DNA of 64,000 bases. Source: Epithemia pelagica. Lineage: Eukaryota; Protista; Bacillariophyta. The position numbers were made by a program, and so were the translations under genes. The stretch covers positions 372,001 through 436,000 of the forward strand of contig OX337240.1 of NCBI GenBank assembly GCA_946965045.2, in the 5' to 3' direction. This document shows, one piece after another, positions 1 through 64,000 of this stretch. How positions within the stretch are numbered: position 1 is the stretch's first letter; each line of letters opens with the position of its first letter. Under the pieces are notes generated by a model. It worked only from the letters and a program-made list of their open reading frames with translations. It searched no databases and was not told the origin of the DNA.

Positions 1-1245
1 GAATATGTTGATCGCCTCCATGTGGTATGGAGCCTTTCTCTCCATTCAGTTTGTTTTGGTACTTTGTTTGGAATGGAAGCAACGGTGAGTTGTTGGTTTT
101 CCGTGAGTTGGGAGACTGTGATGGGTTTTTCTCATGCATTGGACTTCAATCAACCATTCTGTTGACATATGCACAGACGGATTGCCTGGTGTGTCGAGCC
201 CTTGGCGCATTTGCTCGTTGGTTTGACCGTCATGGCTGGAGCTGGGGCTCTGTACAGTGATGTATTTAATCCACTCCGTCACTTGCCAGGCTGGTGTTGG
301 TATGCGGATAATCCACCCTTTTGTTCCGATAACAATGAGAAACAATGCAATCGAGGAGACGATAACGAAATTTACAGCAACATTTTTTTCGATATTATTG
401 GGGCCTGGATAGTCATTATTATTTGCATGACATTGATTGTTCTCAAAGTTCGACAAGTGGAACGAAAACTGCTGCAATACACTTTTGAAAGCATCGCACC
501 GGCTTTCGGAGCTTCATGGCGACCACAAGGGAATCCTTCTCATGTTGCGTCGTTTACTCGCACCCGGGCCACGGCGTGGCAATCACTCTTGTAAATTGGA
601 GCCTTCTTTGTTGTATTTTTACCGCCCGTCATTCTCATGTTGCTTCCAGAGAACCCGGAAGATGGGGGGAAGAAGGAAAGAAGAGTCAGGTTCTTTTTTG
701 CGCTTTTGGTGAAAGTTTTTACTCCTCTGCTGGTGCGTGCTATGTGTCAGTCCCTTTCTTCTGTTGTCGGTGTGCTTGTGGTTTACCTGATACAACGGTT
801 CTCTTTTGGAACACAACAGGAACAGGGACTCACCCATGTTTTGTATATTTCTTTGATTCAGGGATTGTTCAATGCCATTATTTATTTCCGACGACGGTTT
901 GCCGACTTGATCAAGGATGGAAAAAGTTTGGCCTTTGTCAAACGTCTTCCAATGATTCGAGAATGGATCCAGAACAATAGGTCACAACGCAGTGATTCCA
1001 ATACAATGTCGAGCGACTCGAGGCCTCGGCCACCACCACAACAAGAGCAACAAGAACAACCAGTACAGGAAGATGATGGCGCAAGGTTGCAGGAGAATTC
1101 TTCACCAGTGGCCATTTCAGATCCTGTCCATACCACCACTGGTTGTGAGAATGGAGGAACGGCCTCTGTCAATGTCGCAGCGGACGATCCGCGTGGTGAC
1201 GACGTTTTGGCGACTTGCAATGAGAGACAGTGTACATCAAGCTGA
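1..1245 (+). pseudogene. 7TM GPCR-like gene A, copy 1 (5' end outside window; in-frame TAA at 592-594)
   Basis: TM segments and motifs shared with paralogues (RRIAWCVEPL, FNPLRHLPGWCW, GLFNAIIYFRRRF). Reads QSLL*IGAFF where paralogues have QSLLYIGAFF. Introns at 85-176 and 733-861. Confidence 0.8.
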
Positions 1246-1421
1246 CCGGGTTGAATCACAAAGACCATTCTGAACTGATTGGATTCTAGATTTTATAGGA
1301 GTGAGATATCCACAGCAAGAGAAAGCACAAAACTGGTGGTATCCTTTCGCAAAAGGCCAACACCCAAACGCCCGCATGGCAGAGAAAAAGAGAGAGACAG
1401 AGAGAGAGAGACACGGAGGGT

Positions 1422-3437
1422 TCATTCTTGGATCCCAGCGGCTTCCGCAAATTCCACTTCCACCAATGAGAACCGTCCCAGGCTCGTCTGATTCAGCAGT
1501 TGCCGAGCGTTGACAGAAGCTGGAAGTTCGACATAGAGCTCCAACAGGTTGTTGTTGTTGTTGTGGGTGTCATTGTCTTTGGTACTACTTCTACTACCTG
1601 TTTTTGCTTCCAAGCCCTCCACAATGCGAACAAGACCCGACTGGATTCCCAATGCCTCTCCCATGGCAGTCAAAATCTCCCATTCCATGGCGAGATTGAT
1701 TTCTTCTTGTTCCACTTCGTGTTGCAACCGAATCCATAGTCCTTGAGGACGAGGGAAAATGAGGCCGGTCTGTTCCAGTTGGTCGACATGGGTGCCTACA
1801 GGGAGCTGTTGACAAATGCTTCGATCTTCCAGAGAGGATGGAAATCCAATCCTGGACGTTGTATCGGTTCCGTAGGGTTGTCCGTCTTTGAAAAACGTGA
1901 CGATACCTTGGAGAAGATTGTCCAAGACATGACCCAGCCAATATCCTTGTGGATTGCTCGCATGAAGCATTTGTTCTTGTCGTGAAATCAAGTAATGGGG
2001 TACCACACATTTGTTGAGATTGGCAGGGAAGGGTTCTCCCTCGGGCTCACAAACGGCACGAAACATGCATTGATTGCCACCGCGGGAACCGAGAAGGTAG
2101 GCCATTTGCCCAACGTTCATGGTATTTTGCATAATGGAATCTGTTTCGGTGGTGACCAGTTGCCAGCCCTCGGTCGGTTGTGACGAGGTGGACAAACCCA
2201 GTGTCCGGAGGGCCAATTGTCCAAACGTGTGCACGGGCAAGACATTTTGGAGTCGTCCCATACAGTATCCACCGGACCCGTTGGCAATGTCATCAAAACA
2301 TTGAGGATCGCCAGAAATGACCACTTGTTCGAGTGGAATTCGCAGCAAGGGCCAGAGTTTCGTGGGATGTTCACCGAGCAAATAGGCAATGCGTCGGACA
2401 ATTTAATAAATGCTGAAATACTTTTCTTCTTCGGACAGCGCATTCAGTGATTTGAATTGATCATTTCCCAGAAGCGGTTGAAGAAGGAGAACCAAATTGT
2501 CAAATGTCACGTCCAGTGGTAAGGCTTCGGCCCCAAGTAAGCCACTTGCTCCCTTGGCCAGCGCTTGGGAGGCATAACCCTCTTGTTCACCTCCAGCGGC
2601 TTGACAGGAGACAAATTCCAGGTCCCTGTCACGAAAGGAGGCTCCAAAGAGTGGATTCAACAAAAAGATGCGTTGATTGAGACCGGCCGGACCAGTATTG
2701 ACGGCAAACGTCGCGAGAGGAGCACCCATGGATAGTCCCACGGCAAATACCTTTTGATATCCTTGTCTACAGACTTCATCGATCACAATGTCATTGATAG
2801 TGGCTACCCAGTCGACAAATGCTTGACGAGTCGTGGGCATGCGCTCGTCGCTTCGAGATATTCCTGCGCATTGGTTGGGAATGATACGAAACGGCTCATT
2901 TTTGATACATTCTCCAGGTTTGAATCCATGACCAGGAAGCAAGGGTACCATAACATCAAAACCGTTCTGGAGGGCCACCTCGACAAGGGCATCGGCCGTG
3001 TTTGGACAGGAGGAAAAGCCATGAAAGACAACAATCAAGCCTTGGTGTTGTAATGTCGTGGACGAAGGTCGTTCCGTAGTTTGGTAAAATCTGGGCCAAG
3101 AAGGGGGTTGAATCTCATCTAAAGGGGGAAGCGCACAAATCCACTCTTGCCATTTCGTTAATCTGTTGTCTGAATCACAAATGGTTTGATCAGGGGTGGT
3201 ATATTGTGGTGGTGGTTGTTGGTTTGGGTCGGAATGATCAATGGTCCCACAGAGACTGGTCCGGAAGTCCTCTACCTTGCGTTCTCCTTTCAGTTCCAAA
3301 GATACGGTAGAGTTGGAACGGCGACCAAGACGAATTGCACCGACAGAGGACTCTACCGCCCACAGGGAAAGGAAGAATATCCACAAGAAACAACGTAAAG
3401 TTGCATGGGCTGCTCGAACCTTCGTTGTCTTCATCAT
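1422..3437 (-). pseudogene. Secreted alpha/beta-hydrolase (esterase/lipase-like), copy 1, nonsense TAA at 2403-2405
   Basis: The two ORFs 2403-3437 and 1422-2381 are in one frame. Copy 2 reads SIYYIVRR (TAT) where this copy has TAA. Motifs HGFSS, LPGHG, GLSMG (GxSxG). Confidence 0.88.
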
Positions 3438-4479
3438 TGTTTGATGTTAAGTTTAGGATAAAATGAGAACACCTTGCACGGCCGCGTTCCCATGAAGAAG
3501 AGGAAAAGAAGAGAAAGTATTGGCGACCTCAAAAAGTGGGGCTCTGACGTCGTTCATCAGACCGCCACGCGTTAAGAGAATCGACGAAGACCGTTAAGCG
3601 TGCGTTACGATGTTTATTAAACGAGACTGCACTCGTACTCGTGTATTGTATGATTGTAGATTAGGAGTTTTTTATTGTACTGGTAGGCTCTGCAATTGTC
3701 CCAGTGTCGGAATCTTGCGCGCACGTCGAGCTTCCGCGTCCACGTTCTCTTCCAACCTAAAACCTAAACCAACCGCTGCGACTAGGTACTACTCGACACG
3801 GACACGATAGAGTGGAACGAACGCCGACACCAACGGCCAATGGAAGGAACTACGCTCAAACCTAACAGTCATTCGAAAGGATCGTTGGAGCGTCACAAAA
3901 CGAAGAACCACAACTGACGAAAAGTGCCCGTGCCAAAAATCTTTCTGTCGTCATGCCAGAGGTGGGCAAAGGCGTCCCGGCAGAACGGAACAAACTGCAA
4001 TGGCGCTCTGATGCTAGATTGATCGAGGTAGGGTTGTGTATCTCGTCTTTTCTTGAGTGTCATGGTACCGTCAGCTTCGTGGAACAGTGGAAACTCAAGC
4101 ATACCGCGGAGCCGACATGATTTCTAGAGACACGTGTCAGTCCAGGATGGATGAAAGTACACCCAAAACCTGATGCCCACTCTAGATATACCCTGTTACA
4201 CATGAGTTTGACAGAAGAGTCGGGAGAAGGAGGATTTTCACAAGCCACCATCAAATGTGGAAGATGGATTGCGGCTCCTAATCTGCAGAAACCCAAGTCC
4301 ATCCGAAAAAAACCAACTCTCCCATTGGATGATTCTCATTCATTGCATGTCAGATGAAAGACCTTGCCGTGTCCGAGTCATATATCCCTCAATCAACCCA
4401 TAAATCGTCTACACCAAAAGAAGATTGCTCTTGATTTTCATCCTCAAGATTGCTCTTGAATTTCATTCGACCCTTGTGA

Positions 4480-5899
4480 TTATGGTGGTTCCGAATCCAT
4501 CCTGTCCTCCTCACCGTCGTCCCCCGTCACGGGTTCCGTTCCGTGAACAGTGTCGTTGCCAGTGGTCAATTCGTCGTCACCACTGGGATGGTCGGATGGG
4601 GGCAATGATTTGGTAGAGCCTGCTGGAACATTGTCGCTGGTAGTATTCCCTGAACTCTCACTCCCACTACCATTCGCAGTGGCGGTATGCACAGGATCCG
4701 AAATGGCCACTTGTGGAGTGGACATGGTCGTGTGCTGCAGCCTACCTCCATCCTCTTCCTCTCCTGCTGATGCTGCTGGTTGTCGTCGTCTCGAGTGACT
4801 CGCCGTGGTATTGGAATGACTGCGTTGTGACTTGTTGTGGATCCATTCTCCAAGGACTGGAAGACGTTGGACAAAGGCAAGGCTTTTCCCATCCTTGATC
4901 AAGTCAGCAAACCGTCGTCGGAAATAAATAATGGCATTGAACAATCCCTGCATCGCAAACAAGCGTTTTGCAACACGAGAGATCGAGAGAACGAGAGAGA
5001 GACAGTTGTCAGTCGTGTTTCAATGGTTGCAGCATTGATCACCGTCCGCACAGATCGACACACATAGATACACACGAACCTGCAGGGGAGTAAAGACCTT
5101 GACCAAAACGGCCAAAAAGAACCGGAGTCCTCTTCCATCCTTGCCACCGTCTGGGTTATCGGGCAGCAACTCGAGAATGACGGGCGGTAAAAACACGACA
5201 AAAAAGGCACCAATGTACAAGAGGGATTGCCATGCCGTGGCGCGGGTCCGCGTAAAGGATGCTGCTGCATGGTGAGCCGCATGAGAGGTATTTGCAGTCG
5301 CTCCTCCTTGCCCGGTAGCACTGGAAGTATGGGGTTGCACCGTGTATTGCAGTAGCTTTTGTTCCACTTGTCGAACTTTGAGGACAATCAATGTCATGCA
5401 AATGATAATGACGATCCAGGCTCCAATAATGTTGGCGGAAATGCTGTTGTAGTTTTCATAGTCTTGTCCACGTTGACATTGCTGGTTATCTTTATTACCA
5501 GCACAAAAGGGTGGATTGTCCGAATACCAACACCATCCAGGCAAGTCACGAAGTGGATTGAACACGTCATTGGTCAGACCCCCCACCGATGTACCGACGC
5601 TCAAGGCAACCAGCAAGTGCGCCAAGGGCTCGACACACCAGGCAATGCGTCTGCGCAGAGTCGAGAGAGAGAACCATACAAAATGAGATACAACAGCACC
5701 ACATGTATTTTCTGGCCTCCTCATTGTGGCTACTGGCGTACAACACAACAACACTCACCGTTGCTTCCATTCGAAATGAAGTACCAAAACAAACTGAATG
5801 GCCAAAAAGGCTGCATACCACATGGAGGTAACCAACAGGTTCAAGAAAAAGCCCATGGCTTCGCAAGTTCCATTGGTTCCTTGTCCACTCCGACCATAG
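4480..5899 (-). pseudogene. 7TM GPCR-like gene B, copy 1, 5'-truncated inside exon 1
   Basis: Near-identical to 28433-29852, but the ATG and the first ~80 codons present in copy 2 are replaced by unrelated sequence from 5900. Confidence 0.85.
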
Positions 5900-6493
5900 C
5901 TTTCCAGCGGTTCTCAATACATGTATGGTGCCCCACTACTTGTTTTCTCGTCGTGAAGCTACACTTCACAAACAGAGCATCGACGCGGGAGAAGGAGGAT
6001 TATGGCTTGGCAATACCATTGATGGTCTTGTCGAAGGTATGGCCATGTTCTTCAAGAATGGAGTGGCGTATGGAACAGATACATCCGGCAGAGAATTTCC
6101 GTCGGTTCTGAAGATCGAAGCATTTGTCAACTTCTCCCCGTAGGCGCGGGCGTGGACGTTCTGGAGGAAAGCGGTCTCATCTTGAGCCGTCCACAAGGTT
6201 TGTGGTGTTGGTTCGAACGCGAACGATTCATGGCAGGGTTCCACGAATATACCGAATTGTTGGTTGTGCATGCCATTGAAAAAGAGGTGGGCGTCAAAAA
6301 GGGACAAGTTCATGTCGTTGAGGGCTTTGCCGGACTGAACGGTACCGGCAATCCCTGGGTGTACATTGAAGTTCCAAAGGAAGCAAATTACCGGCGGCTC
6401 ACAGAGATTTCGAGCATTGCGGGTTTCCCACTCGCTGGAGTGGAAATTGCAGGAGAAGTGGCCCCCATCAGTAAGATACAGCGAATTCACTAG
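5900..6493 (+). pseudogene. 3' fragment of a diverged paralogue of the alpha/beta-hydrolase, 1-nt frameshift near 6110
   Basis: FPAVLNTCMVPHYLFSR...YGTDTSGREFPSVL aligns with FPANLNKCVVPHYLISR...YGTDTTSRIGFPSSL. A -1 shift continues as EDRSICQLLPVGAGVDVLEESGLILSRPQGLW, against EDRSICQQLPVGTHVDQLEQTGLIFPRPQGLW. Confidence 0.85.
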
Positions 6494-7391
6494 CTTGCGT
6501 TCTTGTTCTGGAACGCGGAATCAAATTTTGTGATCATGCCGTTGGATACACCGAGAGCTTTGGATAGACCGACAGATAGCCTTCCTTTAAACTATGGTAC
6601 CTGGAAGTAGGCGATCCACCAGTTCGGGGCCATCCGCAAACCATAGGTGAACTGATTGGACAAGACGGCTTATAGGCTCCATAATTTCAATGGGCTATAT
6701 AGTAGGACGGCAGACTTTCAATATCTTGAAGCTCTAGAAGGGTCCCTTGTTTCACAAAACCAGAAAAGCAATCATATTGTACTGCCAACAGGCATGTACT
6801 GCCAACAGACATGGTCATGTCACACCGTCAATGTCATCGAGTACACTCTCTCACTTTTCATGTATAGCAGATGAGTTCGAGGTTTTGAACATGGTTCTTG
6901 ACATGCATGATAGCGTCATTCTTCCCTTGCGGGAATACTTTCTGTCGGGAGGTCCGTGTTGTGATGATTGTCGTCACCATCACGGATACTTATTTCCCGC
7001 TCATGGCATTCTACCACCACGTTGGCGTCCGCTAGTTGCGACAAAACGCACGACTCCATAGTGGCCTCACGCCGTGATGTTTCTTGGTTTGTGGAATGTT
7101 GTTGACCCTCCTCGTCATTGTAGCATTCGTTGGACGAGCACGACGATTCCTCATCTTGTTCTATGCGCCCACCAACGGTATGGGCCCGAGCATCCAATGG
7201 TGTATGACTCACAACTGCAAAACTTGGTGTGATGGTAAAAGAGGTTCTCGGTGCAGTCTCGGGTAGTGAATGGGAAGTTGCACTCCTTTCTGTCTCATTC
7301 TTCTCTCCACTCGAACTGTCCGGCGTAGTAGTTTTTGTCGTCGTCGTTAGAACAGCCATGGATGTGATGGTCTCGGGTGGATGATTTGGTG

Positions 7392-8819
7392 TCATATAGG
7401 GTCCTCCTCTATTGCAGTACCAACCTCCGAGTTGCCAACAGTCGTATTCTCAAGAGTCACTACCGGAACGTCAGTAATACTGGTGATGTTAAGCGTTCCT
7501 CCGCCATTTCTCGGTCGTCCTTCGGCCGCTCCTCGTCGTCGCAAGGACGCTGCCGTTCGTTTGGCGACTCGCTGTTCAATGAATGGTCCAAACAATGGAA
7601 GTCGCCGCAAAAAGGCCAGACTCTTGCCATCTTGAATCAGAGTGTCAAACGTTCCTCGAAAATACAAAATGGCATTGAAAAATCCCTGCAATAACAACAA
7701 AGTGTGATTCCAGTCTTTGGCACACAATAGTACAAACCGCCACCCAAACCAGGCCCTAGATACATACCTGCATGGGTGTAAATGTCTTGACCAAGAGAGC
7801 CAACAAGAATTGCAAACTTTGTTGGTCCGTGGCATTGTCCCGATTGTCGGGCTGTGCATAGGAAATAATGGGTGGTGCATAGGTAATGAAAAAGGCGGCA
7901 GTATACCACAATCCTTGCACAGCCGTCGCCTTGGTGCGAACATAATTGGGTGATGATTCGTTCGAATTGGCCGTCACGGCGTATCGGTGCAAATTCCGTT
8001 CAATCTGTCGAACCTTGTGCACAATCAAAATCATGCACACAATAATCACAGCCCAGGCGGCAATGACCAAAAACACGACACTGCTGTAGGCTTTGAAATT
8101 GCTCCCTCGAACGCACGTTGTGCTATTCGAATTGTTGTTGTTGTTGTTCTCGTCATCTTCCACGCAAAAGGGAGGATTGTCCGAGAACCAACACCATCCG
8201 GGCAAGTCACGTACTGGATTAAAGACATCGTCGGCAATGCCAGCAATACCATAGGCCAGCGGCGTGGCAATACTCCAACCATGAACCAGAGGTTCAAAGT
8301 GGTAGGCAATTTTCCTAATAGGTACGTTGTAGAAGCGAAAAGATTGTCAGTGACTCATGGGGGGTGGGGGTGGGGGTGGGGGGAATGGTAATCTACAGAG
8401 AGACGACTTCCCCTCCCTTCACTAACAGGCACGTACCGGTCCTTCCATTCCCAGCGCAACAAGAGGACAAACTGAATGGCCAAAAAGGTGGAATACCAAA
8501 TCGTACCAACATAGAGAGTCAAGAAAAAACCCGATGCTTCACACGTGGCCACGTGGCCTCGTCCACTTCGTCCATAGGCATAATCGGTAGGAACGGCCCA
8601 GGGTCCCAAAATGATCATGGCCAAGGAGGTGATGAGATTCAAGACACTGAGGGCCAACATGATGCGTTGATACACTTGTTGCAACAAGGTTCGGCGGTCA
8701 AACCAAATGGCCCACAGGGTCAAGTCGGCACCCACCACCGATAGAGGTGCCGTAAAGTAGGGAAGAAAGGCCAATACATCTTCTTGTGTTTCGTTGTACA
8801 AGGGGTCTGGATCGGTCAT
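7392..8819 (-). CDS. 7TM GPCR-like gene C (exons 8819-8437, 8314-7768, 7685-7392; ~407 aa)
   Basis: Starts MTDPDPLYNETQEDVLAFLPYFTAPLS. GT-AG introns sit at the same positions as in the paralogues, and the spliced length is a multiple of 3. Resembles cAMP-receptor-like/Git3-type GPCRs (inference). Confidence 0.85.
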
Positions 8820-9411
8820 GGATCGTCGTGAAAGAGGAACGCAGTAGTTTGGTTGTTAGTGCCAGAGTGCTTCTCTGTGGCGGGAGAAACAGTGGAATAG
8901 GAGATAGCCGAAAGGAAGTGTTCGTCGTCGAGTTTTAGGAACTCTCTCTCTTTCGTCGAGACACACTGCATGCACCCCTTGCTTGCCTCCTTCTTACAAC
9001 ACAACAAATGTAGTGGTGGGAGCTGGGAATAACTCGCTCTTGGTCGACACACCTTATGGTGTCTGTTGTCTTGTCTTTTTTGTCTTGATGGTTCGAATTT
9101 GTAACACCAAAAAGACACCAAGGCCCAAAGGAAGGTTGATGTGTGACACTCTTTGGATTATGAGGGCCATTCAAACAGCTGTCCAAATAATTCGACTGAG
9201 TTCAGAATGAACGTGTCGGGTAAGCCGGCAGGCTAAGGGGGTCTGGGGGTGGGAAAACAACAAAGACTAGATAAAATTTTTTTAGCTCAAGAGTCGAAAT
9301 TCAGTACTTTTCACCAAAAGCTTCCCACGTTAGGCAGAAAACGCCGGGCCAACCCCTATTCAAAACCATTCAGCCCCGATGAAAAACAATGATCGAAGAA
9401 CGGTCATGCAT

Positions 9412-9531
9412 TGTTTTATCAATCCATTAAATAGAAACCATTTCACCACGCTGTTCCACGTCAGAATCTCGTCTGTTTTATCAATCCATTAATAAACTCA
9501 TTTTTTCACCACGCTGTTCCACGTCAGAATC
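9412..9531 (+). repeat. Two-copy ~60 bp direct repeat (9412-9468, 9474-9531)
   Basis: tgttttatcaatccattaa...tttcaccacgctgttccacgtcagaatc occurs twice. Confidence 0.9.
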
Positions 9532-9827
9532 ACGCCCAACGAACCAACCCACGAAACATCCCCCCACGCCATATGGATTTTAGCAACTTTGTCACTAACA
9601 CCTAGCCAAACATAGAAGCTGAAGACCTAGACTTGTAGAAATGCATCCGAAGGCAACACAAATTGGAGTAAGATCCCCCCAGACATAGGCATTCTTAGTA
9701 AGAATCTGGCGTGCCGACGAAAAATCGTACAGTATTAGCATACTAAAGTTTTTTTAGAATATAGGCGGGATTACGTTTCTACAACCGATCGTACCCATTC
9801 ACTCTCTCCGTTCCTCGTACTTTCCGA

Positions 9828-10616
9828 TTAGACGAGATCCACACGCGGAAAATAGTTCAAGTACTGATGTTCCTGTACAACGGCATCCATCAATCCCACG
9901 TTAAATTCAAGCTCCAATGTCACGATAGCATTGTCGTCGAAAATCGTTTCAGCCACAGTCGCATTAATGCCCAATTGGTCGCTCGTCCCCGATTTTTTGA
10001 GAATCATGAAACCAGGGTCAACCCCCGGTAGGTAGGTCTTGTACAACTCAGCCATCACATCACGAATCTCCCAGAAACGATTAACATGAACAATCAACTC
10101 ACCCATCAAATTGTTGGTCTTGACACGGCAAGGGAGCCAGTCGTGAGATGGACTACCAAACGTGACAGGGCGTTGAATACCAGACGGAAAGCGAATACGA
10201 AATCCTCCCTCAATCGTCGACAACTTGTCAATCGGAAAGGGCCTGGACGTAGTAGGCGGACGAAAATAGATCCTGTAGCTACCCTTCAATACCAAATCTT
10301 GCTCAACCGTAGGCAATCCCCAGCTGTGTCCCTCACTCGAATCCACTGACCACCGAACTCGCATGATTCGTCCGTCATGACCAAGAGACTCACCACCATC
10401 GATCACCTGGTTTGTCTGTTCATCTGCCAAGCCAATCAAAGTTTCTGGAACCTCCAACGCTTCGGAAACGCGAAGCCGAATGACGTCGAGTGGAGTGTCT
10501 TGCATGCACATTGCACCGAATCCCCACGTCGGCGAAACTTTAACAATAAACTGCGCCATCTCGTCGTCGGCCCCAACAACGAAGTGCCGCGACGGCAAAA
10601 CAACCAACTGAACCAT
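9828..10616 (-). CDS. Hypothetical protein with two ubiquitin-like (beta-grasp) segments
   Basis: 278-codon ORF, first ATG at 10616. CRVKTNNLMGELIVHVNRFWEIRDVMAELYK...QLGINATVAETIFDDNAIVTLEL follows the ubiquitin hydrophobic pattern. A weaker N-terminal copy is QFIVKV...PLDVIRLRVSEALEVPETLIGL. Confidence 0.55.
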   Translation of the reverse strand: MVQLVVLPSRHFVVGADDEMAQFIVKVSPTWGFGAMCMQDTPLDVIRLRVSEALEVPETLIGLADEQTNQVIDGGESLGHDGRIMRVRWSVDSSEGHSWGLPTVEQDLVLKGSYRIYFRPPTTSRPFPIDKLSTIEGGFRIRFPSGIQRPVTFGSPSHDWLPCRVKTNNLMGELIVHVNRFWEIRDVMAELYKTYLPGVDPGFMILKKSGTSDQLGINATVAETIFDDNAIVTLELEFNVGLMDAVVQEHQYLNYFPRVDLV

Positions 10617-10764
10617 AGTCTTGACAACTGAGGTAAGTGCACAAAAGCAGACTGTGGTGGACACGAAAATTTATAAGACAACTTCGTCTCTAACCTTTTC
10701 TTCTATTCTGTTACCTAAAAAACCCACCCGCAAACCGTAACCACACCTCCACGGAGGTCGTGCC

Positions 10765-11556
10765 GTGGAAACTCGTCACGGTGGACAGAAACCGACACGA
10801 CAACCAACCGAAAACCCACCCAACAATCAAACACATTTCGACGACGGACCGTGCCATGGCTATAAAGCTACGTTGGTTGTTCCATTGTATCGTCACATGT
10901 ATCCTCGTCGTGCCATCTACCGTAACCGTGCCGGCTTTTTGCGTCATCCAGGCATGCCTGGTTATCGTGCACGCACAACGATCGACGGCGGCTGTTCCTT
11001 CCAACCCGTGGATTGTTACGTGCGTGTGAGTGATACGGTCGACTTCCGTACCTGCGTAGTCAAAAAGTACTCCACGGCAATTCACGTTTTACGCACCATT
11101 GCAAAAGAGATGCGGATTCCACTATGTGACATTCGCCTAACCAAGCAAAACGGAAAACGGATTGCTATGAAGGCATATGTGTACGAAAACGACAGCGATC
11201 TCACTAACGGTGCTATTACACTGGCTATGGTGATGGGAAGTCATTGTGATTTCGGCGAGACTTACCTTCCCGAGAATTTTTCGCTTTCGTCAACACCAGA
11301 ATGCAAACAGGAGAGCGACAATGAGCAAGACGACGAGGAAGAGGAAGACGATTCCGAAGAGGAGCTAGATGGGCAAGACCATGTGGATGATGATTCAGAA
11401 GGAGAGAAACAAGACGGGCAAGACCATGAGGACGATGATTCAGAAGAAGATGATGATTCCGTTGTGTTGGTTGACAAGAACGAACAATTGGAGAGCAATA
11501 GAGGCAAGCGAGACTCGTGCCGATCGTCGCGTTTGGTTGAAGAGGCGTATGTCTGA
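10765..11556 (+). CDS. Hypothetical protein, Ubl/SUMO-like segment plus acidic tail (start uncertain)
   Basis: CYVRVSDTVDFRTCVVKKYSTAIHVLRTIAKEMRIPLCDIRLTKQNGKRI resembles a SUMO/Ubl pattern and is followed by a D/E-rich tract. Confidence 0.5.
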   Translation: METRHGGQKPTRQPTENPPNNQTHFDDGPCHGYKATLVVPLYRHMYPRRAIYRNRAGFLRHPGMPGYRARTTIDGGCSFQPVDCYVRVSDTVDFRTCVVKKYSTAIHVLRTIAKEMRIPLCDIRLTKQNGKRIAMKAYVYENDSDLTNGAITLAMVMGSHCDFGETYLPENFSLSSTPECKQESDNEQDDEEEEDDSEEELDGQDHVDDDSEGEKQDGQDHEDDDSEEDDDSVVLVDKNEQLESNRGKRDSCRSSRLVEEAYV

Positions 11557-11863
11557 TTGTTGCGGCTCGTCTCCAGGGCGGATCAAGAAACCAAACCGCA
11601 AACACCCATGTCCGTGTTGTTATCCCAGATGCACCTCGCCATATATGACACGGCCTCATTGAGGCCAATGTAAAATACTGCCAAGAGCAGTTTGTGGGTC
11701 CATGAGACAATGTAATAGAGGTTTTGTTCCCCGATCATTTTGGACAATCATAGCACGACGTAGCTACGACATAGAGGGCTTTTTGTTCTTCTTCGTCCTC
11801 GTCTTGTGTATGTTCCACATCATATCTCCTCTGTCCTGCTCACTCCTCACCATTTGGACAGCC

Positions 11864-12640
11864 ATGACAATGACAATGATGAAAGAGATGCGTCCTATCC
11901 TTTCGCTTCTTCGTTTGATGTGCTCCAGAATCGAAAATCGATCCTCGCAGTTACTTCTGGTAAGAGATGAACTTCCATCAGCCTTCGCCACGAACCCAAG
12001 CCACGGACCTTGCCGTTGGCCTTGCCGTCCCTTCTCAACCGAGCAGCAACGACCAATACAACAGCTGGAGCGTACGAGGATGACCGATCAACTGCATGAC
12101 AGCTCTCAATTGTACAACAGATACTGTGGAGGTTTCCATCCAATATTCTTCCGAAAGCGGCAGCAATGGTGGATGCTCAGAACCACCACTTTGACGAGAA
12201 ATCAACAAGGACGAGGAGATTCCCACATTACCCTTTCCCAAGCTGTCCGTGAGTACTCGTCTTCCAGCAGTTCCAAGAAGAATGATTTGAGGCCGACTCT
12301 GGAACCGTCGGAACTAAATAGCGACGAAAACTGTCGAGTCCATGCCCATGCGATCAAAGGTCGACGACGAGGCAAAATGGAAGATGAAGTTGTGGCAATC
12401 CATGAACAGTCAGACATGGAAGGGGGTGGAGGAAAGTCATCTCTCTTGGCTGCTGTCTTTGATGGACATGGTGGACCACAAGTGAGCGAGTATTTGAAGG
12501 ATAAAGATCCGTCATCGCTCCCATGTGCAGAGCGAGAGGAAAATGAAAGTAGGAGAATCACCGCGAATCGCAGTGAAGGACAACCACCTGTATCTGTATG
12601 CAACCCTATAAGCACGAAACACTTGCGGCGCCAGCCATAA
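11864..12640 (+). pseudogene. 5' fragment of a PP2C (PPM) protein phosphatase
   Basis: PP2C motifs GRRRGKMEDE and AVFDGHGGPQVSEYLK are present. Similarity stops at ~12506 and the remaining catalytic motifs are absent. Confidence 0.8.
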
Positions 12641-12710
12641 GACTTAAAGATTTGATTACTAGACAACAACTAATCAAAGGCCAATCTTTCCGTGCTCTTC
12701 ATACAAGACT

Positions 12711-13524
12711 CTAGCCTTGAGTCATGCCAGGATATCCGAACTTGAAGCGCGCGACATTCGAATAACGACCGTTACGGTCGACGCTGAAAACCGAGTCATG
12801 TTCCACGTGTTCACCACCTTCACCACCGTCAAAAAACTGGGAATAAAAATCCGTCGTGGGACTCCCTTCCTCGGCCAAGTAGCTATCGATTATTTCCGCC
12901 ACGTGCTCATCTGTAAATAGATGATCAAGCGCGCGAGGCGGGCTCTGAGTGTGGTCGAACTCCGCCTTGTAGATATAGTTCTTTTTTCCAAGTAATTTTG
13001 GGGTTCTCATTGTCCGCGCGCTCAAGAATCTCGATTAGCTTCTCCGCGAATTCTTTCTTGAGCTGCGCGTGCGCAGTGTTATCAACCAACGGATCGTGCT
13101 CGGTAGGCGGGCACGCGACAACACATGGCCAGAAAAAAACACCTTGGTTCGGCTTGGGGGGGCCCTTCACCAACGGAAGGTTCTTTTCGCGCGACACACG
13201 ACGGTGTAGGGTCGTGATGCGCATGTCATACGATTCGAGCTCGCCTTGCGCACTATTGAGAATTTCGTCAGTGACTGGCTTCAGATATCCCGATTCTTCA
13301 ACACCCGCCTTCTGAAGCTTAAGATACCCAACAATAAACGCTCCCTTCGGACCACACTGTTCGAGGTGAACTTCCGTCACCTGTGGCCCAGCCGCAGATG
13401 CACGGACGTCCTTCACTTTCTTCTTCCCTTTCGAAGCAAATGGACTCCTCTTGCGCTTAACGGGAGTAACCACTCTGTGTGCACCCTGGGACACATCGGA
13501 TGTTTCTGTTGCGTTGGTCTGCAA
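12711..13524 (-). pseudogene. Hypothetical protein split by an apparent +1 frameshift in an A6 run (~12982-12987); probably lacks or splices a 5' exon
   Basis: ORFs 12925-13524 and 12711-13025 join as ...KITWKK/NYIYKAEFDH... if one A is removed. An acceptor-like tttttgcag lies at ~13520. Confidence 0.45.
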
Positions 13525-13776
13525 AAATGGGGACGGTAAGTAAGCGCCGGGCCAAGCACCATGGTTATTGCACGACGAACGGAACTCACCATGCTGTCTT
13601 ACTCAACTTTCTCCAGATAAGACACCAATTGTTCTCAGCTGGATTTATGAGATCAACAGGAAATGAATGCTGTTATGGTTGATTGTCGTGCCATCTCCAT
13701 CAGTCCATTAACGTCGAATCCAGGTCGAGTCGTACCGTGGACTGCAACGGTCCATTTATGTCATCATCAGGACACA

Positions 13777-14250
13777 CAACAATTTACACACATACCCAAC
13801 AATCAACCACGAATGCAGCAGCGTGAATCACCGGGCGAAGTGCCAATGCATTCGGAGACACCACAAACAGCACACAGATTCAACAATCAACCACGACCGC
13901 AAGAGGACCGTGGAACACAACCGACAACAATTTTCACACATACCCAACAATCAACCACGAATGCAGCAGCGTGAACCACCCGACGAAGTGCCAATGCAAT
14001 CGGAGACACCACAAACAACAACAGATTCAACAATCAACCACGATTGCAAGAGGACCGTGGAACACAAGAGCGTGAAACACCACGCCGTACCGGGGGAGAT
14101 GCCAATGCTGACAGAGACACAACAACGCGATGCACAGCAATCAAACTACCTAGTCCGTTCCCACCAGCCCACGGCGTGCAGTCTATTTCCACGATCTTTC
14201 AAGCACCACACATATTCAACAATCAAACACGACCGCAGCGTGAAACACAA
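13777..14250 (+). repeat. ~148 bp tandem repeat (13777, 13925) with sub-repeat caacaatcaaccacga
   Basis: Visible duplicated units; the sub-repeat occurs at ~13797, 13881, 13946, 14028 and degenerately at 14217. Confidence 0.88.
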
Positions 14251-14907
14251 CACTAGTACAGTCTGTGGTATTATTCTAGCGTGGTGATTAACGTAGTAGT
14301 CCGGCGTGTTAGTTGTGTGCCGTCCACGTTTTTCTAGTACATTACGGATTGGAACTGATCAGCATCCACTCCATCCATCTTGTCTCATTATTTCTTGCTT
14401 TCATTATTTTGTTTTCCGGTGCTGGTTCACAGTTCACAGCTCACAGCATAATTTGTCGGTTGGTTGTTGGTACTTGGTACGAAGTTTATCACACGTATTG
14501 TTGTGTAACCGCGTGTTCTTGTGGCGGCTGAGTTACCACGTGTAACCACGTGTGTTTGTGTGAAACGATCTGAGGAAGGAAGTGTGTCGCTTGATTCCGT
14601 GTGTGAGTTCTGTGTCTTTGCTAACAAAATCCGGGGAACCATCGGTGGTAACCAATCCAACCGGCAACTGGATTTCCAATCCCTAGAGATTGTTGTACAC
14701 CCCCATCCCGTACCTTGAGTACAAGTAGACCGAAAGGTTGAAAAGAGGGCGATCCTTGCCAGACCGGCTGGATACCGTCAGGGGGGCGGAGTTTAAAGTA
14801 CTCGACAGGTACAACTCCGCGTGCTACGGCACATCATTGCGCACTAACGAAACATCTGTCGCGGCTGTGCTCGCCACATAGTCGGTACTCTTTTCTGCAT
14901 CACGGAC

Positions 14908-15058
14908 AGGGCGACTGATTTCGCGGGACCGAAACTGAATCTCGGTTGTCTTACGACATCGTCTGTCGTCGGCCGTGTGAAGAGGGCGACTGATTCGCGA
15001 TCTGAACGGAAATCTGAATCTTGGTTGACCGAGGACGCCGTCTGTCGTCGGCCGTGTG
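14908..15058 (+). repeat. Two-copy ~75 bp imperfect direct repeat
   Basis: agggcgactgatt...ctgaatct...gtctgtcgtcggccgtgtg at 14908 and 14983. Confidence 0.85.
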
Positions 15059-15358
15059 GAGTACGGGCAAGGGACTGGCGATCCCACAGTGATTGGGCAA
15101 GACTCAAGTATCAAGACTATAAGGACAGGCTCAGTGCGTGGATCCCTAACAGGTGAAGCTGCCAGTCACGTGACATTATTGTCTGTGATATACTGACAAC
15201 CTGGATTACTACGGTGTGAGGGGCCCGCGTTTCGTAATTAGTCGGGTACTACGGCAACGCGGCTGTTGGAAAAGAGGCTTCCTCAATAGTTGTTTCTGAC
15301 AACAAAGGAATTCCCGCCACAGCTTTCGTGCTTACAGCGACTTACACTGAGTAACATA

Positions 15359-15677
<319 letters not shown>

Positions 15678-15723
15678 CAGCGACATGCATTTTGTTTATT
15701 AAATTTTTAGCTTCATTTTAGTC

Positions 15724-18700
15724 ATGAATGCAGATTTTAGGGCAAGATCACAGGGCATTAGAAATGCAGAATCTGCGCGCAATGGGTTGTTGTACACAGA
15801 CGCACAGGGCAACTCCAACGCAAAAATATGCTGTGTTTGTGACACATTGATTCCATACGGTGATGAGAAATGCTTGACCATACAGGACATCCGTCACAAA
15901 CGTTTGTGTTCTGTGTTGTCGAAGAAGAACTTGGGTTTGTTGGAGTATGGGATTAAACAGGAAGGGCAGGTTGCTATCCAGAGGCACTATACACAGCACT
16001 GTTATACGGCTAGGCGAAAGGAGTATAAGTTTATGAACGATTTGGTTTTGTCCCCCAAATCATACCCCGCCAAAAAGGGCACAAAAGAAGGCCTTGGATG
16101 CTGTAGGGCATGTCACTCGCACCTTCAGAACATGAAAAACAAGAAAGGTGACTGCACCCCACCACGCTATGCCATTGTTAACGGCCTATCGATTGGAAAG
16201 CCTCCTGTGTGTTTGACAGACCTTAATGAGGTTGAATTGGCTATGATAGCGCCCGCTAGGACAAACAAACACATTTTTTCATTTACCGCTGGTAGCCATA
16301 AATCAATAAGGGGATGGCATTCGCTGTACTATAATGACCTTGATGCCGTCAATGGCGTTGTTAATTGGTGTAATGAAGCAACCACACGACGACACCAGCA
16401 AGGAGAAAGCAATGATAGCTTGGGTGGGGAAGAAAACGCAGAAAAGAAGTTATACATTCCTACAATCGCGGTGGTATTATGCGGCCCGTTTACGTCATCC
16501 CAGCGTGCAAAAGTGAGGGAGAAAACCGAAGTGAGATGGGAAAAAATGCAAAATGCACTGATATGGTTAAAAGCAAATAACCCACTATATGCAGAATATG
16601 ATCTCCCAACAGATGCAATGCTGAAACCAATTTTCCTTGACAAAGCAGAGATTGTTCCTGAATCGTCGTCAAATGTCGAGCTGGTTTTTGAAATCAATGC
16701 GGTTTTCCCGGACTCTGATGAACCCAAAACAGGTAATGGTGGGTTTGCGACTCAGCAGGAGTTCAGAAATGCTTCTGTAGAAAATTTAGTAACACCAGAG
16801 TCTGACAAGCAAGCAACATTGATATCCCGGCCAACCCCACATCTACTCCGTGATTATGAGGGTGACAACTTGATTCGTGCGTTCCCCCTTCAGTTTCCCT
16901 ACGGAATTGGCGGTCGTAATTCGGAGGGTGAATCGCGGCAGGGGGTTGGGTATCTGAAACATTTGTCTATGTTAGCCCCATCACGTTTTCATGGGGCAAC
17001 CTTTATATGTGTCCTTCATAATATGTTTGAGAGAAAAAGAATGGTTGCCAATACTTTCCTTAGGGTGTCTGATTCACAAGCACAGTCGTTTCCAGATATT
17101 TCGACAGAGGCAATTGAGGAGGCCTTGCGGATGATGCAGGACAACGTGTCATGTTCCACCCCGGGATACATGTTTCTTCAAAAGTTGAGAGCGATTACTT
17201 CTTCCATGGGCCATACGTCGGGTGCAGCAAAAAGGGCCCGACAGAGAATGTTTTCGATGATTTCGCATCATGGTTTGCCGTCTTTGTTGTTTACCATTAC
17301 ACCAGAGGATGCAATTAACTACAGAATCAGGGTAATGTCGACGGACGGGACAGGCGAGCGTCCGCCACCCGATCCATTCACTTGTGATTTCAGTGAACTT
17401 GCAAAATATGCTAAGGAATGTAAGGAAATTAGGGTTGATAATCCAGGGCTGTGTGCATTTGATTTTGAGAATGTACTCCGGATTACAATCGCACATTTGA
17501 TAGGGTGGGACGAAACTGAACAGAAAAACAAACCCTGCTTTGGAATATTTGGAGACATAAGTGGGTGGTGTTACGCAGTTGAGGAACAGGGACGAAAAAC
17601 CCTACATGCACATTTTCTGCTGTGGGTGAAAGATTGGGCAAAATTGCTAAATGGGCTATCGGATGAAAGCCTCAGGGATACGTTCAAGAAGCAAATGGAG
17701 AAATATGTGTCAGCCGTGTCAAATGCGGAATTGCATGGTAACGATTGTCAACCGGTGTGCACAAATGATGGCTGCTCTGGGTCTGTCTTAGAGCACTGCA
17801 GTGCGCAGGACTTGCGAAATCTCCGTACACGGGCTGGAAAGACGGCTTTTGGTGGGAAACAAATTATGAAGTGTGGGACTTGTGACAAAGGCTACTCAAG
17901 TGAGGATCTGGTAAAAATCCTACTTGACCCAATGTTTTCTCTGCAGGGGGGAGACGATGAACCGTTTTGGCCACATGTTTCTTCACAACACACAAAATAT
18001 CAGCTACTTATGGAGTTTGCATTGATGCGGCATAATCATCCGTTTGTTCCGAAGATCCTCGACGATAAACAAGCTGCAAGGTTTGTCGCAGCTTTGAGGA
18101 ACCTACATAATTCGAATCACTGTACAGCATGTTTCAAAAAAGGGGGAGAATGCCGGATGAAGATTCCCAACCTTCCCTTTGAAAAAACCACTTTGGTTTT
18201 TGATGAGCATTACACTAATTGGTACGACTGGAAAGGGAACAACCGTGCACGACAGCTTTTCCATGTAGGTCATAAGCGTTCCGGAGCAGATGTTATGATG
18301 AATATCCATAATCGTGCGGCAAGTAATCTGTTTGCTTGTAACACCAATGTGGTTGCGGGTGTCGATGGTGGTAGTGTCATGTATATGACATGCTATGTGT
18401 CGAAGAATACGCAGAATGAGGACAATGAGCATTTTGCTTCTGCCGCAAAGCATATGGTTCGTAAAATGAAGACGTATTTAAGCAACGATTTAGGGGACAA
18501 TGAGAATCGGGAGAATAACACTGCCGATACTGATAATGACAGAGTCATGCACGGTATGCGTGGGCTAATTGGTGCTGTTTTGCTTTCTACGGGGGCACAC
18601 GTATGCAGTGCACCAATGGCAGCGTTTTTGTTGAGGAATGAGTCTCGTTTTGGGTTTTCGCATGAATTTGCATATGTTGATCTCAGGGATTTTGAGTCAG

Positions 18701-21384
18701 ACAAACTTGAGAAGTTTTCGTGTGATGCCTATGACGGCGAGGTTTTCCTGAAATCGTCTGTGGCTGATTACTTATATAGGCCACATGATTTAGAGGGTGT
18801 GTGTCTTTATGACTTCCTCTGCAGTTATTCTGTTGGGCGTGCGACCTCTAAAAACCGTGGAATGGAGTGGGTAGCAGAGCATCCGTCGCGGGGTAATTTG
18901 GTGTTGAAAAAAAATAAGAAAGACAAAATTCCACTTATTTCCTTTCTGGATTTTGTTGATACAAAATTTTTTGGGGACCGGTCAATTGACAATGTTGATG
19001 CATCGGGAGATGTTGTTCTTGATTCTGGTTTGGCAGCCATGGAATCTTATGCAAAGAAGGCCTGCCTTCTTTTTTACCCCTTTCGGCAGACAGGGGATCT
19101 TAGATCAGGGAACGGGAGATATCTGGGGAAATTCCAGCAAGGTTTGGCAGGTGGTATCATTTTAAAACAGCATTTGACGGTTCTTTCAAACATACAAGAC
19201 TGTCGTAATAGTCTTAATTGCGGGAGACCGAGCGATTCTCTAGAAAGAGTGACAGAGCAACCATCGCTTGTTGTTGGTGATGCAAGTGATTCTGAGGAAG
19301 AGTGCGAAACAGGAATCGACCCTGGCATGGATGCAGTTTTTGATGAATTGATTTCGTGCCTGGATGTGAGTCCGCCGTTGTTAAGAAACGCTGATGGATT
19401 GTTGGCAGTTGATAGCAGGTTTATTCGGTCATGTGGGACAAACAAATGTGGTGAAAACTTGGTGGTCTGTCCGGAGTTGCCTGACTCGTCGCCATCAGTG
19501 TTTCGTGTCAGTTTTGATGAGCAGGCAGACAGTGCTACCTTTGTACAGCATGCAAGTGTGGATGAGGAGGTATTTGAATCAAGAAGAATCACTTATAGAA
19601 GTTTGCATGAACTGTCTGTCCGTTTTCGTGAGCGTGTGATGGGTGTAGATGCTAACAGTCACCTGCAGGCAACTGGGACATTGGAGAATATTCGGGCGTA
19701 TGCGGATGTGTGTTTTAGATCTGATGTGGATCAAAAAAGAGCTTTTGAGTCAATAGTAGCTGCGTTTGTGCTGGAATTATATAAGGAGGCAAATAGAACA
19801 CAAGCAGCAGCCGACTCCGAAGATGAACTGGAGGCAAACCACCAGAATACGAGGTTTCTTAGTTTACGCAAAAAAGAATTGGAAAAAGTGAATAGAGGTC
19901 ATCAATACATTGCGTTCCTTTCTGGTGCAGGTGGTACGGGGAAAAGCCATGTTTTAAAATCGGTTGTCCGATATGCCAAAAGCATGTGCCGCAATTTGAG
20001 TGTTAAGTACGACAAGCGGACTATTGTTGTGACCGCGCTTACTGGTGCGGCTGCTGTTGGTATAAATGGTGAAACAACCCATAATGCCTGTGCTATAAAT
20101 CGAGAGGTTGATGGAGAGGTCGAGGAGTGGACAAATGCGTATATGTTGGTTGTGGATGAAATTTCGTTTGCATCCAAAGATGTGCTTATAAGTTTGCATC
20201 ATAAACTGCGTGAGATCAAAGAAAATGCAACTGCCCGATATGGAGGAATTCCTGTGTTATTTGCTGGAGATTTTACGCAGTTGAAACCCGTGAAAGGATA
20301 CCCCTTGTTTGTGTATAAGGATCTTGAACATTGGTATGAATGGGTACATACGTTTATGGAGCTTCGAACTAATCATAGATTCGTCGACGATCCAGATTAC
20401 GGTGAACTGCTTTCAAGGTATAGAGATATTGGGCCTGATGCAATAGATCTGGATACATTAAATACACGTGTTGTTGGTAGTCCACGGGGGCCACGTGAGA
20501 GCGACATACCGTCTACGGCAGATTATGCCACAAAGTCCAACATTGATCGTGCGGCTATTAACGATGCCATCTTTTGCAAACATTTAACAGAAACACATTC
20601 AAAGGATCCGGAAAGGGACCCCCCTTTGCATACGATTTGCGTTCGTGCGTCTGACTTGCGTTGGAAGAAGCCAAAGACGAGAAGAGACTATGTGGACTTT
20701 AATTCGGCCAGTAAAGACATGTTATATGCGTATTGTGGTGAAGGACATGTTAAGAGTAAAGATAATAAGCATTACGACCCATTGTTGAAATTTTACTATG
20801 GTCGTCCATTGATGATTAATGACAATATCGATGTTGAGAGGTGTGTTGCTAATGGGGCAATGTGCACTTTCCGTGAAGTTGTGTTGATGCCGGGAGTTAC
20901 AGTTGGTGATATGGAGAAGATATGTATTGATGGCTACTTTGTTTGGTGTGTCAGTGTGTCACAAGTTCAGGGTTTGAGAGTGACAATGCAAGATGGTGTT
21001 GAAGGTTTCGTAGTGAATTTGGAGGCTACAAAAGTTACAGCGACTGTTCAGTTTCTTCTGCCGGAATTTGGTAGGAATGTGAGGATAAAGAAGACTATGA
21101 GGCTGAAGCAGTTTCCGATTAATGTATCAAATGCACGAACAGGACATAAATTGCAGGGAAGGTCGTTGCGTCATTTGGTGATTAGTTCGTGGGACTATAC
21201 GGATAATTGGGTGTATGTGTGTTTGTCTCGTTGTGCTACTTTGAATGGTTTGTTTTTGCGGCAGCCGTTAAATTTGGACAAAACAAGAGGCATTTCAGAA
21301 GAGTGTGCGAGATTCTATGAGTTGTTCAGGGAGACTAAACAGCTACCTGAAAAGGTTGTTCTGTTTGAGGAGGAAAGGGGATAG
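15724..21384 (+). CDS. Helitron Rep-helicase (HUH endonuclease + PIF1-family helicase), 1886 aa
   Basis: Rep motifs GLPSLLFTITP, VEEQGRKTLHAHFLLW (HUH) and YMTCYVSK. Helicase motifs GAGGTGKS, VDEIS, AGDFTQLKPV, QFP...TGHKLQGRSL, VYVCLSR. Cys-rich N-terminal region of the DUF6570 type (inference). Confidence 0.95.
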   Translation: MNADFRARSQGIRNAESARNGLLYTDAQGNSNAKICCVCDTLIPYGDEKCLTIQDIRHKRLCSVLSKKNLGLLEYGIKQEGQVAIQRHYTQHCYTARRKEYKFMNDLVLSPKSYPAKKGTKEGLGCCRACHSHLQNMKNKKGDCTPPRYAIVNGLSIGKPPVCLTDLNEVELAMIAPARTNKHIFSFTAGSHKSIRGWHSLYYNDLDAVNGVVNWCNEATTRRHQQGESNDSLGGEENAEKKLYIPTIAVVLCGPFTSSQRAKVREKTEVRWEKMQNALIWLKANNPLYAEYDLPTDAMLKPIFLDKAEIVPESSSNVELVFEINAVFPDSDEPKTGNGGFATQQEFRNASVENLVTPESDKQATLISRPTPHLLRDYEGDNLIRAFPLQFPYGIGGRNSEGESRQGVGYLKHLSMLAPSRFHGATFICVLHNMFERKRMVANTFLRVSDSQAQSFPDISTEAIEEALRMMQDNVSCSTPGYMFLQKLRAITSSMGHTSGAAKRARQRMFSMISHHGLPSLLFTITPEDAINYRIRVMSTDGTGERPPPDPFTCDFSELAKYAKECKEIRVDNPGLCAFDFENVLRITIAHLIGWDETEQKNKPCFGIFGDISGWCYAVEEQGRKTLHAHFLLWVKDWAKLLNGLSDESLRDTFKKQMEKYVSAVSNAELHGNDCQPVCTNDGCSGSVLEHCSAQDLRNLRTRAGKTAFGGKQIMKCGTCDKGYSSEDLVKILLDPMFSLQGGDDEPFWPHVSSQHTKYQLLMEFALMRHNHPFVPKILDDKQAARFVAALRNLHNSNHCTACFKKGGECRMKIPNLPFEKTTLVFDEHYTNWYDWKGNNRARQLFHVGHKRSGADVMMNIHNRAASNLFACNTNVVAGVDGGSVMYMTCYVSKNTQNEDNEHFASAAKHMVRKMKTYLSNDLGDNENRENNTADTDNDRVMHGMRGLIGAVLLSTGAHVCSAPMAAFLLRNESRFGFSHEFAYVDLRDFESDKLEKFSCDAYDGEVFLKSSVADYLYRPHDLEGVCLYDFLCSYSVGRATSKNRGMEWVAEHPSRGNLVLKKNKKDKIPLISFLDFVDTKFFGDRSIDNVDASGDVVLDSGLAAMESYAKKACLLFYPFRQTGDLRSGNGRYLGKFQQGLAGGIILKQHLTVLSNIQDCRNSLNCGRPSDSLERVTEQPSLVVGDASDSEEECETGIDPGMDAVFDELISCLDVSPPLLRNADGLLAVDSRFIRSCGTNKCGENLVVCPELPDSSPSVFRVSFDEQADSATFVQHASVDEEVFESRRITYRSLHELSVRFRERVMGVDANSHLQATGTLENIRAYADVCFRSDVDQKRAFESIVAAFVLELYKEANRTQAAADSEDELEANHQNTRFLSLRKKELEKVNRGHQYIAFLSGAGGTGKSHVLKSVVRYAKSMCRNLSVKYDKRTIVVTALTGAAAVGINGETTHNACAINREVDGEVEEWTNAYMLVVDEISFASKDVLISLHHKLREIKENATARYGGIPVLFAGDFTQLKPVKGYPLFVYKDLEHWYEWVHTFMELRTNHRFVDDPDYGELLSRYRDIGPDAIDLDTLNTRVVGSPRGPRESDIPSTADYATKSNIDRAAINDAIFCKHLTETHSKDPERDPPLHTICVRASDLRWKKPKTRRDYVDFNSASKDMLYAYCGEGHVKSKDNKHYDPLLKFYYGRPLMINDNIDVERCVANGAMCTFREVVLMPGVTVGDMEKICIDGYFVWCVSVSQVQGLRVTMQDGVEGFVVNLEATKVTATVQFLLPEFGRNVRIKKTMRLKQFPINVSNARTGHKLQGRSLRHLVISSWDYTDNWVYVCLSRCATLNGLFLRQPLNLDKTRGISEECARFYELFRETKQLPEKVVLFEEERG

Positions 21385-22321
21385 TACCGCTTTCGATGTT
21401 TTTTTATGGAGAGAATTGGACGGCGGTTTTGCAGTTGTCCTTGGATGTTGAAATGATGGTCAAGTTGGTGGCAAGGCATCCATTGTTGTGTTTCTTTCGT
21501 TAAATTGATTTGGTCATGTGAGCGGGTAGACAGGGGTCTTGAGTGTTGCTGCATGGTTTGGATGGCACGCTTGAAATTTAATTTATTCTCCTAGTCATGA
21601 TTGTTATGGAACTTTAGAGTCACATCTCATAGTGGGGGGATTTCAGGTTGTTTTGATCTACTCATTCCACGTCTTGTTTTGACGTGGACCGACGTGGTGA
21701 GGTGGTTGTGATTTATTGCGGACGCCGGCCCCAGCCGTCATTGGAGGTATGGGTGGGTCAGGTTGGCGTGGTAGGTTATGAGCCCTTTTATGTTTGGGTG
21801 ATCGTTGAACTCAGACGTTCCATCCCGAAGGGTACTGTTCCTGGTTGTCGCGTCGCCTTGAGAACTGCCCATAAAGTCGCTAATGAGTCGCATTAAAATT
21901 TCTTTCCCCGGTCGAGCGAGTCGTATCTTTCTTGCCTTTAGTGCAAGAGTGGACGATGACGACGACTATAGCAACAACGATCATCCTGTGTGACGGCGAT
22001 GGTCTCAATGACTTTCTCTGAGGAAAAGCATTCCCAACGTCAAGCTAGGCAGGTAGGAGGCTGGGAAGCTATGCAATGTACTTCAAGTCTTCAATGAAAC
22101 GTGGTTGGAAATGTTGTGGTCTAAATACCAGGTTTAGGATAGTACTGTAACGTGTGTAGTTGAATTCTTGGTTCCAATCTCTTCTAATGGGTCTTGAAAT
22201 ACTTTGGGATCCGTGGAACGTCAAGAGTCATCGAACAATGCCTGGGCCTTTCGGTAGAGATCACGATTCTTGTGGCCTTGACGCTTGAATCTTCTTCTTC
22301 TTCTTCTTGACCCCTGGTAGT

Positions 22322-22528
22322 TTAGGAGGATTCATCCCACTTTTGCTTGTTGTAGCCCAAGACCGCAGCCGCCTTTTGTTGTTCGGCGTTCAATTCATCC
22401 CAGTCGCAGTCCTCAAAATCGGTTTCTTCATCGGCGTCCCACTTTTTCGCGTTGTATCCCAAGACGGCAGCCGCCTTTTGGACTTCGGCGGGAAGTTCAG
22501 ACCAATCGTACTCGTCGTATTCAGACAT
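22322..22528 (-). CDS. Small acidic protein (68 aa) with two WxEL...AAAVLGYN..KWD repeats
   Basis: MSEYDEYDWSELPAEVQKAAAVLGYNAKKWD / EDCDWDELNAEQQKAAAVLGYNKQKWDESS; the clear internal repeat supports coding. Confidence 0.85.
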   Translation of the reverse strand: MSEYDEYDWSELPAEVQKAAAVLGYNAKKWDADEETDFEDCDWDELNAEQQKAAAVLGYNKQKWDESS

Positions 22529-23646
22529 GATGAAGATGAAACTGCGGATCAAAAAAGAGGTTTCGACTTGGGAGGAGCTCCAAAGAATGAGACCAAGGAT
22601 GGAGGAATGAAGAATGAGCCGTAGAACAACGAGACATCCAGAATATCCAACGGCTCTCTATAATTCATGGATCGCATGCCAACAAATGCCAACGGATCCT
22701 TTTGCAAACGTGTGATCGCCTGCAGCGCCTCTTTCGAGTGGATCGAATCTTCCATACTTAACGAACTCTGTTAATTGGACCTCCGCGGTGCGCATTCGAC
22801 GTGCGACTGGACGAATTTAATCTTAGCCCGGCGTGGATGGATGACACGTGCGGCCAATGCGCGCCATAAACATCATACAACAGCGCAAAAAATTCAAACA
22901 CCAACGTCACGAGTCACGATCCGTTGGATGCTTCTAGGACTTGAAATTTAAAACTGGGACGGTCATTTGCTTCCGATTCCTCACAAAGTAAACAGGAAGA
23001 AGCGATCGATGATGAAATGGAACAAAGACCATCATGAATCATGATAGTTACCATTGGGAACTCTAGTAGCGTGGGAAGAACCTCCAACCCAAGTAAAAGA
23101 GACTGCCAGTCATCTTGAAGAAAACTCGCAAAAGTGAAGAACTCTTGGATTTGCAGGAGAGGATGAGCGAGTCCCAAAGACTGAAACTCTGTGTTGATGA
23201 AAGGTTCATCTTGGGATGGAATGTGCAAAGAAAATGAATTTTCAATCTCATCCGTAAGGCTCACTTTGCTTTAGATTGGGTAAGAGTGAACTTTCTGACA
23301 CACTCGCTGATGAGCCTTTCGAATGGCATGGGTGGAGTTACGACCAAGTGCTTTGTGTCATAGGAGTAGGATGTATATCGCAGCGGACTTAAGAAGCAGA
23401 CTTTATACGTTCCTTCTTCCTATAGAGAAAGAAGCATGTAAGCTTGAGCATTTCCAAAGGAGTACGTGTACTTCATGGCAATCCCATACTCCTAGGAGTA
23501 GGAGTAGAAAATGAGGGTACTCCGTAGGAGTAATACCGTAGCATAGCAGTCCTAGCATCATCGAGTCGCGGCAAAGATGGCGTTAAATGAAAAAGTCATC
23601 GATCATCGATCAGATTGATCTGGAAGACTTGAGGTGCCGAAAGGAC

Positions 23647-25198
23647 ATGACCTCAAGTACGGGCCCCGCTCCCCTGTATACCGACACTCAAGCCAATGTT
23701 TTGGCCCTTCTTCCCTACTTCAAGGCTCCATGGTCGGTGGCCGGTTCATGCCTGATTTTGTGGTCGATTTGGTTCGATCGCAAGGAATTGTTGAAATATG
23801 TCTATCACCGCTTAATGTTGGCGATTAGTCTCTTTGACTTTATCAGTTCCATGGGCATGTTGGTACTGGGACCGTGGGCCGTGCCCTCTGATTGGCCCTA
23901 TGGTCGGAGTGGGCGTGGAACCAATGGAACTTGCGAAGCCATGGGCTTTTTGTTGAATATGTTGATCGCCTCCATGTGGTATGGAGCCTTTCTCTCCATT
24001 CAGTTTGTTTTGGTACTTTGTTTGGAATGGAAGCAACGGTGAGTTGTTGGTTTTCCGTGAGTTGGGAGACTGTGATGGGTTTTTCTCATGCATTGGACTT
24101 CAATCAACCATTCTGTTGACATATGCACAGACGGATTGCCTGGTGTGTCGAGCCCTTGGCGCATTTGCTCGTTGGTTTGACCGTCATGGCTGGAGCTGGG
24201 GCTCTGTACAGTGATGTATTTAATCCACTCCGTCACTTGCCAGGCTGGTGTTGGTATGCGGATAATCCACCCTTTTGTTCCGATAACAATGAGAAACAAT
24301 GCAATCGAGGAGACGATAACGAAATTTACAGCAACATTTTTTTCGATATTATTGGGGCCTGGATAGTCATTATTATTTGCATGACATTGATTGTTCTCAA
24401 AGTTCGACAAGTGGAACGAAAACTGCTGCAATACACTTTTGAAAGCATCGCACCGGCTTTCGGAGCTTCATGGCGACCACAAGGGAATCCTTCTCATGTT
24501 GCGTCGTTTACTCGCACCCGGGCCACGGCGTGGCAATCACTCTTGTAAATTGGAGCCTTCTTTGTTGTATTTTTACCGCCCGTCATTCTCATGTTGCTTC
24601 CAGAGAACCCGGAAGATGGGGGGAAGAAGGAAAGAAGAGTCAGGTTCTTTTTTGCGCTTTTGGTGAAAGTTTTTACTCCTCTGCTGGTGCGTGCTATGTG
24701 TCAGTCCCTTTCTTCTGTTGTCGGTGTGCTTGTGGTTTACCTGATACAACGGTTCTCTTTTGGAACACAACAGGAACAGGGACTCACCCATGTTTTGTAT
24801 ATTTCTTTGATTCAGGGATTGTTCAATGCCATTATTTATTTCCGACGACGGTTTGCCGACTTGATCAAGGATGGAAAAGTTTGGCCTTTGTCAAACGTCT
24901 TCCAATGATTCGAGAATGGATCCAGAACAATAGGTCACAACGCAGTGATTCCAATACAATGTCGAGCGACTCGAGGCCTCGGCCACCACCACAACAAGAG
25001 CAACAAGAACAACCAGTACAGGAAGATGATGGCGCAAGGTTGCAGGAGAATTCTTCACCAGTGGCCATTTCAGATCCTGTCCATACCACCACTGGTTGTG
25101 AGAATGGAGGAACGGCCTCTGTCAATGTCGCAGCGGACGATCCGCGTGGTGACGACGTTTTGGCGACTTGCAATGAGAGACAGTGTACATCAAGCTGA
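23647..25198 (+). pseudogene. 7TM GPCR-like gene A, copy 2 (TAA at 24546-24548; A4 instead of A5 at 24875-24878)
   Basis: Exons 23647-24038, 24131-24686, 24816-25198. Same nonsense codon as copy 1, plus a 1-nt deletion in DGKS. Confidence 0.82.
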
Positions 25199-28100
25199 CC
25201 GGGTTGAATCACAAAGACCATTCTGAACTGATTGGATTCTAGATTTTATAGGAGTGAGATATCCACAGCAAGAGAAAGCACAAAACTGGTGGTATCCTTT
25301 CGCAAAAGGCCAACACCCAAACGCCCGCATGGCAGAGAAAAAGAGAGAGACAGAGAGAGAGAGACACGGAGGGTTCATTCTTGGATCCCAGCGGCTTCCG
25401 CAAATTCCACTTCCACCAATGAGAACCGTCCCAGGCTCGTCTGATTCAGCAGTTGCCGAGCGTTGACAGAAGCTGGAAGTTCGACATAGAGCTCCAACAG
25501 GTTGTTGTTGTTGTTGTGGGTGTCATTGTCTTTGGTACTACTTCTACTACCTGTTTTTGCTTCCAAGCCCTCCACAATGCGAACAAGACCCGACTGGATT
25601 CCCAATGCCTCTCCCATGGCAGTCAAAATCTCCCATTCCATGGCGAGATTGATTTCTTCTTGTTCCACTTCGTGTTGCAACCGAATCCATAGTCCTTGAG
25701 GACGAGGGAAAATGAGGCCGGTCTGTTCCAGTTGGTCGACATGGGTGCCTACAGGGAGCTGTTGACAAATGCTTCGATCTTCCAGAGAGGATGGAAATCC
25801 AATCCTGGACGTTGTATCGGTTCCGTAGGGTTGTCCGTCTTTGAAAAACGTGACGATACCTTGGAGAAGATTGTCCAAGACATGACCCAGCCAATATCCT
25901 TGTGGATTGCTCGCATGAAGCATTTGTTCTTGTCGTGAAATCAAGTAATGGGGTACCACACATTTGTTGAGATTGGTAGGGAAGGGTTCTCCCTCGGGCT
26001 CACAAACGGCACGAAACATGCATTGATTGCCACCGCGGGAACCGAGAAGGTAGTCCATTTGCCCAACGTTCATGGTATTTTGCATAATGGAATCTGTTTC
26101 GGTGGTGACCAGTTGCCAGCCCTCGGTCGGTTGTGACGAGGTGGACAAACCCAGTGTCCGGAGGGCCAATTGTCCAAACGTGTGCACGGGCAAGACATTT
26201 TGGAGTCGTCCCATACAGTATCCACCGGACCCGTTGGCAATGTCATCAAAACATTGAGGATCGCCAGAAATGACCACTTGTTCGAGTGGAATTCGAAGCA
26301 AGGGCCAGAGTTTCGTGGGATGTTCACCGAGCAAATAGGCAATGCGTCGGACAATATAATAAATGCTGAAATACTTTTCTTCTTCGGACAGCGCATTCAG
26401 TGATTTGAATTGATCATTTCCCAGAAGCGGTTGAAGAAGGAGAACCAAATTGTCAAATGTCACGTCCAGTGGTAAGGCTTCGGCCCCAAGTAAGCCACTT
26501 ACTCCCTTGGCCAGCGCTTGGGAGGCACAACCCTCTTGTTCACCTCCAGCGGCTTGACAGGAGACAAATTCCAGGTCCCAGTCACGAAAGGAGGCTCCAA
26601 AGAGTGGATTCAACAAAAAGATGCGTTGATAGAGACCGGCCGGACCAGTATTGACGGCAAACGTCGCGAGAGGAGCACCCATGGATAGTCCCACGGCAAA
26701 TACCTTTTGATATCCTTGTCTACAGACTTCATCGATCACAATGTCATTGATAGTGGCCACCCAGTCGACAAATGCTTGGCGAGTCGTGGGCATGCGCTCG
26801 TCGCTTCGAGATATTCCTGCGCATTGGTTGGGAATGATACGAAACGGCTCATTTTTGACACATTCTCCAGGTTTGAATCCATGACCAGGAAGCAAGGGTA
26901 CCAGAACATCAAAACCGTTCTGGAGGGCCACCTCGACAAGGGCATCGGCCGTGTTTGGACAGGAGGAAAAGCCATGAAAGACAACAATCAAGCCTTGGTG
27001 TTGTAATGTCGTGGACGAAGGTCGTTCCGTAGTTTGGTAAAATCTGGGCCAAGAAGGGGGTTGAATCTCATCTAATGGGGGAAGCGCACAAATCCACTCT
27101 TGCCATTTCGTTAATCTGTTGTCTGAATCACAAATGGTTTGATCAGGGGTGGTATATTGTGGTGGTGGTTGTTGGTTTGGGTCGGAATGATCAATGGTCC
27201 CACAGAGACTGGTCCGGAAGTCCTCTACCTTGCGTTCTCCTTTCAGTTCCAAAGATACGGTAGAGTTGGAACGGCGACCAAGACGAATTGCACCGACAGA
27301 GGACTCTACCGCCCACAGGGAAAGGAAGAATATCCACAAGAAACAACGTAAAGTTGCATGGGCTGCTCGAACCTTCGTTGTCTTCATCATTGTTTGATGT
27401 TAAGTTTAGGATAAAATGAGAACACCTTGCACGGCCGCGTTCCCATGAAGAAGAGGAAAAGAAGAGAAAGTATTGGCGACCTCAAAAAGTGGGGCTCTGA
27501 CGTCGTTCATCAGACCGCCACGCGTTAAGAGAATCGACGAAGACCGTTAAGCGTGCGTTACGATGTTTATTAAACGAGACTGCACTCGTACTCGTGTATT
27601 GTATGATTGTAGATTAGGAGTTTTTTATTGTACTGGTAGGCTCTGCAATTGTCCCAGTGTCGGAATCTTGCGCGCACGTCGAGCTTCCGCGTCCACGTTC
27701 TCTTCCAACCTAAAACCTAAACCAACCGCTGCGACTAGGTACTACTCGACACGGACACGATAGAGTGGAACGAACGCCGACACCAACGGCCAATGGAAGG
27801 AACTACGCTCAAACCTAACAGTCATTCGAAAGGATCGTTGGAGCGTCACAAAACGAAGAACCACAACTGACGAAAAGTGCCCGTGCCAAAAATCTTTCTG
27901 TCGTCATGCCAGAGGTGGGCAAAGGCGTCCCGGCAGAACGGAACAAACTGCAATGGCGCTCTGATGCTAGATTGTTCGAGGTAGGGTTGTGTATCTCGTC
28001 TTTTCTTGAGTGTCATGGTACCGTCAGCTTCGTGGAACAGTGGAAACTCAAGCATACCGCGGAGCCGACATGATTTCTAGAGACACGCGTCAGTCCAGGA

Positions 28101-29852
28101 TGGATGAAAGTACACCCAAAACCTGATGCCCACTCTAGATATACCCTGTTACACATGAGTTTGACAGAAGAGTCGGGAGAAGGAGGATTTTCACAAGCCA
28201 CCATCAAATGTGGAAGATGGATTGCGGCTCCTAATCTGCAGAAACCCAAGTCCATCCGAAAAAAACCAACTCTCCCATTGGATGATTCTCATTCATTGCA
28301 TGTCAGATGAAAGACCTTGCCGTGTCCGAGTCATATATCCCTCAATCAACCCATAAATCGTCTACACCAAAAGAAGATTGCTCTTGATTTTCATCCTCAA
28401 GATTGCTCTTGAATTTCATTCGACCCTTGTGATTATGGTGGTTCCGAATCCATCCTGTCCTCCTCACCGTCGTCCCCCGTCACGGGTTCCGTTCCGTGAA
28501 CAGTGTCGTTGCCAGTGGTCAATTCGTCGTCACCACTGGGATGGTCGGATGGGGGCAATGATTTGGTAGAGCCCGCTGGAACATTGTCGCTGGTAGTATT
28601 CCCTGAACTCTCACTCCCACTACCATTCGCAGTGGCGGTATGCACAGGATCCGAAATGGCCACTTGTGGAGTGGACATGGTCGTGTGCTGCAGCCTACCT
28701 CCATCCTCTTCCTCTCCTGCTGATGCTGCTGGTTGTCGTCGTCTCGAGTGACTCGCCGTGGTATTGGAATGACTGCGTTGTGACTTGTTGTGGATCCATT
28801 CTCCAAGGACTGGAAGACGTTGGACAAAGGCAAGGCTTTTCCCATCCTTGATCAAGTCAGCAAACCGTCGTCGGAAATAAATAATGGCATTGAACAATCC
28901 CTGCATCGCAAACAAGCGTTTTGCAACACGAGAGATCGAGAGAACGAGAGAGAGACAGTTGTCAGTCGTGTTTCAATGGTTGCAGCATTGATCACCGTCC
29001 GCACAGATCGATACACATAGATACACACGAACCTGCAGGGGAGTAAAGACCTTGACCAAAACGGCCAAAAAGAACCGGAGTCCTCTTCCATCCTTGCCAC
29101 TGTCTAGGTTATCGGGCAGCAACTCGAGAATGACGGGCGGAAAAAACACGACAAAAAAGGCTCCAATGTACAAGAGGGATTGGCGTGCCGTGGCGCGGGT
29201 CCGCGTAAAGGAGGATGCTGCATGGTGAGCCGCATGAGAGGTATTTGCAGTCGCTCCTCCTTGCCCGGTAGCACTGGAAGTATGGGGTTGCACCGTGTAT
29301 TGCAGTAGCTTTTGTTCCACTTGTCGAACTTTGAGGACAATCAATGTCATGCAAATGATAATGACGATCCAGGCTCCAATAATGTTGGCGGAAATGCTGT
29401 TGTAGTTTTCATAGTCTTGTCCACGTTGACATTGCTGGTTATCATTATTACCAGCACAAAAGGGTGGATTGTCCGAATACCAACACCATCCAGGCAAGTC
29501 ACGAAGTGGATTGAACACGTCATTGGTCAGACCCCCCACCGATGTACCGACGCTCAAGGCAACCAGCAAGTGCGCCAAGGGCTCGACACACCAGGCAATG
29601 CGTCTGCGCAGAGTCGAGAGAGAGAACCATACAAAATGAGATACAACAGCACCACATGTATTTTCTGGCCTCCTCATTGTGGCTACTGGCGTACAACACA
29701 ACAACACTCACCGTTGCTTCCATTCGAAACGAAGTACCAAAACAAACTGAATGGCCAAAAAGGCTGCATACCACATGGAGGTAACCAACAGGTTCAAGAA
29801 AAAGCCCATGGCTTCGCAAGTTCCATTGGTTCCTTGTCCACTCCGACCATAG
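23955..29852. repeat. Segmental duplication, copy 2
   Basis: Matches 1-5899 with scattered SNPs and one indel. Confidence 0.97.
25375..27390 (-). CDS. Secreted alpha/beta-hydrolase (esterase/lipase-like), intact, 671 aa
   Basis: Hydrophobic signal peptide (FLWIFFLSLWAVESSVGA), VVFHGFSS, LLPGHG and nucleophile elbow VGLSMGA. Confidence 0.88.
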   Translation of the reverse strand: MMKTTKVRAAHATLRCFLWIFFLSLWAVESSVGAIRLGRRSNSTVSLELKGERKVEDFRTSLCGTIDHSDPNQQPPPQYTTPDQTICDSDNRLTKWQEWICALPPLDEIQPPSWPRFYQTTERPSSTTLQHQGLIVVFHGFSSCPNTADALVEVALQNGFDVLVPLLPGHGFKPGECVKNEPFRIIPNQCAGISRSDERMPTTRQAFVDWVATINDIVIDEVCRQGYQKVFAVGLSMGAPLATFAVNTGPAGLYQRIFLLNPLFGASFRDWDLEFVSCQAAGGEQEGCASQALAKGVSGLLGAEALPLDVTFDNLVLLLQPLLGNDQFKSLNALSEEEKYFSIYYIVRRIAYLLGEHPTKLWPLLRIPLEQVVISGDPQCFDDIANGSGGYCMGRLQNVLPVHTFGQLALRTLGLSTSSQPTEGWQLVTTETDSIMQNTMNVGQMDYLLGSRGGNQCMFRAVCEPEGEPFPTNLNKCVVPHYLISRQEQMLHASNPQGYWLGHVLDNLLQGIVTFFKDGQPYGTDTTSRIGFPSSLEDRSICQQLPVGTHVDQLEQTGLIFPRPQGLWIRLQHEVEQEEINLAMEWEILTAMGEALGIQSGLVRIVEGLEAKTGSRSSTKDNDTHNNNNNLLELYVELPASVNARQLLNQTSLGRFSLVEVEFAEAAGIQE

Positions 29853-30094
29853 GGCCAATCGGAGGGCACGGCCCATGGTCCCAACACCAACATGCCCATG
29901 GAACTGATCCAATCCAACAGACTTATCGCCAACATTAAGCGGTGATAAACAAACTGTAGCAATTCCTTGCGATCGAACCAAATCGACCACAAAACCAGAG
30001 ACGAGCCCGCCACCGACCATGGTGCCGTGAAATAGGGTAGGATTGCCAAAACGTTGGCTTGCGTGTCGGTATACAGGGGAGCGGGGTCTGTCAT
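28433..30094 (-). CDS. 7TM GPCR-like gene B, intact (exons 30094-29712, 29603-29033, 28900-28433; ~473 aa)
   Basis: Starts MTDPAPLYTDTQANVLAILPYFTAPWS. Canonical splice sites; spliced length 1422 nt. Confidence 0.87.
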
Positions 30095-32179
30095 GTTCTG
30101 GTACCGATACTCCACACACAAATCTATCGAAAGAGCTCCTTCCTTCCAGAAATAGGAAGCATATCCACCATCAAACACTTTCTACAATCTCGGATGACAA
30201 AACAGGTTCTCTTATTTTGTCGAAAGACTTTTGCCACACGACGACATGATGTGTTCTTGAGGTTTCTGACCCAAGAAAAGATTCTCGGGGCCCGTCATTG
30301 CGGCAATCCTAATAAAATATGCGCGACTCACCCTGGTATGTCTGTCCGTCACGACACGTGACAAAGATCGGAATATGGTCGCCGATATATTCCGTGCCGA
30401 TGGAAAGCACACGCCAGCTAGCCATACGCAGACCGACACCTCCAACACGGTACAACCAAAAGTCTGTTCCCACAAAAACCCAAAATCCAAAATCGCAACC
30501 TTACTACAAGGGGAGAGAACAAAAGGAAGCAACTGGACGAGTATTCTGATGAATGATAGTACAAGTAAGAAACTTTGTCCCAAGACGACGGAGATTTGGA
30601 AATGGAGGACGCTGTGCTGGCGAGAAAGTTGGTGTTGTTGTTGTATCCCAGGCGCACACCAAAAAATCGCATCACCGTCTACGACTGCGTGTGGTGGTGC
30701 GGGAAATGACCACGACCCACCGCTGTTTGACTCTCGGAAAACTCCTACTACTGCTCATACGGACGCTCCTGCTGGTGTTGACAGAGAAATTGTGAGGCAC
30801 TTACATCCAATCCTTTACCGATTGGATCCCACTATTCGGATACGGACGAGCTCCTCAAAGACATGAAACAACTCCAACCATTGTTGCAACAACATAGTTC
30901 TTCAATTCTTGTTCATGCAGAAAACGATGACCAACAAACTTTGAGAAGCTAGTGGGGCCAAGTGGGGTCAGTTGGCAACCATCTTTCGTCAGGCCAGGGA
31001 CCGAGAGGCTTCCAGGGTTCCAGTCCACGGCAACGACAACAAGAATGCTATTTTTGGAATACAGAATCGCAGTGGTGGAGATGCGACACGCTGTGCTGAA
31101 TAGCAAATAACGAACCATTCATGATGACAATCCGGATATGATGGTTTATACGGAGGGTATAGTCGATCTTCAGAATCCAAGGCAGATAGCTGTCGTCGTT
31201 GTCCGAAAGGAGGATTGCCTGTTTTGGGAACGGTGTCTGTACCTCATTTCGGAGGGTCACCCAGGTACCATAGGAATGCCAAGCGGAGGATGATTTTTCT
31301 CCAGTTGAGGAACCACGAGACAAAATCCTTCCGGATCTTTTCCAATCGAAGCATGAGTATTCTTCTAATCGTCACTCCTTTCCAATGGGCACTACAACTT
31401 GTTGCTGCTCTTCTCTTTACACCAGAGACACTGCAACAGGAACCGCTCCCCCTCGAGACCACAAACAACCAATCCAGGATCATGGTGTGCTTTCGATTGC
31501 TGTCTGTCAACAAAGGGTTTGATATTCATTCTTGACACACAAAAGTAATAATAGATCAACACACTCATCGTTTCACGAAGCTCCACCTTTAGCCCCGACG
31601 AAGGCCTGTGCTGCCCCTGAATATTTTCACGGCTCCCGGTTGGTTGATTCATGTGTCAAGATGCTGCTTCCATCCGAGTATGGTGCACACACTAGAAGTG
31701 ACTCTGAACTACTTACTCTCGCGAGAGAATCATTGTACCCACCAGCTCCTGACGTTGACCACAAGGCAGTGAGGACAGTCCTTCCTCGCAACGCCAAACG
31801 CTCTGGTGAATGGAAAGACAACGACATGAACCATAAGGCAAAGAGAAGGATCAATGAATGACAGATGTGCGTCTTTTGAACCAAGCTTTGAAGATTTCGT
31901 AATAACGCACATCGTATCAACATACCCAACCGACCGTGTGGATTGCTGCTTTGAAATAGACACTGAGAGGTACACTGCCATCGCGGGGGGCACGGTTGTA
32001 CGTTGTTGTCGACTGCTACACGAGTCATCGTGTGTGTAGGAATTTCGGCGCCGCATCCTCCTCGATTCCGAGCAAACAAAAGCTGTTCAATGATTGTTCT
32101 GTTATCCTCAATCTGACCACAAGACTGGAGGACTTGTCGTTTTGTCTTGGTCGACGACAACCGCTGTGGGACACCCTTC

Positions 32180-33539
32180 CTATGGCACCTCCTGGAGATC
32201 GTCATCATCAACCACTGGACAGCTCGTCGTGTCTTGTCGTGGTTGGTGGGAACGGGAGGCACCACCACCTCGTGGTCGGCCATGTTGCATGCGGAGCTCT
32301 ATCCAGGGACCCAACAGCGGAAGAGTGCGTACAAACGCCAGACTTTTGCCGTCCTGGATCAAAGTCCGAAACCTCTGGCGAAAATACACAATGGCATTCC
32401 CGAGTCCCTACAGGTGGAGAAGAAAAAAAGAGTCAACCTGTCAGTAAGCATGATTGACTGCGCATTGGACGGCATTTTCCTGTATAGCAACAGCAAAGAG
32501 GCACAACATACCTGCATGGGAGTAAACACTTTGGTGAGCATGGCCAAAAAAACCTGGTCGCTCGTTCCTTGGTGGTGACATGGTGATATTGTGGCAGTCC
32601 GAATAAAATTACGGGAGCCGAAAACACGACAAAGAATGCTCCAATGTACAAGAGTGCCTGACGAGCCGTGGCCCTCGTACGAGCATAGGTTGGTTCATTG
32701 CCGCGTTGATTGCCTGGTCCAGCATTGCCCACGGCATAGTCTTTTAGCTTGCTTTCGACTTGTCGAACTTTGAGCACAATCAAGATCATGCAAAGGATAA
32801 TGAGAATCCATGCCCCCAACACATTCCACGTAACGTCACTGTTGAATCGGCTACTGTTCTCTCCCCGAAGACACTCCACCTCCTCCGTCTCGGAGCACAA
32901 TGGAGGATTGTCGGAGAACCAACACCATCCTGGTAACTCCCGGAGTGGATTAAACATGTCATCGGAAATACCGTAAAAGGCAGCGGCAAAGACTTCCCAA
33001 ACAGTCACCAAGAAGGCCAGAGGTTCGATAGACCAAGCAATGCGTCTAGGTAGAAAGGGTGATGGAGGCAGAAAATCCAAGAAAGCGTCTCATGAAATCA
33101 CCGTGACATGATGCTTTTGTCATTTGTTCTGTTGTCAAAACACGTACCTTTCCTTCCATTCCCAGCGAAGCACTAGAACAAAATGAATTGCCAGAAACAC
33201 CGAGTACCAGATGCTGATTGTCCCAAGATGAAAAAAGAACCCCGACGCTTCGCAAGTTTCGTTGGTACCACGCCCACTCCGACCATAGGGCCAATCAGAG
33301 GGAACGGCCCACGGGCCCAGAACCAAAAATCCCATGGAACTCACCAAATCGGAGAGGCTAATGGCCAGCATCAAGCGATGATAGACGTGCTGCAACAATT
33401 CCTTGCGATCGAACCAGATCGACCACAAAATCAGGCATGAACCAGCCACCGACCATGGAGCCGTGAAATAAGGCAATAGTGCCAGAAAGTTGGCTTGTGC
33501 ATCGGTAAATAGAGGCGTTAGGACCTCCGTGCTTGTCAT
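32180..33539 (-). pseudogene. 7TM GPCR-like gene D with -1 frameshift in a T7 run (32546-32552); could be a homopolymer sequencing error
   Basis: Exons 33539-33148, 33045-32512, 32407-32180. One extra T restores RFFLAMLTKVFTPMQ as in the paralogues. Confidence 0.75.
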
Positions 33540-36084
33540 GTCCTATATCGTAGATCGGAACCTATCTCATCAACAACAACAACCAAACACAACAAAAAAG
33601 AGACACCGACAGAACTTTTGCCGCGACTCAATTAGGGCACAAAAAAGTCGCTATGGCGGGTGGATCCTCACCTCTTCCTCTAGTTACTCCTAGGTAGTTG
33701 CTCTTCAACTCACGAAGAAGAAGAAGAAGGTAGGCTCCTTAATGCAGTTTGTAGCTCAATCCGAACAACAATCTCCCAGACTAACTCTTCCCCAGATCAT
33801 ATACAAGCATTATAGAGGGCCTAGCATTCATTCTTCACAAACCTTGGATTACATCCTTGAGAATGAGAGACCCAGCCGCCAATCCCAGATAGCGGCAGCA
33901 CAGACGCAACCAACAATCGACACTCCAAGGAACGTGTCCGACGACTGCAGAAAACGCATGATCCGTGGATCCAATGAAAGCAATTGCTGGAATGGACGTT
34001 CTTCTTGACAGTCATCACCATTTGCATTGGACACCACAAGGCAAACTGTCACTTCTCAGCAAATGGAGAGTCCTAACGACTTTCTCGTTGGTATTCTGCT
34101 GCCTTCTTGAGGTGAACATGTATCACCAGAGATGATTAGTTTCCAATGTCGAAGAAGAAACTTCTTTTTTCTCTTGAAGAAGAACGCTTGTCCATCCAGT
34201 CCTCATTTCGAACAGGCACGCCACAGGTCCTTTCCAGCACATTTCACAACAAGAATCGAAATAACAAGATTGACGACCACAAAGACATAACAAAAGTTCT
34301 TTGGGACTGAAGTTCTTGTGTATGCTCACGAGAAAATCGCCAATATAGCCTCCAAATCCATGAAAGAGCAACAGTGATACGTGTGTTTCTTCTTCAAGAC
34401 TTGCTGGGTCGCAGCCTCAATATCGTAGTGTTCGTGTTCGTAGCCGCATTGAGACCAATTGAAACATCTGTGAGAAGTGAGAACATGCCATCCATTATTT
34501 GGTTCCCTATGGACTCCGTGGTTGAATCCAGAATGAATGAACGAATGCCTTCTGAGGAGTGTTCGACAGGTTTCCAAGTATGCCTCACGAGACAACCGAG
34601 ATCAATGGCAGCCTCTTCGACAAATCATGTGTGGACGCTCCCATAAAATCAAAACCCACGGTGGTCTTGCGGAGCATACCAAAATCATCCAAACACGTAG
34701 AAAGGCCCAAATTGGCAAGCAATGTTGGAGCAACAACAACGTCAAGACACAAATAGGTGACTCTTCTCTGGAATCGCTGGAACAAAAGAAAGAGGAGAAT
34801 CACCTAACAGGTAGTTCCGAGATGGGAGGAAAATGAGAATAACTGCTTTGTATATGCTGGGTAGGACCTTGTTGCTGTGTATACAGCACATTAAGCTCCA
34901 AGTACAGCACAGACAAAGCAGTTCTTCTTCTTCTCTTGACATCCGGAGGCTTGCACGGGCGAAGGAATCGGATCAAGCTAGCTGCCCCAGAACCAAAAAT
35001 GCCCATGAGAAGCTGATGGACAATCACAGAGGCAGCACCATATTAGACAGGAAATGGCATAACACAGCTTTTGACGATCGTACCACAAATGTCTGAAATC
35101 CGAGACCATCCAGCCGCCGACCATCTCCTGAAACATGGAGCCCAAAACTCAAGAATGATGGTGGATTGGAGACTCGTCGCCCTCTCATACAATACGGATA
35201 CGTGGACCACACCTGCATCAGATCTTTCGGTATCTACGTAGAGGCCGTCAACAAAAATTTATGTTCGGAACCTGGTCGCAGATATATTCCGTGCAGTGGA
35301 TATCACGCCACACCTCAAAGAACGCGGTTAACGGAATGTCGGCTTGTTCTTTGTTCCCGACTCCCGACCTTGACGGACGGAGGACGGACATAGGTGGATC
35401 GAGGATTTTCGAATGTGTTCCAAGATGTCTGATCGGCAGATGACATTGGCACCAACAGAACACAGACACCGGACTTTCCACTGTAACAAACCAAACAGGG
35501 AGGGCTATCTTAGCTATTCGTGTGGACAGTGGACTTTCGTATTACGACCTGTTCGTGTCAGATGAGAGTTCGTACGTCTATGGACGAAGGATAAAAGCTC
35601 ATGTTGCTCCTGGGGTCGTCTTTCGTCTGAGGAGTACGTCATGGATTGTTGATCGTCCCATTATGCGTCTCCTGTTGAGCCCTCGCCTCGAATACTAATA
35701 TGGGGCACATGAGACCTACGCAAACGTTCGTATTTTTGATGTTGCGTACGTTTCTTTTTTTCGCACCATGCCTTTGGAAGTTCTCAAAGAGAAAAAAGTC
35801 ATTGTGGTTTATGGTGGGTGTCATCTGTCATCAGATCTGGGTCGAAATTGGATGGGAGCAATAAGCTGAGACTCCAAAGGAACAAACGACCTAGAGGCGA
35901 GACTATCCTATAAGAAAATTGCTATTGCTCCAAGGAATGGACCAGATACTCCTAGGAACACCTCTTGGATGAAGATAGGTACTCGATCTACTCCAAAGTA
36001 TCGTGTCGGAAGTGATTCATCTTCCAACCCGGCAGTGATCTAATTATTTCGTAGTTTACCTAGGTAGGCAGTCCTCCCGTTTTG

Positions 36085-37369
36085 TTACGATTTGGTTCGT
36101 TTCTTGTAGTCGGCCGCCGATTCTCGTTGACTACCTTGCGCCCACATGCCGACGCGATTGGTTTGGGCCGTTTCTTCCAAGACGGTATATCGATCCACGC
36201 CACGGGGTCCATAGACGGCTCCCCCGCCTCGATAGACTTCGGCCAAGCCCTGTTTGAGCATGTATTCATCCACGTGCATGGGACGACGCAACCAGGGACT
36301 TTTCAAAAAGACTTGAGCCACACCGCGATTGTATTGATCCTTTTGCAACAATCGTACATGGACTGGACGATTGTCCAAAAATTCCGCCAAGGCCTCCTTG
36401 GCTTCCACTCCAAAGGGTTGACCGGGCTTGCCAAATTTGGCCGTTTCTGAGAGAGAGAGAATAAAGGACGACGAGACAAGTCGTAGAAACACGCAAAAAA
36501 GACACACGTTTCTTTATGAGTCTATCCTGGAACCATAGCATGGACACATACACATGCCGTACACACAAGCATGAATTGGACTTTTCTCACATACCAGGTG
36601 TATCAATCGTACAAATTCGAATGGGCAAGGCGACTTCCGAGAGTTTTTGCTTCTTCTTTTGATTCTTGTTCTTTTTCAAGGCGGTCGGATGCCAGGGTGT
36701 GGGTTGATGCAAAAAGCGAATGGTATCTCCATCCGTGACGGACACGGCCCGTCCGACCAAGACGGGTGCCGTCGGTCCAAAGTAACGACTGGGAATGTCC
36801 AACATGTTGGTAAAGCGTTGAAAGAGGGGTGGAAATCGCCCCACGACAATACCCATACAAAAGGCCAAAACTAACAAAGTTGTTTGTCCCCATGTCATGG
36901 AATGGACTTGATGCCACACAAAGGCCAAGGGACGGCGAACCAAGGAGGTCCATGCCAGTGTCATGAGGGGAGTCACCAAAAACAGTCCTTGTTGTACTTG
37001 CCCTTGTTCTTGTGCGTCAAAGGGGGAATTCCATTGCAAACCTTGTCGCCCTCGTCGTCTGGTCCATGGTTTCTGTCGAAATAAGCCTTGAAAAACACCA
37101 CCACAAACAGCAGCATGTCCCTCTTCTTCTTTTTCTTCTTGATTTGGGTCGAGCAACAATTTGGTTGTTCGGCGGAGGTGTGCCTGTGCACGTGGTTGCA
37201 GCGACCCTGGTCTCTTGTGTAGTCTTGAAGATGAGTGAAACGAAGATGCTGTGGAACCAAAGGCATGGACCTCCTGTTGTATCCAGAGTGCGGAAACCAA
37301 CACCACGAAGAGCAAGATACAGTGGCGTCGTTGTCGAGATAACCCGTTGGCGATGAATGGCTGGATCAT
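36085..37369 (-). CDS. Staphylococcal-nuclease-like (SNase/thermonuclease) protein with N-terminal hydrophobic segments; intron 36447-36594
   Basis: VSVTDGDTIR, IRICTIDTP|ETAKFG...QPFGVEAKE, DQYNRGVA, MLKQGLAEVY, GMW are the SNase motifs. Confidence 0.9.
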
Positions 37370-37635
37370 GGTGCGTTATTACTGTCGGTCGGAGCAAACG
37401 AACGAGACTCGCCAGCAGCAAACAGTAGTAGAGACGTCCAATTGGTGTCAATCGACTCTTTCTCTCCTCTTTTCAGACTCTTGTATTGATTCCTCTCTTG
37501 TTTTGTGAGATCCTCTTTCTTGCATTGGAAAGATACGGCATGCAACGAACCAACTACGTATCGGCATGACAATAATGAGCGACTCGTAAACATGATTGAA
37601 ATGCGACCAACGGATCCGTCTATCACCCGCGTAGT

Positions 37636-38558
37636 AAATCTACTTTAATAGCTGAGGGTGGACGAGGAGGAGCTAGGGTGTGAGGAGTGGCTCAACTCCG
37701 AGAAGGGCAATAGCGACGAGGAGTGGACTGCCCCTGTGAGATCCGCCTAAGCGGATCGAGGGGGCAGTCCACGACGAGAAGCTATTGCCCGACGAGGAGT
37801 TAAGCCACGAGGAGCGCCCTGCGACGAGGAGTCCCCCGGGGCTATTAAAGTATGTTAGCTTCCTTTGTCAGAAGGAGTCGTGCCAGCGCACGCTAGGTAA
37901 TTTTCAGTCTTCCTAAGTGATCGGCTCTCTCCTTCGATACTTAGGAGTCGAGAGCCAAATTATTTTTACACAATTTGGCTGGCCCAACTTTTGATAGGGC
38001 ACTAGGTAATCTTTGATTTTTTGTAAATAGCCATGTCACTTGAGTGGTCACATCCGAGTACATCGGATGAATAATAACGGTTTATGCCTAAGTAACATTT
38101 GTATTACATTTATGGAAGGCCAATCAAACTCCGAGGCGTGCCTCGTGTATAAATAAGACAACAGAATACTTACGAGTAGAGTCAATGAATGTCCCCGATT
38201 ACCCCCACGCCTCTTCTCTCCTTTCCCGTTCCCGACCCGAACCGACCACGACCACTGAATAAACGACACAAACACAAAAACAATGGGAAAGCTGACCAAG
38301 GTGAGTCCTCCTTCTCCGGGAGGATGGAGGATGTATCCATAATCCATCCACCAACAAAAGCTCTCCCAACTCCCAACTCACAATGATGGTGGATTGTTGC
38401 GAATTTCGAACCTCTGTCCATTGTCCATTCCTGGCCGTCTTTTGGTTCGTTTTTCGTTTCGGTGTTTGGGTGGTGCTACTTTTTGTTTCTTTTCCCGGGC
38501 TATTTTGCATGATTACACTAGAATAAAAAATCTACGTACAGTAATTTTAGGGGCTTAG
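37636..38558 (+). mobile_element. Non-autonomous relative of the Crypton-like element (right end 38558 or ~38616)
   Basis: Preceded by GTAGT (37631-37635) and starts with a rod homologous to 52188-52391. The 3' block tacactagaataaaaaatctacgtacagta matches tacactaaaataaaaaaccgagtacagta of the full element. GTAGT recurs at 38559-38563. Confidence 0.7.
37641..37852 (+). other. Rod-shaped hairpin A with periodic GA-rich internal loops
   Basis: Nested stems 37641-52/37841-52, 37687-99/37796-808, 37705-14/37781-90, 37723-34/37761-72, 37740-46/37751-57. Confidence 0.92.
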
Positions 38559-39151
38559 GTAGTGTGAGTGTGGGGAGTGACTTACTCCTCAGTGAGTCCT
38601 CAGTGATTGGGGAAGGGTAGGACGACGAGTGGTAAAGGTACCTTTTCACCGACCATGACACAAAAGATCCGCTCTCATCATATCTCTATTCTACCTAGAT
38701 AAACAGCAGCAGCACATCTTCAAAAAATGGCTCGAACGAATCAGCAGGCCATCCTCTGTAGGAAACCAATACTTCAATAGCCTGTGTGTATGGTAACGAT
38801 TTCTTTGCGAGACGGGCAAGAGTGGATCAACCATGCAAAACAACAACTACACAACGAATGCGATCGAATAAGGGATCGAACGGCAAGTTGGAAGTACGAA
38901 GCACAAAGGCAACCCTCGACAGGCCAGTCAAAGAAACCATTCCACTCCTCGTCAACACGAGTCTTTTCGCAGGAACAACCTTCCAAACATGAGTGTGTGT
39001 CTGTCTCTGGCCTTCGCCCCACACACCACACGAGCGCAACTGAAGTTCGTGGATGAAGGAATCAACGTACGCTATCCATATTCGTGTCACTCGCGCTCTT
39101 GGATTTTCAAGAAAACACCACATTGGGAATTGGCTTTAACTTATCAGAACC

Positions 39152-40567
39152 ATGAGCAGTAACGTCGAGACCAAAACGTCGGAACGGACCACCGAGTCCA
39201 ACCGCACCCCCTACGATGAAACCGAGGAATCCTCCGGCAATCCTACGATGGACAGCGACGACGACAATGTGTTGGTTGGTGTGGTCGGCAAGGCCCAAGA
39301 TCCAGAGGCTCTAAAGGAACGACGATCGACAAACTCTGTGATTTCAGACGATAGTACGGGAGAGATGAAGGAGACGCAAGGCACTGAAGACATTGGAACC
39401 GAACAAGACAATTCCTCGTCCTGTGGATTGGATCCTGCGTTGGATGAGCGTGAGAAGGAGGGGATTCTGTCAGAGTCAGACTCGGCCGCCACTGCCGAGC
39501 CGTTGGATTTGTCGGAACCCTTGGAGGAGGATAGTGTGCTGATTGACAGTGTGTCTACGACGGTACTTGATGGCGACCTAGTAGAGCAAGCCAAGACGAA
39601 GAAGACTGTGACCACGGAGGAACCTTTGTTGGAGTGGCAAGTGGTGGAGAGCCCGGTGGACGGGACAAAGGATGAGACTCAACGGCCCGCCAAGACACTC
39701 AACATGGTAGAGAAAACAGAGGAACCAGTGGTTTCCAGCCAGGGTGATGATGGTTCCTTGACTAAATGCACGGAAAACGCACTACCAGAAACTAAGACAG
39801 AGATGGACTCTCCGGATAGTTCTTTGGATCCTTTGATTGGTTGTGGTTCAGATGGCGCTGTGGCACAAACTCTTGGCACGCAACATGCCACAGTGTCTAC
39901 CGCAAGCTCCACCACCACCAAGTCGGTGCCCAAGCATGGCTTGATTCAAGGCTCCACAACCAAGTCGGCACAAGATCTTTCTGGCTTGTCCCTCTCGTAT
40001 TCCATTTCGGAGTCGGACAGTCGCTCCACGCTGGACGAATCTGCGGTTTCCGATGGATCCAGTCCTGCACTCTCCGTACTGTCCGACATCCATCAGATCC
40101 ACAAGGACTATGCCGATGAGCTGTGCCAGGCATTGGACAAGCTCAAGAGCGATATGAAAGATCAATTGCGCAAGTACAATTTGCACTTTGCTCGAGTACA
40201 TGGCAACGGACTTCCAAGCATAGCGGAAAAGCAGGCCATTCGAAACTTGTACGAAAGTTACGTGGCCTTGAAACGTCAAATCGAGTGCATCCACCAACAA
40301 AAGGATTGGTACATGACGTTGAAACCATTGTCCGATGCTCCGAGTGATGCGTTGCGTGCCGAGTCGCCGGGTCAACGCATGGAAGCTTTGCGCGTCGAGA
40401 AAAAAGAGATTCATTCCTTTTTGCGCCGGTTCGAAAAGGACTTTTACCGCAAGAACAAACGGCAAGTATCCATCTTGGCGGACATTCAACCCGTTTCCTC
40501 TCACTACAAACGGTACAAACAAATCAAGAAAGAAATGAGGGCTCTCCAAAAAGCAAAAGAAGCCTAG
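39152..40567 (+). CDS. Protein with disordered acidic N-terminus and FAM13-like C-terminal helical repeats (471 aa)
   Basis: LRVEKKEIHSFLRRFEKDFYRKNKRQVSILADIQPVSSHYKRYKQIK, plus a preceding related repeat, resembles the FAM13 C-terminal domain. Confidence 0.7.
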   Translation: MSSNVETKTSERTTESNRTPYDETEESSGNPTMDSDDDNVLVGVVGKAQDPEALKERRSTNSVISDDSTGEMKETQGTEDIGTEQDNSSSCGLDPALDEREKEGILSESDSAATAEPLDLSEPLEEDSVLIDSVSTTVLDGDLVEQAKTKKTVTTEEPLLEWQVVESPVDGTKDETQRPAKTLNMVEKTEEPVVSSQGDDGSLTKCTENALPETKTEMDSPDSSLDPLIGCGSDGAVAQTLGTQHATVSTASSTTTKSVPKHGLIQGSTTKSAQDLSGLSLSYSISESDSRSTLDESAVSDGSSPALSVLSDIHQIHKDYADELCQALDKLKSDMKDQLRKYNLHFARVHGNGLPSIAEKQAIRNLYESYVALKRQIECIHQQKDWYMTLKPLSDAPSDALRAESPGQRMEALRVEKKEIHSFLRRFEKDFYRKNKRQVSILADIQPVSSHYKRYKQIKKEMRALQKAKEA

Positions 40568-41486
40568 GGAGGCAGCAGGATTGTCGCGACAATTTTTAGA
40601 GAAGCAGTTCGGGAGGGAGCCCTATAAAAGTACTTGAATTTAGAATAAGGCAGGTGTTATGTAGAGCGGATCTTGACCATATGGTCCATTGAGAATTGAG
40701 ACCTTTCTTTCATAGAAAGAGATGAATCCTTCCGAGTTAATTCGGTAAGGTTTAGAAGACGGGCCCGTGGATAGAGATAGACATAGATATGGGACAGGAG
40801 TATGATATAGTCTATGGTCTACTGACTATCGGTCTAAGAATACGCGACCCAACATAGCGCGCGTGCCGGCTCCAACAAAGATCCGTTGAAACGAGCGTGT
40901 CATTTGGAAACAACGCAAACGAAGCAACACACACTGCCATGCAACCAAGGAAACATGATCCCGATGGAAGCGGGGAAGCAACACACCGCCTCTCTTCCAG
41001 AGCACAGAAAACGAGCATCCCACATACAAGAGTGGTCGTCGTTATGTGTCCCGACGCAATAGAGATGCTGGCAGTGAAAGGAGCGAGAGATGGTCGGGAG
41101 AGACCACCTATTACTACTATGATGGAGCGCTTCGCCGAACCGGGTCGATCGCGAGCCAAGGCGGCGGCAACTCTTCCATCTCGGAAGGACTCCGGAAAAC
41201 CTGAAATAGTGTCTTGAGGGACTGTCGTGGGAAGATTGGGACAAACGCGATCTTTTGGATCGGTTGGGTTCTTTTTCTCAAACTTTTGGGTGACACACCA
41301 CAAAAAAGATCGGGACCGAGAGAAAAAGACCCATTGATCGGTTGGAAAAGGCAAGAAGAGAGTGCTGCTTGACACGAAAAAGACGCCTTGTTTTGGTTTT
41401 TGTTGTGGTTGTGTCGATCCTCCATGTGGTCGCTGCTTTCACAGTTTGTGGGAGGGGCGGCTCCTCCTCCGGCCAACGCACCTCGA

Positions 41487-44400
41487 ATGTCCCGTAACGG
41501 GGTCGATTCCTCCTCGGAGGACGAGATGCAGGACATCAAATCCAAGAAGAAGAAGAAAAAGAAGCACAAGATAGCCGAGAGAGCAAACAAGAAGAAGAAG
41601 AAGCTGAAGCATGAGAAACACGAGGAGACGAAGAAGAAACTCAAGATTAAGAAGCAGAAGAAACGACAGAAAACGACCCATTCCTTCTCGCGTCGCGAGG
41701 AAGAAGCAAACAAGATCAACACGATATATGAATCGGAAGAAGAAGAAGAAGAAGACCCTCGAAGATCCCGAAGAAGCACAATGATGGATTATTCTACAAG
41801 TGAGAGTGACGAAATACTAAACGAAGAAGAAGATATAGTAGAAGAAGATGATGATGACCGTTCTTGCGATTCCTCCTCCTCCTATCTATCTTTCTGTTCT
41901 GAGTCTTCCAGCATGTCTGGTAGTGACGCAGAAGATGAAGGAGAAGAAGAGGACGGAACGAACAGGCGTGGCCGTAAACAAAAAGCAAAATCCAGGCCTC
42001 GAAAACCAGGAAACAAGGAATCACGAAGGATGATATCTTCCTCCTCCTCCAAGTCGCGATACTCCAAGAAACCAAAATCAGGACGTGCTCGTAGCAAGCG
42101 TGATTCCCGTGCCTCGAACCATCCGGAACGTGTCCGTGATCCTACGGGATGTCAGCCACACAGTGGGAAATCTAGTAGTATCCGGCGGCACGATTTCAAG
42201 AAACTATCCAAGCAAGATCCCGAAGGACTACGGCATGATTCGCACCACCAACACATGGATCGCAAAATGAAAGGAAACTGCAATCACCGCCATCGTTCCA
42301 AGTCGTCCCGAAACAAAACGAGTCGTTTCGCAATGTCCCCTCAGGGTCATTGCCACCAAGATGATGCAAACGGCGAGGAGACTGATGATCAAGACGATGA
42401 GGAATCGGTTGGTTCTACTACAGCAAGTCCCCTCCCCCAAGTCAAGAGCAATCGCCGTAGCCATCCGAAACAAGAGGACGATGATAATGACATTGACAAG
42501 ACCAAAACGAATCACAGCCATGCACCAAAGAAAAAGCGATCCTATCGCTTACAATTGCAATTGCTGGAACGAGAAGCCGTTTCGACACGGACACGAACCA
42601 AGCTGTGTACGTCCTCTTCTTCTGTGACAGGGTCTCCTACTCCAAGAACAACCATGTCTTCCAACCACGTTGCTGTCACACCCGAAACGGACCAAAGGAC
42701 CCCCTCGTCCCTCCTCAAGCCTCGGAAACCAACAGCGGCTCCAGCCAAGTTACCAGCCGTGACTTCCTCGCCCTACCGTTCTAGTCGGAAACGAGGCCAT
42801 GTCGAAGAAGAAGACAATACTGACAAAAGTGAAGAAGAGGAGGCGGAGGAAGAAGAGGCTCACGAGGAGGAAAGTTCCAGTGAAGAAGAAGAAGAGGAAG
42901 ATGATAATGAGGAGGAGGAAGAAGAATCTAGTGAAGAGGAGAATCTTGATTCCAAAGAAGTTCGGGTGAAACAAGAAGAAGAAGAAGAAGAAGAAGAACA
43001 AGACGGTGAGGAGGAAAACGAAGAGTCCTCTTTGGCGGAGAACCCAGATACGAACGTAGTGGCTATGGGCAGTGCATCGGAATCCAGTGAAAATGAGAAT
43101 TCTGATGGTGAATCTAATACGATGACTTCGTCTGATGAAGACGAAGACGTTATGGCATATGAACAAAAACTACGCCATGGCTGTCCTCCAATCCGGGAAA
43201 AGACCAACCAGAAATCAATTGTGAAGCGAGACCATAGTTTTTTCGAGACTATGGGTGGTATGCGTGATGGATCCGAGGTTGTGTTGCACCGTCCGTTGAA
43301 CAAATGTAAGACATTTATTCATCTCGCTGGATTCTTTGCTCTTTCCTTTCTCGTCTCATTTTTGTCTTTTGTGTCAATCGGACAGATTCTCAAGCACTTG
43401 GTCGCGTGTACTTCCGATCTTGCACCGTGTCTGGAAAGGAATTCACCGTGGGATCCAAAGTCATGTTGAACGAAGCTCCTTTGGACTGTGTCTTGATCAC
43501 ATCTCTTTTTCAAGCTACCAAATCCTTTCAAGGCTATTACGCTTCAAAGAGAAACACGTACTCCCAACAGGGTTCCAAGTCCAGCCAAGGCCCCCAACGA
43601 CGGGAACTGCAAAAACGGGGACACGTCTACATGACAGTTCGTGCAATTATTTACAAGCAAAAAGGTGGGAATGGGAACAAACGATTCTCGTTACGCAAGA
43701 CGAAGGAAGCGGACTCGGTCGATGTGCCTGTGTGGTTGAATGAGCCCGGGCTCTACATGGTACACATGCCGGACACCATGGAAGTTCAAGGTCTTGCTCT
43801 TGCGGAACAAAAAGATATACAACAGTTGGGAGTCAAGGATCCTGGTTGGCCCATATGGGCCAATGCACGACAAGTCCACTACATTTCGCAAAAAAATGAA
43901 ACCATCCGTTGGTGGCCTAGCTCCAAGAAAAGCCGACTTACAAGTCAAGAGTCGAAGCGAGATAGCATTCGATACAGGTATGATTCATCGCAATGACGAG
44001 ATTGACTAGCTATGGATTGCACTGTTTGTTGATAACTTCTTTGTCTTGTTTCATCATCTCTCCAGGTTGACATACTCCTCCTCCGACGATTCCGATGGAT
44101 TGGACTCGGAATCAAAGCACTTGGTTAAATTTAATGAGAAACGAAGACGACAACATCCCGAGATGCCCAATGAAAGTGAGAATGACGATAGCGAAAACGA
44201 CACTATGAGATCTGATGTGGAAAACAGTGACGAAGACAGCGGTGATCAGGACAACCCTAGTTCCAAACGCCGTAACGACAAGAGCGGCAAACCAGCGACC
44301 AATGACGCAATGGAATGCGACAAACTATCGAGTGACGAGTCGGAAACGACGATTGTGGATAACATAGTGAACTATCGAACTCACCGTTTGGTTCTTGACG

Positions 44401-47400
44401 CGGATTGGCCAGAGGAATCAGACATAGCCCTTCAAGACGAATCGGAACGATCCAGAGGCCTCATTATGCTGGAGCCCTTTAAGAAGGCGTTTCCCGATCT
44501 TCGAGCAGAAATTGAAAAGGCCGTGTTTAGTCCACAGCAGCATGTAGAGTGTGAATACGTCGATTCCGTGTCCAGCTGGTCTACGACGACGGTGGATATC
44601 CAGATACAAACGAAACTCAATGCAGCAAAGACGACATTGGGCATAGCCAAGCTCCATCCGCTGCAAGAACGAGTCTGTGCGCACATAATAAAAAATCAGC
44701 TGGAAGACGTTGTTGTCAACGCTCCTTGTGGCTCTGGCAAGGTACGTTCGTTGTGATCTTACACCGTTTTGCCTTGTCTTGGTATCTCACTGTTCACTGG
44801 CTTGTTATAGAGCATGTGTTTTATGGTTCCCGCTGTCTTATTTGGAGGTATCACACTTGTTGTCGAGCCACTTAGAGCCTTGATTGACAGCTTATTCCGC
44901 GAATTACGGAAACGCAACATTAACTGTGAAAAACTCCTTAGCAACGAAGCAGCAGGACATAGTCAAGCTCTGAGCGCGTATAACCGTTTATGTACTTTAT
45001 TGGATGAAAGATTGGACGGCAAACCACTCGTCATTCTTACCACACCAGAACTTGTTTGCACGGGCGGTACAATGGAAATCCTGGGTAATCTACAAGAACA
45101 GGGAAAATTGCGAAGAGTTGTTGTGGATGAGTTCGATTTATGGTACGTGAATTTAATTGATTTAAGTTCGGCTTGTGTCACAACTTCTCCGTACACAAGG
45201 ATTACTCATATGGTTGTTTACTGGAACTTGTGGAATACCTCAGTATCGAACCAAAGGAGAAGGAAGGGACTTGTCACCGACCAGCTTTTGCCGAAATTGT
45301 TCCTCATATTCGCAGAGTGCTGACAAGGACACCAGTGTGAGTATCAAAAGTTGAATGTACTTGCGAGTATGAAAGAAGCCCTCAATTTGATCTCCTTATC
45401 CAATGCACTCGCTCTGTTGGATCTCTTGTCCCCAGAATGTTTCTATCTGCCACGGCCTCCAACAGTGCCGTGAAACTCGTGTCATGGAGCCCCTCAGGGC
45501 AAAAGAAGCCAAAGTTGTTTCTTCACAGCAATCCGCTTCCGCATAATCATTTCTATCGTGTAGAGTCAAGGTCTATGACATGGACCGATGTTGCTGCAAG
45601 AATTGCCAAGATTCTGTCTGATTATGCCCGGGAACATCCAGAAGGTCCTCAGGCAAAGGCTCTTTGTTTCTTCGTTGGTCGAGCAATCGTGGGAACCTTT
45701 AGTGATTTATTGAACGAAAAGAAAATCACCTCTCTTGCTTATGTTGGGGCAGAGACAGAGAAACAAAAGCAACGAAACAACACAATCCTTCGGGAGTTTA
45801 AGGAGACTGATGTACAGGTTTTGTGTGCAAATTTAGCTCTGGGCCGAGGAGTAGATGATCTCCCAAAGAATATCCGATTTTGTTTTCATGTCCAAATGCC
45901 AGAATCTCTTCGTAAGTGCGTGCATAAGCGCCGTTTCCTCTCCGGTATAATTGAGGTTCTCATGTTCTGGCAGCTGAATATTTGCAACAGACAGGCAGAG
46001 CAGGCCGTGACGGTGGAGCGACTTTCTGCTACATGTTCTACCGTTCCGCTGACCGAAGTCGCATTGAGAATATTCTGGGTGGTAGGAGAAAAGAATTAAG
46101 TCACTATCAGCGCAGAGCTCTGGACCTAGTCAGGGAATATGCAATAAATGGGACAATGTGCCGTAAAGAAGCCCTGGCAAAATGCGCATTCGTTGGTGAG
46201 CCAACGCATGTTCGTTGTACGCATCCAGGGAAAATTCGGTGCGATAACTGTCTTGCCAGTGATTGTGTTTTTTCAAAGCCGAAAGACACTGGATGGCTCT
46301 TGGATGTAACAACCAGTATTCACAGTTTTCTTCTGAGAGCCAAATCGAAGTTTATGGTGAAAAATGACTTGAGGGAACAAGACCTACGGAAAGAATCCAG
46401 TGCGTGGCATTGCATCGCGCGAAATATTGAAGAGTTGTCTCCCGATCTTCAGGATAAGAAGTTCCTTCAATCGCTAGTTTCCGGGGGCCTAGATTTTAGC
46501 CTTCTCCATGACTTGGTCCGGTATATGAATGATGTATGTGTTCGGAGTGCCACAAACAAGACTCGCTCCGGACTAATTGATCATATTCGATCGAAGAGGA
46601 GTATCAAACGTTTTCTGTTTCAAGCATCACTTCCGCTAGAAAGCTTCAGTCAAGACAGGGTTCCGATATGTGTCTCACCGATTAAAGAAAACCGCGAAGA
46701 CGTACTCGAAATCGTTGGAAAGAGACAAATTTCAATATTGCTTCAGTACTTTCTCCAGAAAGGGATCGAAACATGGAACCGCAATACTAATAGCACGATC
46801 TTTGATCGTTCACTCGATCGGGAATATAGCATTGGCGAAACCTGCGAGGATGGCAATGATGCTGACGCCAATGCATTCAAAGCAGCTCTGCACTTCGTCT
46901 CAAAGGATCCACGCCTCAAGTCTCTGGACCTTACGAAACTCTATGATGCCCACAAACACGGTTGCGGTTTGTACTGGTCCGCCTCTGTCGAAAAGGATGG
47001 ATCTCTCAACATCTGTCATCCGGAGATAGCATGGGATCGTCGTATGTATCGTAAGTTTGGAGCCGACCGGTTCTTGACGGTACGCGTCAATAAGCAAGTG
47101 AATATCCAACAAATAAAGGAGCTTTTTGATGGCGATGGCATATCCAAGGGACACAAGGCACTTCTCTTTGGCCGGACATATCGTTATCTGTGGTGTAAAA
47201 AAGAAAAAGATCCACAGCAGTTTGTTCTGTTTGCGGAAGAGGGCCCAGGCTTATCCCCAACCTCAGTGTCTGACGTCCTGAATTGGGCAATACCTCATGA
47301 TTTAAATGGTTCGCTATCCATTGCGAAGCGATTAAAGAGGATGAAACTTTGGTTTTCTACGACCATACCGACCGCATGTTTACCGGCTGGAAGTGTACGG

Positions 47401-47415
47401 ATTGTTCCTGACTAC
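41487..47415 (+). CDS. RecQ helicase-RdRP fusion gene, 5' part (exons 41487-43305, 43386-43977, 44066-44741, 44811-45142, 45244-45336, 45436-45911, 45974-47415)
   Basis: RecQ motifs APCGSGK|SMCFMVPA, VVEPLRAL, TTPE, VVDEFD, LSATA, LALGRGVD, QQTGRAGRDG, and Zn-binding CRK...CDNC. These lead into an RdRP N-terminal region (RKFGADRFL, KRMKLWFSTT). All junctions are GT-AG and in phase. Confidence 0.85.
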
Positions 47416-48204
47416 CATTGGTCCTCGGGAGGGATGTAGGATCCCTGCACGTGCCTATTTACTATAGCCCATTTTGTACTGTACTCGGTTTTTTATTTTA
47501 GTGTACGTATGTATTTTAGCGGTCGTGGGAAATTCCGAGCGTAAAACCAGGGTCACAAAATGGATCGAAACGCAACCAATACAACAACGAGAGAAACCGT
47601 AGTGCATGAACCAATGAACCAAGGAACAAACGACCATGACAATCAAACAAGCGAGGCAACAAGCACAACAGCGAGCAAAAGCAACCAACAATCAACCAAA
47701 AAGGACAACCAAGGCAATACAATCAACAAACATCAAAGAAGCAGCATGGTAGAACAGCAGCGAGCGAAAAACATAAAGCATCAAGAGAGACAAGCAAAGC
47801 ATCAAACAACGAAACCAAAAGCGATACAACAATCAACCAAGACAAATGACAAAGCAACAATCAAACAAAGGCAAAAACCCACGCAATAAGCCAACAAAGG
47901 CAAGAAACAACAATAGAAACAGAGACGACGAAAATGAAACAAACATCAATCCAACAAACACAGAAACATAACCAACAACCAAACAGAAAGAACAACAGAG
48001 CAGACCGAGAGAAAAGAGAAGCAAGACAAAGGTTAGAGATGCATTGATAATGGAAATGGATGCAACAATCAAAAAGAGCAAAGACAACACTTACGTATTG
48101 AAGCGATCTACACGCAGAGCTCAAGCAACAATCTGCAATGAAAAGGAAGCAGTGAGAACATAGAAAAGACAAGACAACAATCAAACACAGAAAACTTACC
48201 TAGT

Positions 48205-51200
48205 TCAGTAGTATCGTCCACCATGGTGGTTGTGATTGTAGTGATCACCACCATGGTGGCGACTGTGGTGACGAGGATAGTAGGACTCGGAGCGGTGGTG
48301 GTGGTATGAGGAACTGTATTTGGGAGGAGGGGGCGAAGGGTGGAAGTGCTCCACTCGTTGACGGTACACTGCCTCCCCAATCAGACGAGAAGATGGAGGA
48401 GGTGGTGGCGGAGGCGTGTACGAGCGTGGAGGTGGAGGTGGAGGGGTCTGTCCACGAGGAGGATAGTAGTTGTTGCGTGTGGGAGGAGGAGGTGGACTCC
48501 AGTTCACCATTGCCCCATTTCCATTGTTATAGGAAGGCGGAGGAGGGGGAGAACGACGTTGTGATTGGGCGTAGTGGTTGTTGCGTTGGTCGTAATGGCC
48601 CTGATGGCTGCTTTCCAATGATCCGTGGTGGTGGTTGCTGTGATTGTGTTGGTCTTGATGGCCGAGGTGGCCACTCTCCCACGATCCATGGTTGTTGTTG
48701 TTGTGGTGGCGGGGGCGTTCGTCGTAGTACGACGAATGGCTGTTGTTGTTGTTGTGGTGGTGGTAGTGGCTATCGTCGTATGGTGGTCGACGATGGTTGT
48801 TGTTGTTGCTGTTGTTTTGACACTCGTAGTGGGGAGGTCGGCCACTGTTATTGTTGTTGTCGTTGTAGTTTTGGAACTCGTAGGGCGGTCGGCCGTTGTT
48901 GTTGTTGTTGTTCTCGTAGGGAGGTCGGCCATTGTTGCGAGTGTTGTTGTTGTTGCTCTCGTAGGGTGGTGCTCCATTCTTGTTGCTCTCGTAGGGTGGT
49001 CTGCCAGTGTTGTTGCTCTCGTATGGTGGTCGGCCATTGTTGTTGTTGTTGTTGTTGTTGGAGTTGTGAGAGTTGTTGTTGTTTTGGTTGCCACCATCCC
49101 CGTCGCCCCAATCAAAGCCTAGCGGAGAGAACGATGGAGACGAATCGTTGGCACCACCACCAGCAGTAGGAGCATCGGACGAATGATTCGGCGCTACGAT
49201 CAGAAAAGAATGACAGAAAGGTGAGAGACTGATTTCGAATGAACAACAATCAGACAACAAACTTACGCGACGACTTCTTCGGCTGTTCCACTTTGTCTTC
49301 TGGGGGGATGTACCAGTTTGCCGTCGAAGCCTTTAACTTCGACGCGGTAGAGACTTCTTGGTACTCATAATTAATCTCGGCCGATTTATGACGGCCAAAA
49401 TTCGTTGCCAAGACTTGTGGCACTCCGCAATTCGCCACTTTAGAGATGCCCGTTCTACGAGCAGTTCGACCGGTGAAGTTTCCATCTTCGGGGAACTTGC
49501 ATCGAGCAGCCAGCACCTTTGTGTTGTTCGCCGCGAAGTTGCTGCCGAGTTTGCCACCAGGACGCATACCCGTGGCCGGGTCGAACTTTTCTTGGGCACG
49601 GTCCTTCACCAGGTCAGTCCAACCCAAGTGTTTGGACCCACATTTTCGGGCCGCGATGATTTTCTTTGGGGCTTCGTACAAAAACAAGAGTCCCTTCCAG
49701 CCCGGCGGATGCGCTACCTTTCGGTAGTGCATAAATAGCTTATACGTACTCCACGGGTCTGCTTCGTTTTCTATGATCATGTTGGACAGCGAGTCATTCT
49801 CGCGGCGAAACGTAGGCTTGGCTAGCGTCAATTTTACGTTCTTGTGGTGGCCAGCATCAAGTGGGATGATTGCTGGCTTGCCCGCATGTTCTCCGTACGA
49901 CTCATCTAAACGAGCTACGAATCGAAAGTCAGTAATCCTTGCTAAATGAATCTGAATAGAAGTAGCAAGAACATCAGTAGAGGTGAGAAAACCAGTAAGA
50001 AAGCCCAACAATCAACCGTTTGGGTACGTACCTCTAAACAGCGAAAGCTAATATCGCGACAGAGCGAGTAGAAGAATAGCATTAGCAAGTCTTTGAAGAC
50101 TTGGAACGGATTCAAGGGAGGATCTGCGAGGTTGCGGATGTGATACTGATCATCCATACACACGCTGGCCCGTTTCGGCAAGCGACCGAACTCGGGACGT
50201 GCTTTCGCCGTCTTTTTCCAAATCCATTCTAAATACGCTTGGTACGAACCTCTGCCCTTGAGGTCCGTTTGCCCGATGCACACGCCGTTGGCACGCAGGC
50301 AAGCAAACAGATGATTCAATACCTTCCCAGTCGTGTTGGGTTGGTAATGAAACTTTGGATCGTGGGGATCATCGCGCCCCTTGACATACCCCGCCATCCG
50401 AAGATTCATGCAGAAGATAGCTAGCAAGGAGTTAAGTAGCCCCAACTTTCTTGGCGTCTTCGCCCCGCGTAGAGCAACGAACAACTTGGGGACTTTCAGT
50501 CCATCTGATCGTTCAGGGTCGACCATTAGCTTCGCGAGTCCTCGGTAGTGTCGGTGTCGACGAAGCACATCTAAGAAACGCTGGACCGACTCTTGTTTTT
50601 CCTTCGAGTACGACTCGGAGCAGCCAGCAAGCTCGCGAACATCATAGCCATGATACTCGTCCGCAAATACTTCATCGCTGAGTTCAGCGAACTGACCGAA
50701 GTATTCCAACAGGTTGTCGTCATGTGGTTCATCAAGTGGCAGAGTCTTGTATTCGGCGATTGAGATCTCGCCTTGCTCGTTCTCTTCGAGATGGCGTTGC
50801 TCCACCATTGCACGAGCAATGGTCTTCGTATCTAGTGGAGACGGAGGAGGAGGAGGGGCACGCCGAGCAAGAACACCACGTGCACGGGCATTTCGGCGGC
50901 TTCGAACGGAAACAGAAGGAACAAAATCTTCGTCCGCTTCAAGATCATCCATTTCCATTCCTTCAAAGATACTGTCATCATCGTCCGAACCGTCATCAAG
51001 GAACGGATTCGTTTGATTGTTCCTGTGGAAAGCAAAGGAAGAATGTAAGAGGGTGGAAGATGCAACAATCAAATAGAGCGACAACGCAACAACGAACTCA
51101 ACAACGAACGCAACAACAACGAAACTTACTTTGAACGGTGGCGTCGACGGTGAAGAAGAGGAGGAAGATCATCGGGAGGCGGTGGGTTGTTCTCCTTGTC

Positions 51201-51395
51201 GGCTTCCGACGGAGGAGGTGGACGAGGAGGTGGATTCTTCTTCTTCGGTTTTTGCTTCTTGTTCTTGTTGGTCATTCGGCGAGCGACCTTTCGGACGGGG
51301 GAGGACGAAGTTGCAGTTGGTGATTTGCTGCTGGCTGCAGCCAGTTGCCGTTTGGAGCGGCGAGTTGGCTGTTGCGAGGGAGGACTGTTGGCCAT
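48205..51395 (-). CDS. Tyrosine recombinase, Crypton/DUF3504-like (exons 51395-51130, 51022-50032, 49951-49267, 49193-48205; ~976 aa)
   Basis: YQPNT; box I DISFRCLE|IHLARITDF; box II FTGRTARRTGIS; GRHKSAEINYEY (H...Y). Three phase-compatible GT-AG introns and a N/P/H/Y-rich C-terminal tail. Confidence 0.82.
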
Positions 51396-52187
51396 GGTCA
51401 AGAACTTCCTGTCGTTGTTGTCGAAATGGCAAAAGTATGAGAAATGACAGGAAATGGAAGGATTTGAGTGACCATTGGAGGGCAGGCGCGCAGGAAGAGG
51501 ACGAAATTGGAAGAAAGGAAGACTTTCCACCATGGGAATGACGAAAAAGGACGAAACAACAATCAACTTACATTCTGTCGCACCGCTCAAGGAACCAAGG
51601 ATCGGAATGCAAGCTATGGAGATCAACATCTCCTTTGCATTCGTCGATCCTTGGTTCCCAGGTCCCATGGTACCTGTCGACCGTTGGGTCGACCGGTACG
51701 AAGACCATGGACGAGGGGTCTTCCCAAGGATCATAATTTGTCGACAACGTCGACATCGAAGACGAAGAAGACGACGACGACGATGCAAGAGAGATGGGAG
51801 ACGCTGCGGTGCCACGATGGGATGCGGAGCGGGGCATGGGGCTGACAATGGGACGGCTCGTCATGGTGGCAACCCAACAATCAAATGGATGAGGAAACCA
51901 CGACGACGATAACAACGACAACAGCGCCTACAACGATGCCTCCCACAATTTCAAACAGGTCCCTATGTAGCACCTAAGTATTTAGTTCGTCCCTAAATAG
52001 TGAGACCCTATGTGATCTTGTGTTCCTAAATAGTGAGAACCTAAGTGTCGTAAGTAATTTCCCCCAATATGTGACTACTTAGACTAAGTAGAGTGACGAG
52101 TTAAAAAAATCAACGGACGATAAGCCTAACAAAATATAAATCCTATGTGACACTTACATCCCCCCTCGGACGCAACGGAAGCGTACA

Positions 52188-52391
52188 ACATCTGCTCCTC
52201 GTCGTGATTCTCGTCGGGGGCACTTCTCGGGGGCCTAACTCCTCGGCGGGCAATAGGTCCTCGTCGTGTACTGCCCCAAATCCGCTTATAGCGGATTTGT
52301 TGGGCAGTACACTCCTCGGACCTATTGCCCTTCTCGGAGTTAGGCACCCCTCGTCGTGCCCACTCCTCGGATCACTCCTCGGAGCAGATGT
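52188..52391 (-). other. Rod-shaped hairpin B at the 5' end of the YR element
   Basis: Seven nested stems (e.g. 52188-98/52381-91, 52248-60/52318-30, 52266-76/52302-12, 52277-86/52290-99). Five 5x5 loops separate them and read GAGGA/GACGA-type on the minus strand. Confidence 0.93.
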
Positions 52392-52399
52392 AGAACTAC

Positions 52400-54642
52400 T
52401 ACAACCTTTGTGACAACTTTTCGGAAATTGATGGTTGTGGCTTGATATCCCAAGATGCATTGCATGTAGTATGGGATTGTTACCGCGCGAAGACTTCTGA
52501 GAAACGGTCTGATTCATGCATATGTCCGCACACAGGGTTTCAAGGCCGTCTTGGGGGTTTCAAAGGCACCTGGGTTCTGGACCGTGCTTTGGGAACTGGT
52601 ATCGTGGTTCATTGCAGAACAAGTCAGCACAAGTTTCAAGTTCCACAATCCTGTCTGCAGTCGACATCAAACAGAGCTGACTCGATGGAAGGAAAGGTTA
52701 CAGAAGACGACCACAGTGTATTTGAAGTGTCGTCTTGGGACAAGGATCCAACGCCAGCCAAATTGAACGTTCGGTTGATCCAACTGCTAGAACACTATGG
52801 TGCTTCTTGGGAATTCTTCGAGGAGAACTGTTTGGAACCAGCAATAAAGGATTTAGAAGAAATGATGGGATCTGGTCCAGAATCGAAAAGAGCGTGGTTG
52901 AAACATTTGAAAGAGAGACAACGTTCGAATGTACTGAAATCATGGACCGACAGCAGAAAATGCCTGAAACTGTTGTGCGCAAATGTGGCTACGTCCGACC
53001 CGGAGCTCTGTCGATTCAAGAAAAAGCTCGTGTCTGAAATGTTCCGCTCCCTTCAAAGCAAAGCACATTACCCTCTATCTGGCTGTGTTTATCTTCGAAT
53101 GTATGGTGATCACACATTGCTGCTGGAAGAAGGCGAGGCGTTTGTGGCATGCAATGGCGTTCGGACCGGGCTTGACGCTTTATCCGAAGAGATACTTGCC
53201 ATGAGGTCGCCGTCGTATTTTGGGGGAGACATGAGACGACTGTCTTTGGTGTCATTGGATGAGTTGAAGAAGCGATCAAGAGATCCCGAACATGCAAAAC
53301 GTTTTCCTTCTGGATTGCGTAGTGAGCTGGTGCGATCCGGTCAAGAAGCAGTAGAGTTTTTTGCTTGTGAGTAAAAGAAGGTAACGAAGGATTAACGGCG
53401 TGTCCTTTCATGTTCAGTCGTGTCGCTAATTGGTCTTTCTTTCAGGTCTTAAAAACTGCATTGTGTTGTGTAATAAGGGAAAACGGAGCGAGGCAGATCG
53501 AATGTCTGGTGGCGACTACGATGGAGACCTTGCATGGGTATGTTGGAACCAGAAACTCATGGAATCCTTGACACAAACCAAGATTGCTGCCGAGGACATT
53601 TGTGATATAGTGGATAACCCCCTAGAACTGGGGAAACGATCTGCATGGGACCCGGACAATCAGGTGCATGAACTTGATTATGCTCGAAAGTTTAAAATGC
53701 ATCATGTCACACTGGGCAAGCTGTCCAATGCGTTGGACGCTGCGATTGACCAATTTGGCTTTGGATCTCCTCAGGCACAAACGTTAGGTCGCGCACTATT
53801 TCTACAAGTGGATGTTCCAGACACGCGTAAGTCAAGCTTGGCTTGGTTTCTAGTCGAAGTTTCGAGTCGTTGCTTATCCATCTGGTTTTCGTTTTTTGCT
53901 CACAGCACTATTGCGACAAGAAGAAGAAGCGACCCTGCTTGAATCGATCAAGACTCCTCATTGGGCGCTCAAGGACAGGTTCTCGTCTCACCGAAGCTAC
54001 AAATCCAACAAAATGCTGGGCACTTTGTTTGATGCGTTGAAGAACCGCATGGAATTGGCCATGTCTGGATCAGAAAGTGTCGACGGAGAAATGAAGTTGG
54101 ATCCCCTCATTTCAAAACTTGTGGACCCGTATCGGGGCAACCAGGAGTGGCGGCAACTCGAGATGCGAATGAGAACGGCCGTGGAACTCTATATTACAGA
54201 AAAGGCAAAATATTGGGAAAACCGTTCTGTTGGCAGTCACGACAGGATCGTTGCGGATGCGTCCTTTGGCAACAACAAGAACGACCAAGAGAAGGAACAA
54301 GCCGCCGAAGAAGGACGCCGCCACTATGAGACATGGAAGCTCGAGTACTTTACCCGGGCACGCACAGAGTTGGGAAGAGGCGAGGAATCTCGCAATCAAA
54401 CGCAGCTTTGGGAAGTCAAGCCCCAGGTATGGGGGGCCACACTGTACATGGTGGGTTGGGAATGTCATCAGGAATGGACACACAAGCGTCAAGAGACGAG
54501 TCATGGCGTCCAACACAAACATGCCGGTGGTCCCATGGAATTCGTTTGGGGCGTTGCCGAAGGAGAACTATTAAAGGACGTGTTCTACACCAAGAGTTTG
54601 ATTGTTGCCGAGGAAGTGGAAGCTCTTGTCCTTGGTATTTAA
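52400..54642 (+). CDS. RecQ-RdRP fusion gene, 3' part: eukaryotic RNA-dependent RNA polymerase catalytic domain (exons 52400-53366, 53446-53826, 53906-54642)
   Basis: DGCGLIS, FQGRLGGFKGTW, RTSQHKF, RSPSYFGGD, NCIV and catalytic SGGDYDGD. Confidence 0.92.
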
Positions 54643-54949
54643 AAGAGACTCCATGCCAATTGTGGATTGTGAATGATAACAGAAAGATTCGAAAAGGTAG
54701 TTTATTTGTTGACATGACTTCATTTGTGTATAAGATACGTCCATCCACAAGCTCATCTCCTTGGTGGCCGCTACATACTTTTTGTTGTGGCGAGAACCGG
54801 GCAACAGGATGTACATGTGTGTGTGTGTGTGATCCTATTCGCGTTCCAACGTCCAAAGCGCCACACGTTTCGGCCATGTACATACACACCGCCTCTCTCT
54901 TTCTCTCTCTAGTCTGGCCACACCGACACGAATCACACAAGACTGTAGA

Positions 54950-55412
54950 AAGTCGAAGAAGGAATCGATCGAGACGGCATCTCCACAAAGTGTCTGTCTG
55001 GTTTATTCTTGTATGGAGCCACACAAAAGTACCGCTCTAATCGTTCCCTCTAAACTAGCGCGAATTGAAACGTCCAGTGCAGTACTTTTTGCCAAAGTCC
55101 CACTCGTTCTCTTGAATCCGGTGGATCCATTCTTTCACGTCCACCACATGACTGTTTCTTCTTCTGGATACCTACGCACAACAACCAATGCCGTTGGTGT
55201 TGGAACGCTTTCATGGTAAACAGACACCTATATCCCATATCAAAACTCCTTGACTCGATTACCCTCATCCTCATTACCATTTTGGAAGGATGGTGGAGTT
55301 GCGGGAAGAAGGGATCCGGCACCTCTGACACAGCAGCCATAGCCCCCACAACCGAACTAGATCCAAAAGAAGGACCTGCACCTACTCTACGGTGTAGGAA
55401 GTGTTGGAACAA
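54950..55412 (+). pseudogene. Decayed copy 1 of unknown gene X
   Basis: KESIETAS...AVLFAKVPLVLLNPVDPFF is homologous to 58250-58740 and 62070-62520; contains stops and frameshifts. Confidence 0.6.
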
Positions 55413-55870
55413 TAACTTTGACGTCTATCTAGGCAAATTAGTTTGGAATTGGTGGAGTAACGGTCACTAGCTATAGTGCTTAGTATCGACTCCTAAGTGC
55501 TCCTCCTTTTCCACTGACGACCACAGGGAGAGCATACTACATCTGACATGGTAACGAAGAAACTACTCTAATAGAATGATCCTTTTGTGAACTTGTATGT
55601 GTCATATCTTCGCGTTCCAAAATTGTGTTGTGTGCGGATGGGAGCAAACTCATACCATGCAACAATCGCCGCGCTCGATTTCAGCCTATGTGCTGGCTTT
55701 CCATAAGTAATTGTCCAGAAAGTTCGGCCCTCGCGTCGGCCAAACCCCCGCTGATCGCTGATCGACTCGTCCATCTCACATTTTTTTCAGCACCATCTCG
55801 ATCCTCGCTCGATCGTCATCTATTGGATGCTGTTGACGGTTGATATGCCTCTAAAGAGAGACGAAGCAAA

Positions 55871-57268
55871 ATGAGTGTCCCTCCCCAAGAAAAGAAAGCC
55901 ACTTGGGTTTTGGAAGCAAAGAGTGACAGCCATGGTAGAAACAATTGGAGTCATTTTCCCTTGCGGTTGCGAAAGGGCATTCTGGTCTGTTGCGTGTTAA
56001 TGCTTGGGGTGGCCAACCTTGTTCCTCTCTGGTCCGACGACGAGCTGAATCAGTTTGCTCGCTACCTACAACCACAAGTCACACAAGACCATGTCATGTC
56101 TCTGCTTACCAAGGAAGCTTCTACTGTTACACCGATTTGTCAGACCGCACCGTGGCCAGTCGTCCTTCCGTCTCGAATTTATTATTGTGGTCACGACCGA
56201 CACGCCCTTCTCCAACTCGTCTATCCGGAATTTGCCTCCATTCCCCGCACAAGATTGACGCGACAATCGATTCGCAATGCCACGCAACACGATGTTCTCG
56301 TGTTTGGATCCTGTGGACTCTGCCCAGGATTTCCGAAACACCCACGTCTACTGGAAGTCCTGCAGAAGGACTTTCCTGGAATGGTCTTTCATATCAATGG
56401 CGAAGCCAAACAGGGTGATATCTGGGAACAATTGGCAACCTTCCAATCGTCACTTCCACATCCACAACAACAATCACCACAACGCCCAACAAATGAGTCC
56501 AACAGTTCCGTGCCAGTGGTGCCAGCTCCCCCACGACGCAATTTTCATATTGGCTACGCGGCCGACTCCAATTACAGTGTCCGAGTTCTTTTTGCGAGTC
56601 AGACTGTAGCTGAAGCCTCCCACGAGATACAACGATGGTTGTTTGATCCGTTGCAAAAGCCACGCAACACGGGACAGGCCTTTTTACTGTACACGGCGAG
56701 CAATTGTGTGCCCTTTCGCGAACAGGCCTTCCAGGACATTGCCACGGCCGTTTCCAAGATTAGTAATGTGGTACACAGCAATCGATCGACCGTCCTTCAC
56801 AAGTGGGCCATGTGTGGGGGCAAACTGGCGCCCCCCGTCTCGCCGTGGAAACCCAAAGACTGGCATGGGAATTGGCCAAGCAATTACGAATCTTATCGTC
56901 ATTATCGGTTTTGTCTTGTGTTGGAAAACAAATACCAACCAGGATATATCACGGAAAAGATTGTTCTGGCCTTTTGGGCCGGATGCATTCCCATTTATTA
57001 CGGTACACAAGAGGTATTTGATATTTTCAATCCTCGAGCCTTTGTCTATTACGACCCGGGTCGTCCCCAACAAGCCCTGGCCCAAATTGTGCACTTGGAA
57101 ACCAACCAAACAGCCTATGATGAAGTGATGAAGGAACCCATTTTGGCGCATGGTAATGACACTATCGATCGTTATTTTTCACTCTAGGATGGCATTGGTC
57201 GTGGTTCCTTCTTGAAGAAAAAGAATCGTGACATGGTCTGTGCGCAAGTACACGATTTGGAGCAGTAA
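55871..57268 (+). CDS. GT10 alpha-1,3/4-fucosyltransferase-like, copy 1; CAG>TAG at 57185-57187 removes the last 26 aa
   Basis: N-terminal TM anchor and motif YRFCLVLENKYQPGYITEKIVLAFWAGCIPIYYG. Downstream codons still match copy 2 up to TAA at 57266-68. Confidence 0.88.
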
Positions 57269-58239
57269 ATTGATAGAAAGAATAATCAAGCGGACGAAAC
57301 ACCCCATTGGAACCGGATGGTTCTACTCACTTTTGCTTCACAGAGCCACAAATCGAAATGGTATGAACAACACCACTAGGCAACGGATTGATCCAAAAGG
57401 AAAGAGTGGTCAGTCTTGGCATGCTTTCACTTTGGCACTTTCGTCATTTCGCAGAATAAGAAGCGGAAATGTCACCCAAGGCCACGAGTTGTCGTTCGTT
57501 TGGACCGACCAACGTTCAACTGCGCCTATCTTTCCCAAAACAGTTTGGCTGTCTCTTATTGCTTTGTCCTACCTAGGTTTTTGTGTCGTTAGGCCTCCAT
57601 AATACCGTAGGATGGGATCCTTTCGACCAGAATCCAGCCTACGACTCAAGCGCTGCGCATTCCAAAGAAGAATGCTTGGTGGGAGGCTCACGGGTATCCA
57701 AGGATATAGCCTTGATCGATCTAGCTGTAGGTGGACACTCGAGCCAGTTGTGTGTAGATTTCTATTTGGGTTGTTGTGGAGGCAGATCCCGGTCCACCAC
57801 AACATACAGAAATGGGAACGACCGCTTCTCTCTCACGAGAGGTACAATCCCTACTCTTTACTCTGTCGTGTGTTCTCTTGTCGAGAGAGACAGACAGAGA
57901 GTCCAAAAAGGACAGTCACCACCCACTCTTCGACGAAAGGTGCCCCTACCTTGGACTTGGAGTAGGAGTACCTCTCACGGTAGTTACTCCTAGGCTTACT
58001 TCTTTTGCCCAGGAATCTTCCGCTGTGTAAGACCCGCGTGAGGCTCGAACGAGAGCGAGGCGGTGTGAAGAACCAAAAGGGGAAGGGGTGCGTCGTCAAG
58101 CGACGGCCGCCCAAAGTTCCTGTCTTCTCCTTTGGGTCAAACGAAGGAGCACGACACAGAAGATATAGGAGGATGAGAGCATCCACATCTTTCGCGGAAC
58201 CCTGTCCCATAGTTGTCTCGAATTACACAATGACTGTAG

Positions 58240-59008
58240 AGAGTCAAAGAAGGAGTCCGTCGAGACGGCATCTCCACAAAGTATCTGTCTGGTTTATTCT
58301 TGTGTGAAGCCCACACAAAAGGGCCGTTCTAATGATCCCTCTATAATAGCGCGAATTGAAACGACCAGTGTATAGTACTTCACGCCAAAGTCTTACTCGT
58401 CCTCTTGAATCCGTTCGATCCATTCTTTCACCTCCAACCAACGACCGTGAGTGTTGGTTCTTCCTCCAGAGGCAGTTGGATCCCTACGCACAACAACCGA
58501 AGTCGTTGGTGTTGGAACGCTTTCATGGTAAACAGACACCCATATCCCATATCAACACTCCTTGACTCGATCATGCTCATTTTCGTGTCGGAAGGATGGT
58601 GGAATTGGGCCTGGAAGTCGTGGAACAAGGGATCTGACCCTGACACAGCCACAACCAAACCGGATCCAAAGAAGGTCCTGCACCAGCCGCAACGAATGGA
58701 TGCGGCTACTTTGTGGTCTTTTTCGTCTCGGCCTTGACAATGACAACGACGACAAACTCCGCAAGAACCCACCCACGGACTCTCCCACCACGACCACAAT
58801 GGTAGAGCAAGACGAGCAAGGATGGTCCCCAAACCAACCAGGAGACCGACAAGATCCCGAAGGACAGTGTACTCTTCCACAAGCGGACGACAACAACACG
58901 GCGAATCGGAATCATTCGGCGAATAATCCCACACAAGGAGTGGCCACATGCCCGATCAAAGCGGCTCATACTGTGCGGCATGGGAAGAGCATACTGCATG
59001 TAGTCTAG
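58240..59008 (+). pseudogene. Decayed copy 2 of unknown gene X
   Basis: LNPFDPFF...LDSIMLIFVSEGWWNWAWKSWNKGS aligns with LEPLDPFF...LDSIIRIIMSEAWWHRAWKWWTKGS; contains stops and frameshifts. Confidence 0.6.
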
Positions 59009-59410
59009 AATCATCCTTTTGAGCGCATCTCGAGCCAACCAACGGAGAACTTGTGTGTCGTGTCTTTGCGTTCCAAAACTGTTGTGTGAGGAATGAGGGA
59101 AACTCAAACCATGGAACGATCTGCATCTTGATCCGTATCCCGCTACCAACGTGCGCTGGCTTTCCATAAGTAAATGTACAGAGGACAATCAGAACGATCG
59201 ACCGTTCACCGTTATCATCTCCCGCGCCGGTCGCACCGCTGCTAACGATCCCTTCGTTCCCACTAATTTCCACGCGCTGCTAACGACTAACGATCCCTTC
59301 GTTCCATTAATTTCCACAAGAAGTATTGAGTCTCGTGATCGTCATCTTGAATTCACTTGACAGTACCTAGTTGATACACCTATAATATAGGGAGACGGAG
59401 ACTAAACAGA

Positions 59411-60868
59411 ATGAGTGTCCCTCCGCAAGAGAAGAACGCCACTGGACTTTCCAAAATACGAGTAAAGGGTGACAGCCATGGTAGAAACACAAGGAATCAT
59501 TTTCTGTTGCGGTTACCAAAGGGGATTCTGGTCTGGTTCGTCTTGATGTTTTCGGTGGCCAACCTTGTTCTTCTTTGGTCCAACGACGAGCTGAATTCTA
59601 GTGTATGGATATATCGTGCCAGTTACTTGTCGACTCTCCCACTACCAATACCAATGGAACTCGTTGTGAAGAATGGCACGACGGACTTTGGGGACAAACA
59701 AGAAGAAGTCGAACGAGACCAGGAAGTCTCTATTACACCCATTTGTCAAGCCACACCGTGGCCAGTCGTCCTTCCGTCTAAAATTTATTTTTGTGGTAAT
59801 GACCGACAAGACCTTCTCGAACTCGTGTACCCGGAATTTGCGTCCATCCCCCGAACTTGGTTGACGCAACAATCGATTCGTAATGCCACCCAAGACGATG
59901 TACTCGTCTTTGGATCCTGTGGACACTGCCCAGGATTTCCCAGACAACCACGTCTACTGGAAGTCCTGCAGAAGAGCTTTCCTGGAATGGTCTTTCATAT
60001 CAATGGCGAAGCCAAACAGGGTGATATCTGGGATCAATTTGCCTCCTACCAGTGGTCACTTCGACATCCACAACAACAACAATCACCAACGAATGAGTCG
60101 AACGGTTCCGTGCCTGTGGTGCCAGCTCCCCCGCGACGCAATTTTCATGTGGGCTACGCGGCCGACTCCAATTATAGTGTCCGAGTCTTTTTTGCCAGTC
60201 AGGTTGTGGCCGAAGCCTCCCACGAGATGCAACAATGGTTGTTCGATCCCTTGCAAAAGCCACGCAACACGGGAGAGGCCTTTATGCTCTACACGGCGAG
60301 CAATTGTGTCCGCTTTCGCGAACAGGCTTTCCGTGAAATTGCCTTGGCCGTTTCCAAGATACCGCTAGAAGCCCACAACAATCGATCGACCGTCCTTCAC
60401 AAGGGGGCCAAGTGTGGGGGCAAACTGGCGCCCCCCGTCTCGCCGTGGAAACCCAAAGACTGGCATGGGAACTGGCCAAGCAATTACGAATCTTATCGTC
60501 ATTATCGGTTTTGTCTCGTGTTGGAAAACAAATACCAACCAGGATATATCACGGAAAAGATTGTTCTGGCCTTTTGGGCGGGATGCATTCCCATTTACTA
60601 CGGTACACAAGAGGTATTTGATATATTCAATCCTCGAGCCTTTGTCTATTACGACCCGGGTCGTCCCCAACAAGCCCTGGCCCAAATTGTGCACTTGGAA
60701 ACCAACCAAACAGCCTATGAGGAAGTGATGAAGGAACCCATTTTGGCGCATGGTAATGACACTATCGATCGTTATTTTTCACTCCAGGATGGCATTGGTC
60801 GTGGTTCCTTGTTGAAGCAAAAGATTCGTGACATGGTGTGTGCACAAGTACAAGATTTGGAGCAGTAA
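59411..60868 (+). CDS. GT10 alpha-1,3/4-fucosyltransferase-like, copy 2, intact (485 aa)
   Basis: Type II membrane anchor and GT10 motif ENKYQPGYITEKIVLAFWAGCIPIYYG. Confidence 0.9.
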   Translation: MSVPPQEKNATGLSKIRVKGDSHGRNTRNHFLLRLPKGILVWFVLMFSVANLVLLWSNDELNSSVWIYRASYLSTLPLPIPMELVVKNGTTDFGDKQEEVERDQEVSITPICQATPWPVVLPSKIYFCGNDRQDLLELVYPEFASIPRTWLTQQSIRNATQDDVLVFGSCGHCPGFPRQPRLLEVLQKSFPGMVFHINGEAKQGDIWDQFASYQWSLRHPQQQQSPTNESNGSVPVVPAPPRRNFHVGYAADSNYSVRVFFASQVVAEASHEMQQWLFDPLQKPRNTGEAFMLYTASNCVRFREQAFREIALAVSKIPLEAHNNRSTVLHKGAKCGGKLAPPVSPWKPKDWHGNWPSNYESYRHYRFCLVLENKYQPGYITEKIVLAFWAGCIPIYYGTQEVFDIFNPRAFVYYDPGRPQQALAQIVHLETNQTAYEEVMKEPILAHGNDTIDRYFSLQDGIGRGSLLKQKIRDMVCAQVQDLEQ

Positions 60869-61972
60869 CTGGAGAAAAAGATGGAGGGGACGGACGAAAC
60901 ACCATTGGAACATGAGTTTCCCACTGACTGTTGCTTCGACAGAACCACAAAAAGGAATGGTGACAGCAACGCCACTAGGCAACGGATTTATCCAAAAGAA
61001 AAAAGTGTTCTCCCTAGTTCGCATCGGGGTTTTGGTTGCGTAATGAATGGTTGGTTTCGACATTCCTCCACTTGCTTTCGTACGCCATGTCGGTTAACAG
61101 GAAGCATACATAATAGATGCCACCCAAGGCCAAGAGCCATTCCTCGCTGGGACCAACCAACGTTCCACGTCTCCTACTTTGTTCAAGACAGTTTTATTTT
61201 CCATGGCGTACTCCTGCCTCTAGATTTTTGGATCGTTTCTCGGGAGGATCAGAAGGGATCCTGTTGGAGCAGAATCCAGTACGATTTTATCGCTGCGCAT
61301 TCCAAAGAAGAATGTGTCGTGGAAGGAGGAGGTTCACGGGAATCCATGGCGTAGAGCCGTGAGCGATGGAGGATCGATCGACTCGAACGATTGTTGTATG
61401 TTGGGAGGCAACACCAGGTCCACCCAAACACGTAGGAGTATACCTAGATTTGCTCTACAGAGAGAGGGCATGAACCTTTTCGTCGTCCTATAGTTACTCC
61501 TATTCCTCTAGAGAGGACTACGCCTATAGTCCTAGGAGTACTTCTTTGGAGCCCCTACCTACATAGAACTCTTCCACACCGCATAGCTGTGAGACCCGCA
61601 TGAGATCGCGACGCCCGTCGGTCCATTCCGCTGGCTCGAACGAGAGCGAGGCGGTGTGAAGAATCAAAACGGGCGCGTCGTCCGCCCCAACGAGAAACCA
61701 AAAATGTCATTTTCATCGGAGGAGGCGCCTCCTGGCTTCCTGTGTTGCCAAAAGAAAGGAAGGAGACCAACAAACAACAAACACATGCAGCAGAAGAGAG
61801 AAGAAGGAGCAGAGAGCACAAACGACGCCATTCGAGGAACCATGTCCTTTAATTGTCTCGTAGAGGAGCCAGAGCCGAGGAGGCGCATTTCCCCTACGGA
61901 CACTAGGAACTAAGATGTACATGTGTGGTCCTATTCAAGTTCCAAATTCCTATCCGCTACACTTTTCTGTCA

Positions 61973-62018
<46 letters not shown>

Positions 62019-62030
62019 TGTGTGTTCACA

Positions 62031-63815
62031 GTCTTGTCACCGACAAGAATCCCAAAAGTCTCTAGGAAGGAATCGATCGAGACGGCATCTCAACACATTG
62101 TGTCGCTTGTTCTTGTATGGAAGCCACATGAAAGGGCCGGTTCGTGACTCCTCATCTTGGATCATAACACATACAGCACGATCCTTTCTCTCGCAAAACA
62201 CAAGTGTGTGGACCCTCCCTCTAGTAAGAAGCGCGCGACATCCAGAGCAGTACTTCACGCCAAAGTCTCACCTGCTCCTCTTGAACCGTTGGATCCATTC
62301 TTTTCATGTTGTGATCTTTGGCGGTTGCACCAGAGCAACAGCACAAGTCGTTGGAAGTCATTCCACTACGAGAGCCCCATACTATACGAGGTCCTTGACT
62401 CGATCATCCGTATCATCATGTCGGAAGCATGGTGGCATCGGGCCTGGAAGTGGTGGACCAAGGGATCCGGTGCCCCTGACACCACAACCGAACCGGATCC
62501 AAACCAGGACCTGCACCAGCCACCACCATCCGTGGCTGCTGCTTCGTTGTCGTCTTGTGCTTCTCAATCACACCCATCGAAACGACGACGACGAACTCCG
62601 CAAGAACCACCCACGGACGGTACCGAGCCGCCACACAACGAGCCAGGATGCTGGTCCCCGCACCAACCACCAGGACCCCAAGATCCGGAAGGACAGTGCA
62701 CTCACGACGACGACAACAACAACCAGGCGGATCGGAATCACGTCTGGTTTCAGAGCCTTGATCGAGAAGCTCCGACTATCCAAAAAGATTCGTATCATGA
62801 TTCGGCGAGGAATCATCATCCCACTCGAGGAGGAGTGGCCCGGTTGGTCTCTCCCTCCTCCCATCCAGAAGAGGACGAGGATGGTGCTGGGAGTACGAGA
62901 GTCGAGAAGCCTGCCGCATCATCCACCCATGGCAACAAGCAGAAGAAGAGGGAAAAGCAGATGGTGCAGCGCCGGAAACGCATCGCCACTGCCAAGCAGC
63001 AAACGGCCACCAAGAAGAGAAAGAGCAAGCGCCGCATCCTGGAAGATACCTCCTCCTCCTCCGAAGACGACGACGACGATGGTCCAAGAAGAACGAACCG
63101 GCCTCCTCGCAAAAAGCAGTGCCGTTCATCGTCCCACGAAAAAAGCATCAAAAAGAAGAAGGACCCAGAAACGCCGAAACCATCCAGTCCTCACAAGGCC
63201 ACCCGAACCAGAACTACCGCACAAAAATGCAAAGAAGACGACGATGATGACGACGACGAAGACATCACCTCAGCCACTCGTCGATCGAGCCTCCGGTTGC
63301 AACGCATGTTTGATGCACGGCGTCGTTACGCACGGCGACAGGGAACCCTTGCTCCTGCCAAACCCAAGACCGACTCCATTTCCCGCTCGGAACCACACGG
63401 CACGATCAGCGGCAGCCCACGAGCCACTCGGAACCATCGAACCAAGGAATCGAACCATGACGACGACAAGATGGCGTTGCCCCCGAACCTGTCCTTGCAA
63501 CAGCCGTTGCGCAAGAATACGAGTACGTGTCAACCTTGGAGCACTATAAGTTTGGCGTTTGCACAAATACGTTTTCTGACCCCTCGTTGTGTGATTGTTG
63601 ATTGTGTTGCGACCAGATGCGCAACGGCTCGGTCGTTGCTATTATCGGAGCTTGGTGTGGTCGGGGACCGAGTTTTCGGTGGGTTCCGTTGTCCTTTGGA
63701 AGACTTCCCCCCAGAAAGACCACAGGAGTCCGTGTTGGACCGTATTGATTACCGGCATTTTTCAAGCGACACTCTCGGTGCGGGGAGTTGCCTACCACCA
63801 CTCGGAGGACAATGA
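62031..63815 (+). CDS. Unknown gene X, longest copy (conserved N-terminal block plus basic/acidic disordered tail); in-frame TGA at 62145-47 suggests it may also be defective
   Basis: 552-codon ORF in the frame conserved among the three copies. An acceptor-like (ct)n..ttcacag lies at ~62030. Confidence 0.45.
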
Positions 63816-64000
63816 CGACGAGGGTGATTCACCTCAAAGGAAACGTTTGCAACAAAAAGGCCGCGTCTATGCCTTGGTTCGTCAGGTGCGCTTTCGACAG
63901 GTACGCGATGGCATTCGAGCCTACAGCTTGCACCGAGCCGATGGAAGCGATTGCTTGGTGCCCTTTCCCAAGAAGCAGCAGCAGCAATGCCCGTTGGATC

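Follow-up and report, generated by a model that had tools for sequence, protein, structure and literature searches.

The window, i.e., the whole 64,000-nt stretch of DNA that was analysed, carries a nuclear diatom gene that is confirmed to be expressed and to encode one protein of about 2,500 residues, in which a RecQ-type helicase is joined to a QDE-1-like RNA-dependent RNA polymerase (RdRP). The order along the protein is a charged N-terminus, a beta-rich domain, a divergent RecQ helicase with its Zn subdomain, a helical linker, the RdRP and a C-terminal tail. The features of the locus are as follows, with the evidence for each in brackets.

41424–43305, + strand: exon 1, charged low-complexity N-terminal region of ~600 aa, rich in K, E and S (ORF, translation)
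43386–43974, + strand: exon 2, conserved beta-rich "mid" domain, aa 608–802 (conservation among relatives)
44063–44739, + strand: exon 3, acidic linker followed by motif 0 of RecQ (LGIAKLHPLQ) and the greater part of Walker A, NAPCGSGK/S (X4 splice junctions, RecQ alignment)
44809–45141, + strand: exon 4, motifs Ia (VVEPLRALI), Ib (TTPE) and II (VVVDEFD) (Pfam DEAD 24.4 bits; TIGR00614 positions 40–135; alignment)
45243–45336, + strand: exon 5, 94 nt, degenerate counterpart of the RecQ aromatic-rich loop (X4 joints 45141>45243 and 45336>45436; alignment)
45436–45911, + strand: exon 6, motifs III (SATAS), IV and V (ALGRGVD) (Pfam Helicase_C 21 bits; TIGR00614 positions 168–306; alignment)
45974–47415, + strand: exon 7 left, RecQ motif VI, Zn cysteines, helical linker and RdRP start (Pfam in one ORF; one X4 block)
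47416–52402, no strand assigned: insertion, 4,987 bp (blastn against L001, junction sequences)
52403–53366, + strand: exon 7 right, RdRP core including DGCGLIS (Pfam RdRP 106 bits, profile positions 168–411)
53446–53826, + strand: exon 8, RdRP catalytic loop SGGDYDGDLAWVCW, DYDGD at 53514–53528 (Pfam RdRP 73 bits; QDE-1 alignment; motif search)
53906–54642, + strand: exon 9, C-terminal region kept in Epithemia, stop codon 54640–54642 (tblastn with P0003 residues 2181–2427; ORF model)

Gene model, fusion point and alleles

With the insertion excised, the nine exons form an ORF of 7,512 nt, i.e., 2,503 aa and the stop, with no internal stops; in this model exon 1 is counted from 41487 (41487–43305), 45974–47415 is joined to 52403–53366 as exon 7, and the other exons are as listed. 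The stop-free frame of the original prediction was thereby retained, its total of 7,515 nt and 2504 aa differing trivially. The start codon is uncertain, because ACG replaces the ATG at 41487 in the other allele, both alleles having an in-frame ATG at 41424. Contigs of the public RNA run X4 cover 41674–43051 of exon 1 unspliced, and a 6,055-nt contig of the same run (record 27) covers 43022–47415 with six GT..AG introns spliced out, by which the first six introns are confirmed; the last two are supported by canonical GTGAGT/GTAAGT..CAG sites and by collinearity with the Epithemia orthologue. The long contig goes 2,160 nt past 47415 without entering the insert, a length equal to the remaining CDS and ~78 nt of UTR, and therefore fits an mRNA ending about 78 nt after the stop. 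Instead of separate helicase and RdRP transcripts, a single spliced contig spanning both modules was found, in agreement with the predicted single gene.

The exon at 45974–47415 is the physical fusion point of helicase and polymerase. Its + strand open segment (45955–47436) includes, stop-free between them, motif VI QQTGRAGRDG (45994–46014), Pfam RecQ_Zn_bind (aa 23–91, with the Zn cysteines at about 46156–46251) and Pfam RdRP (aa 346–477, from about 47017), the latter amounting to the first ~150 profile positions; the best PDB matches are BLM, RECQ5 and WRN. The Zn region and the RdRP N-terminal region do lie in one exon and one frame, as had been predicted, and DGCGLIS and DYDGD follow at aa 1820–1826 and 2155–2159. 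Of the motifs I–VI that had been assigned to this exon together with the Zn region, motif VI belongs here, while motifs 0–V are located in exons 3–6.

The insertion is flanked by a direct ACTAC repeat, has multi-copy ends and is missing from the second haplotype of the same assembly (L001, by blastn), where the CDS of 7,509 nt is insert-free and intact. In the DNA runs, read depth at 47300–47499 exceeds that of the adjacent bin 7- to 33-fold, the RNA run leaving the sequence past 47415 uncovered, and no match to the ORFs of the insertion was found in Pfam or PDB. The insertion is a multi-copy 5-kb mobile element inside exon 7 and not an intron, and the window copy is a disrupted allele. This copy is unable to make the polymerase, because the gene frame stops at 47434–47436, 7 codons into the insertion; judging from its reading frame, it could make only the helicase part with a polymerase stub. 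The product of the other allele, P0151, reads uninterrupted through the 47415/52403 junction. Between the alleles, 26 of the first 121 residues are different, and beyond the N-terminus there are 10 differences per about 1,900 aa; of the 13 exon differences, 8 are silent.

Helicase, polymerase and accessory domains

The helicase is, by sequence, clearly RecQ-derived and not of the Dicer/DExD type, in accordance with the original prediction. For the orthologue, BLM was matched at E 1e-36 over 450 residues versus 2e-8 for DEAD-box proteins, TIGR00614 was the best family for each member and each window exon, and the helicase profile matched BLM/Sgs1 in a large protein collection at about 1e-95. 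Motifs I, Ia, II, III, IV, V and VI occur in the RecQ order, and GSGKS, VVEPLRALI, DE.., SATAS, ALGRGVD and QQTGRAGRDG can be aligned with BLM/Sgs1 column by column. The motif 0 glutamine is kept (LGIAKLHPLQ in the window, with LH for FR, and LGISAFRQLQ in Epithemia, versus FGLxxFRxNQ in BLM), and the Zn-binding cysteines CR..C..CDNC are invariant in alignments A1 and A3; the Pfam RecQ_Zn_bind match of the window (E 8e-4, 20.5 bits) is below the 25-bit cut-off, and that of P0063 reaches 27.8 bits. No full-length member has lost Walker A, the DE of motif II, motif VI, the Zn cysteines or DxDGD.

The divergence from canonical RecQ proteins concerns several positions. Motif II is DEFD, not DExH/DEAH, in all six diatom-clade members, DE[A/C]H being kept in P0091, P0179, P0063 (Picozoa group), P0221 and P0190; motif III of the diatom members has SAT instead of TAT, and the aromatic-rich loop between motifs II and III (..SQWGHDFRPDY..) is replaced by ..IEPKEKEGTCHRPAFAE.., with only R..(Y/F) kept. 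The TIGR00614 scores of Epithemia (186.8 bits), Corethron (194.3) and P0012 (208.6) are all below the curated cut-off of 219.8, which the Picozoa relative P0091 passes with 262 bits. No Pfam match to the RQC winged helix or HRDC, which not every RecQ subfamily has, was obtained in the window protein or its relatives, and the AF2 model of aa 1346–1640 is helical (pLDDT 60), with no Foldseek matches. Since DEFD stands for DExH and the RecQ aromatic-rich loop is absent, DNA unwinding is less secure than originally assumed, and in its classical RecQ form is not assured for the diatom members.

The polymerase was recognised by Pfam RdRP (PF05183, the two-barrel polymerases) in three collinear pieces of 41, 106 and 73 bits (cut-off 23.8) that span profile positions 10–533 (ranges 10–152, 168–411 and 410–533), the two downstream pieces being at 52442–53371 and 53430–53939; the orthologues score 238–265 bits across positions 4–582. 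Alignment A1 shows no variation in the catalytic D.DGD, which the paralogue described below also has. The closest solved structure is QDE-1 (5fsw, 3.5e-12; 2j7n, 1.5e-11) versus 5e-4 for Arabidopsis RDR2, so that match scores support a eukaryotic RdRP nearer to QDE-1 than to the plant-type RDRs.

The mid domain had no Pfam match; it is kept in Epithemia, P0008, P0012, the paralogue and the gene at 63.6 kb. Its AF2 model has a pLDDT of 53 with Foldseek matches at E 0.4 or weaker, and BAH domains made up 16 of its 21 top VIA matches, at Z of only 3.5–5.0, by which the domain is possibly BAH-like. Together with the SET domain borne by the relative P0179, these matches are hints of a chromatin link.

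Relatives and known helicase-polymerase systems

Full-length fused relatives were found in Epithemia (2,429 and 2,434 aa) and in Corethron MMETSP transcripts (about 2,000 aa), together with P0012, P0318 and P0008, and further with P0091 of Picozoa, P0063, P0179, P0190 and P0221, all from Epithemia, Corethron, Picozoa and marine metagenomes. The sequences are public and bear automatic names only. A paralogue on the same contig (L002) has Helicase_C, the Zn region and RdRP in a single 3-kb exon. Centric as well as pennate diatoms have the whole architecture, and the helicase-polymerase core is retained also in Picozoa and unidentified marine protists. The earlier interpretation as a Rosetta-stone fusion is strengthened by the paralogue, by Picozoa and by the conservation of fused genes across six or more lineages less than 50% identical. 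In the literature, no paper describing a RecQ-RdRP fusion, or this gene in diatoms, was found.

In Neurospora, QDE-1 makes RNA and dsRNA from ssDNA, its preferred template, and interacts with RPA in dependence on the RecQ helicase QDE-3, which is said to belong to the BLM/Sgs1 branch (PMC2950127). The diatom gene resembles this quelling/qiRNA module in combining a RecQ-family helicase, likewise nearest to BLM/Sgs1, with a QDE-1-type polymerase, the SGGDYDGD(L/M)AWV loop being found in both. However, QDE-3 and QDE-1 are two proteins, whereas the diatom has one polypeptide, with DEFD, a degenerate aromatic loop, no detectable RQC winged helix/HRDC and an extra N-terminal conserved domain. The likeness to BLM/Sgs1/RecQ (TIGR00614, recQ_fam) includes the motif 0–VI order, the zinc cysteines and the best matches in PDB, NCBIfam and the large protein collection, from which the diatom members are set apart by the same features of the helicase, by scores below the cut-off and by the C-terminal RdRP.

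Helicase-RdRP fusions are known in Dictyostelium (RrpA/B/C), peronosporomycete oomycetes, Hydra and Nematostella (PMC4791657, PMC3661229), where one protein likewise has an SF2 helicase on its N-terminal side and a eukaryotic RdRP on its C-terminal side. Their helicase is Dicer/RIG-I-like (YQxE..NTIVxLPTGxGKT, DE[A/C/V]HH, LxLTASP) and aligns with Dicer (PMC4791657, supplementary file 5), whereas the diatom GSGKS, motif 0 glutamine, QQTGRAGRDG and Zn cysteines align with RecQ; the helicases are of different families, and therefore these fusions and that of the diatom are independent. The RDR of Phaeodactylum tricornutum (Pt2_45417) is referred to as the "putative RdRP" in work on diatom silencing (PMC2724275). 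By eye, its first ~400 residues, as given in the PMC4791657 supplement, include LGRVYYKSF, SIFQATRSYVG and IQKRSHCYF, the counterparts of which in the window mid domain are LGRVYFRSC, SLFQATKSFQG and LQKRGHVYM. Its loop is apparently NGDLDGD, not GGDYDGD, again by eye, in a text fragment of the published RdRP alignment attributed to it by file position, and no helicase is listed for it in PMC4791657.

Possible role of the fusion protein and alternatives

The RecQ-RdRP fusion gene itself is real, and we consider it somewhat better than an even chance that its protein acts like the Neurospora QDE-3/QDE-1 pair in one polypeptide, with an inferred function in DNA-linked silencing. Recruitment to chromatin would be through the N-terminal domain and nuclear-type basic tracts; there, at repeats, transgenes or damaged DNA, single-stranded DNA (or an RNA:DNA hybrid) would be opened or held by the RecQ-derived ATPase. 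From this strand the polymerase would make aberrant RNA and then dsRNA, and the latter would feed the diatom Dicer-like and Argonaute proteins. It is possible that separate proteins arise via an internal start or proteolysis.

A real fusion may instead have a helicase acting on RNA and not on DNA, which would strip or remodel the nascent dsRNA or RNA:DNA product and let the polymerase reinitiate as an RNA-templated amplifier, a rather unlikely reading that nevertheless deserves weight. The diatom DEFD..SAT for the RecQ DEAH..TATA resembles the DEAD-box arrangement, the aromatic-rich loop is lost, and RdRPs have helicase partners elsewhere, such as Hrr1 in the RDRC of S. pombe and DRH-3 of C. 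elegans. The Dictyostelium Rrp proteins likewise provide their RdRP with a helicase partner, and non-RecQ helicase-RdRP fusions arose independently in other lineages (PMC4791657), which suggests that RdRPs in general need a helicase. However, this reading is opposed by the RecQ derivation of the domain, its intact zinc subdomain, the DE[A/C]H of the Picozoa-type relatives and the closeness of the polymerase to the ssDNA-preferring QDE-1 (PMC2950127), and DNA or chromatin is suggested by accessory domains of the chromatin type (BAH-like; SET in P0179). An improbable alternative is a function in DNA repair, replication or recombination instead of small-RNA silencing, e.g., by RNA synthesis at breaks or stalled forks with RecQ-type processing. 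RecQ helicases are genome-maintenance enzymes, and the closest helicase matches are BLM and Sgs1; however, to our knowledge, the cellular RdRPs of the PF05183-type family are known only from RNA-silencing pathways. According to the background in PMC2950127 and the abstract of PMC4358405, the same Neurospora pair makes DNA-damage-induced small RNAs, and this reading overlaps with the QDE-3/QDE-1-like one because such RNAs are themselves a silencing output.

That the fusion is an artefact or a dead gene, by mis-assembly, read-through of two neighbouring genes or pseudogenisation, is effectively refuted. The window copy is indeed broken by the 5-kb insert and lacks coding for the catalytic part of the polymerase, but the helicase/RdRP junction is inside one exon and spanned by a spliced contig, two haplotypes and the paralogue agree, the same ORF runs uninterrupted in independent transcriptomes and genomes from other species, and the alleles differ at few residues outside the N-terminus, most of the exon differences being silent.

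As an extension of the QDE-3/QDE-1-like reading, it is conceivable, though we hold it on the doubtful side, that diatoms, Picozoa and other marine protists have an old self-contained "DNA-to-dsRNA" enzyme, a single chain that combines a RecQ-derived motor and a QDE-1-type polymerase with a module that reads chromatin (BAH-like; in a relative, SET). Acting directly on genomic DNA, with no Pol II transcript needed, this enzyme would initiate small-RNA silencing of repeats and transposons. If so, the quelling-type synthesis of aberrant RNA would be an ancestral pathway of eukaryotes instead of a peculiarity of fungi. The recruitment of a silencing polymerase to DNA loci and the source of "aberrant RNA" are settled only in Neurospora, with QDE-3, RPA and QDE-1 as separate proteins; the natural fusion of both enzyme types, conserved across distant lineages, is independent genomic evidence for one machine, and it offers a single polypeptide for biochemical reconstitution. 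Silencing in diatoms is a widely used tool of obscure mechanism, for which the fusion protein is a candidate initiator, and the mid/N-terminal domain common to the P. tricornutum RDR may give an experimental entry point in a model species. Moreover, a mobile element has knocked out one allele of a presumed genome-defence gene, which constitutes a natural heterozygous loss-of-function.

Exons, introns and the spliced transcript

A chain of open segments runs along the plus strand at 41.4-54.7 kb of the window, with the Pfam domains in the order from helicase to RNA-dependent RNA polymerase (RdRP).

Open segments with Pfam matches in the window
44814-45320, plus strand, DEAD
45437-46096, plus strand, Helicase_C
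45982-47436, plus strand, RecQ_Zn_bind and RdRP
52442-53371, plus strand, RdRP
53430-53939, plus strand, RdRP

The two modules meet in the open segment 45955-47436, which is in one frame with no stop and carries YLQQTGRAGRDG (RecQ motif VI), the zinc-binding cysteines, a linker of ~250 residues and the RdRP profile positions 10-152, its closest solved relatives by sequence being BLM, RECQ5 and WRN. The three polymerase pieces occupy collinear stretches of the RdRP profile (positions 10-152, 168-411 and 410-533) and, therefore, belong to a single polymerase domain interrupted by ~5 kb of foreign sequence.

A 6,055-nt contig of the public sequencing run X4 lies on 43022-43305, 43386-43974, 44063-44739, 44809-45141, 45243-45336, 45436-45911 and 45974-47415, leaving out six GT..AG introns of 62-101 nt each, and is thus of spliced RNA origin; none of the runs listed as containing this stretch is recorded as an RNA run. 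The contig match ends exactly at 47415, and the further 2,160 nt that follow are not the sequence of the insert; the depth of X4 in the bin 47300-47499 represents cover up to 47415 only. Two further introns have canonical sites, namely GTGAGT at 53367 to CAG at 53445 and GTAAGT at 53827 to CAG at 53905, and with them the remaining coding sequence past 47415 comes to 2,082 nt, with the stop codon at 54640-54642; the length of the contig is compatible with an mRNA end ~78 nt past this stop. A blind listing of GT..AG pairs left too many solutions to choose from, and the introns were placed instead by transcript contigs and orthologue-guided mapping. The resulting model of 7,512 nt (2,503 aa), with no internal stop, essentially reproduces the size of 7,515 nt (2504 aa) given in the original prediction. 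The start codon is uncertain, because the ATG at 41487 reads ACG in the other allele, while an in-frame ATG at 41424 is common to both. The SNP phasing of the transcript gave no allele assignment, since the contigs are haplotype mosaics and carry 2 of the 13 variants of the insert-free type, one being the variant closest to the junction.

Two alleles, with and without the insert

The other haplotype, represented by the DNA locus L001, carries the gene without the insert. In the DNA comparison, the window positions 38639-47415 match L001 2475-11260 with 97.3% identity and 52398-54780 align to L001 11256-13643, so that the two matches adjoin with an overlap of 5 nt in L001 and define the insert as 47416-52402 (4,987 bp), bordered on each side by the direct repeat ACTAC. 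At the protein level, P0151, the 744-aa ORF product of this allele (contig ctg1362l, ENA assembly ERZ21939226), aligns with 46156-47418 and, directly after it, with 52400-53371, at 99% identity. The insert-free allele has an intact coding sequence of 7,509 nt with identical splice sites, while in the window allele the frame stops 7 codons inside the insert, the helicase being retained and everything from the motif DGCGLIS on being lost, including the catalytic DYDGD. The original prediction of one gene with a RecQ helicase and an RdRP has been confirmed by the one-frame junction exon, the spliced contig and this intact allele.

The removal of the insert as an intron is unlikely, as its boundaries offer no GT/AG pair and the nearest pair adds 11 nt; moreover, the other haplotype carries the empty site in its DNA, and the cover of the RNA run ends at 47415. 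In the DNA runs, the insert has multi-copy ends: the summed depth of the bin 47300-47499 reaches 7 to 33 times the value of the bin next to it. No Pfam match was obtained for the four ORFs of the insert on the minus strand and one on the plus strand, and a PDB search with one of the minus-strand ORFs was likewise negative. The exon that hosts the insert belongs to a gene presumed to serve genome defence.

Past the low-complexity N-terminus, only 10 of ~1,900 residues differ between the alleles, and of the 13 differences in exons 8 are silent. The insertion appears to be a recent event, and apart from it the gene is constrained. The first ~120 codons (window 41487-41850 against L001 5338-5700) differ at 26 positions, the ATG/ACG at 41487 among them, which is far above the rest of the gene, so that this part may be a 5' UTR or barely constrained. 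About 1 kb of the window upstream (37623-38638) is missing from the other haplotype, in which the sequence runs on directly at 2475/2476 of L001.

Helicase and polymerase types

The helicase had been predicted as RecQ-type rather than Dicer/DExD-type, and this assignment held: the core of the Epithemia protein matches BLM with E 1e-36 over 450 residues, followed by RECQ5, RECQ1, bacterial RecQ and WRN, whereas DEAD-box proteins match it from 2e-8 at best, and the top NCBIfam model is TIGR00614 (recQ_fam) for every orthologue and each helicase exon of the window, with collinear profile positions. The scores of the diatom proteins (187-209 bits) are below the curated 219.8, against 262 for the Picozoa-type protein. 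The alignment contains motif 0 with its glutamine, Walker A GSGKS, motifs Ia and Ib, SATAS, ALGRGVD, QQTGRAGRDG and the zinc cysteines CR..C..CDNC. The diatom members all have DEFD in place of DEAH as motif II and a degenerate aromatic-rich loop, while DE[A/C]H is retained in the relatives P0091 (from Picozoa), P0179, P0063, P0221 and P0190. Neither an RQC winged helix nor an HRDC domain was detected, and the model of the linker between the zinc region and the RdRP has a pLDDT of 60 and no structural match. With these two RecQ hallmarks missing and RQC and HRDC undetected, the helicase is, judged by its motifs, RecQ-derived and not a typical RecQ, and such altered motifs mean that it may have an RNA-directed role.

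The polymerase is closest by sequence to the solved structures of QDE-1 from Thielavia (3.5e-12) and Neurospora (1.5e-11), compared with 5e-4 for Arabidopsis RDR2, and its catalytic loop is nearly identical to that of QDE-1: SGGDYDGDLAWVSW in the Epithemia query and SGGDYDGDLAWVCW in the window against SGGDYDGDMAWVCW. Every full-length fused protein that was checked has the pattern D.DGD, as does the paralogue.

Distribution of the fusion and comparison with known systems

The exhaustive search with the junction exon as the query found 213 relatives. Full-length relatives that combine both modules include two Epithemia clementina proteins (2,429 and 2,434 aa), the Corethron hystrix MMETSP transcripts (1,988-2,062 aa, UniRef name 'DNA 3'-5' helicase'), P0012 (2,248 aa, on a 6,765-nt contig), P0318 and P0008, and, beyond diatoms, a 1,413-aa protein from a cluster including Picozoa single-cell genomes, P0063, P0179, P0190 and P0221. 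The Epithemia protein is collinear with the window over 43113-54636. Word-based protein searches with it returned almost nothing except itself, since the collection searched stores most diatom genes as ORF fragments, and the informative searches were the exhaustive and the profile ones; the ESM Atlas feature search gave weak RecQ-family leads only, with scores up to 0.83. A paralogue on the same contig as the window gene (L002 7465-14094, contig ctg1339l; 40-57% identity) has the module order mid domain, RecQ, RdRP, with fewer introns, one 3-kb exon containing Helicase_C, the zinc region and most of the RdRP, and an intact DYDGD at nt 13006. A quick maximum-likelihood tree was built for the helicase module. 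A branch with SH-aLRT 95 sets 9 of the 11 fused proteins apart from the BLM/Sgs1-type helicases, and one short unfused fragment groups with these fused proteins; with BLM-like outgroups only, a single origin of the fusion is no more than suggested.

Fusions of a helicase with an RdRP have been published for Dictyostelium, peronosporomycete oomycetes, Hydra and Nematostella (PMC4791657; PMC3661229). Their helicases align with those of Dicer, showing YQxE..NTIVxLPTGxGKT, DE[A/C/V]HH and LTASP (PMC4791657 supplement), whereas the diatom fusion has the RecQ pattern, and the present architecture is thus an independent fusion involving another helicase family. The QDE-1 of Neurospora acts as both a DNA- and an RNA-dependent RNA polymerase, converting ssDNA into dsRNA, and the RecQ helicase QDE-3 is needed for the interaction of QDE-1 with RPA (PMC2950127). 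The original prediction had read the fusion as a Rosetta stone; as an architecture this is well supported by the fused relatives and the paralogue, while the coupling of helicase and polymerase, by analogy with Neurospora, would be a plausible mechanism. Both the fusion of a helicase to an RdRP and the partnership of RecQ with QDE-1 are known, but their combination in one protein appears to be undescribed: no description of a RecQ-RdRP fusion was found in the full-text literature searches, whose coverage did not extend to Burroughs et al. 2014 (PMC4066877), and the diatom papers covered name 'putative RdRPs' only. The string GRAGR is absent from the supplementary sequences of PMC4791657, which cover only the first ~400 residues and are, therefore, uninformative on the RecQ module.

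The conserved mid domain (aa 608-802) is common to Epithemia, P0008, P0012, the paralogue and a gene starting at 63.6 kb of the window. Its motifs recur at the N-terminal end of the P. tricornutum RDR (PhatRDR) presented in supplementary file 7 of PMC4791657, as LGRVYYKSF and SIFQATRSYVG against LGRVYFRSC and SLFQATKSFQG in the protein of the window gene, which links the family to a model diatom; in the RdRP alignment fragment of that supplement, the catalytic loop of this RDR, read by eye, is apparently DLDGD. The model of the mid domain is poor (pLDDT 53), and BAH domains make up 16 of its top 21 matches in the exhaustive structural comparison, with Z of 3.5-5.0, which is too low to prove a fold. 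P0179, a 2,167-aa protein from a JGI metagenome contig, has SET at aa 69-195, followed by RecQ (1023-1342) and RdRP (1693-2136), which would place a predicted histone-methyltransferase-type domain in a RecQ-RdRP chain. The BAH resemblance and this SET domain hint faintly at chromatin.

The gene starting at 63.6 kb is represented in the window by 63622-63942, with 34% identity to the Epithemia residues 528-640. P0320 of Podospora australis (1,699 aa) has an RdRP listed together with the Upf1-like SF1 helicase domains PF13086 and PF13087, and would represent a third type of helicase-RdRP fusion, independent of the others.

Follow-up and report, generated by a model that had tools for sequence, protein, structure and literature searches.

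The window, a stretch of 64,000 nucleotides from the diatom Epithemia pelagica, contains a host open reading frame (ORF) that is split by an insert whose own gene runs on the minus strand. The two parts of the host frame match successive portions of the RNA-dependent RNA polymerase (RdRP) domain, and by these matches the copy interrupts the catalytic domain of an RdRP gene. RdRP is a gene type linked to RNA silencing; the transposon has thus struck a candidate anti-transposon gene. The features of the locus, in window coordinates, are the following.

45982–47412, plus strand: host ORF upstream of the insertion, N-terminal part of the RdRP domain (PF05183 10–152, E = 2.8e-10)
47412–47415, plus strand: left junction C-TAC, a target C and then an element-borne TAC (CTAC in 9/9 left junctions)
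47413–52399, gene on the minus strand: mobile unit of 4,987 bp, its ends common to the C3 copy and 8 other insertions
47416–48204, minus strand: 3′ region with two further GT..AG intron-like units, its plus strand A/C-rich
48205–49193, minus strand: exon with a low-complexity, N/P/H/Y-rich C-terminal tail, stop codon at 48205–48207
49267–49951, minus strand: exon 3, remaining tyrosine-recombinase (YR) catalytic domain (K37, RxxR 162–165, H188 and Y197 in exon numbering)
50032–51022, minus strand: exon 2, N-terminal domain, ending in the first catalytic Arg motif RCLE (dN/dS 0.08–0.10)
51130–51408, minus strand: exon with an ATG at 51395, splice sites and phase checked, reaching 51408 if the upstream exon is coding
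51572–51864, minus strand: probable upstream coding exon of 293 nt, ATG at 51864, followed by an intron (51571–51409)
52150–52399, plus strand: right-terminal 250 bp, 90–94% identical in 1.6-kb non-autonomous relatives
52188–52391, no strand assigned: imperfect palindrome of about 205 nt, rod-like and interrupted by regular internal loops, ending 8 nt before the right terminus
52390–52402, plus strand: invariant right terminus GTAGAACTAC (52390–52399), then the target's own TAC (52400–52402)
52400–53374, plus strand: host ORF downstream, RdRP domain continued in frame (PF05183 164–411, E = 2.7e-34)

A preliminary description of this DNA gave the element a four-exon ORF of about 976 amino acids, and the four minus-strand exons (51395–51130, 51022–50032, 49951–49267 and 49193–48205) are indeed open, are joined across GT-AG introns and together make 2931 nt, or 976 amino acids and a stop. 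As an account of the whole gene, four exons are likely to be one too few. The upstream exon (51864–51572) splices in frame to 51408, and its ORF and ATG are kept in the C3, C8, C9 and C17 copies, where indels amount to 3 and 5 codons; because this exon is in frame, stays open in diverged copies and varies only by indels that are multiples of 3, the gene probably comprises five coding exons encoding 1078 amino acids. Exon structure is the same among copies that are 66–100% identical, introns are retained in all of them, and the low dN/dS (0.08–0.10) denotes purifying selection on the recombinase gene. The tail exon is open in the window copy, has a stop 25 codons before its end in the C3 copy, and has a counterpart after the YR domain in a family that is 47% identical. 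The window copy is, from its reading frames, apparently intact.

By its conserved residues and modelled fold, the protein is a tyrosine recombinase, and this reading passes despite blank Pfam and PDB sequence searches. First of all, K37, R162, R165, H188 and Y197 are invariant across 18 paralogs, and the catalytic spacings of 23 and 9 match those of Cre. The RCLE at the end of exon 2 is followed by IHLARITDF, a combination that fits YR box I, and its Arg I is conserved in relatives. The fold, the K / RxxR / H / Y order and the 23/9 spacing are those of the Cre, Xer and lambda-Int recombinases, from which the present protein differs in having Arg at the first position of HxxR and a sequence similarity that stays under family thresholds.

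Second, the HMM search, proposed in the preliminary description for the spliced protein and run here exon by exon, came back empty, each exon lacking a match to PF00589 or any other Pfam family at E up to 10; likewise, phmmer with exons 2 and 3 against the PDB returned only noise, and a profile of the 18 paralogs had no match there. Profile searching retrieved 196 relatives, and sub-threshold PF00589 matches (17–19 bits against a cut-off of 27.1) occur in eight of the 82 that were scanned. XerA is the sole PDB sequence match, and in the alignment its R, H and Y each fall on their counterparts. The named relatives are diatom transcript proteins (Entomoneis, Cylindrotheca), the others being metagenome proteins; exon 2 aligns to residues 222–501 of a 1027-aa Entomoneis paludosa transcript protein that has the same RxxE end, and a diatom protein derived from a transcript runs colinear across the exon 2/exon 3 junction. 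A word-based protein search with alignment A2 added only 7 further unnamed proteins, and a similar search with the 593-aa read-through ORF of a sister family (L056) yielded nothing, probably because low-complexity words swamped it.

Third, an AlphaFold (AF2) model of the YR domain, with the first catalytic Arg (exon 2) lying outside it, reached a pLDDT of 81.9; an AF2 run with a shallow 18-row alignment gave 42.7 and was unusable. When the model was compared by VIA with 48,161 PDB chains, the top 22 were all YR or topoisomerase-IB structures, including Cre (Z 6.8, rmsd 3.2 over 136 residues), Xer (6.7) and QRICH1 (6.0), with YR matches at Z 6.8–4.2 and all Z-scores below 8, where by the tool's own caution a single match may be fortuitous. 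Foldseek against the PDB returned nothing significant, its list being headed by QRICH1 (E = 0.31), Cre, XerH and the Tn1549 integrase, and ESM Atlas pointed to PF00589 and PF12012 clusters at 0.96. The modelled protein thus folds as a YR, as had been anticipated. PF12012 (DUF3504), for which Pfam is blank, is represented in these comparisons by QRICH1 and by the ESM Atlas cluster; the DUF3504 domain of QRICH1 is Crypton-derived. The catalytic residues of DUF3504 are not intact, in contrast with those of the present recombinase.

The extent of the mobile unit follows from its junctions. The insert had been described as 4,979 bp bounded by a 5-bp repeat, and ACTAC does occur at both ends (47411–47415 and 52395–52399), but the net size read from empty sites is 4,987 bp. 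Because of the 3-mer TAC, the unit can be written equally as 47413–52399 or 47416–52402. In the 60.5-Mb genome the family is present as ten independent insertions, whose ends are identical and whose flanks are unrelated. Among the nine with both flanks known, the base preceding the left CTAC is variable (A, T or G). At the other end, the 12 exact right ends in the genome all close with ...CTAC, the A of the right-hand ACTAC is element sequence, and the 3-mer that follows ...GAACTAC is TAC in five of the independent insertions, GAC in four and AAC in one. The preliminary description had argued for a fixed crossover core as opposed to a random target-site duplication; a fixed feature there is, and the flank table it called for contains no copy with unrelated flanking 5-mers, but ACTAC is not the core, only CTAC being constant on the left. 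It had also pointed to the same 5-mer at 37631. GTAGT is present there (37631–37635), not as a repeat of the related element but as that element's last two bases plus a target TAC, its own repeat being TTTAC.

Empty paralogous sites exist in three sets (C8b, with about 25 empty copies; C17b, with dozens; and C11, with one paralog), of which C11 and C17b were read from alignment coordinates alone; in all three the NAC 3-mer is present once, and the match to the left flank runs exactly 3 nt into the match to the right flank. At C11, where the 3-mer common to both flank matches works out by alignment arithmetic as the target's AAC, the left junction nonetheless has TAC. For the window copy itself, a host paralog has PDF-DL against the PDY-NL of the predicted empty site, which is of equal length and would have CCTGAC-TAC-AACC as its DNA sequence. 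Since the left side is always C-TAC, the right side is ...GAACTAC plus NAC, and empty sites hold the 3-mer once, these alignments indicate a 4,987-bp unit that carries its own TAC and enters C^NAC (N = T, G or A) without duplicating the target. We considered a simple core of CTAC, either duplicated or shared, and dropped it, the empty sites holding one 3-mer and not CTAC plus TAC.

The same junctions speak to the idea of an ordinary cut-and-paste transposon that makes a 3–5 bp target-site duplication and carries the YR-like gene as a passenger. Such an element would account for the exact repetition of ACTAC in the window, and at TAC targets the outcome does resemble a 3-bp duplication. The flanking units nevertheless differ, with TAC always on the left and GAC or AAC on the right in 5/10 insertions, the C11 empty site is AAC, and the element lacks a TIR as well as any transposase domain, DDE or otherwise, in its ORFs, which together leave this explanation extremely improbable.

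No TIR or LTR was found in the element, as the preliminary description had stated, and DIRS-type terminal or split repeats are absent too; nor did Pfam detect an RT, RNase H, DDE transposase or other domain in those of its ORFs of at least 60 aa that were checked. Introns at the same positions in all copies argue against an RNA intermediate. With no RT, DDE, TIR or LTR and with introns kept in every copy, the element is thus, on its sequence features, a DNA-moving Crypton, and the earlier assignment to an intron-containing, Crypton-like and apparently intact YR transposon holds on the strength of fold, motifs, retained introns and the lack of RT/DDE.

The family has, moreover, moved: its copies sit in unrelated flanks, have matching empty sites and left the target unduplicated. 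The C3 and window copies are full copies, 99.2% identical, at unrelated loci on different contigs, and non-autonomous relatives are inserted in repeats that are 99–100% identical; from these two observations we infer present-day activity of the family. A decayed YR retrotransposon of the DIRS or Ngaro type, or an immobile domesticated host YR gene, has to be weighed here, as DIRS and Ngaro elements also carry YR genes, older family copies contain stops or frameshifts, and current activity is a deduction. DIRS and Ngaro elements, however, have RT and RNase H together with inverted or split direct terminal repeats, none of which the diatom element possesses. Its introns are likewise shared by all copies, ten insertions have been recognized, with empty paralogous sites and some of them in 99–100% identical repeats, and the catalytic residues are intact, unlike those of DUF3504. 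We therefore consider a decayed or domesticated gene highly unlikely.

The reading that we favour, and hold to be very probably correct, is that of an autonomous diatom Crypton, its only gene encoding a YR with a long disordered tail, that most likely moves via a circle crossing C^NAC with nothing duplicated. On leaving the chromosome, the element would close into a circle by connecting its right end, ...GTAGAACTAC, to its left end, TAC-CATTGG..., which gives the predicted junction ...GATGTAGAACTAC-TAC-CATTGGTCC... Recombination between this junction and a C^NAC site in the chromosome, carried out by the recombinase just 5′ of the 3-mer, would follow, with cleavage positions and stagger that are putative in their exact placement. 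Exchange at this point would leave the element's TAC at the left junction and the target's NAC at the right, and thus no duplication. Given an element TAC on the left, ...CTAC on the right and entry into C^NAC without duplication, the circle junction put forward earlier, gatgtaga-ACTAC-cattggtcc, is 3 nt too short compared with ...GTAGAACTAC-TAC-CATTGG.... The cis signals would lie within the left 98 bp and right 250 bp, the conserved 205-nt palindrome included.

This palindrome folds as DNA at −73.7 kcal/mol (z = −12) and is conserved across families, with 15/65 pairs changing on both sides. It invites a different account of the same element, namely recombination through a folded single strand, with the palindrome as substrate, one strand pair being exchanged and the product resolved by replication. 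The 205-nt rod with its compensatory changes ends only 8 nt from the crossover, joining the ends lengthens it by 43 pairs across the junction, and the crossover point is sharp, element and target having only C..AC in common. Here the partner sites share about 4 nt and not the 6–8 bp of identical overlap of Cre, Xer and lambda-Int sites, and a single-strand exchange would account for a sharp crossover without such an overlap. Similarly, integron attC and CTX phage attP have a conserved imperfect hairpin adjoining a sharp crossover with little target sequence shared; this is an analogy only, since the present rod is far longer and its host is eukaryotic. Against a folded strand, the energy gained on joining the ends is only about 5 kcal/mol, sequence data reveal neither strand bias nor a single-stranded intermediate, double-strand YRs that tolerate heterology, as in the Tn916 or Tn1549 type, fit too, and the palindrome may instead be an array of protein-binding sites or a structure of the transcript. 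We thus regard single-strand exchange as improbable, if worth keeping in view; if true, this would be the first transposon of a eukaryote with a mechanism of that type.

The class is already known, stramenopile Cryptons with fixed short terminal repeats having been described before. CryptonS elements occur in oomycetes and in the diatom Phaeodactylum tricornutum (Kojima and Jurka 2011, PMC3212892), and by their description there they resemble the present family in having a stramenopile host, a YR as sole enzyme, no TIR or LTR, short terminal direct repeats of fixed sequence that are taken as the recombination substrate, an extra C-terminal region after the YR, and a low copy number. They differ in their termini, which are 5–6 bp and mostly TATGG (PMC3212892) against C-TAC / C-NAC here; and whereas Cryptons have no conserved nucleotide features according to PMC3212892, the diatom element carries a covarying 205-nt palindrome at its right end. 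Fungal Cryptons, in the account of Goodwin et al. 2003 given in PMC3212892, have 4- or 6-bp terminal direct repeats as presumed recombination substrates, and a circular intermediate was proposed for them. In that account they also carry a GCR1_C DNA-binding domain, which Pfam did not detect in the diatom element, and the hosts differ. PMC3212892 further notes the lack of any reported study of Crypton transposition. An intact-looking autonomous copy, exact empty sites and a precise junction prediction allow the mechanism to be tested directly in a diatom with this family.

The 1.6-kb non-autonomous partners narrow the cis signals further, since what they have in common with the autonomous element is the left 98 bp (47416–47513) and the right 250 bp. 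Long stop-free stretches in these relatives are low-complexity translations and not genes. Right-end matches of about 178 bp were at one point considered as free-standing MITEs, an idea that was rejected because their homology runs on upstream; they are the right ends of a commoner sister family that ends in ATTAC.

The stretch between the two ACTAC pentamers (47411-47415 and 52395-52399), which the preliminary description had correctly placed at both ends of the insert, is foreign to its surroundings, and a host RNA-dependent RNA polymerase (RdRP) ORF is split around it:

45982-47415, host ORF 5' of the insertion, matching positions 10-152 of the RdRP profile PF05183 (Pfam)
52397-53374, host ORF 3' of the insertion, matching PF05183 positions 164-411, in the same frame as the upstream ORF

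The interrupted gene thus encodes an RdRP domain, broken where the profile passes from position 152 to 164, and farther upstream there is a weak RecQ zinc-binding match. A diverged, uninterrupted paralog, with 68-70% identity to the host gene, is found on the same contig (C16:511279-511844) and reads PDF-DLG at the equivalent spot, where our predicted empty site reads PDY-NLC and is of equal length; the insert as first modelled would leave one codon extra relative to this paralog. As had also been stated, neither a terminal inverted repeat nor a long terminal repeat was found in the element.

The window occupies C16:372001-436000 in a genome of 60.5 Mb and 23 contigs. A whole-genome DNA search identified a second full copy on C3, with 41 differences in 4,989 bases and flanks wholly different from those of the window copy, and an older lineage, 77-80% identical, on C17, C8 and C9. 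The three C9 copies (C9:2964486, 3006353 and 3047533) have identical flanks and are spaced ~42 kb apart, which argues for a segmental triplication after one insertion; the third carries ~2 kb of additional DNA inside its right end. Four 1.6-kb non-autonomous relatives, which retain the left 98 bp and the right 250 bp, and a copy on C4, known from its right end only, share just the ends with the element. Genome-wide there are 12 exact matches to the right end GCAGATGTAGAACTAC, representing 10 independent insertions. Non-autonomous copies in C8:1203832-1207080 (L015) and C17:2127180-2130427 (L017) are nested in other young repeats, one LTR-like with its copies paired 7.2 kb apart, the other very abundant (576 candidates, 99-100% identical).

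We compared the junctions of these insertions. First of all, 9/9 insertions with a known left flank have the left junction N-CTAC, N being A, T or G, and directly after it CATTGG (or, in two copies, CGTTGG), while the right end is ...GTAGAACTAC in every insertion tabulated and is followed by TAC in five, GAC in four and AAC in one of ten. Since the right end is constant and the base before CTAC varies, the initial A of ACTAC on the right belongs to the element. Tabulating the flanks of genomic copies, a check proposed earlier, thus upholds the kind of core that had been suggested, fixed as opposed to randomly duplicated, but not ACTAC as its sequence. Second, only half of the insertions carry the same unit on both sides, which is not the behaviour of a true target-site duplication. 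Third, repeated DNA around three non-autonomous copies (C8b, C17b and C11) supplies unoccupied paralogous sites. At C8b, where CTAC closes the left flank and TACGTACC opens the right one, both flanks match ~25 repeat copies at 94-100% identity, with an overlap of exactly 3 nt between the left and right matches in each copy checked. The same 3-nt overlap is seen at C17b, in 99-100% identical copies of a very abundant repeat, and at C11, where the right unit is AAC and the paralog is 98-99% identical, both readings being taken from alignment coordinates and scores. In the C11 paralog, the right-flank alignment begins at the first base and the left-flank alignment has a single mismatch; the simplest reading would be an empty site C-AAC and an occupied left junction C-TAC. 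From these overlaps, the mobile unit is 4,987 bp, TAC-CATTGG ... GTAGAACTAC, in place of the 4,979 bp first given, and the element enters between C and NAC, carrying in its left TAC and duplicating nothing. The observed flanks are those that a conservative site-specific exchange would give if its partners were a target C|NAC and the joined ends, ...CTAC|TAC-CATTGG, and if the crossover lay directly 5' of the 3-mer; the circle junction proposed earlier, with ACTAC between the ends, needs correcting to this predicted ...CTAC|TAC-CATTGG.

The same rule holds for sister families, which have terminal words of their own (right ...ATTAC|NAC, left C-GAC). The 5-mer at 37631 had been read as a core shared with a related element; the 0.9-kb relative there (37631-38621, its left boundary read by eye only) shares the integration rule but has its own terminal repeat, TTTAC. 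It lies in reverse orientation and conserves the rod palindrome described below. GTAG, the reverse complement of CTAC, is found 4-7 nt 5' of the target CTAC at 4/9 sites, compared with 6% of background CTACNAC sites (binomial p = 0.0016, in a post hoc test on the target sites of nine insertions), and the targets may be weak palindromes.

The gene is on the minus strand:

ATG at 51864 to GTAAGT donor at 51571, minus strand, further upstream ORF, spliced in frame to an acceptor making 51408 the first exon base
51395-51130, minus strand, exon, followed by a GT-AG intron of 107 nt
51022-50032, minus strand, exon 2, followed by a GT-AG intron of 80 nt
49951-49267, minus strand, exon 3 (catalytic), followed by a GT-AG intron of 73 nt
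49193-48205, minus strand, last of four exons, joined by a GT-AG intron

The four-exon ORF is open as first described, summing to 2931 nt (976 aa and a stop). The upstream ORF is in frame, and the C3, C8, C9 and C17 copies retain it together with its ATG (indels of 3 and 5 codons), which makes a five-exon gene encoding 1078 aa more likely. The exon 2/3 junction is colinear with a transcript-derived Entomoneis paludosa protein of 1027 aa, whose residue 501 corresponds to the exon 2 end, on the same RxxE, and whose residue 515 aligns with exon 3 residue 14. Between lineages, dN/dS is 0.08-0.10 in exons 2 and 3. The reading frame is open throughout in the window copy; in the C3 copy it meets a stop 25 codons short of the end, and in the C8 copy exon 3 has a frame break. 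A P/H/Y-rich low-complexity tail lies 3' of the recombinase (48208-49191) and recurs in a family whose catalytic exon is only 47% identical (L049:2799-3671), and a disordered C-terminus thus seems to be a kept feature. In the window there are 23 copies of the 9-mer TGATTGTTG, compared with 1.3 expected (47686-51883; 13797-14225); outside the element it is unlinked to splice sites, as in a tandem array at 13.8-14.2 kb, and within the element each predicted intron, two 3' UTR intron-like units included, has one copy 6-58 nt beyond its donor site.

Direct sequence tests fail to identify the encoded protein, although the indirect evidence is consistent with a tyrosine recombinase (YR). Exons were searched and folded singly, and the first catalytic Arg (Arg I), encoded at the exon 2 end, is hence absent from the structural model. 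Each exon alone gave no Pfam match up to E = 10, and PDB sequence searches with the exons or a paralog profile returned noise. Exon 3, on the other hand, has 38 paralogous matches in the genome, and K37, R162, R165, H188 and Y197 are invariant in the 18 that were aligned, with the R165-H188 and H188-Y197 spacings (23 and 9) the same as in Cre. Exon 2 terminates in RCLE and exon 3 opens with IHLARITDF, which together fit the conserved YR box I that surrounds this Arg. When 1.84 billion representative proteins were searched with a profile, 196 relatives were found, mostly unnamed marine metagenome proteins together with Entomoneis and Cylindrotheca diatom transcript proteins; eight of those scanned match the HxxR-to-Y part of PF00589 below threshold. 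The HMM search suggested earlier (integrase or DUF3504) is blank for the single exons. Against the PDB, a 72-row profile gave one sequence match, XerA (E = 0.13), aligned R-R, H-H and Y-Y. An AlphaFold model of exon 3 from the same alignment (pLDDT 81.9, pTM 0.77) had no significant Foldseek match, the list being headed by QRICH1, Cre, XerH and Tn1549 integrase; the DUF3504 domain of QRICH1 is Crypton-derived. VIA-align against 48,161 chains placed only YR or topoisomerase-IB proteins in its first 22 rows (Cre, Z 6.8, rmsd 3.2 over 136 residues; archaeal Xer, 6.7; XerA, 6.2; QRICH1, 6.0), and the ESM Atlas points in the same direction. Each Z-score is moderate, and the assignment to the YR fold, as first suggested, rests on the unanimous structure list and the motifs. 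The element's other ORFs have no domain recognisable in Pfam; reverse transcriptase, RNase H and DDE transposase were not found.

The element is thus a real, apparently intact Crypton, as the preliminary description had it in outline though not in the details of the core, and belongs to a class already known. CryptonS are described from oomycetes and one diatom, with terminal direct repeats of 5-6 bp, mostly TATGG, and fungal Cryptons have 4- or 6-bp repeats seen as recombination substrates; according to the same source, no study of Crypton transposition exists, nor were any nucleotide features seen to be conserved (Kojima and Jurka 2011, PMC3212892). Our element agrees with the class in every feature tested; its terminal word differs from TATGG and, in contrast to those Cryptons, it has a conserved palindrome at one end, a feature of which we found no description for Cryptons in the literature searched. 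What is added here is empty-site proof of duplication-free integration at C^NAC, a corrected, testable junction, a likely extra exon and an insertion position inside an RdRP gene.

The palindrome is as follows:

52188-52391, rod-like palindrome, folding at -73.7 kcal/mol (z = -12)

It is conserved even between families with recombinase genes only 66% identical; 15/65 pairs are changed on both sides. Joining the ends in silico lets the left 65 nt base-pair with sequence immediately 5' of the rod, adding 43 pairs for a gain of only ~5 kcal/mol.

Follow-up and report, generated by a model that had tools for sequence, protein, structure and literature searches.

The window analysed here is a stretch of 64,000 nucleotides from the diatom Epithemia pelagica, in which a gene for a fusion of a RecQ-like helicase and a eukaryotic RdRP (45982-47410 and 52403-54642, plus strand; Pfam Helicase_C, RecQ_Zn_bind and RdRP) is interrupted by a mobile element. 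This element, element A (47411-52402, minus strand), is an autonomous Crypton-like tyrosine recombinase (YR) DNA transposon of 4987 nt plus one 5-nt core repeat, and it splits the Pfam RdRP profile such that positions 10-152 are matched on one flank and positions 168-411 on the other. Near its left end lies a long imperfect hairpin, the rod (52188-52391, minus strand), which is the subject of most of what follows. Other parts of the window contain a segmental duplication, with copies at 1-6200 and 23955-30100 that lie ~24 kb apart and are 100% identical in sampled 300-nt stretches, together with diverged part-copies at 8160-8730 and 32600-33520. An open reading frame of 1886 aa at 15724-21384 (plus strand), with Helitron_like_N, DUF6570 and PIF1 helicase domains, apparently encodes an intact Helitron transposase, and a long 12- and 9-nt microsatellite is found ahead of it at 15305-15688. 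At 54900-57200, 58200-60900 and 62000-63800 lie paralogues in tandem that share a family-10 fucosyltransferase C-terminal domain and reach 85-97% identity over some of their length.

Comparison with four other insertions fixes the left end of element A at 52402/52403, and BLASTN alignments show both of its ends to be common to loci L001, L002 and L003; the loci for this comparison of ends were obtained via relatives of a neighbouring open reading frame. A further copy, L004, is 99.2% identical to element A by BLASTN and sits at another insertion site, and a search with a spurious open reading frame that runs through the rod returned two loci, L004 and L005. The extreme ends are 5-nt direct repeats of GTAGT and are not inverted repeats of each other. 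The left core (52398-52402, minus strand) is placed by the aligned left ends of 12 copies and by an empty-site joint, both sides of which its five letters fit, and the right core (47411-47415, minus strand) by the same joint and the aligned ends. Across copies the core has the general form GTNGT, and the 12 left ends read GTNGT, then A-N4-TAC, then the base of the rod; in element A the 6-nt linker AGTTCT (52392-52397, minus strand) joins core to rod base within a conserved GTA-N4-TAC box that straddles the boundary. The rod base at 52391 thus lies 6 nt from the 5-nt core, and not 3-5 nt from it as had been claimed from a reading of the sequence only.

The empty-site joint itself, which runs from 47410 to 52398 with five shared letters and a single GTAGT, is present in contigs from 4/4 public runs of the organism, so the insertion of element A is polymorphic; the mapped end and this joint together bear out the claim that the rod stands at the end of a tyrosine-recombinase element. 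A 6-kb contig of the uninterrupted RecQ-RdRP gene in an RNA-like run shows in turn that the allele without the insertion is expressed. Among the contigs of the four public runs, which drop rare forms, none spanning a circle junction was seen. With a polymorphic insertion, and with an intact spliced YR transcript of the element type in an RNA-like run, element A looks active. Relative to flanking sequence, the word depth in DNA runs is ~12-16x over the rod, ~9x over the right end and ~1.5x over the YR body. A separate observation concerns the 3' part of element A at 47394-48970, a stretch that includes the Asn/Pro-rich low-complexity tail of the YR open reading frame and that has 50-100x flank depth in run X4 and 2-9x in runs X1 and X2; the X4 excess may reflect a library effect or an abundant fragment of the region.

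The YR gene (48205-51854, minus strand) is defined by a spliced contig in the RNA-like run X3 and by the genomic frame from there to the stop at 48205. The contig gives exons at 51854-51571, 51407-51129, 51021-50032, 49951-49267 and 49193-48265 (minus strand), separated by GT..AG introns; it is still in frame where it ends at 48265, and its open reading frame, intact over 1050 codons, has not closed by then. Copies at different sites retain all four introns. The rod is absent from the assembled YR mRNA, as the spliced contig stops at 51854, and in X3 the interval 51866-52283 is free of contigs for every copy that is at least 80% alike. The spacer that separates the fold from the start of the assembled mRNA (51855-52154, minus strand; X3 depth 0 over 51866-52283) presumably contains the promoter of the YR gene. 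Pfam searches of all element open reading frames and of full-length relatives detected neither reverse transcriptase nor RNase H, and no LTR-like repeats were found in element A. The kept introns, with no reverse transcriptase found, indicate that the movement of element A is DNA-based.

The same Pfam searches gave no YR match in the element or in its full-length relatives, and no other domain in the element open reading frames, and the assignment of the protein draws on more distant comparisons. The nearest atlas clusters of the element A protein carry Phage_integrase, DUF3504 or NDC10_II. In an alignment of 30 relatives the R, R and Y residues are invariant and the K, RxxR and H near-invariant; the first His of HxxR is Arg in the YR relatives, and Arg I lies in exon 3. 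The catalytic spacing in this alignment, R-23-H-9-Y, matches that of XerD. The best PDB match of the YR profile is box II of XerA (E 0.036), and an AlphaFold (AF2) model of the relative P0082, with pLDDT 85-95 in its catalytic part, matches Cre, Xer, Flp, QRICH1, Ndc10 and IntI (probability 0.99-1.0; Foldseek E 3e-3 and weaker). By the atlas clusters, the alignment of relatives, the PDB profile and the model of the relative, the element A protein is predicted to have a tyrosine recombinase fold. One of the YR relatives comes from the diatom Entomoneis.

The rod is a hairpin of 204 nt, predicted to form 77 pairs and to be interrupted 14 times. Ten of the interruptions are 2x2 loops, and 8/10 of these are GA/GA. 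The minus-strand letters of 52391-52188 quoted in the sequence-only reading matched exactly when they were re-read. Under RNA parameters the centre base of each 5-nt rod 'loop' is paired, which leaves paired 2x2 GA/GA loops, and the repeat unit can be written as GA-S-GA opposite GA-S'-GA, with two 2x2 GA/GA loops flanking one G-C or C-G pair. Folded as single-stranded DNA, the strand with the GA loops has an energy of -72.9 kcal/mol against -27.9 +/- 3.1 for shuffles (z -14.5; 0/200 shuffles equal it), and the complement strand one of -69.6 kcal/mol (z -12.9). The GAGGA/GACGA motifs are spaced irregularly along the rod, at 12, 13, 20 and 18 nt. A coding reason for the presence of these motifs on the same strand was considered and rejected: the spacings are out of frame, near-identical copies differ by 1-nt indels (204 versus 205 nt), and the YR mRNA contig does not reach the rod. 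Searches of the window with Rfam 15 gave 0 matches at gathering score, and the best sub-threshold match at E<=1 was a miRNA precursor with 23 bits against a 74-bit cutoff.

Rods of this kind recur in related elements. A strong hairpin lies 2-3 kb upstream of the last catalytic exon in related YR loci, and a rod is found upstream of the YR gene, on the YR sense strand, in 12/12 further loci with enough upstream sequence (L001-L005 and L008-L013, all from one assembly, and L016, from a separate JGI metagenome); L014 and L015, on contigs of 3.4-3.5 kb, were left out as too short upstream of the YR exon. The rods fall into an A-type group (L004, L001 and L005), a group of L002 and L003, L008, a B-type group, L010, L011, L012/L013, and L016. 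In families with 35-47% YR identity to element A the stems are unalignable with those of A and the GA/GA loops are the same; in distant families these loops are sometimes lengthened to GACGAGGA opposite GACGAGGA, giving three tandem G.A blocks. Over nine rods, 58/73 of the 2x2 internal loops are GA/GA and the loop letters number A215, G189, T31 and C22, or 88% purines, so the loop sequences are non-random, in keeping with what had been proposed. A single bulged T on the 5' arm occurs 10 times in the nine rods.

Alignment of the eight alignable rods gives 94.7% of cells paired, with changes on both sides in 22/65 rod pairs as compared to 12.4 +/- 2.1 in shuffles (0/500 as high) and 2-6 in slid controls, a comparison among related sequences, mostly of one genome, in which the shuffle count cannot be read as a probability. 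Stronger arguments for selection on the fold come from the slid controls and from the turnover of stems between families, and together they indicate that the rod is under selection as a structure, its architecture being kept where the stems are unrelated. The compensatory changes that had been pointed out between element A and the copy at 37641 are present, columns 86/131 having T-A in one and G-C in the other, and columns 74/143 G-C and C-G. Comparison of element A with its sister subfamily L001/L005 gives identities of 98% for the rod, 94% for the post-rod stretch and 96-100% for the right ~110 nt, against 71-80% for the YR exons and 71-90% for the introns. Nearly all of the rod copies come from one organism and one (L016) from elsewhere, and the copies are related; in the loci examined the rod is always at the same end, beside the crossover core, which supports its linkage to the ends of YR elements. 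A pattern scan with 22 specified invariant bases yielded 2 chance matches in JGI metagenomes, both in bacterial-looking coding DNA and without a hairpin, and 0 matches in viral contigs.

Two observations on single loci are recorded here. In L013 a second left end (L013:11813-11973), 81% alike, lies 59 nt past the right end of the first element, the two elements being nearly tandem. In L001 (L001:5008-5380) an X3 contig of 388 nt, with a depth of 135 as against 50 for the YR mRNA, starts in the left flank, passes the core and the 5' arm and reaches the apex, and then continues for 20 more nt that match none of the loci compared; it could stem from read-through, from a half-rod truncated at some other place, or from the assembly having broken at the palindrome.

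The window holds a second member of the group in element B (37631-38640, plus strand), a ~1-kb non-autonomous relative with a core GTAGT at 37631-37635 and a rod at 37641-37852, where the sequence-only reading had placed a diverged rod homologue. Its right end is near 38640, not 38621, and matches the right end of its autonomous partner L009, with which it makes up the B-type rod group; it retains the whole rod and both ends and has no gene, and L009 has a YR region without stop codons. An example of rearrangement within the rod is presented by this pair, as L009:6877-6959 is the exact reverse complement of window positions 37715-37800 apart from one base, that is, a flip about the palindrome centre. 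The flipped part comprises two inner loop modules and the apex, and one GAGAA now stands opposite TTCTC, fully paired. Such flips and loop closures evidently occur, and the inner loops may be dispensable; the GA identity of inner loops, judged from this pair, may not be essential.

The rods are not equivalent on their two strands. GA/GA loops lie on the YR sense strand in all rods, this being the purine strand, and its fold is more stable than that of the complement, by 3-5 kcal/mol under DNA nearest-neighbour parameters and by 11-25 kcal/mol with RNA parameters. The rod fold is strand-asymmetric under both sets of parameters, in line with the strand specificity proposed for it at the outset.

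The fold also extends beyond the rod. A post-rod linker (52179-52187, minus strand) is followed by a segment X' (52155-52178, minus strand; CCGTTG-C-GTCC-GA-GGGGGGATGTA) that is complementary to the right terminus of the element, where the segment X (47416-47438, minus strand; TACATCCCTCC-CGA-GGAC-CAATG) pairs with it. The pairing extends into the first core G at 47415, so that TACATCCCTCC-CGA-GGAC-CAATGG (47438-47415) is matched with 52178-52155, and a G.A loop recurs between its stems; X and the right core (47411-47438) are 96-100% identical in L001 and L005. The hairpin described at 52188-52391 therefore stands, but the fold is not complete at 52188, continuing as it does into 52155-52187 and pairing with the other end of the element. 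X/X' and the rod taken together make the rod 3' arm plus X' an internal segment complementary to both extremities.

In the window the right end and the post-rod stretch pair with -20.1 kcal/mol (duplexfold), as compared to -9.5 +/- 2.8 for random 50-mers, 2/1000 of which are as low. Across copies, the last 50 nt against 60 nt of post-rod sequence gives -18 to -44 kcal/mol in 8/9 copies and random 50-mers ~-9 +/- 3, the 50-mers being drawn from the same locus, with 1-14/1000 as low and the self-complement among them. The one exception is element B, in which this pairing is weak (-9.6 kcal/mol). The complement spans the last 25-45 nt, with its partner site ~215-250 nt inside the left end, and it differs in sequence between families; in L010-L013 it is near-perfect over ~35-40 nt and stops exactly at the right terminus. 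It was not found in L016, a single copy, though the rod is present there. When the right end is joined to the left end as in an excised circle and the product folded in silico, the helix crosses the junction in the constructs of A, L002, L012, L009 and B. The joined ends give a predicted fold of ~280-300 nt with the core in a stem ~35-45 nt from the base, and the continuation of the fold across the joint would place the cut site inside it.

Crypton DNA transposons, which Goodwin et al. reportedly described in 2003, resemble element A in having a single intron-bearing YR gene, no reverse transcriptase, short direct repeats (here of 5 nt) and no terminal inverted repeats, and the host is stramenopile-like. 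The label 'Crypton' given to the element by the sequence-only reading thus fits in kind, by its YR fold, the lack of any reverse transcriptase found and the 5-nt direct repeats, but the ends, GTNGT or TAGTA, are not the TATGG typical of CryptonS of oomycetes and Phaeodactylum. A further difference is that element A carries a structured rod of 200 nt at one end and has its other end complementary to post-rod sequence. Cryptons have been described without terminal structure, with 4-6-bp direct repeats only, in an account in which the word 'hairpin' occurs 0 times (Kojima & Jurka 2011, PMC3212892), and a paper of 2026 likewise describes them as being without terminal structural features (PMC13465315). 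Full-text literature searches for Cryptons with hairpins or palindromes returned no description of such an end structure, in line with the sequence-only reading, which knew of none.

The DIRS-1-type internal complementary region (ICR), which is said to have been reported by Cappello et al. in 1985, is a likeness to the pairing of ends, being an internal segment that is complementary to both extremities side by side, so that the ends of the folded strand abut at a circle junction, and DIRS elements too encode a YR. In DIRS-1 the ICR can pair with each of the LTR extremities, to which it is complementary, and retrotransposition depends on it (PMC7192593). DIRS elements differ in having reverse transcriptase, RNase H, methyltransferase, inverted LTRs and a cDNA route (Malicki et al. 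2020, PMC7192593), whereas element A keeps its introns and has its internal complement adjoining the left end, where it forms a hairpin punctuated by GA/GA loops. With no reverse transcriptase or RNase H match and no LTR-like repeats, element A is not a DIRS member.

Precedents for recombination on folded DNA come from bacteria, where an integron integrase acts on the folded attC site and XerCD on the folded site of the CTX phage; no eukaryotic YR is known to act on folded single strands. The rod resembles attC and CTX attP(+) in being an imperfect palindrome at one end of the integrated unit, in carrying non-Watson-Crick features, which here are GA/GA loops on one strand only that may mark it, and in having the crossover within a folded stem between helical arms, although here this is so in silico and for joined ends only; in the bacterial systems one strand is the substrate. 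Those sites differ in being bacterial and 57-150 nt long, with extrahelical bases or an unpaired centre and not tandem G.A pairs, and in their recombinases, IntI or XerCD; single-strandedness is proven there, whereas the fold here is predicted from sequence. Bacterial YR elements can also circularise one strand only (PMC9345347), and the Vibrio SEs (strand-biased circularising integrative elements), in which one specific strand is circularised, offer a likeness in which one-strand action is, for element A, a conjecture. They differ in being bacterial and in having a pair of YR genes and inverted repeats that are short and imperfect, and a rod hairpin has not been reported for them (PMC9345347). 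Among the papers searched, none describes a Crypton-type element that combines a G.A-zippered rod at its terminus with an ICR-like segment complementary to both ends.

Our preferred reading, which we advance tentatively, takes the rod as a terminal structure that acts in cis in a family of Crypton-like YR DNA transposons and serves as a strand-specific folded-DNA recombination site or splint. The analysis shows a fold that is conserved, covaries and keeps to one place and strand; it also shows complementary ends, a mobile element and a YR fold for its protein. To this the reading adds that the nucleic acid would be single-stranded DNA, that the YR would bind it and that its G.A pairs would be sheared. 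The rod would then be the left-end part of a longer fold of the purine-rich (YR sense) strand, and its 3' arm with ~30 nt beyond would serve as an internal complement to both termini, pairing both with the 5' arm (the left ~105 nt) and with the final 25-45 nt of the right end. If the ends were joined in an excised circle, or brought together on a single unwound strand, a rod of ~280-300 nt would result in which the ends abut and the core GTNGT stands in a duplex-like stem between two helical arms. The recombinase would recognise and cut the folded purine strand, with strand exchange at the core, and the choice of strand would follow from tandem G.A mismatches that keep the purine strand stacked, the complement having destabilising T.C/C.T mismatches. 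Against this reading weigh the flipped inner loops of L009, the weak pairing of ends in element B, the right-end complement not found in L016, the small strand difference under DNA parameters, the origin of nearly all copies in one organism, the four runs in which no circle-junction contig was seen, and the fact that eukaryotic YRs are not known to work on folded single strands. Of the roles that had been put forward for the rod (an attC-like folded substrate, a YR-binding scaffold or an element-encoded structured RNA), the attC-like substrate gains from the joined-end fold with its core in a stem, while the RNA loses ground from the end of the mRNA at 51854 and from the lack of any X3 contig over 51866-52283.

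The structure could instead work as duplex DNA, which we think rather doubtful, and this might happen in either of two ways: the ~300-bp imperfect palindrome at the circle junction would extrude as a cruciform, a four-way junction like the YR Holliday intermediate, or the ten same-strand C-GA-S-GA-G motifs, with one more near the right end, would be an array of accessory or architectural sites bound by the recombinase or by some host protein. The use of accessory arm sites is common among YRs, and the CGAGGA/CGACGAG motif recurs in direct orientation on both arms and, in the A, L002 and B families, stands also 8-12 nt from the core at the right end; moreover, both rod strands fold well in silico. 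Binding sites, however, need no complementarity of stems, yet the stems covary, and a cruciform favours perfect pairing, yet every family keeps its mismatched loops; the irregular spacing of the motifs (12, 13, 20 and 18 nt) and a right end without the motif in the L012 family also tell against sites of this sort. That the rod is a structured RNA, transcribed from the element or by read-through as a regulatory or guide-like ncRNA or as a hairpin shaping small-RNA silencing, we judge unlikely. Structured RNAs often contain tandem G.A pairs, the YR sense strand is in every case the purine one and is favoured by 11-25 kcal/mol under RNA parameters, and the X3 contig of depth 135 does enter the 5' arm from the L001 flank and reach the apex. 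Against this, the YR mRNA contig ends short of the rod and the interval 51866-52283 is without contigs, as seen in the assembled contigs of one RNA-like run, and no Rfam match rises above threshold; the two-end pairing would need a joined DNA form or an unusual transcript, and the retention of the rod by non-autonomous copies fits a cis role in DNA movement.

A role in regulating or shielding the YR gene, as a promoter-proximal element, insulator or terminator against host read-through ~330 nt upstream of the mRNA start, appears improbable: it would account for the fixed position of the rod upstream of the gene and for the L001 read-through contig that ends at the apex, but the gene-less element B retains the rod, the copy number of the rod is ~10x that of the gene, and the complementarity to the far end would be left unexplained. 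Most improbable is a functionless foldback or MITE-like palindrome kept by arm-to-arm conversion. Long palindromes are common in repeats, and L009 shows that inversion and loop closure do occur; conversion, however, would close loops, yet GA/GA is kept in 58/73 of the 2x2 loops across unrelated stems, the rod is 98% identical where exons are 71-80%, and neither the end nor the strand on which it lies varies. Nor is the element built like a MITE, having a palindrome at one end only, a 5-nt core shared with the empty site and a YR as its partner gene. Two other candidates were rejected. Telomere-resolvase-like cutting at the palindrome centre is contradicted by the empty site and by all copies, which place the exchange at GTNGT by the rod base and not at the apex, and the rod loops are invariant GA motifs without complementarity to the target core, unlike the loops of a bridge RNA or guide.

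If the folded-DNA reading is carried further, these would be the first eukaryotic transposons with a YR acting on folded single-stranded DNA, a ~300-nt G.A-zippered rod splinting the ends and making the core a pseudo-duplex, such that one strand is excised or integrated as integron cassettes are, with the DIRS ICR as an RT-era descendant or a parallel invention; we offer this as a speculation that has a real but minor chance of being right. Cryptons are hard to annotate without an end signature and their mechanism has been inferred in the literature, and the rod provides a practical hallmark for finding such elements and their non-autonomous relatives. A rod built of repeated GA-S-GA/GA-S'-GA units is also an unusual natural nucleic-acid motif that is worth structural study. 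Together with the pairing of the ends it supplies a concrete model of how a eukaryotic YR transposon brings its ends together, and with the end complement it is a possible bridge from Cryptons to the DIRS ICR. Should the fold indeed act as single-stranded DNA, recombination of the attC/CTX type would be extended to eukaryotes.
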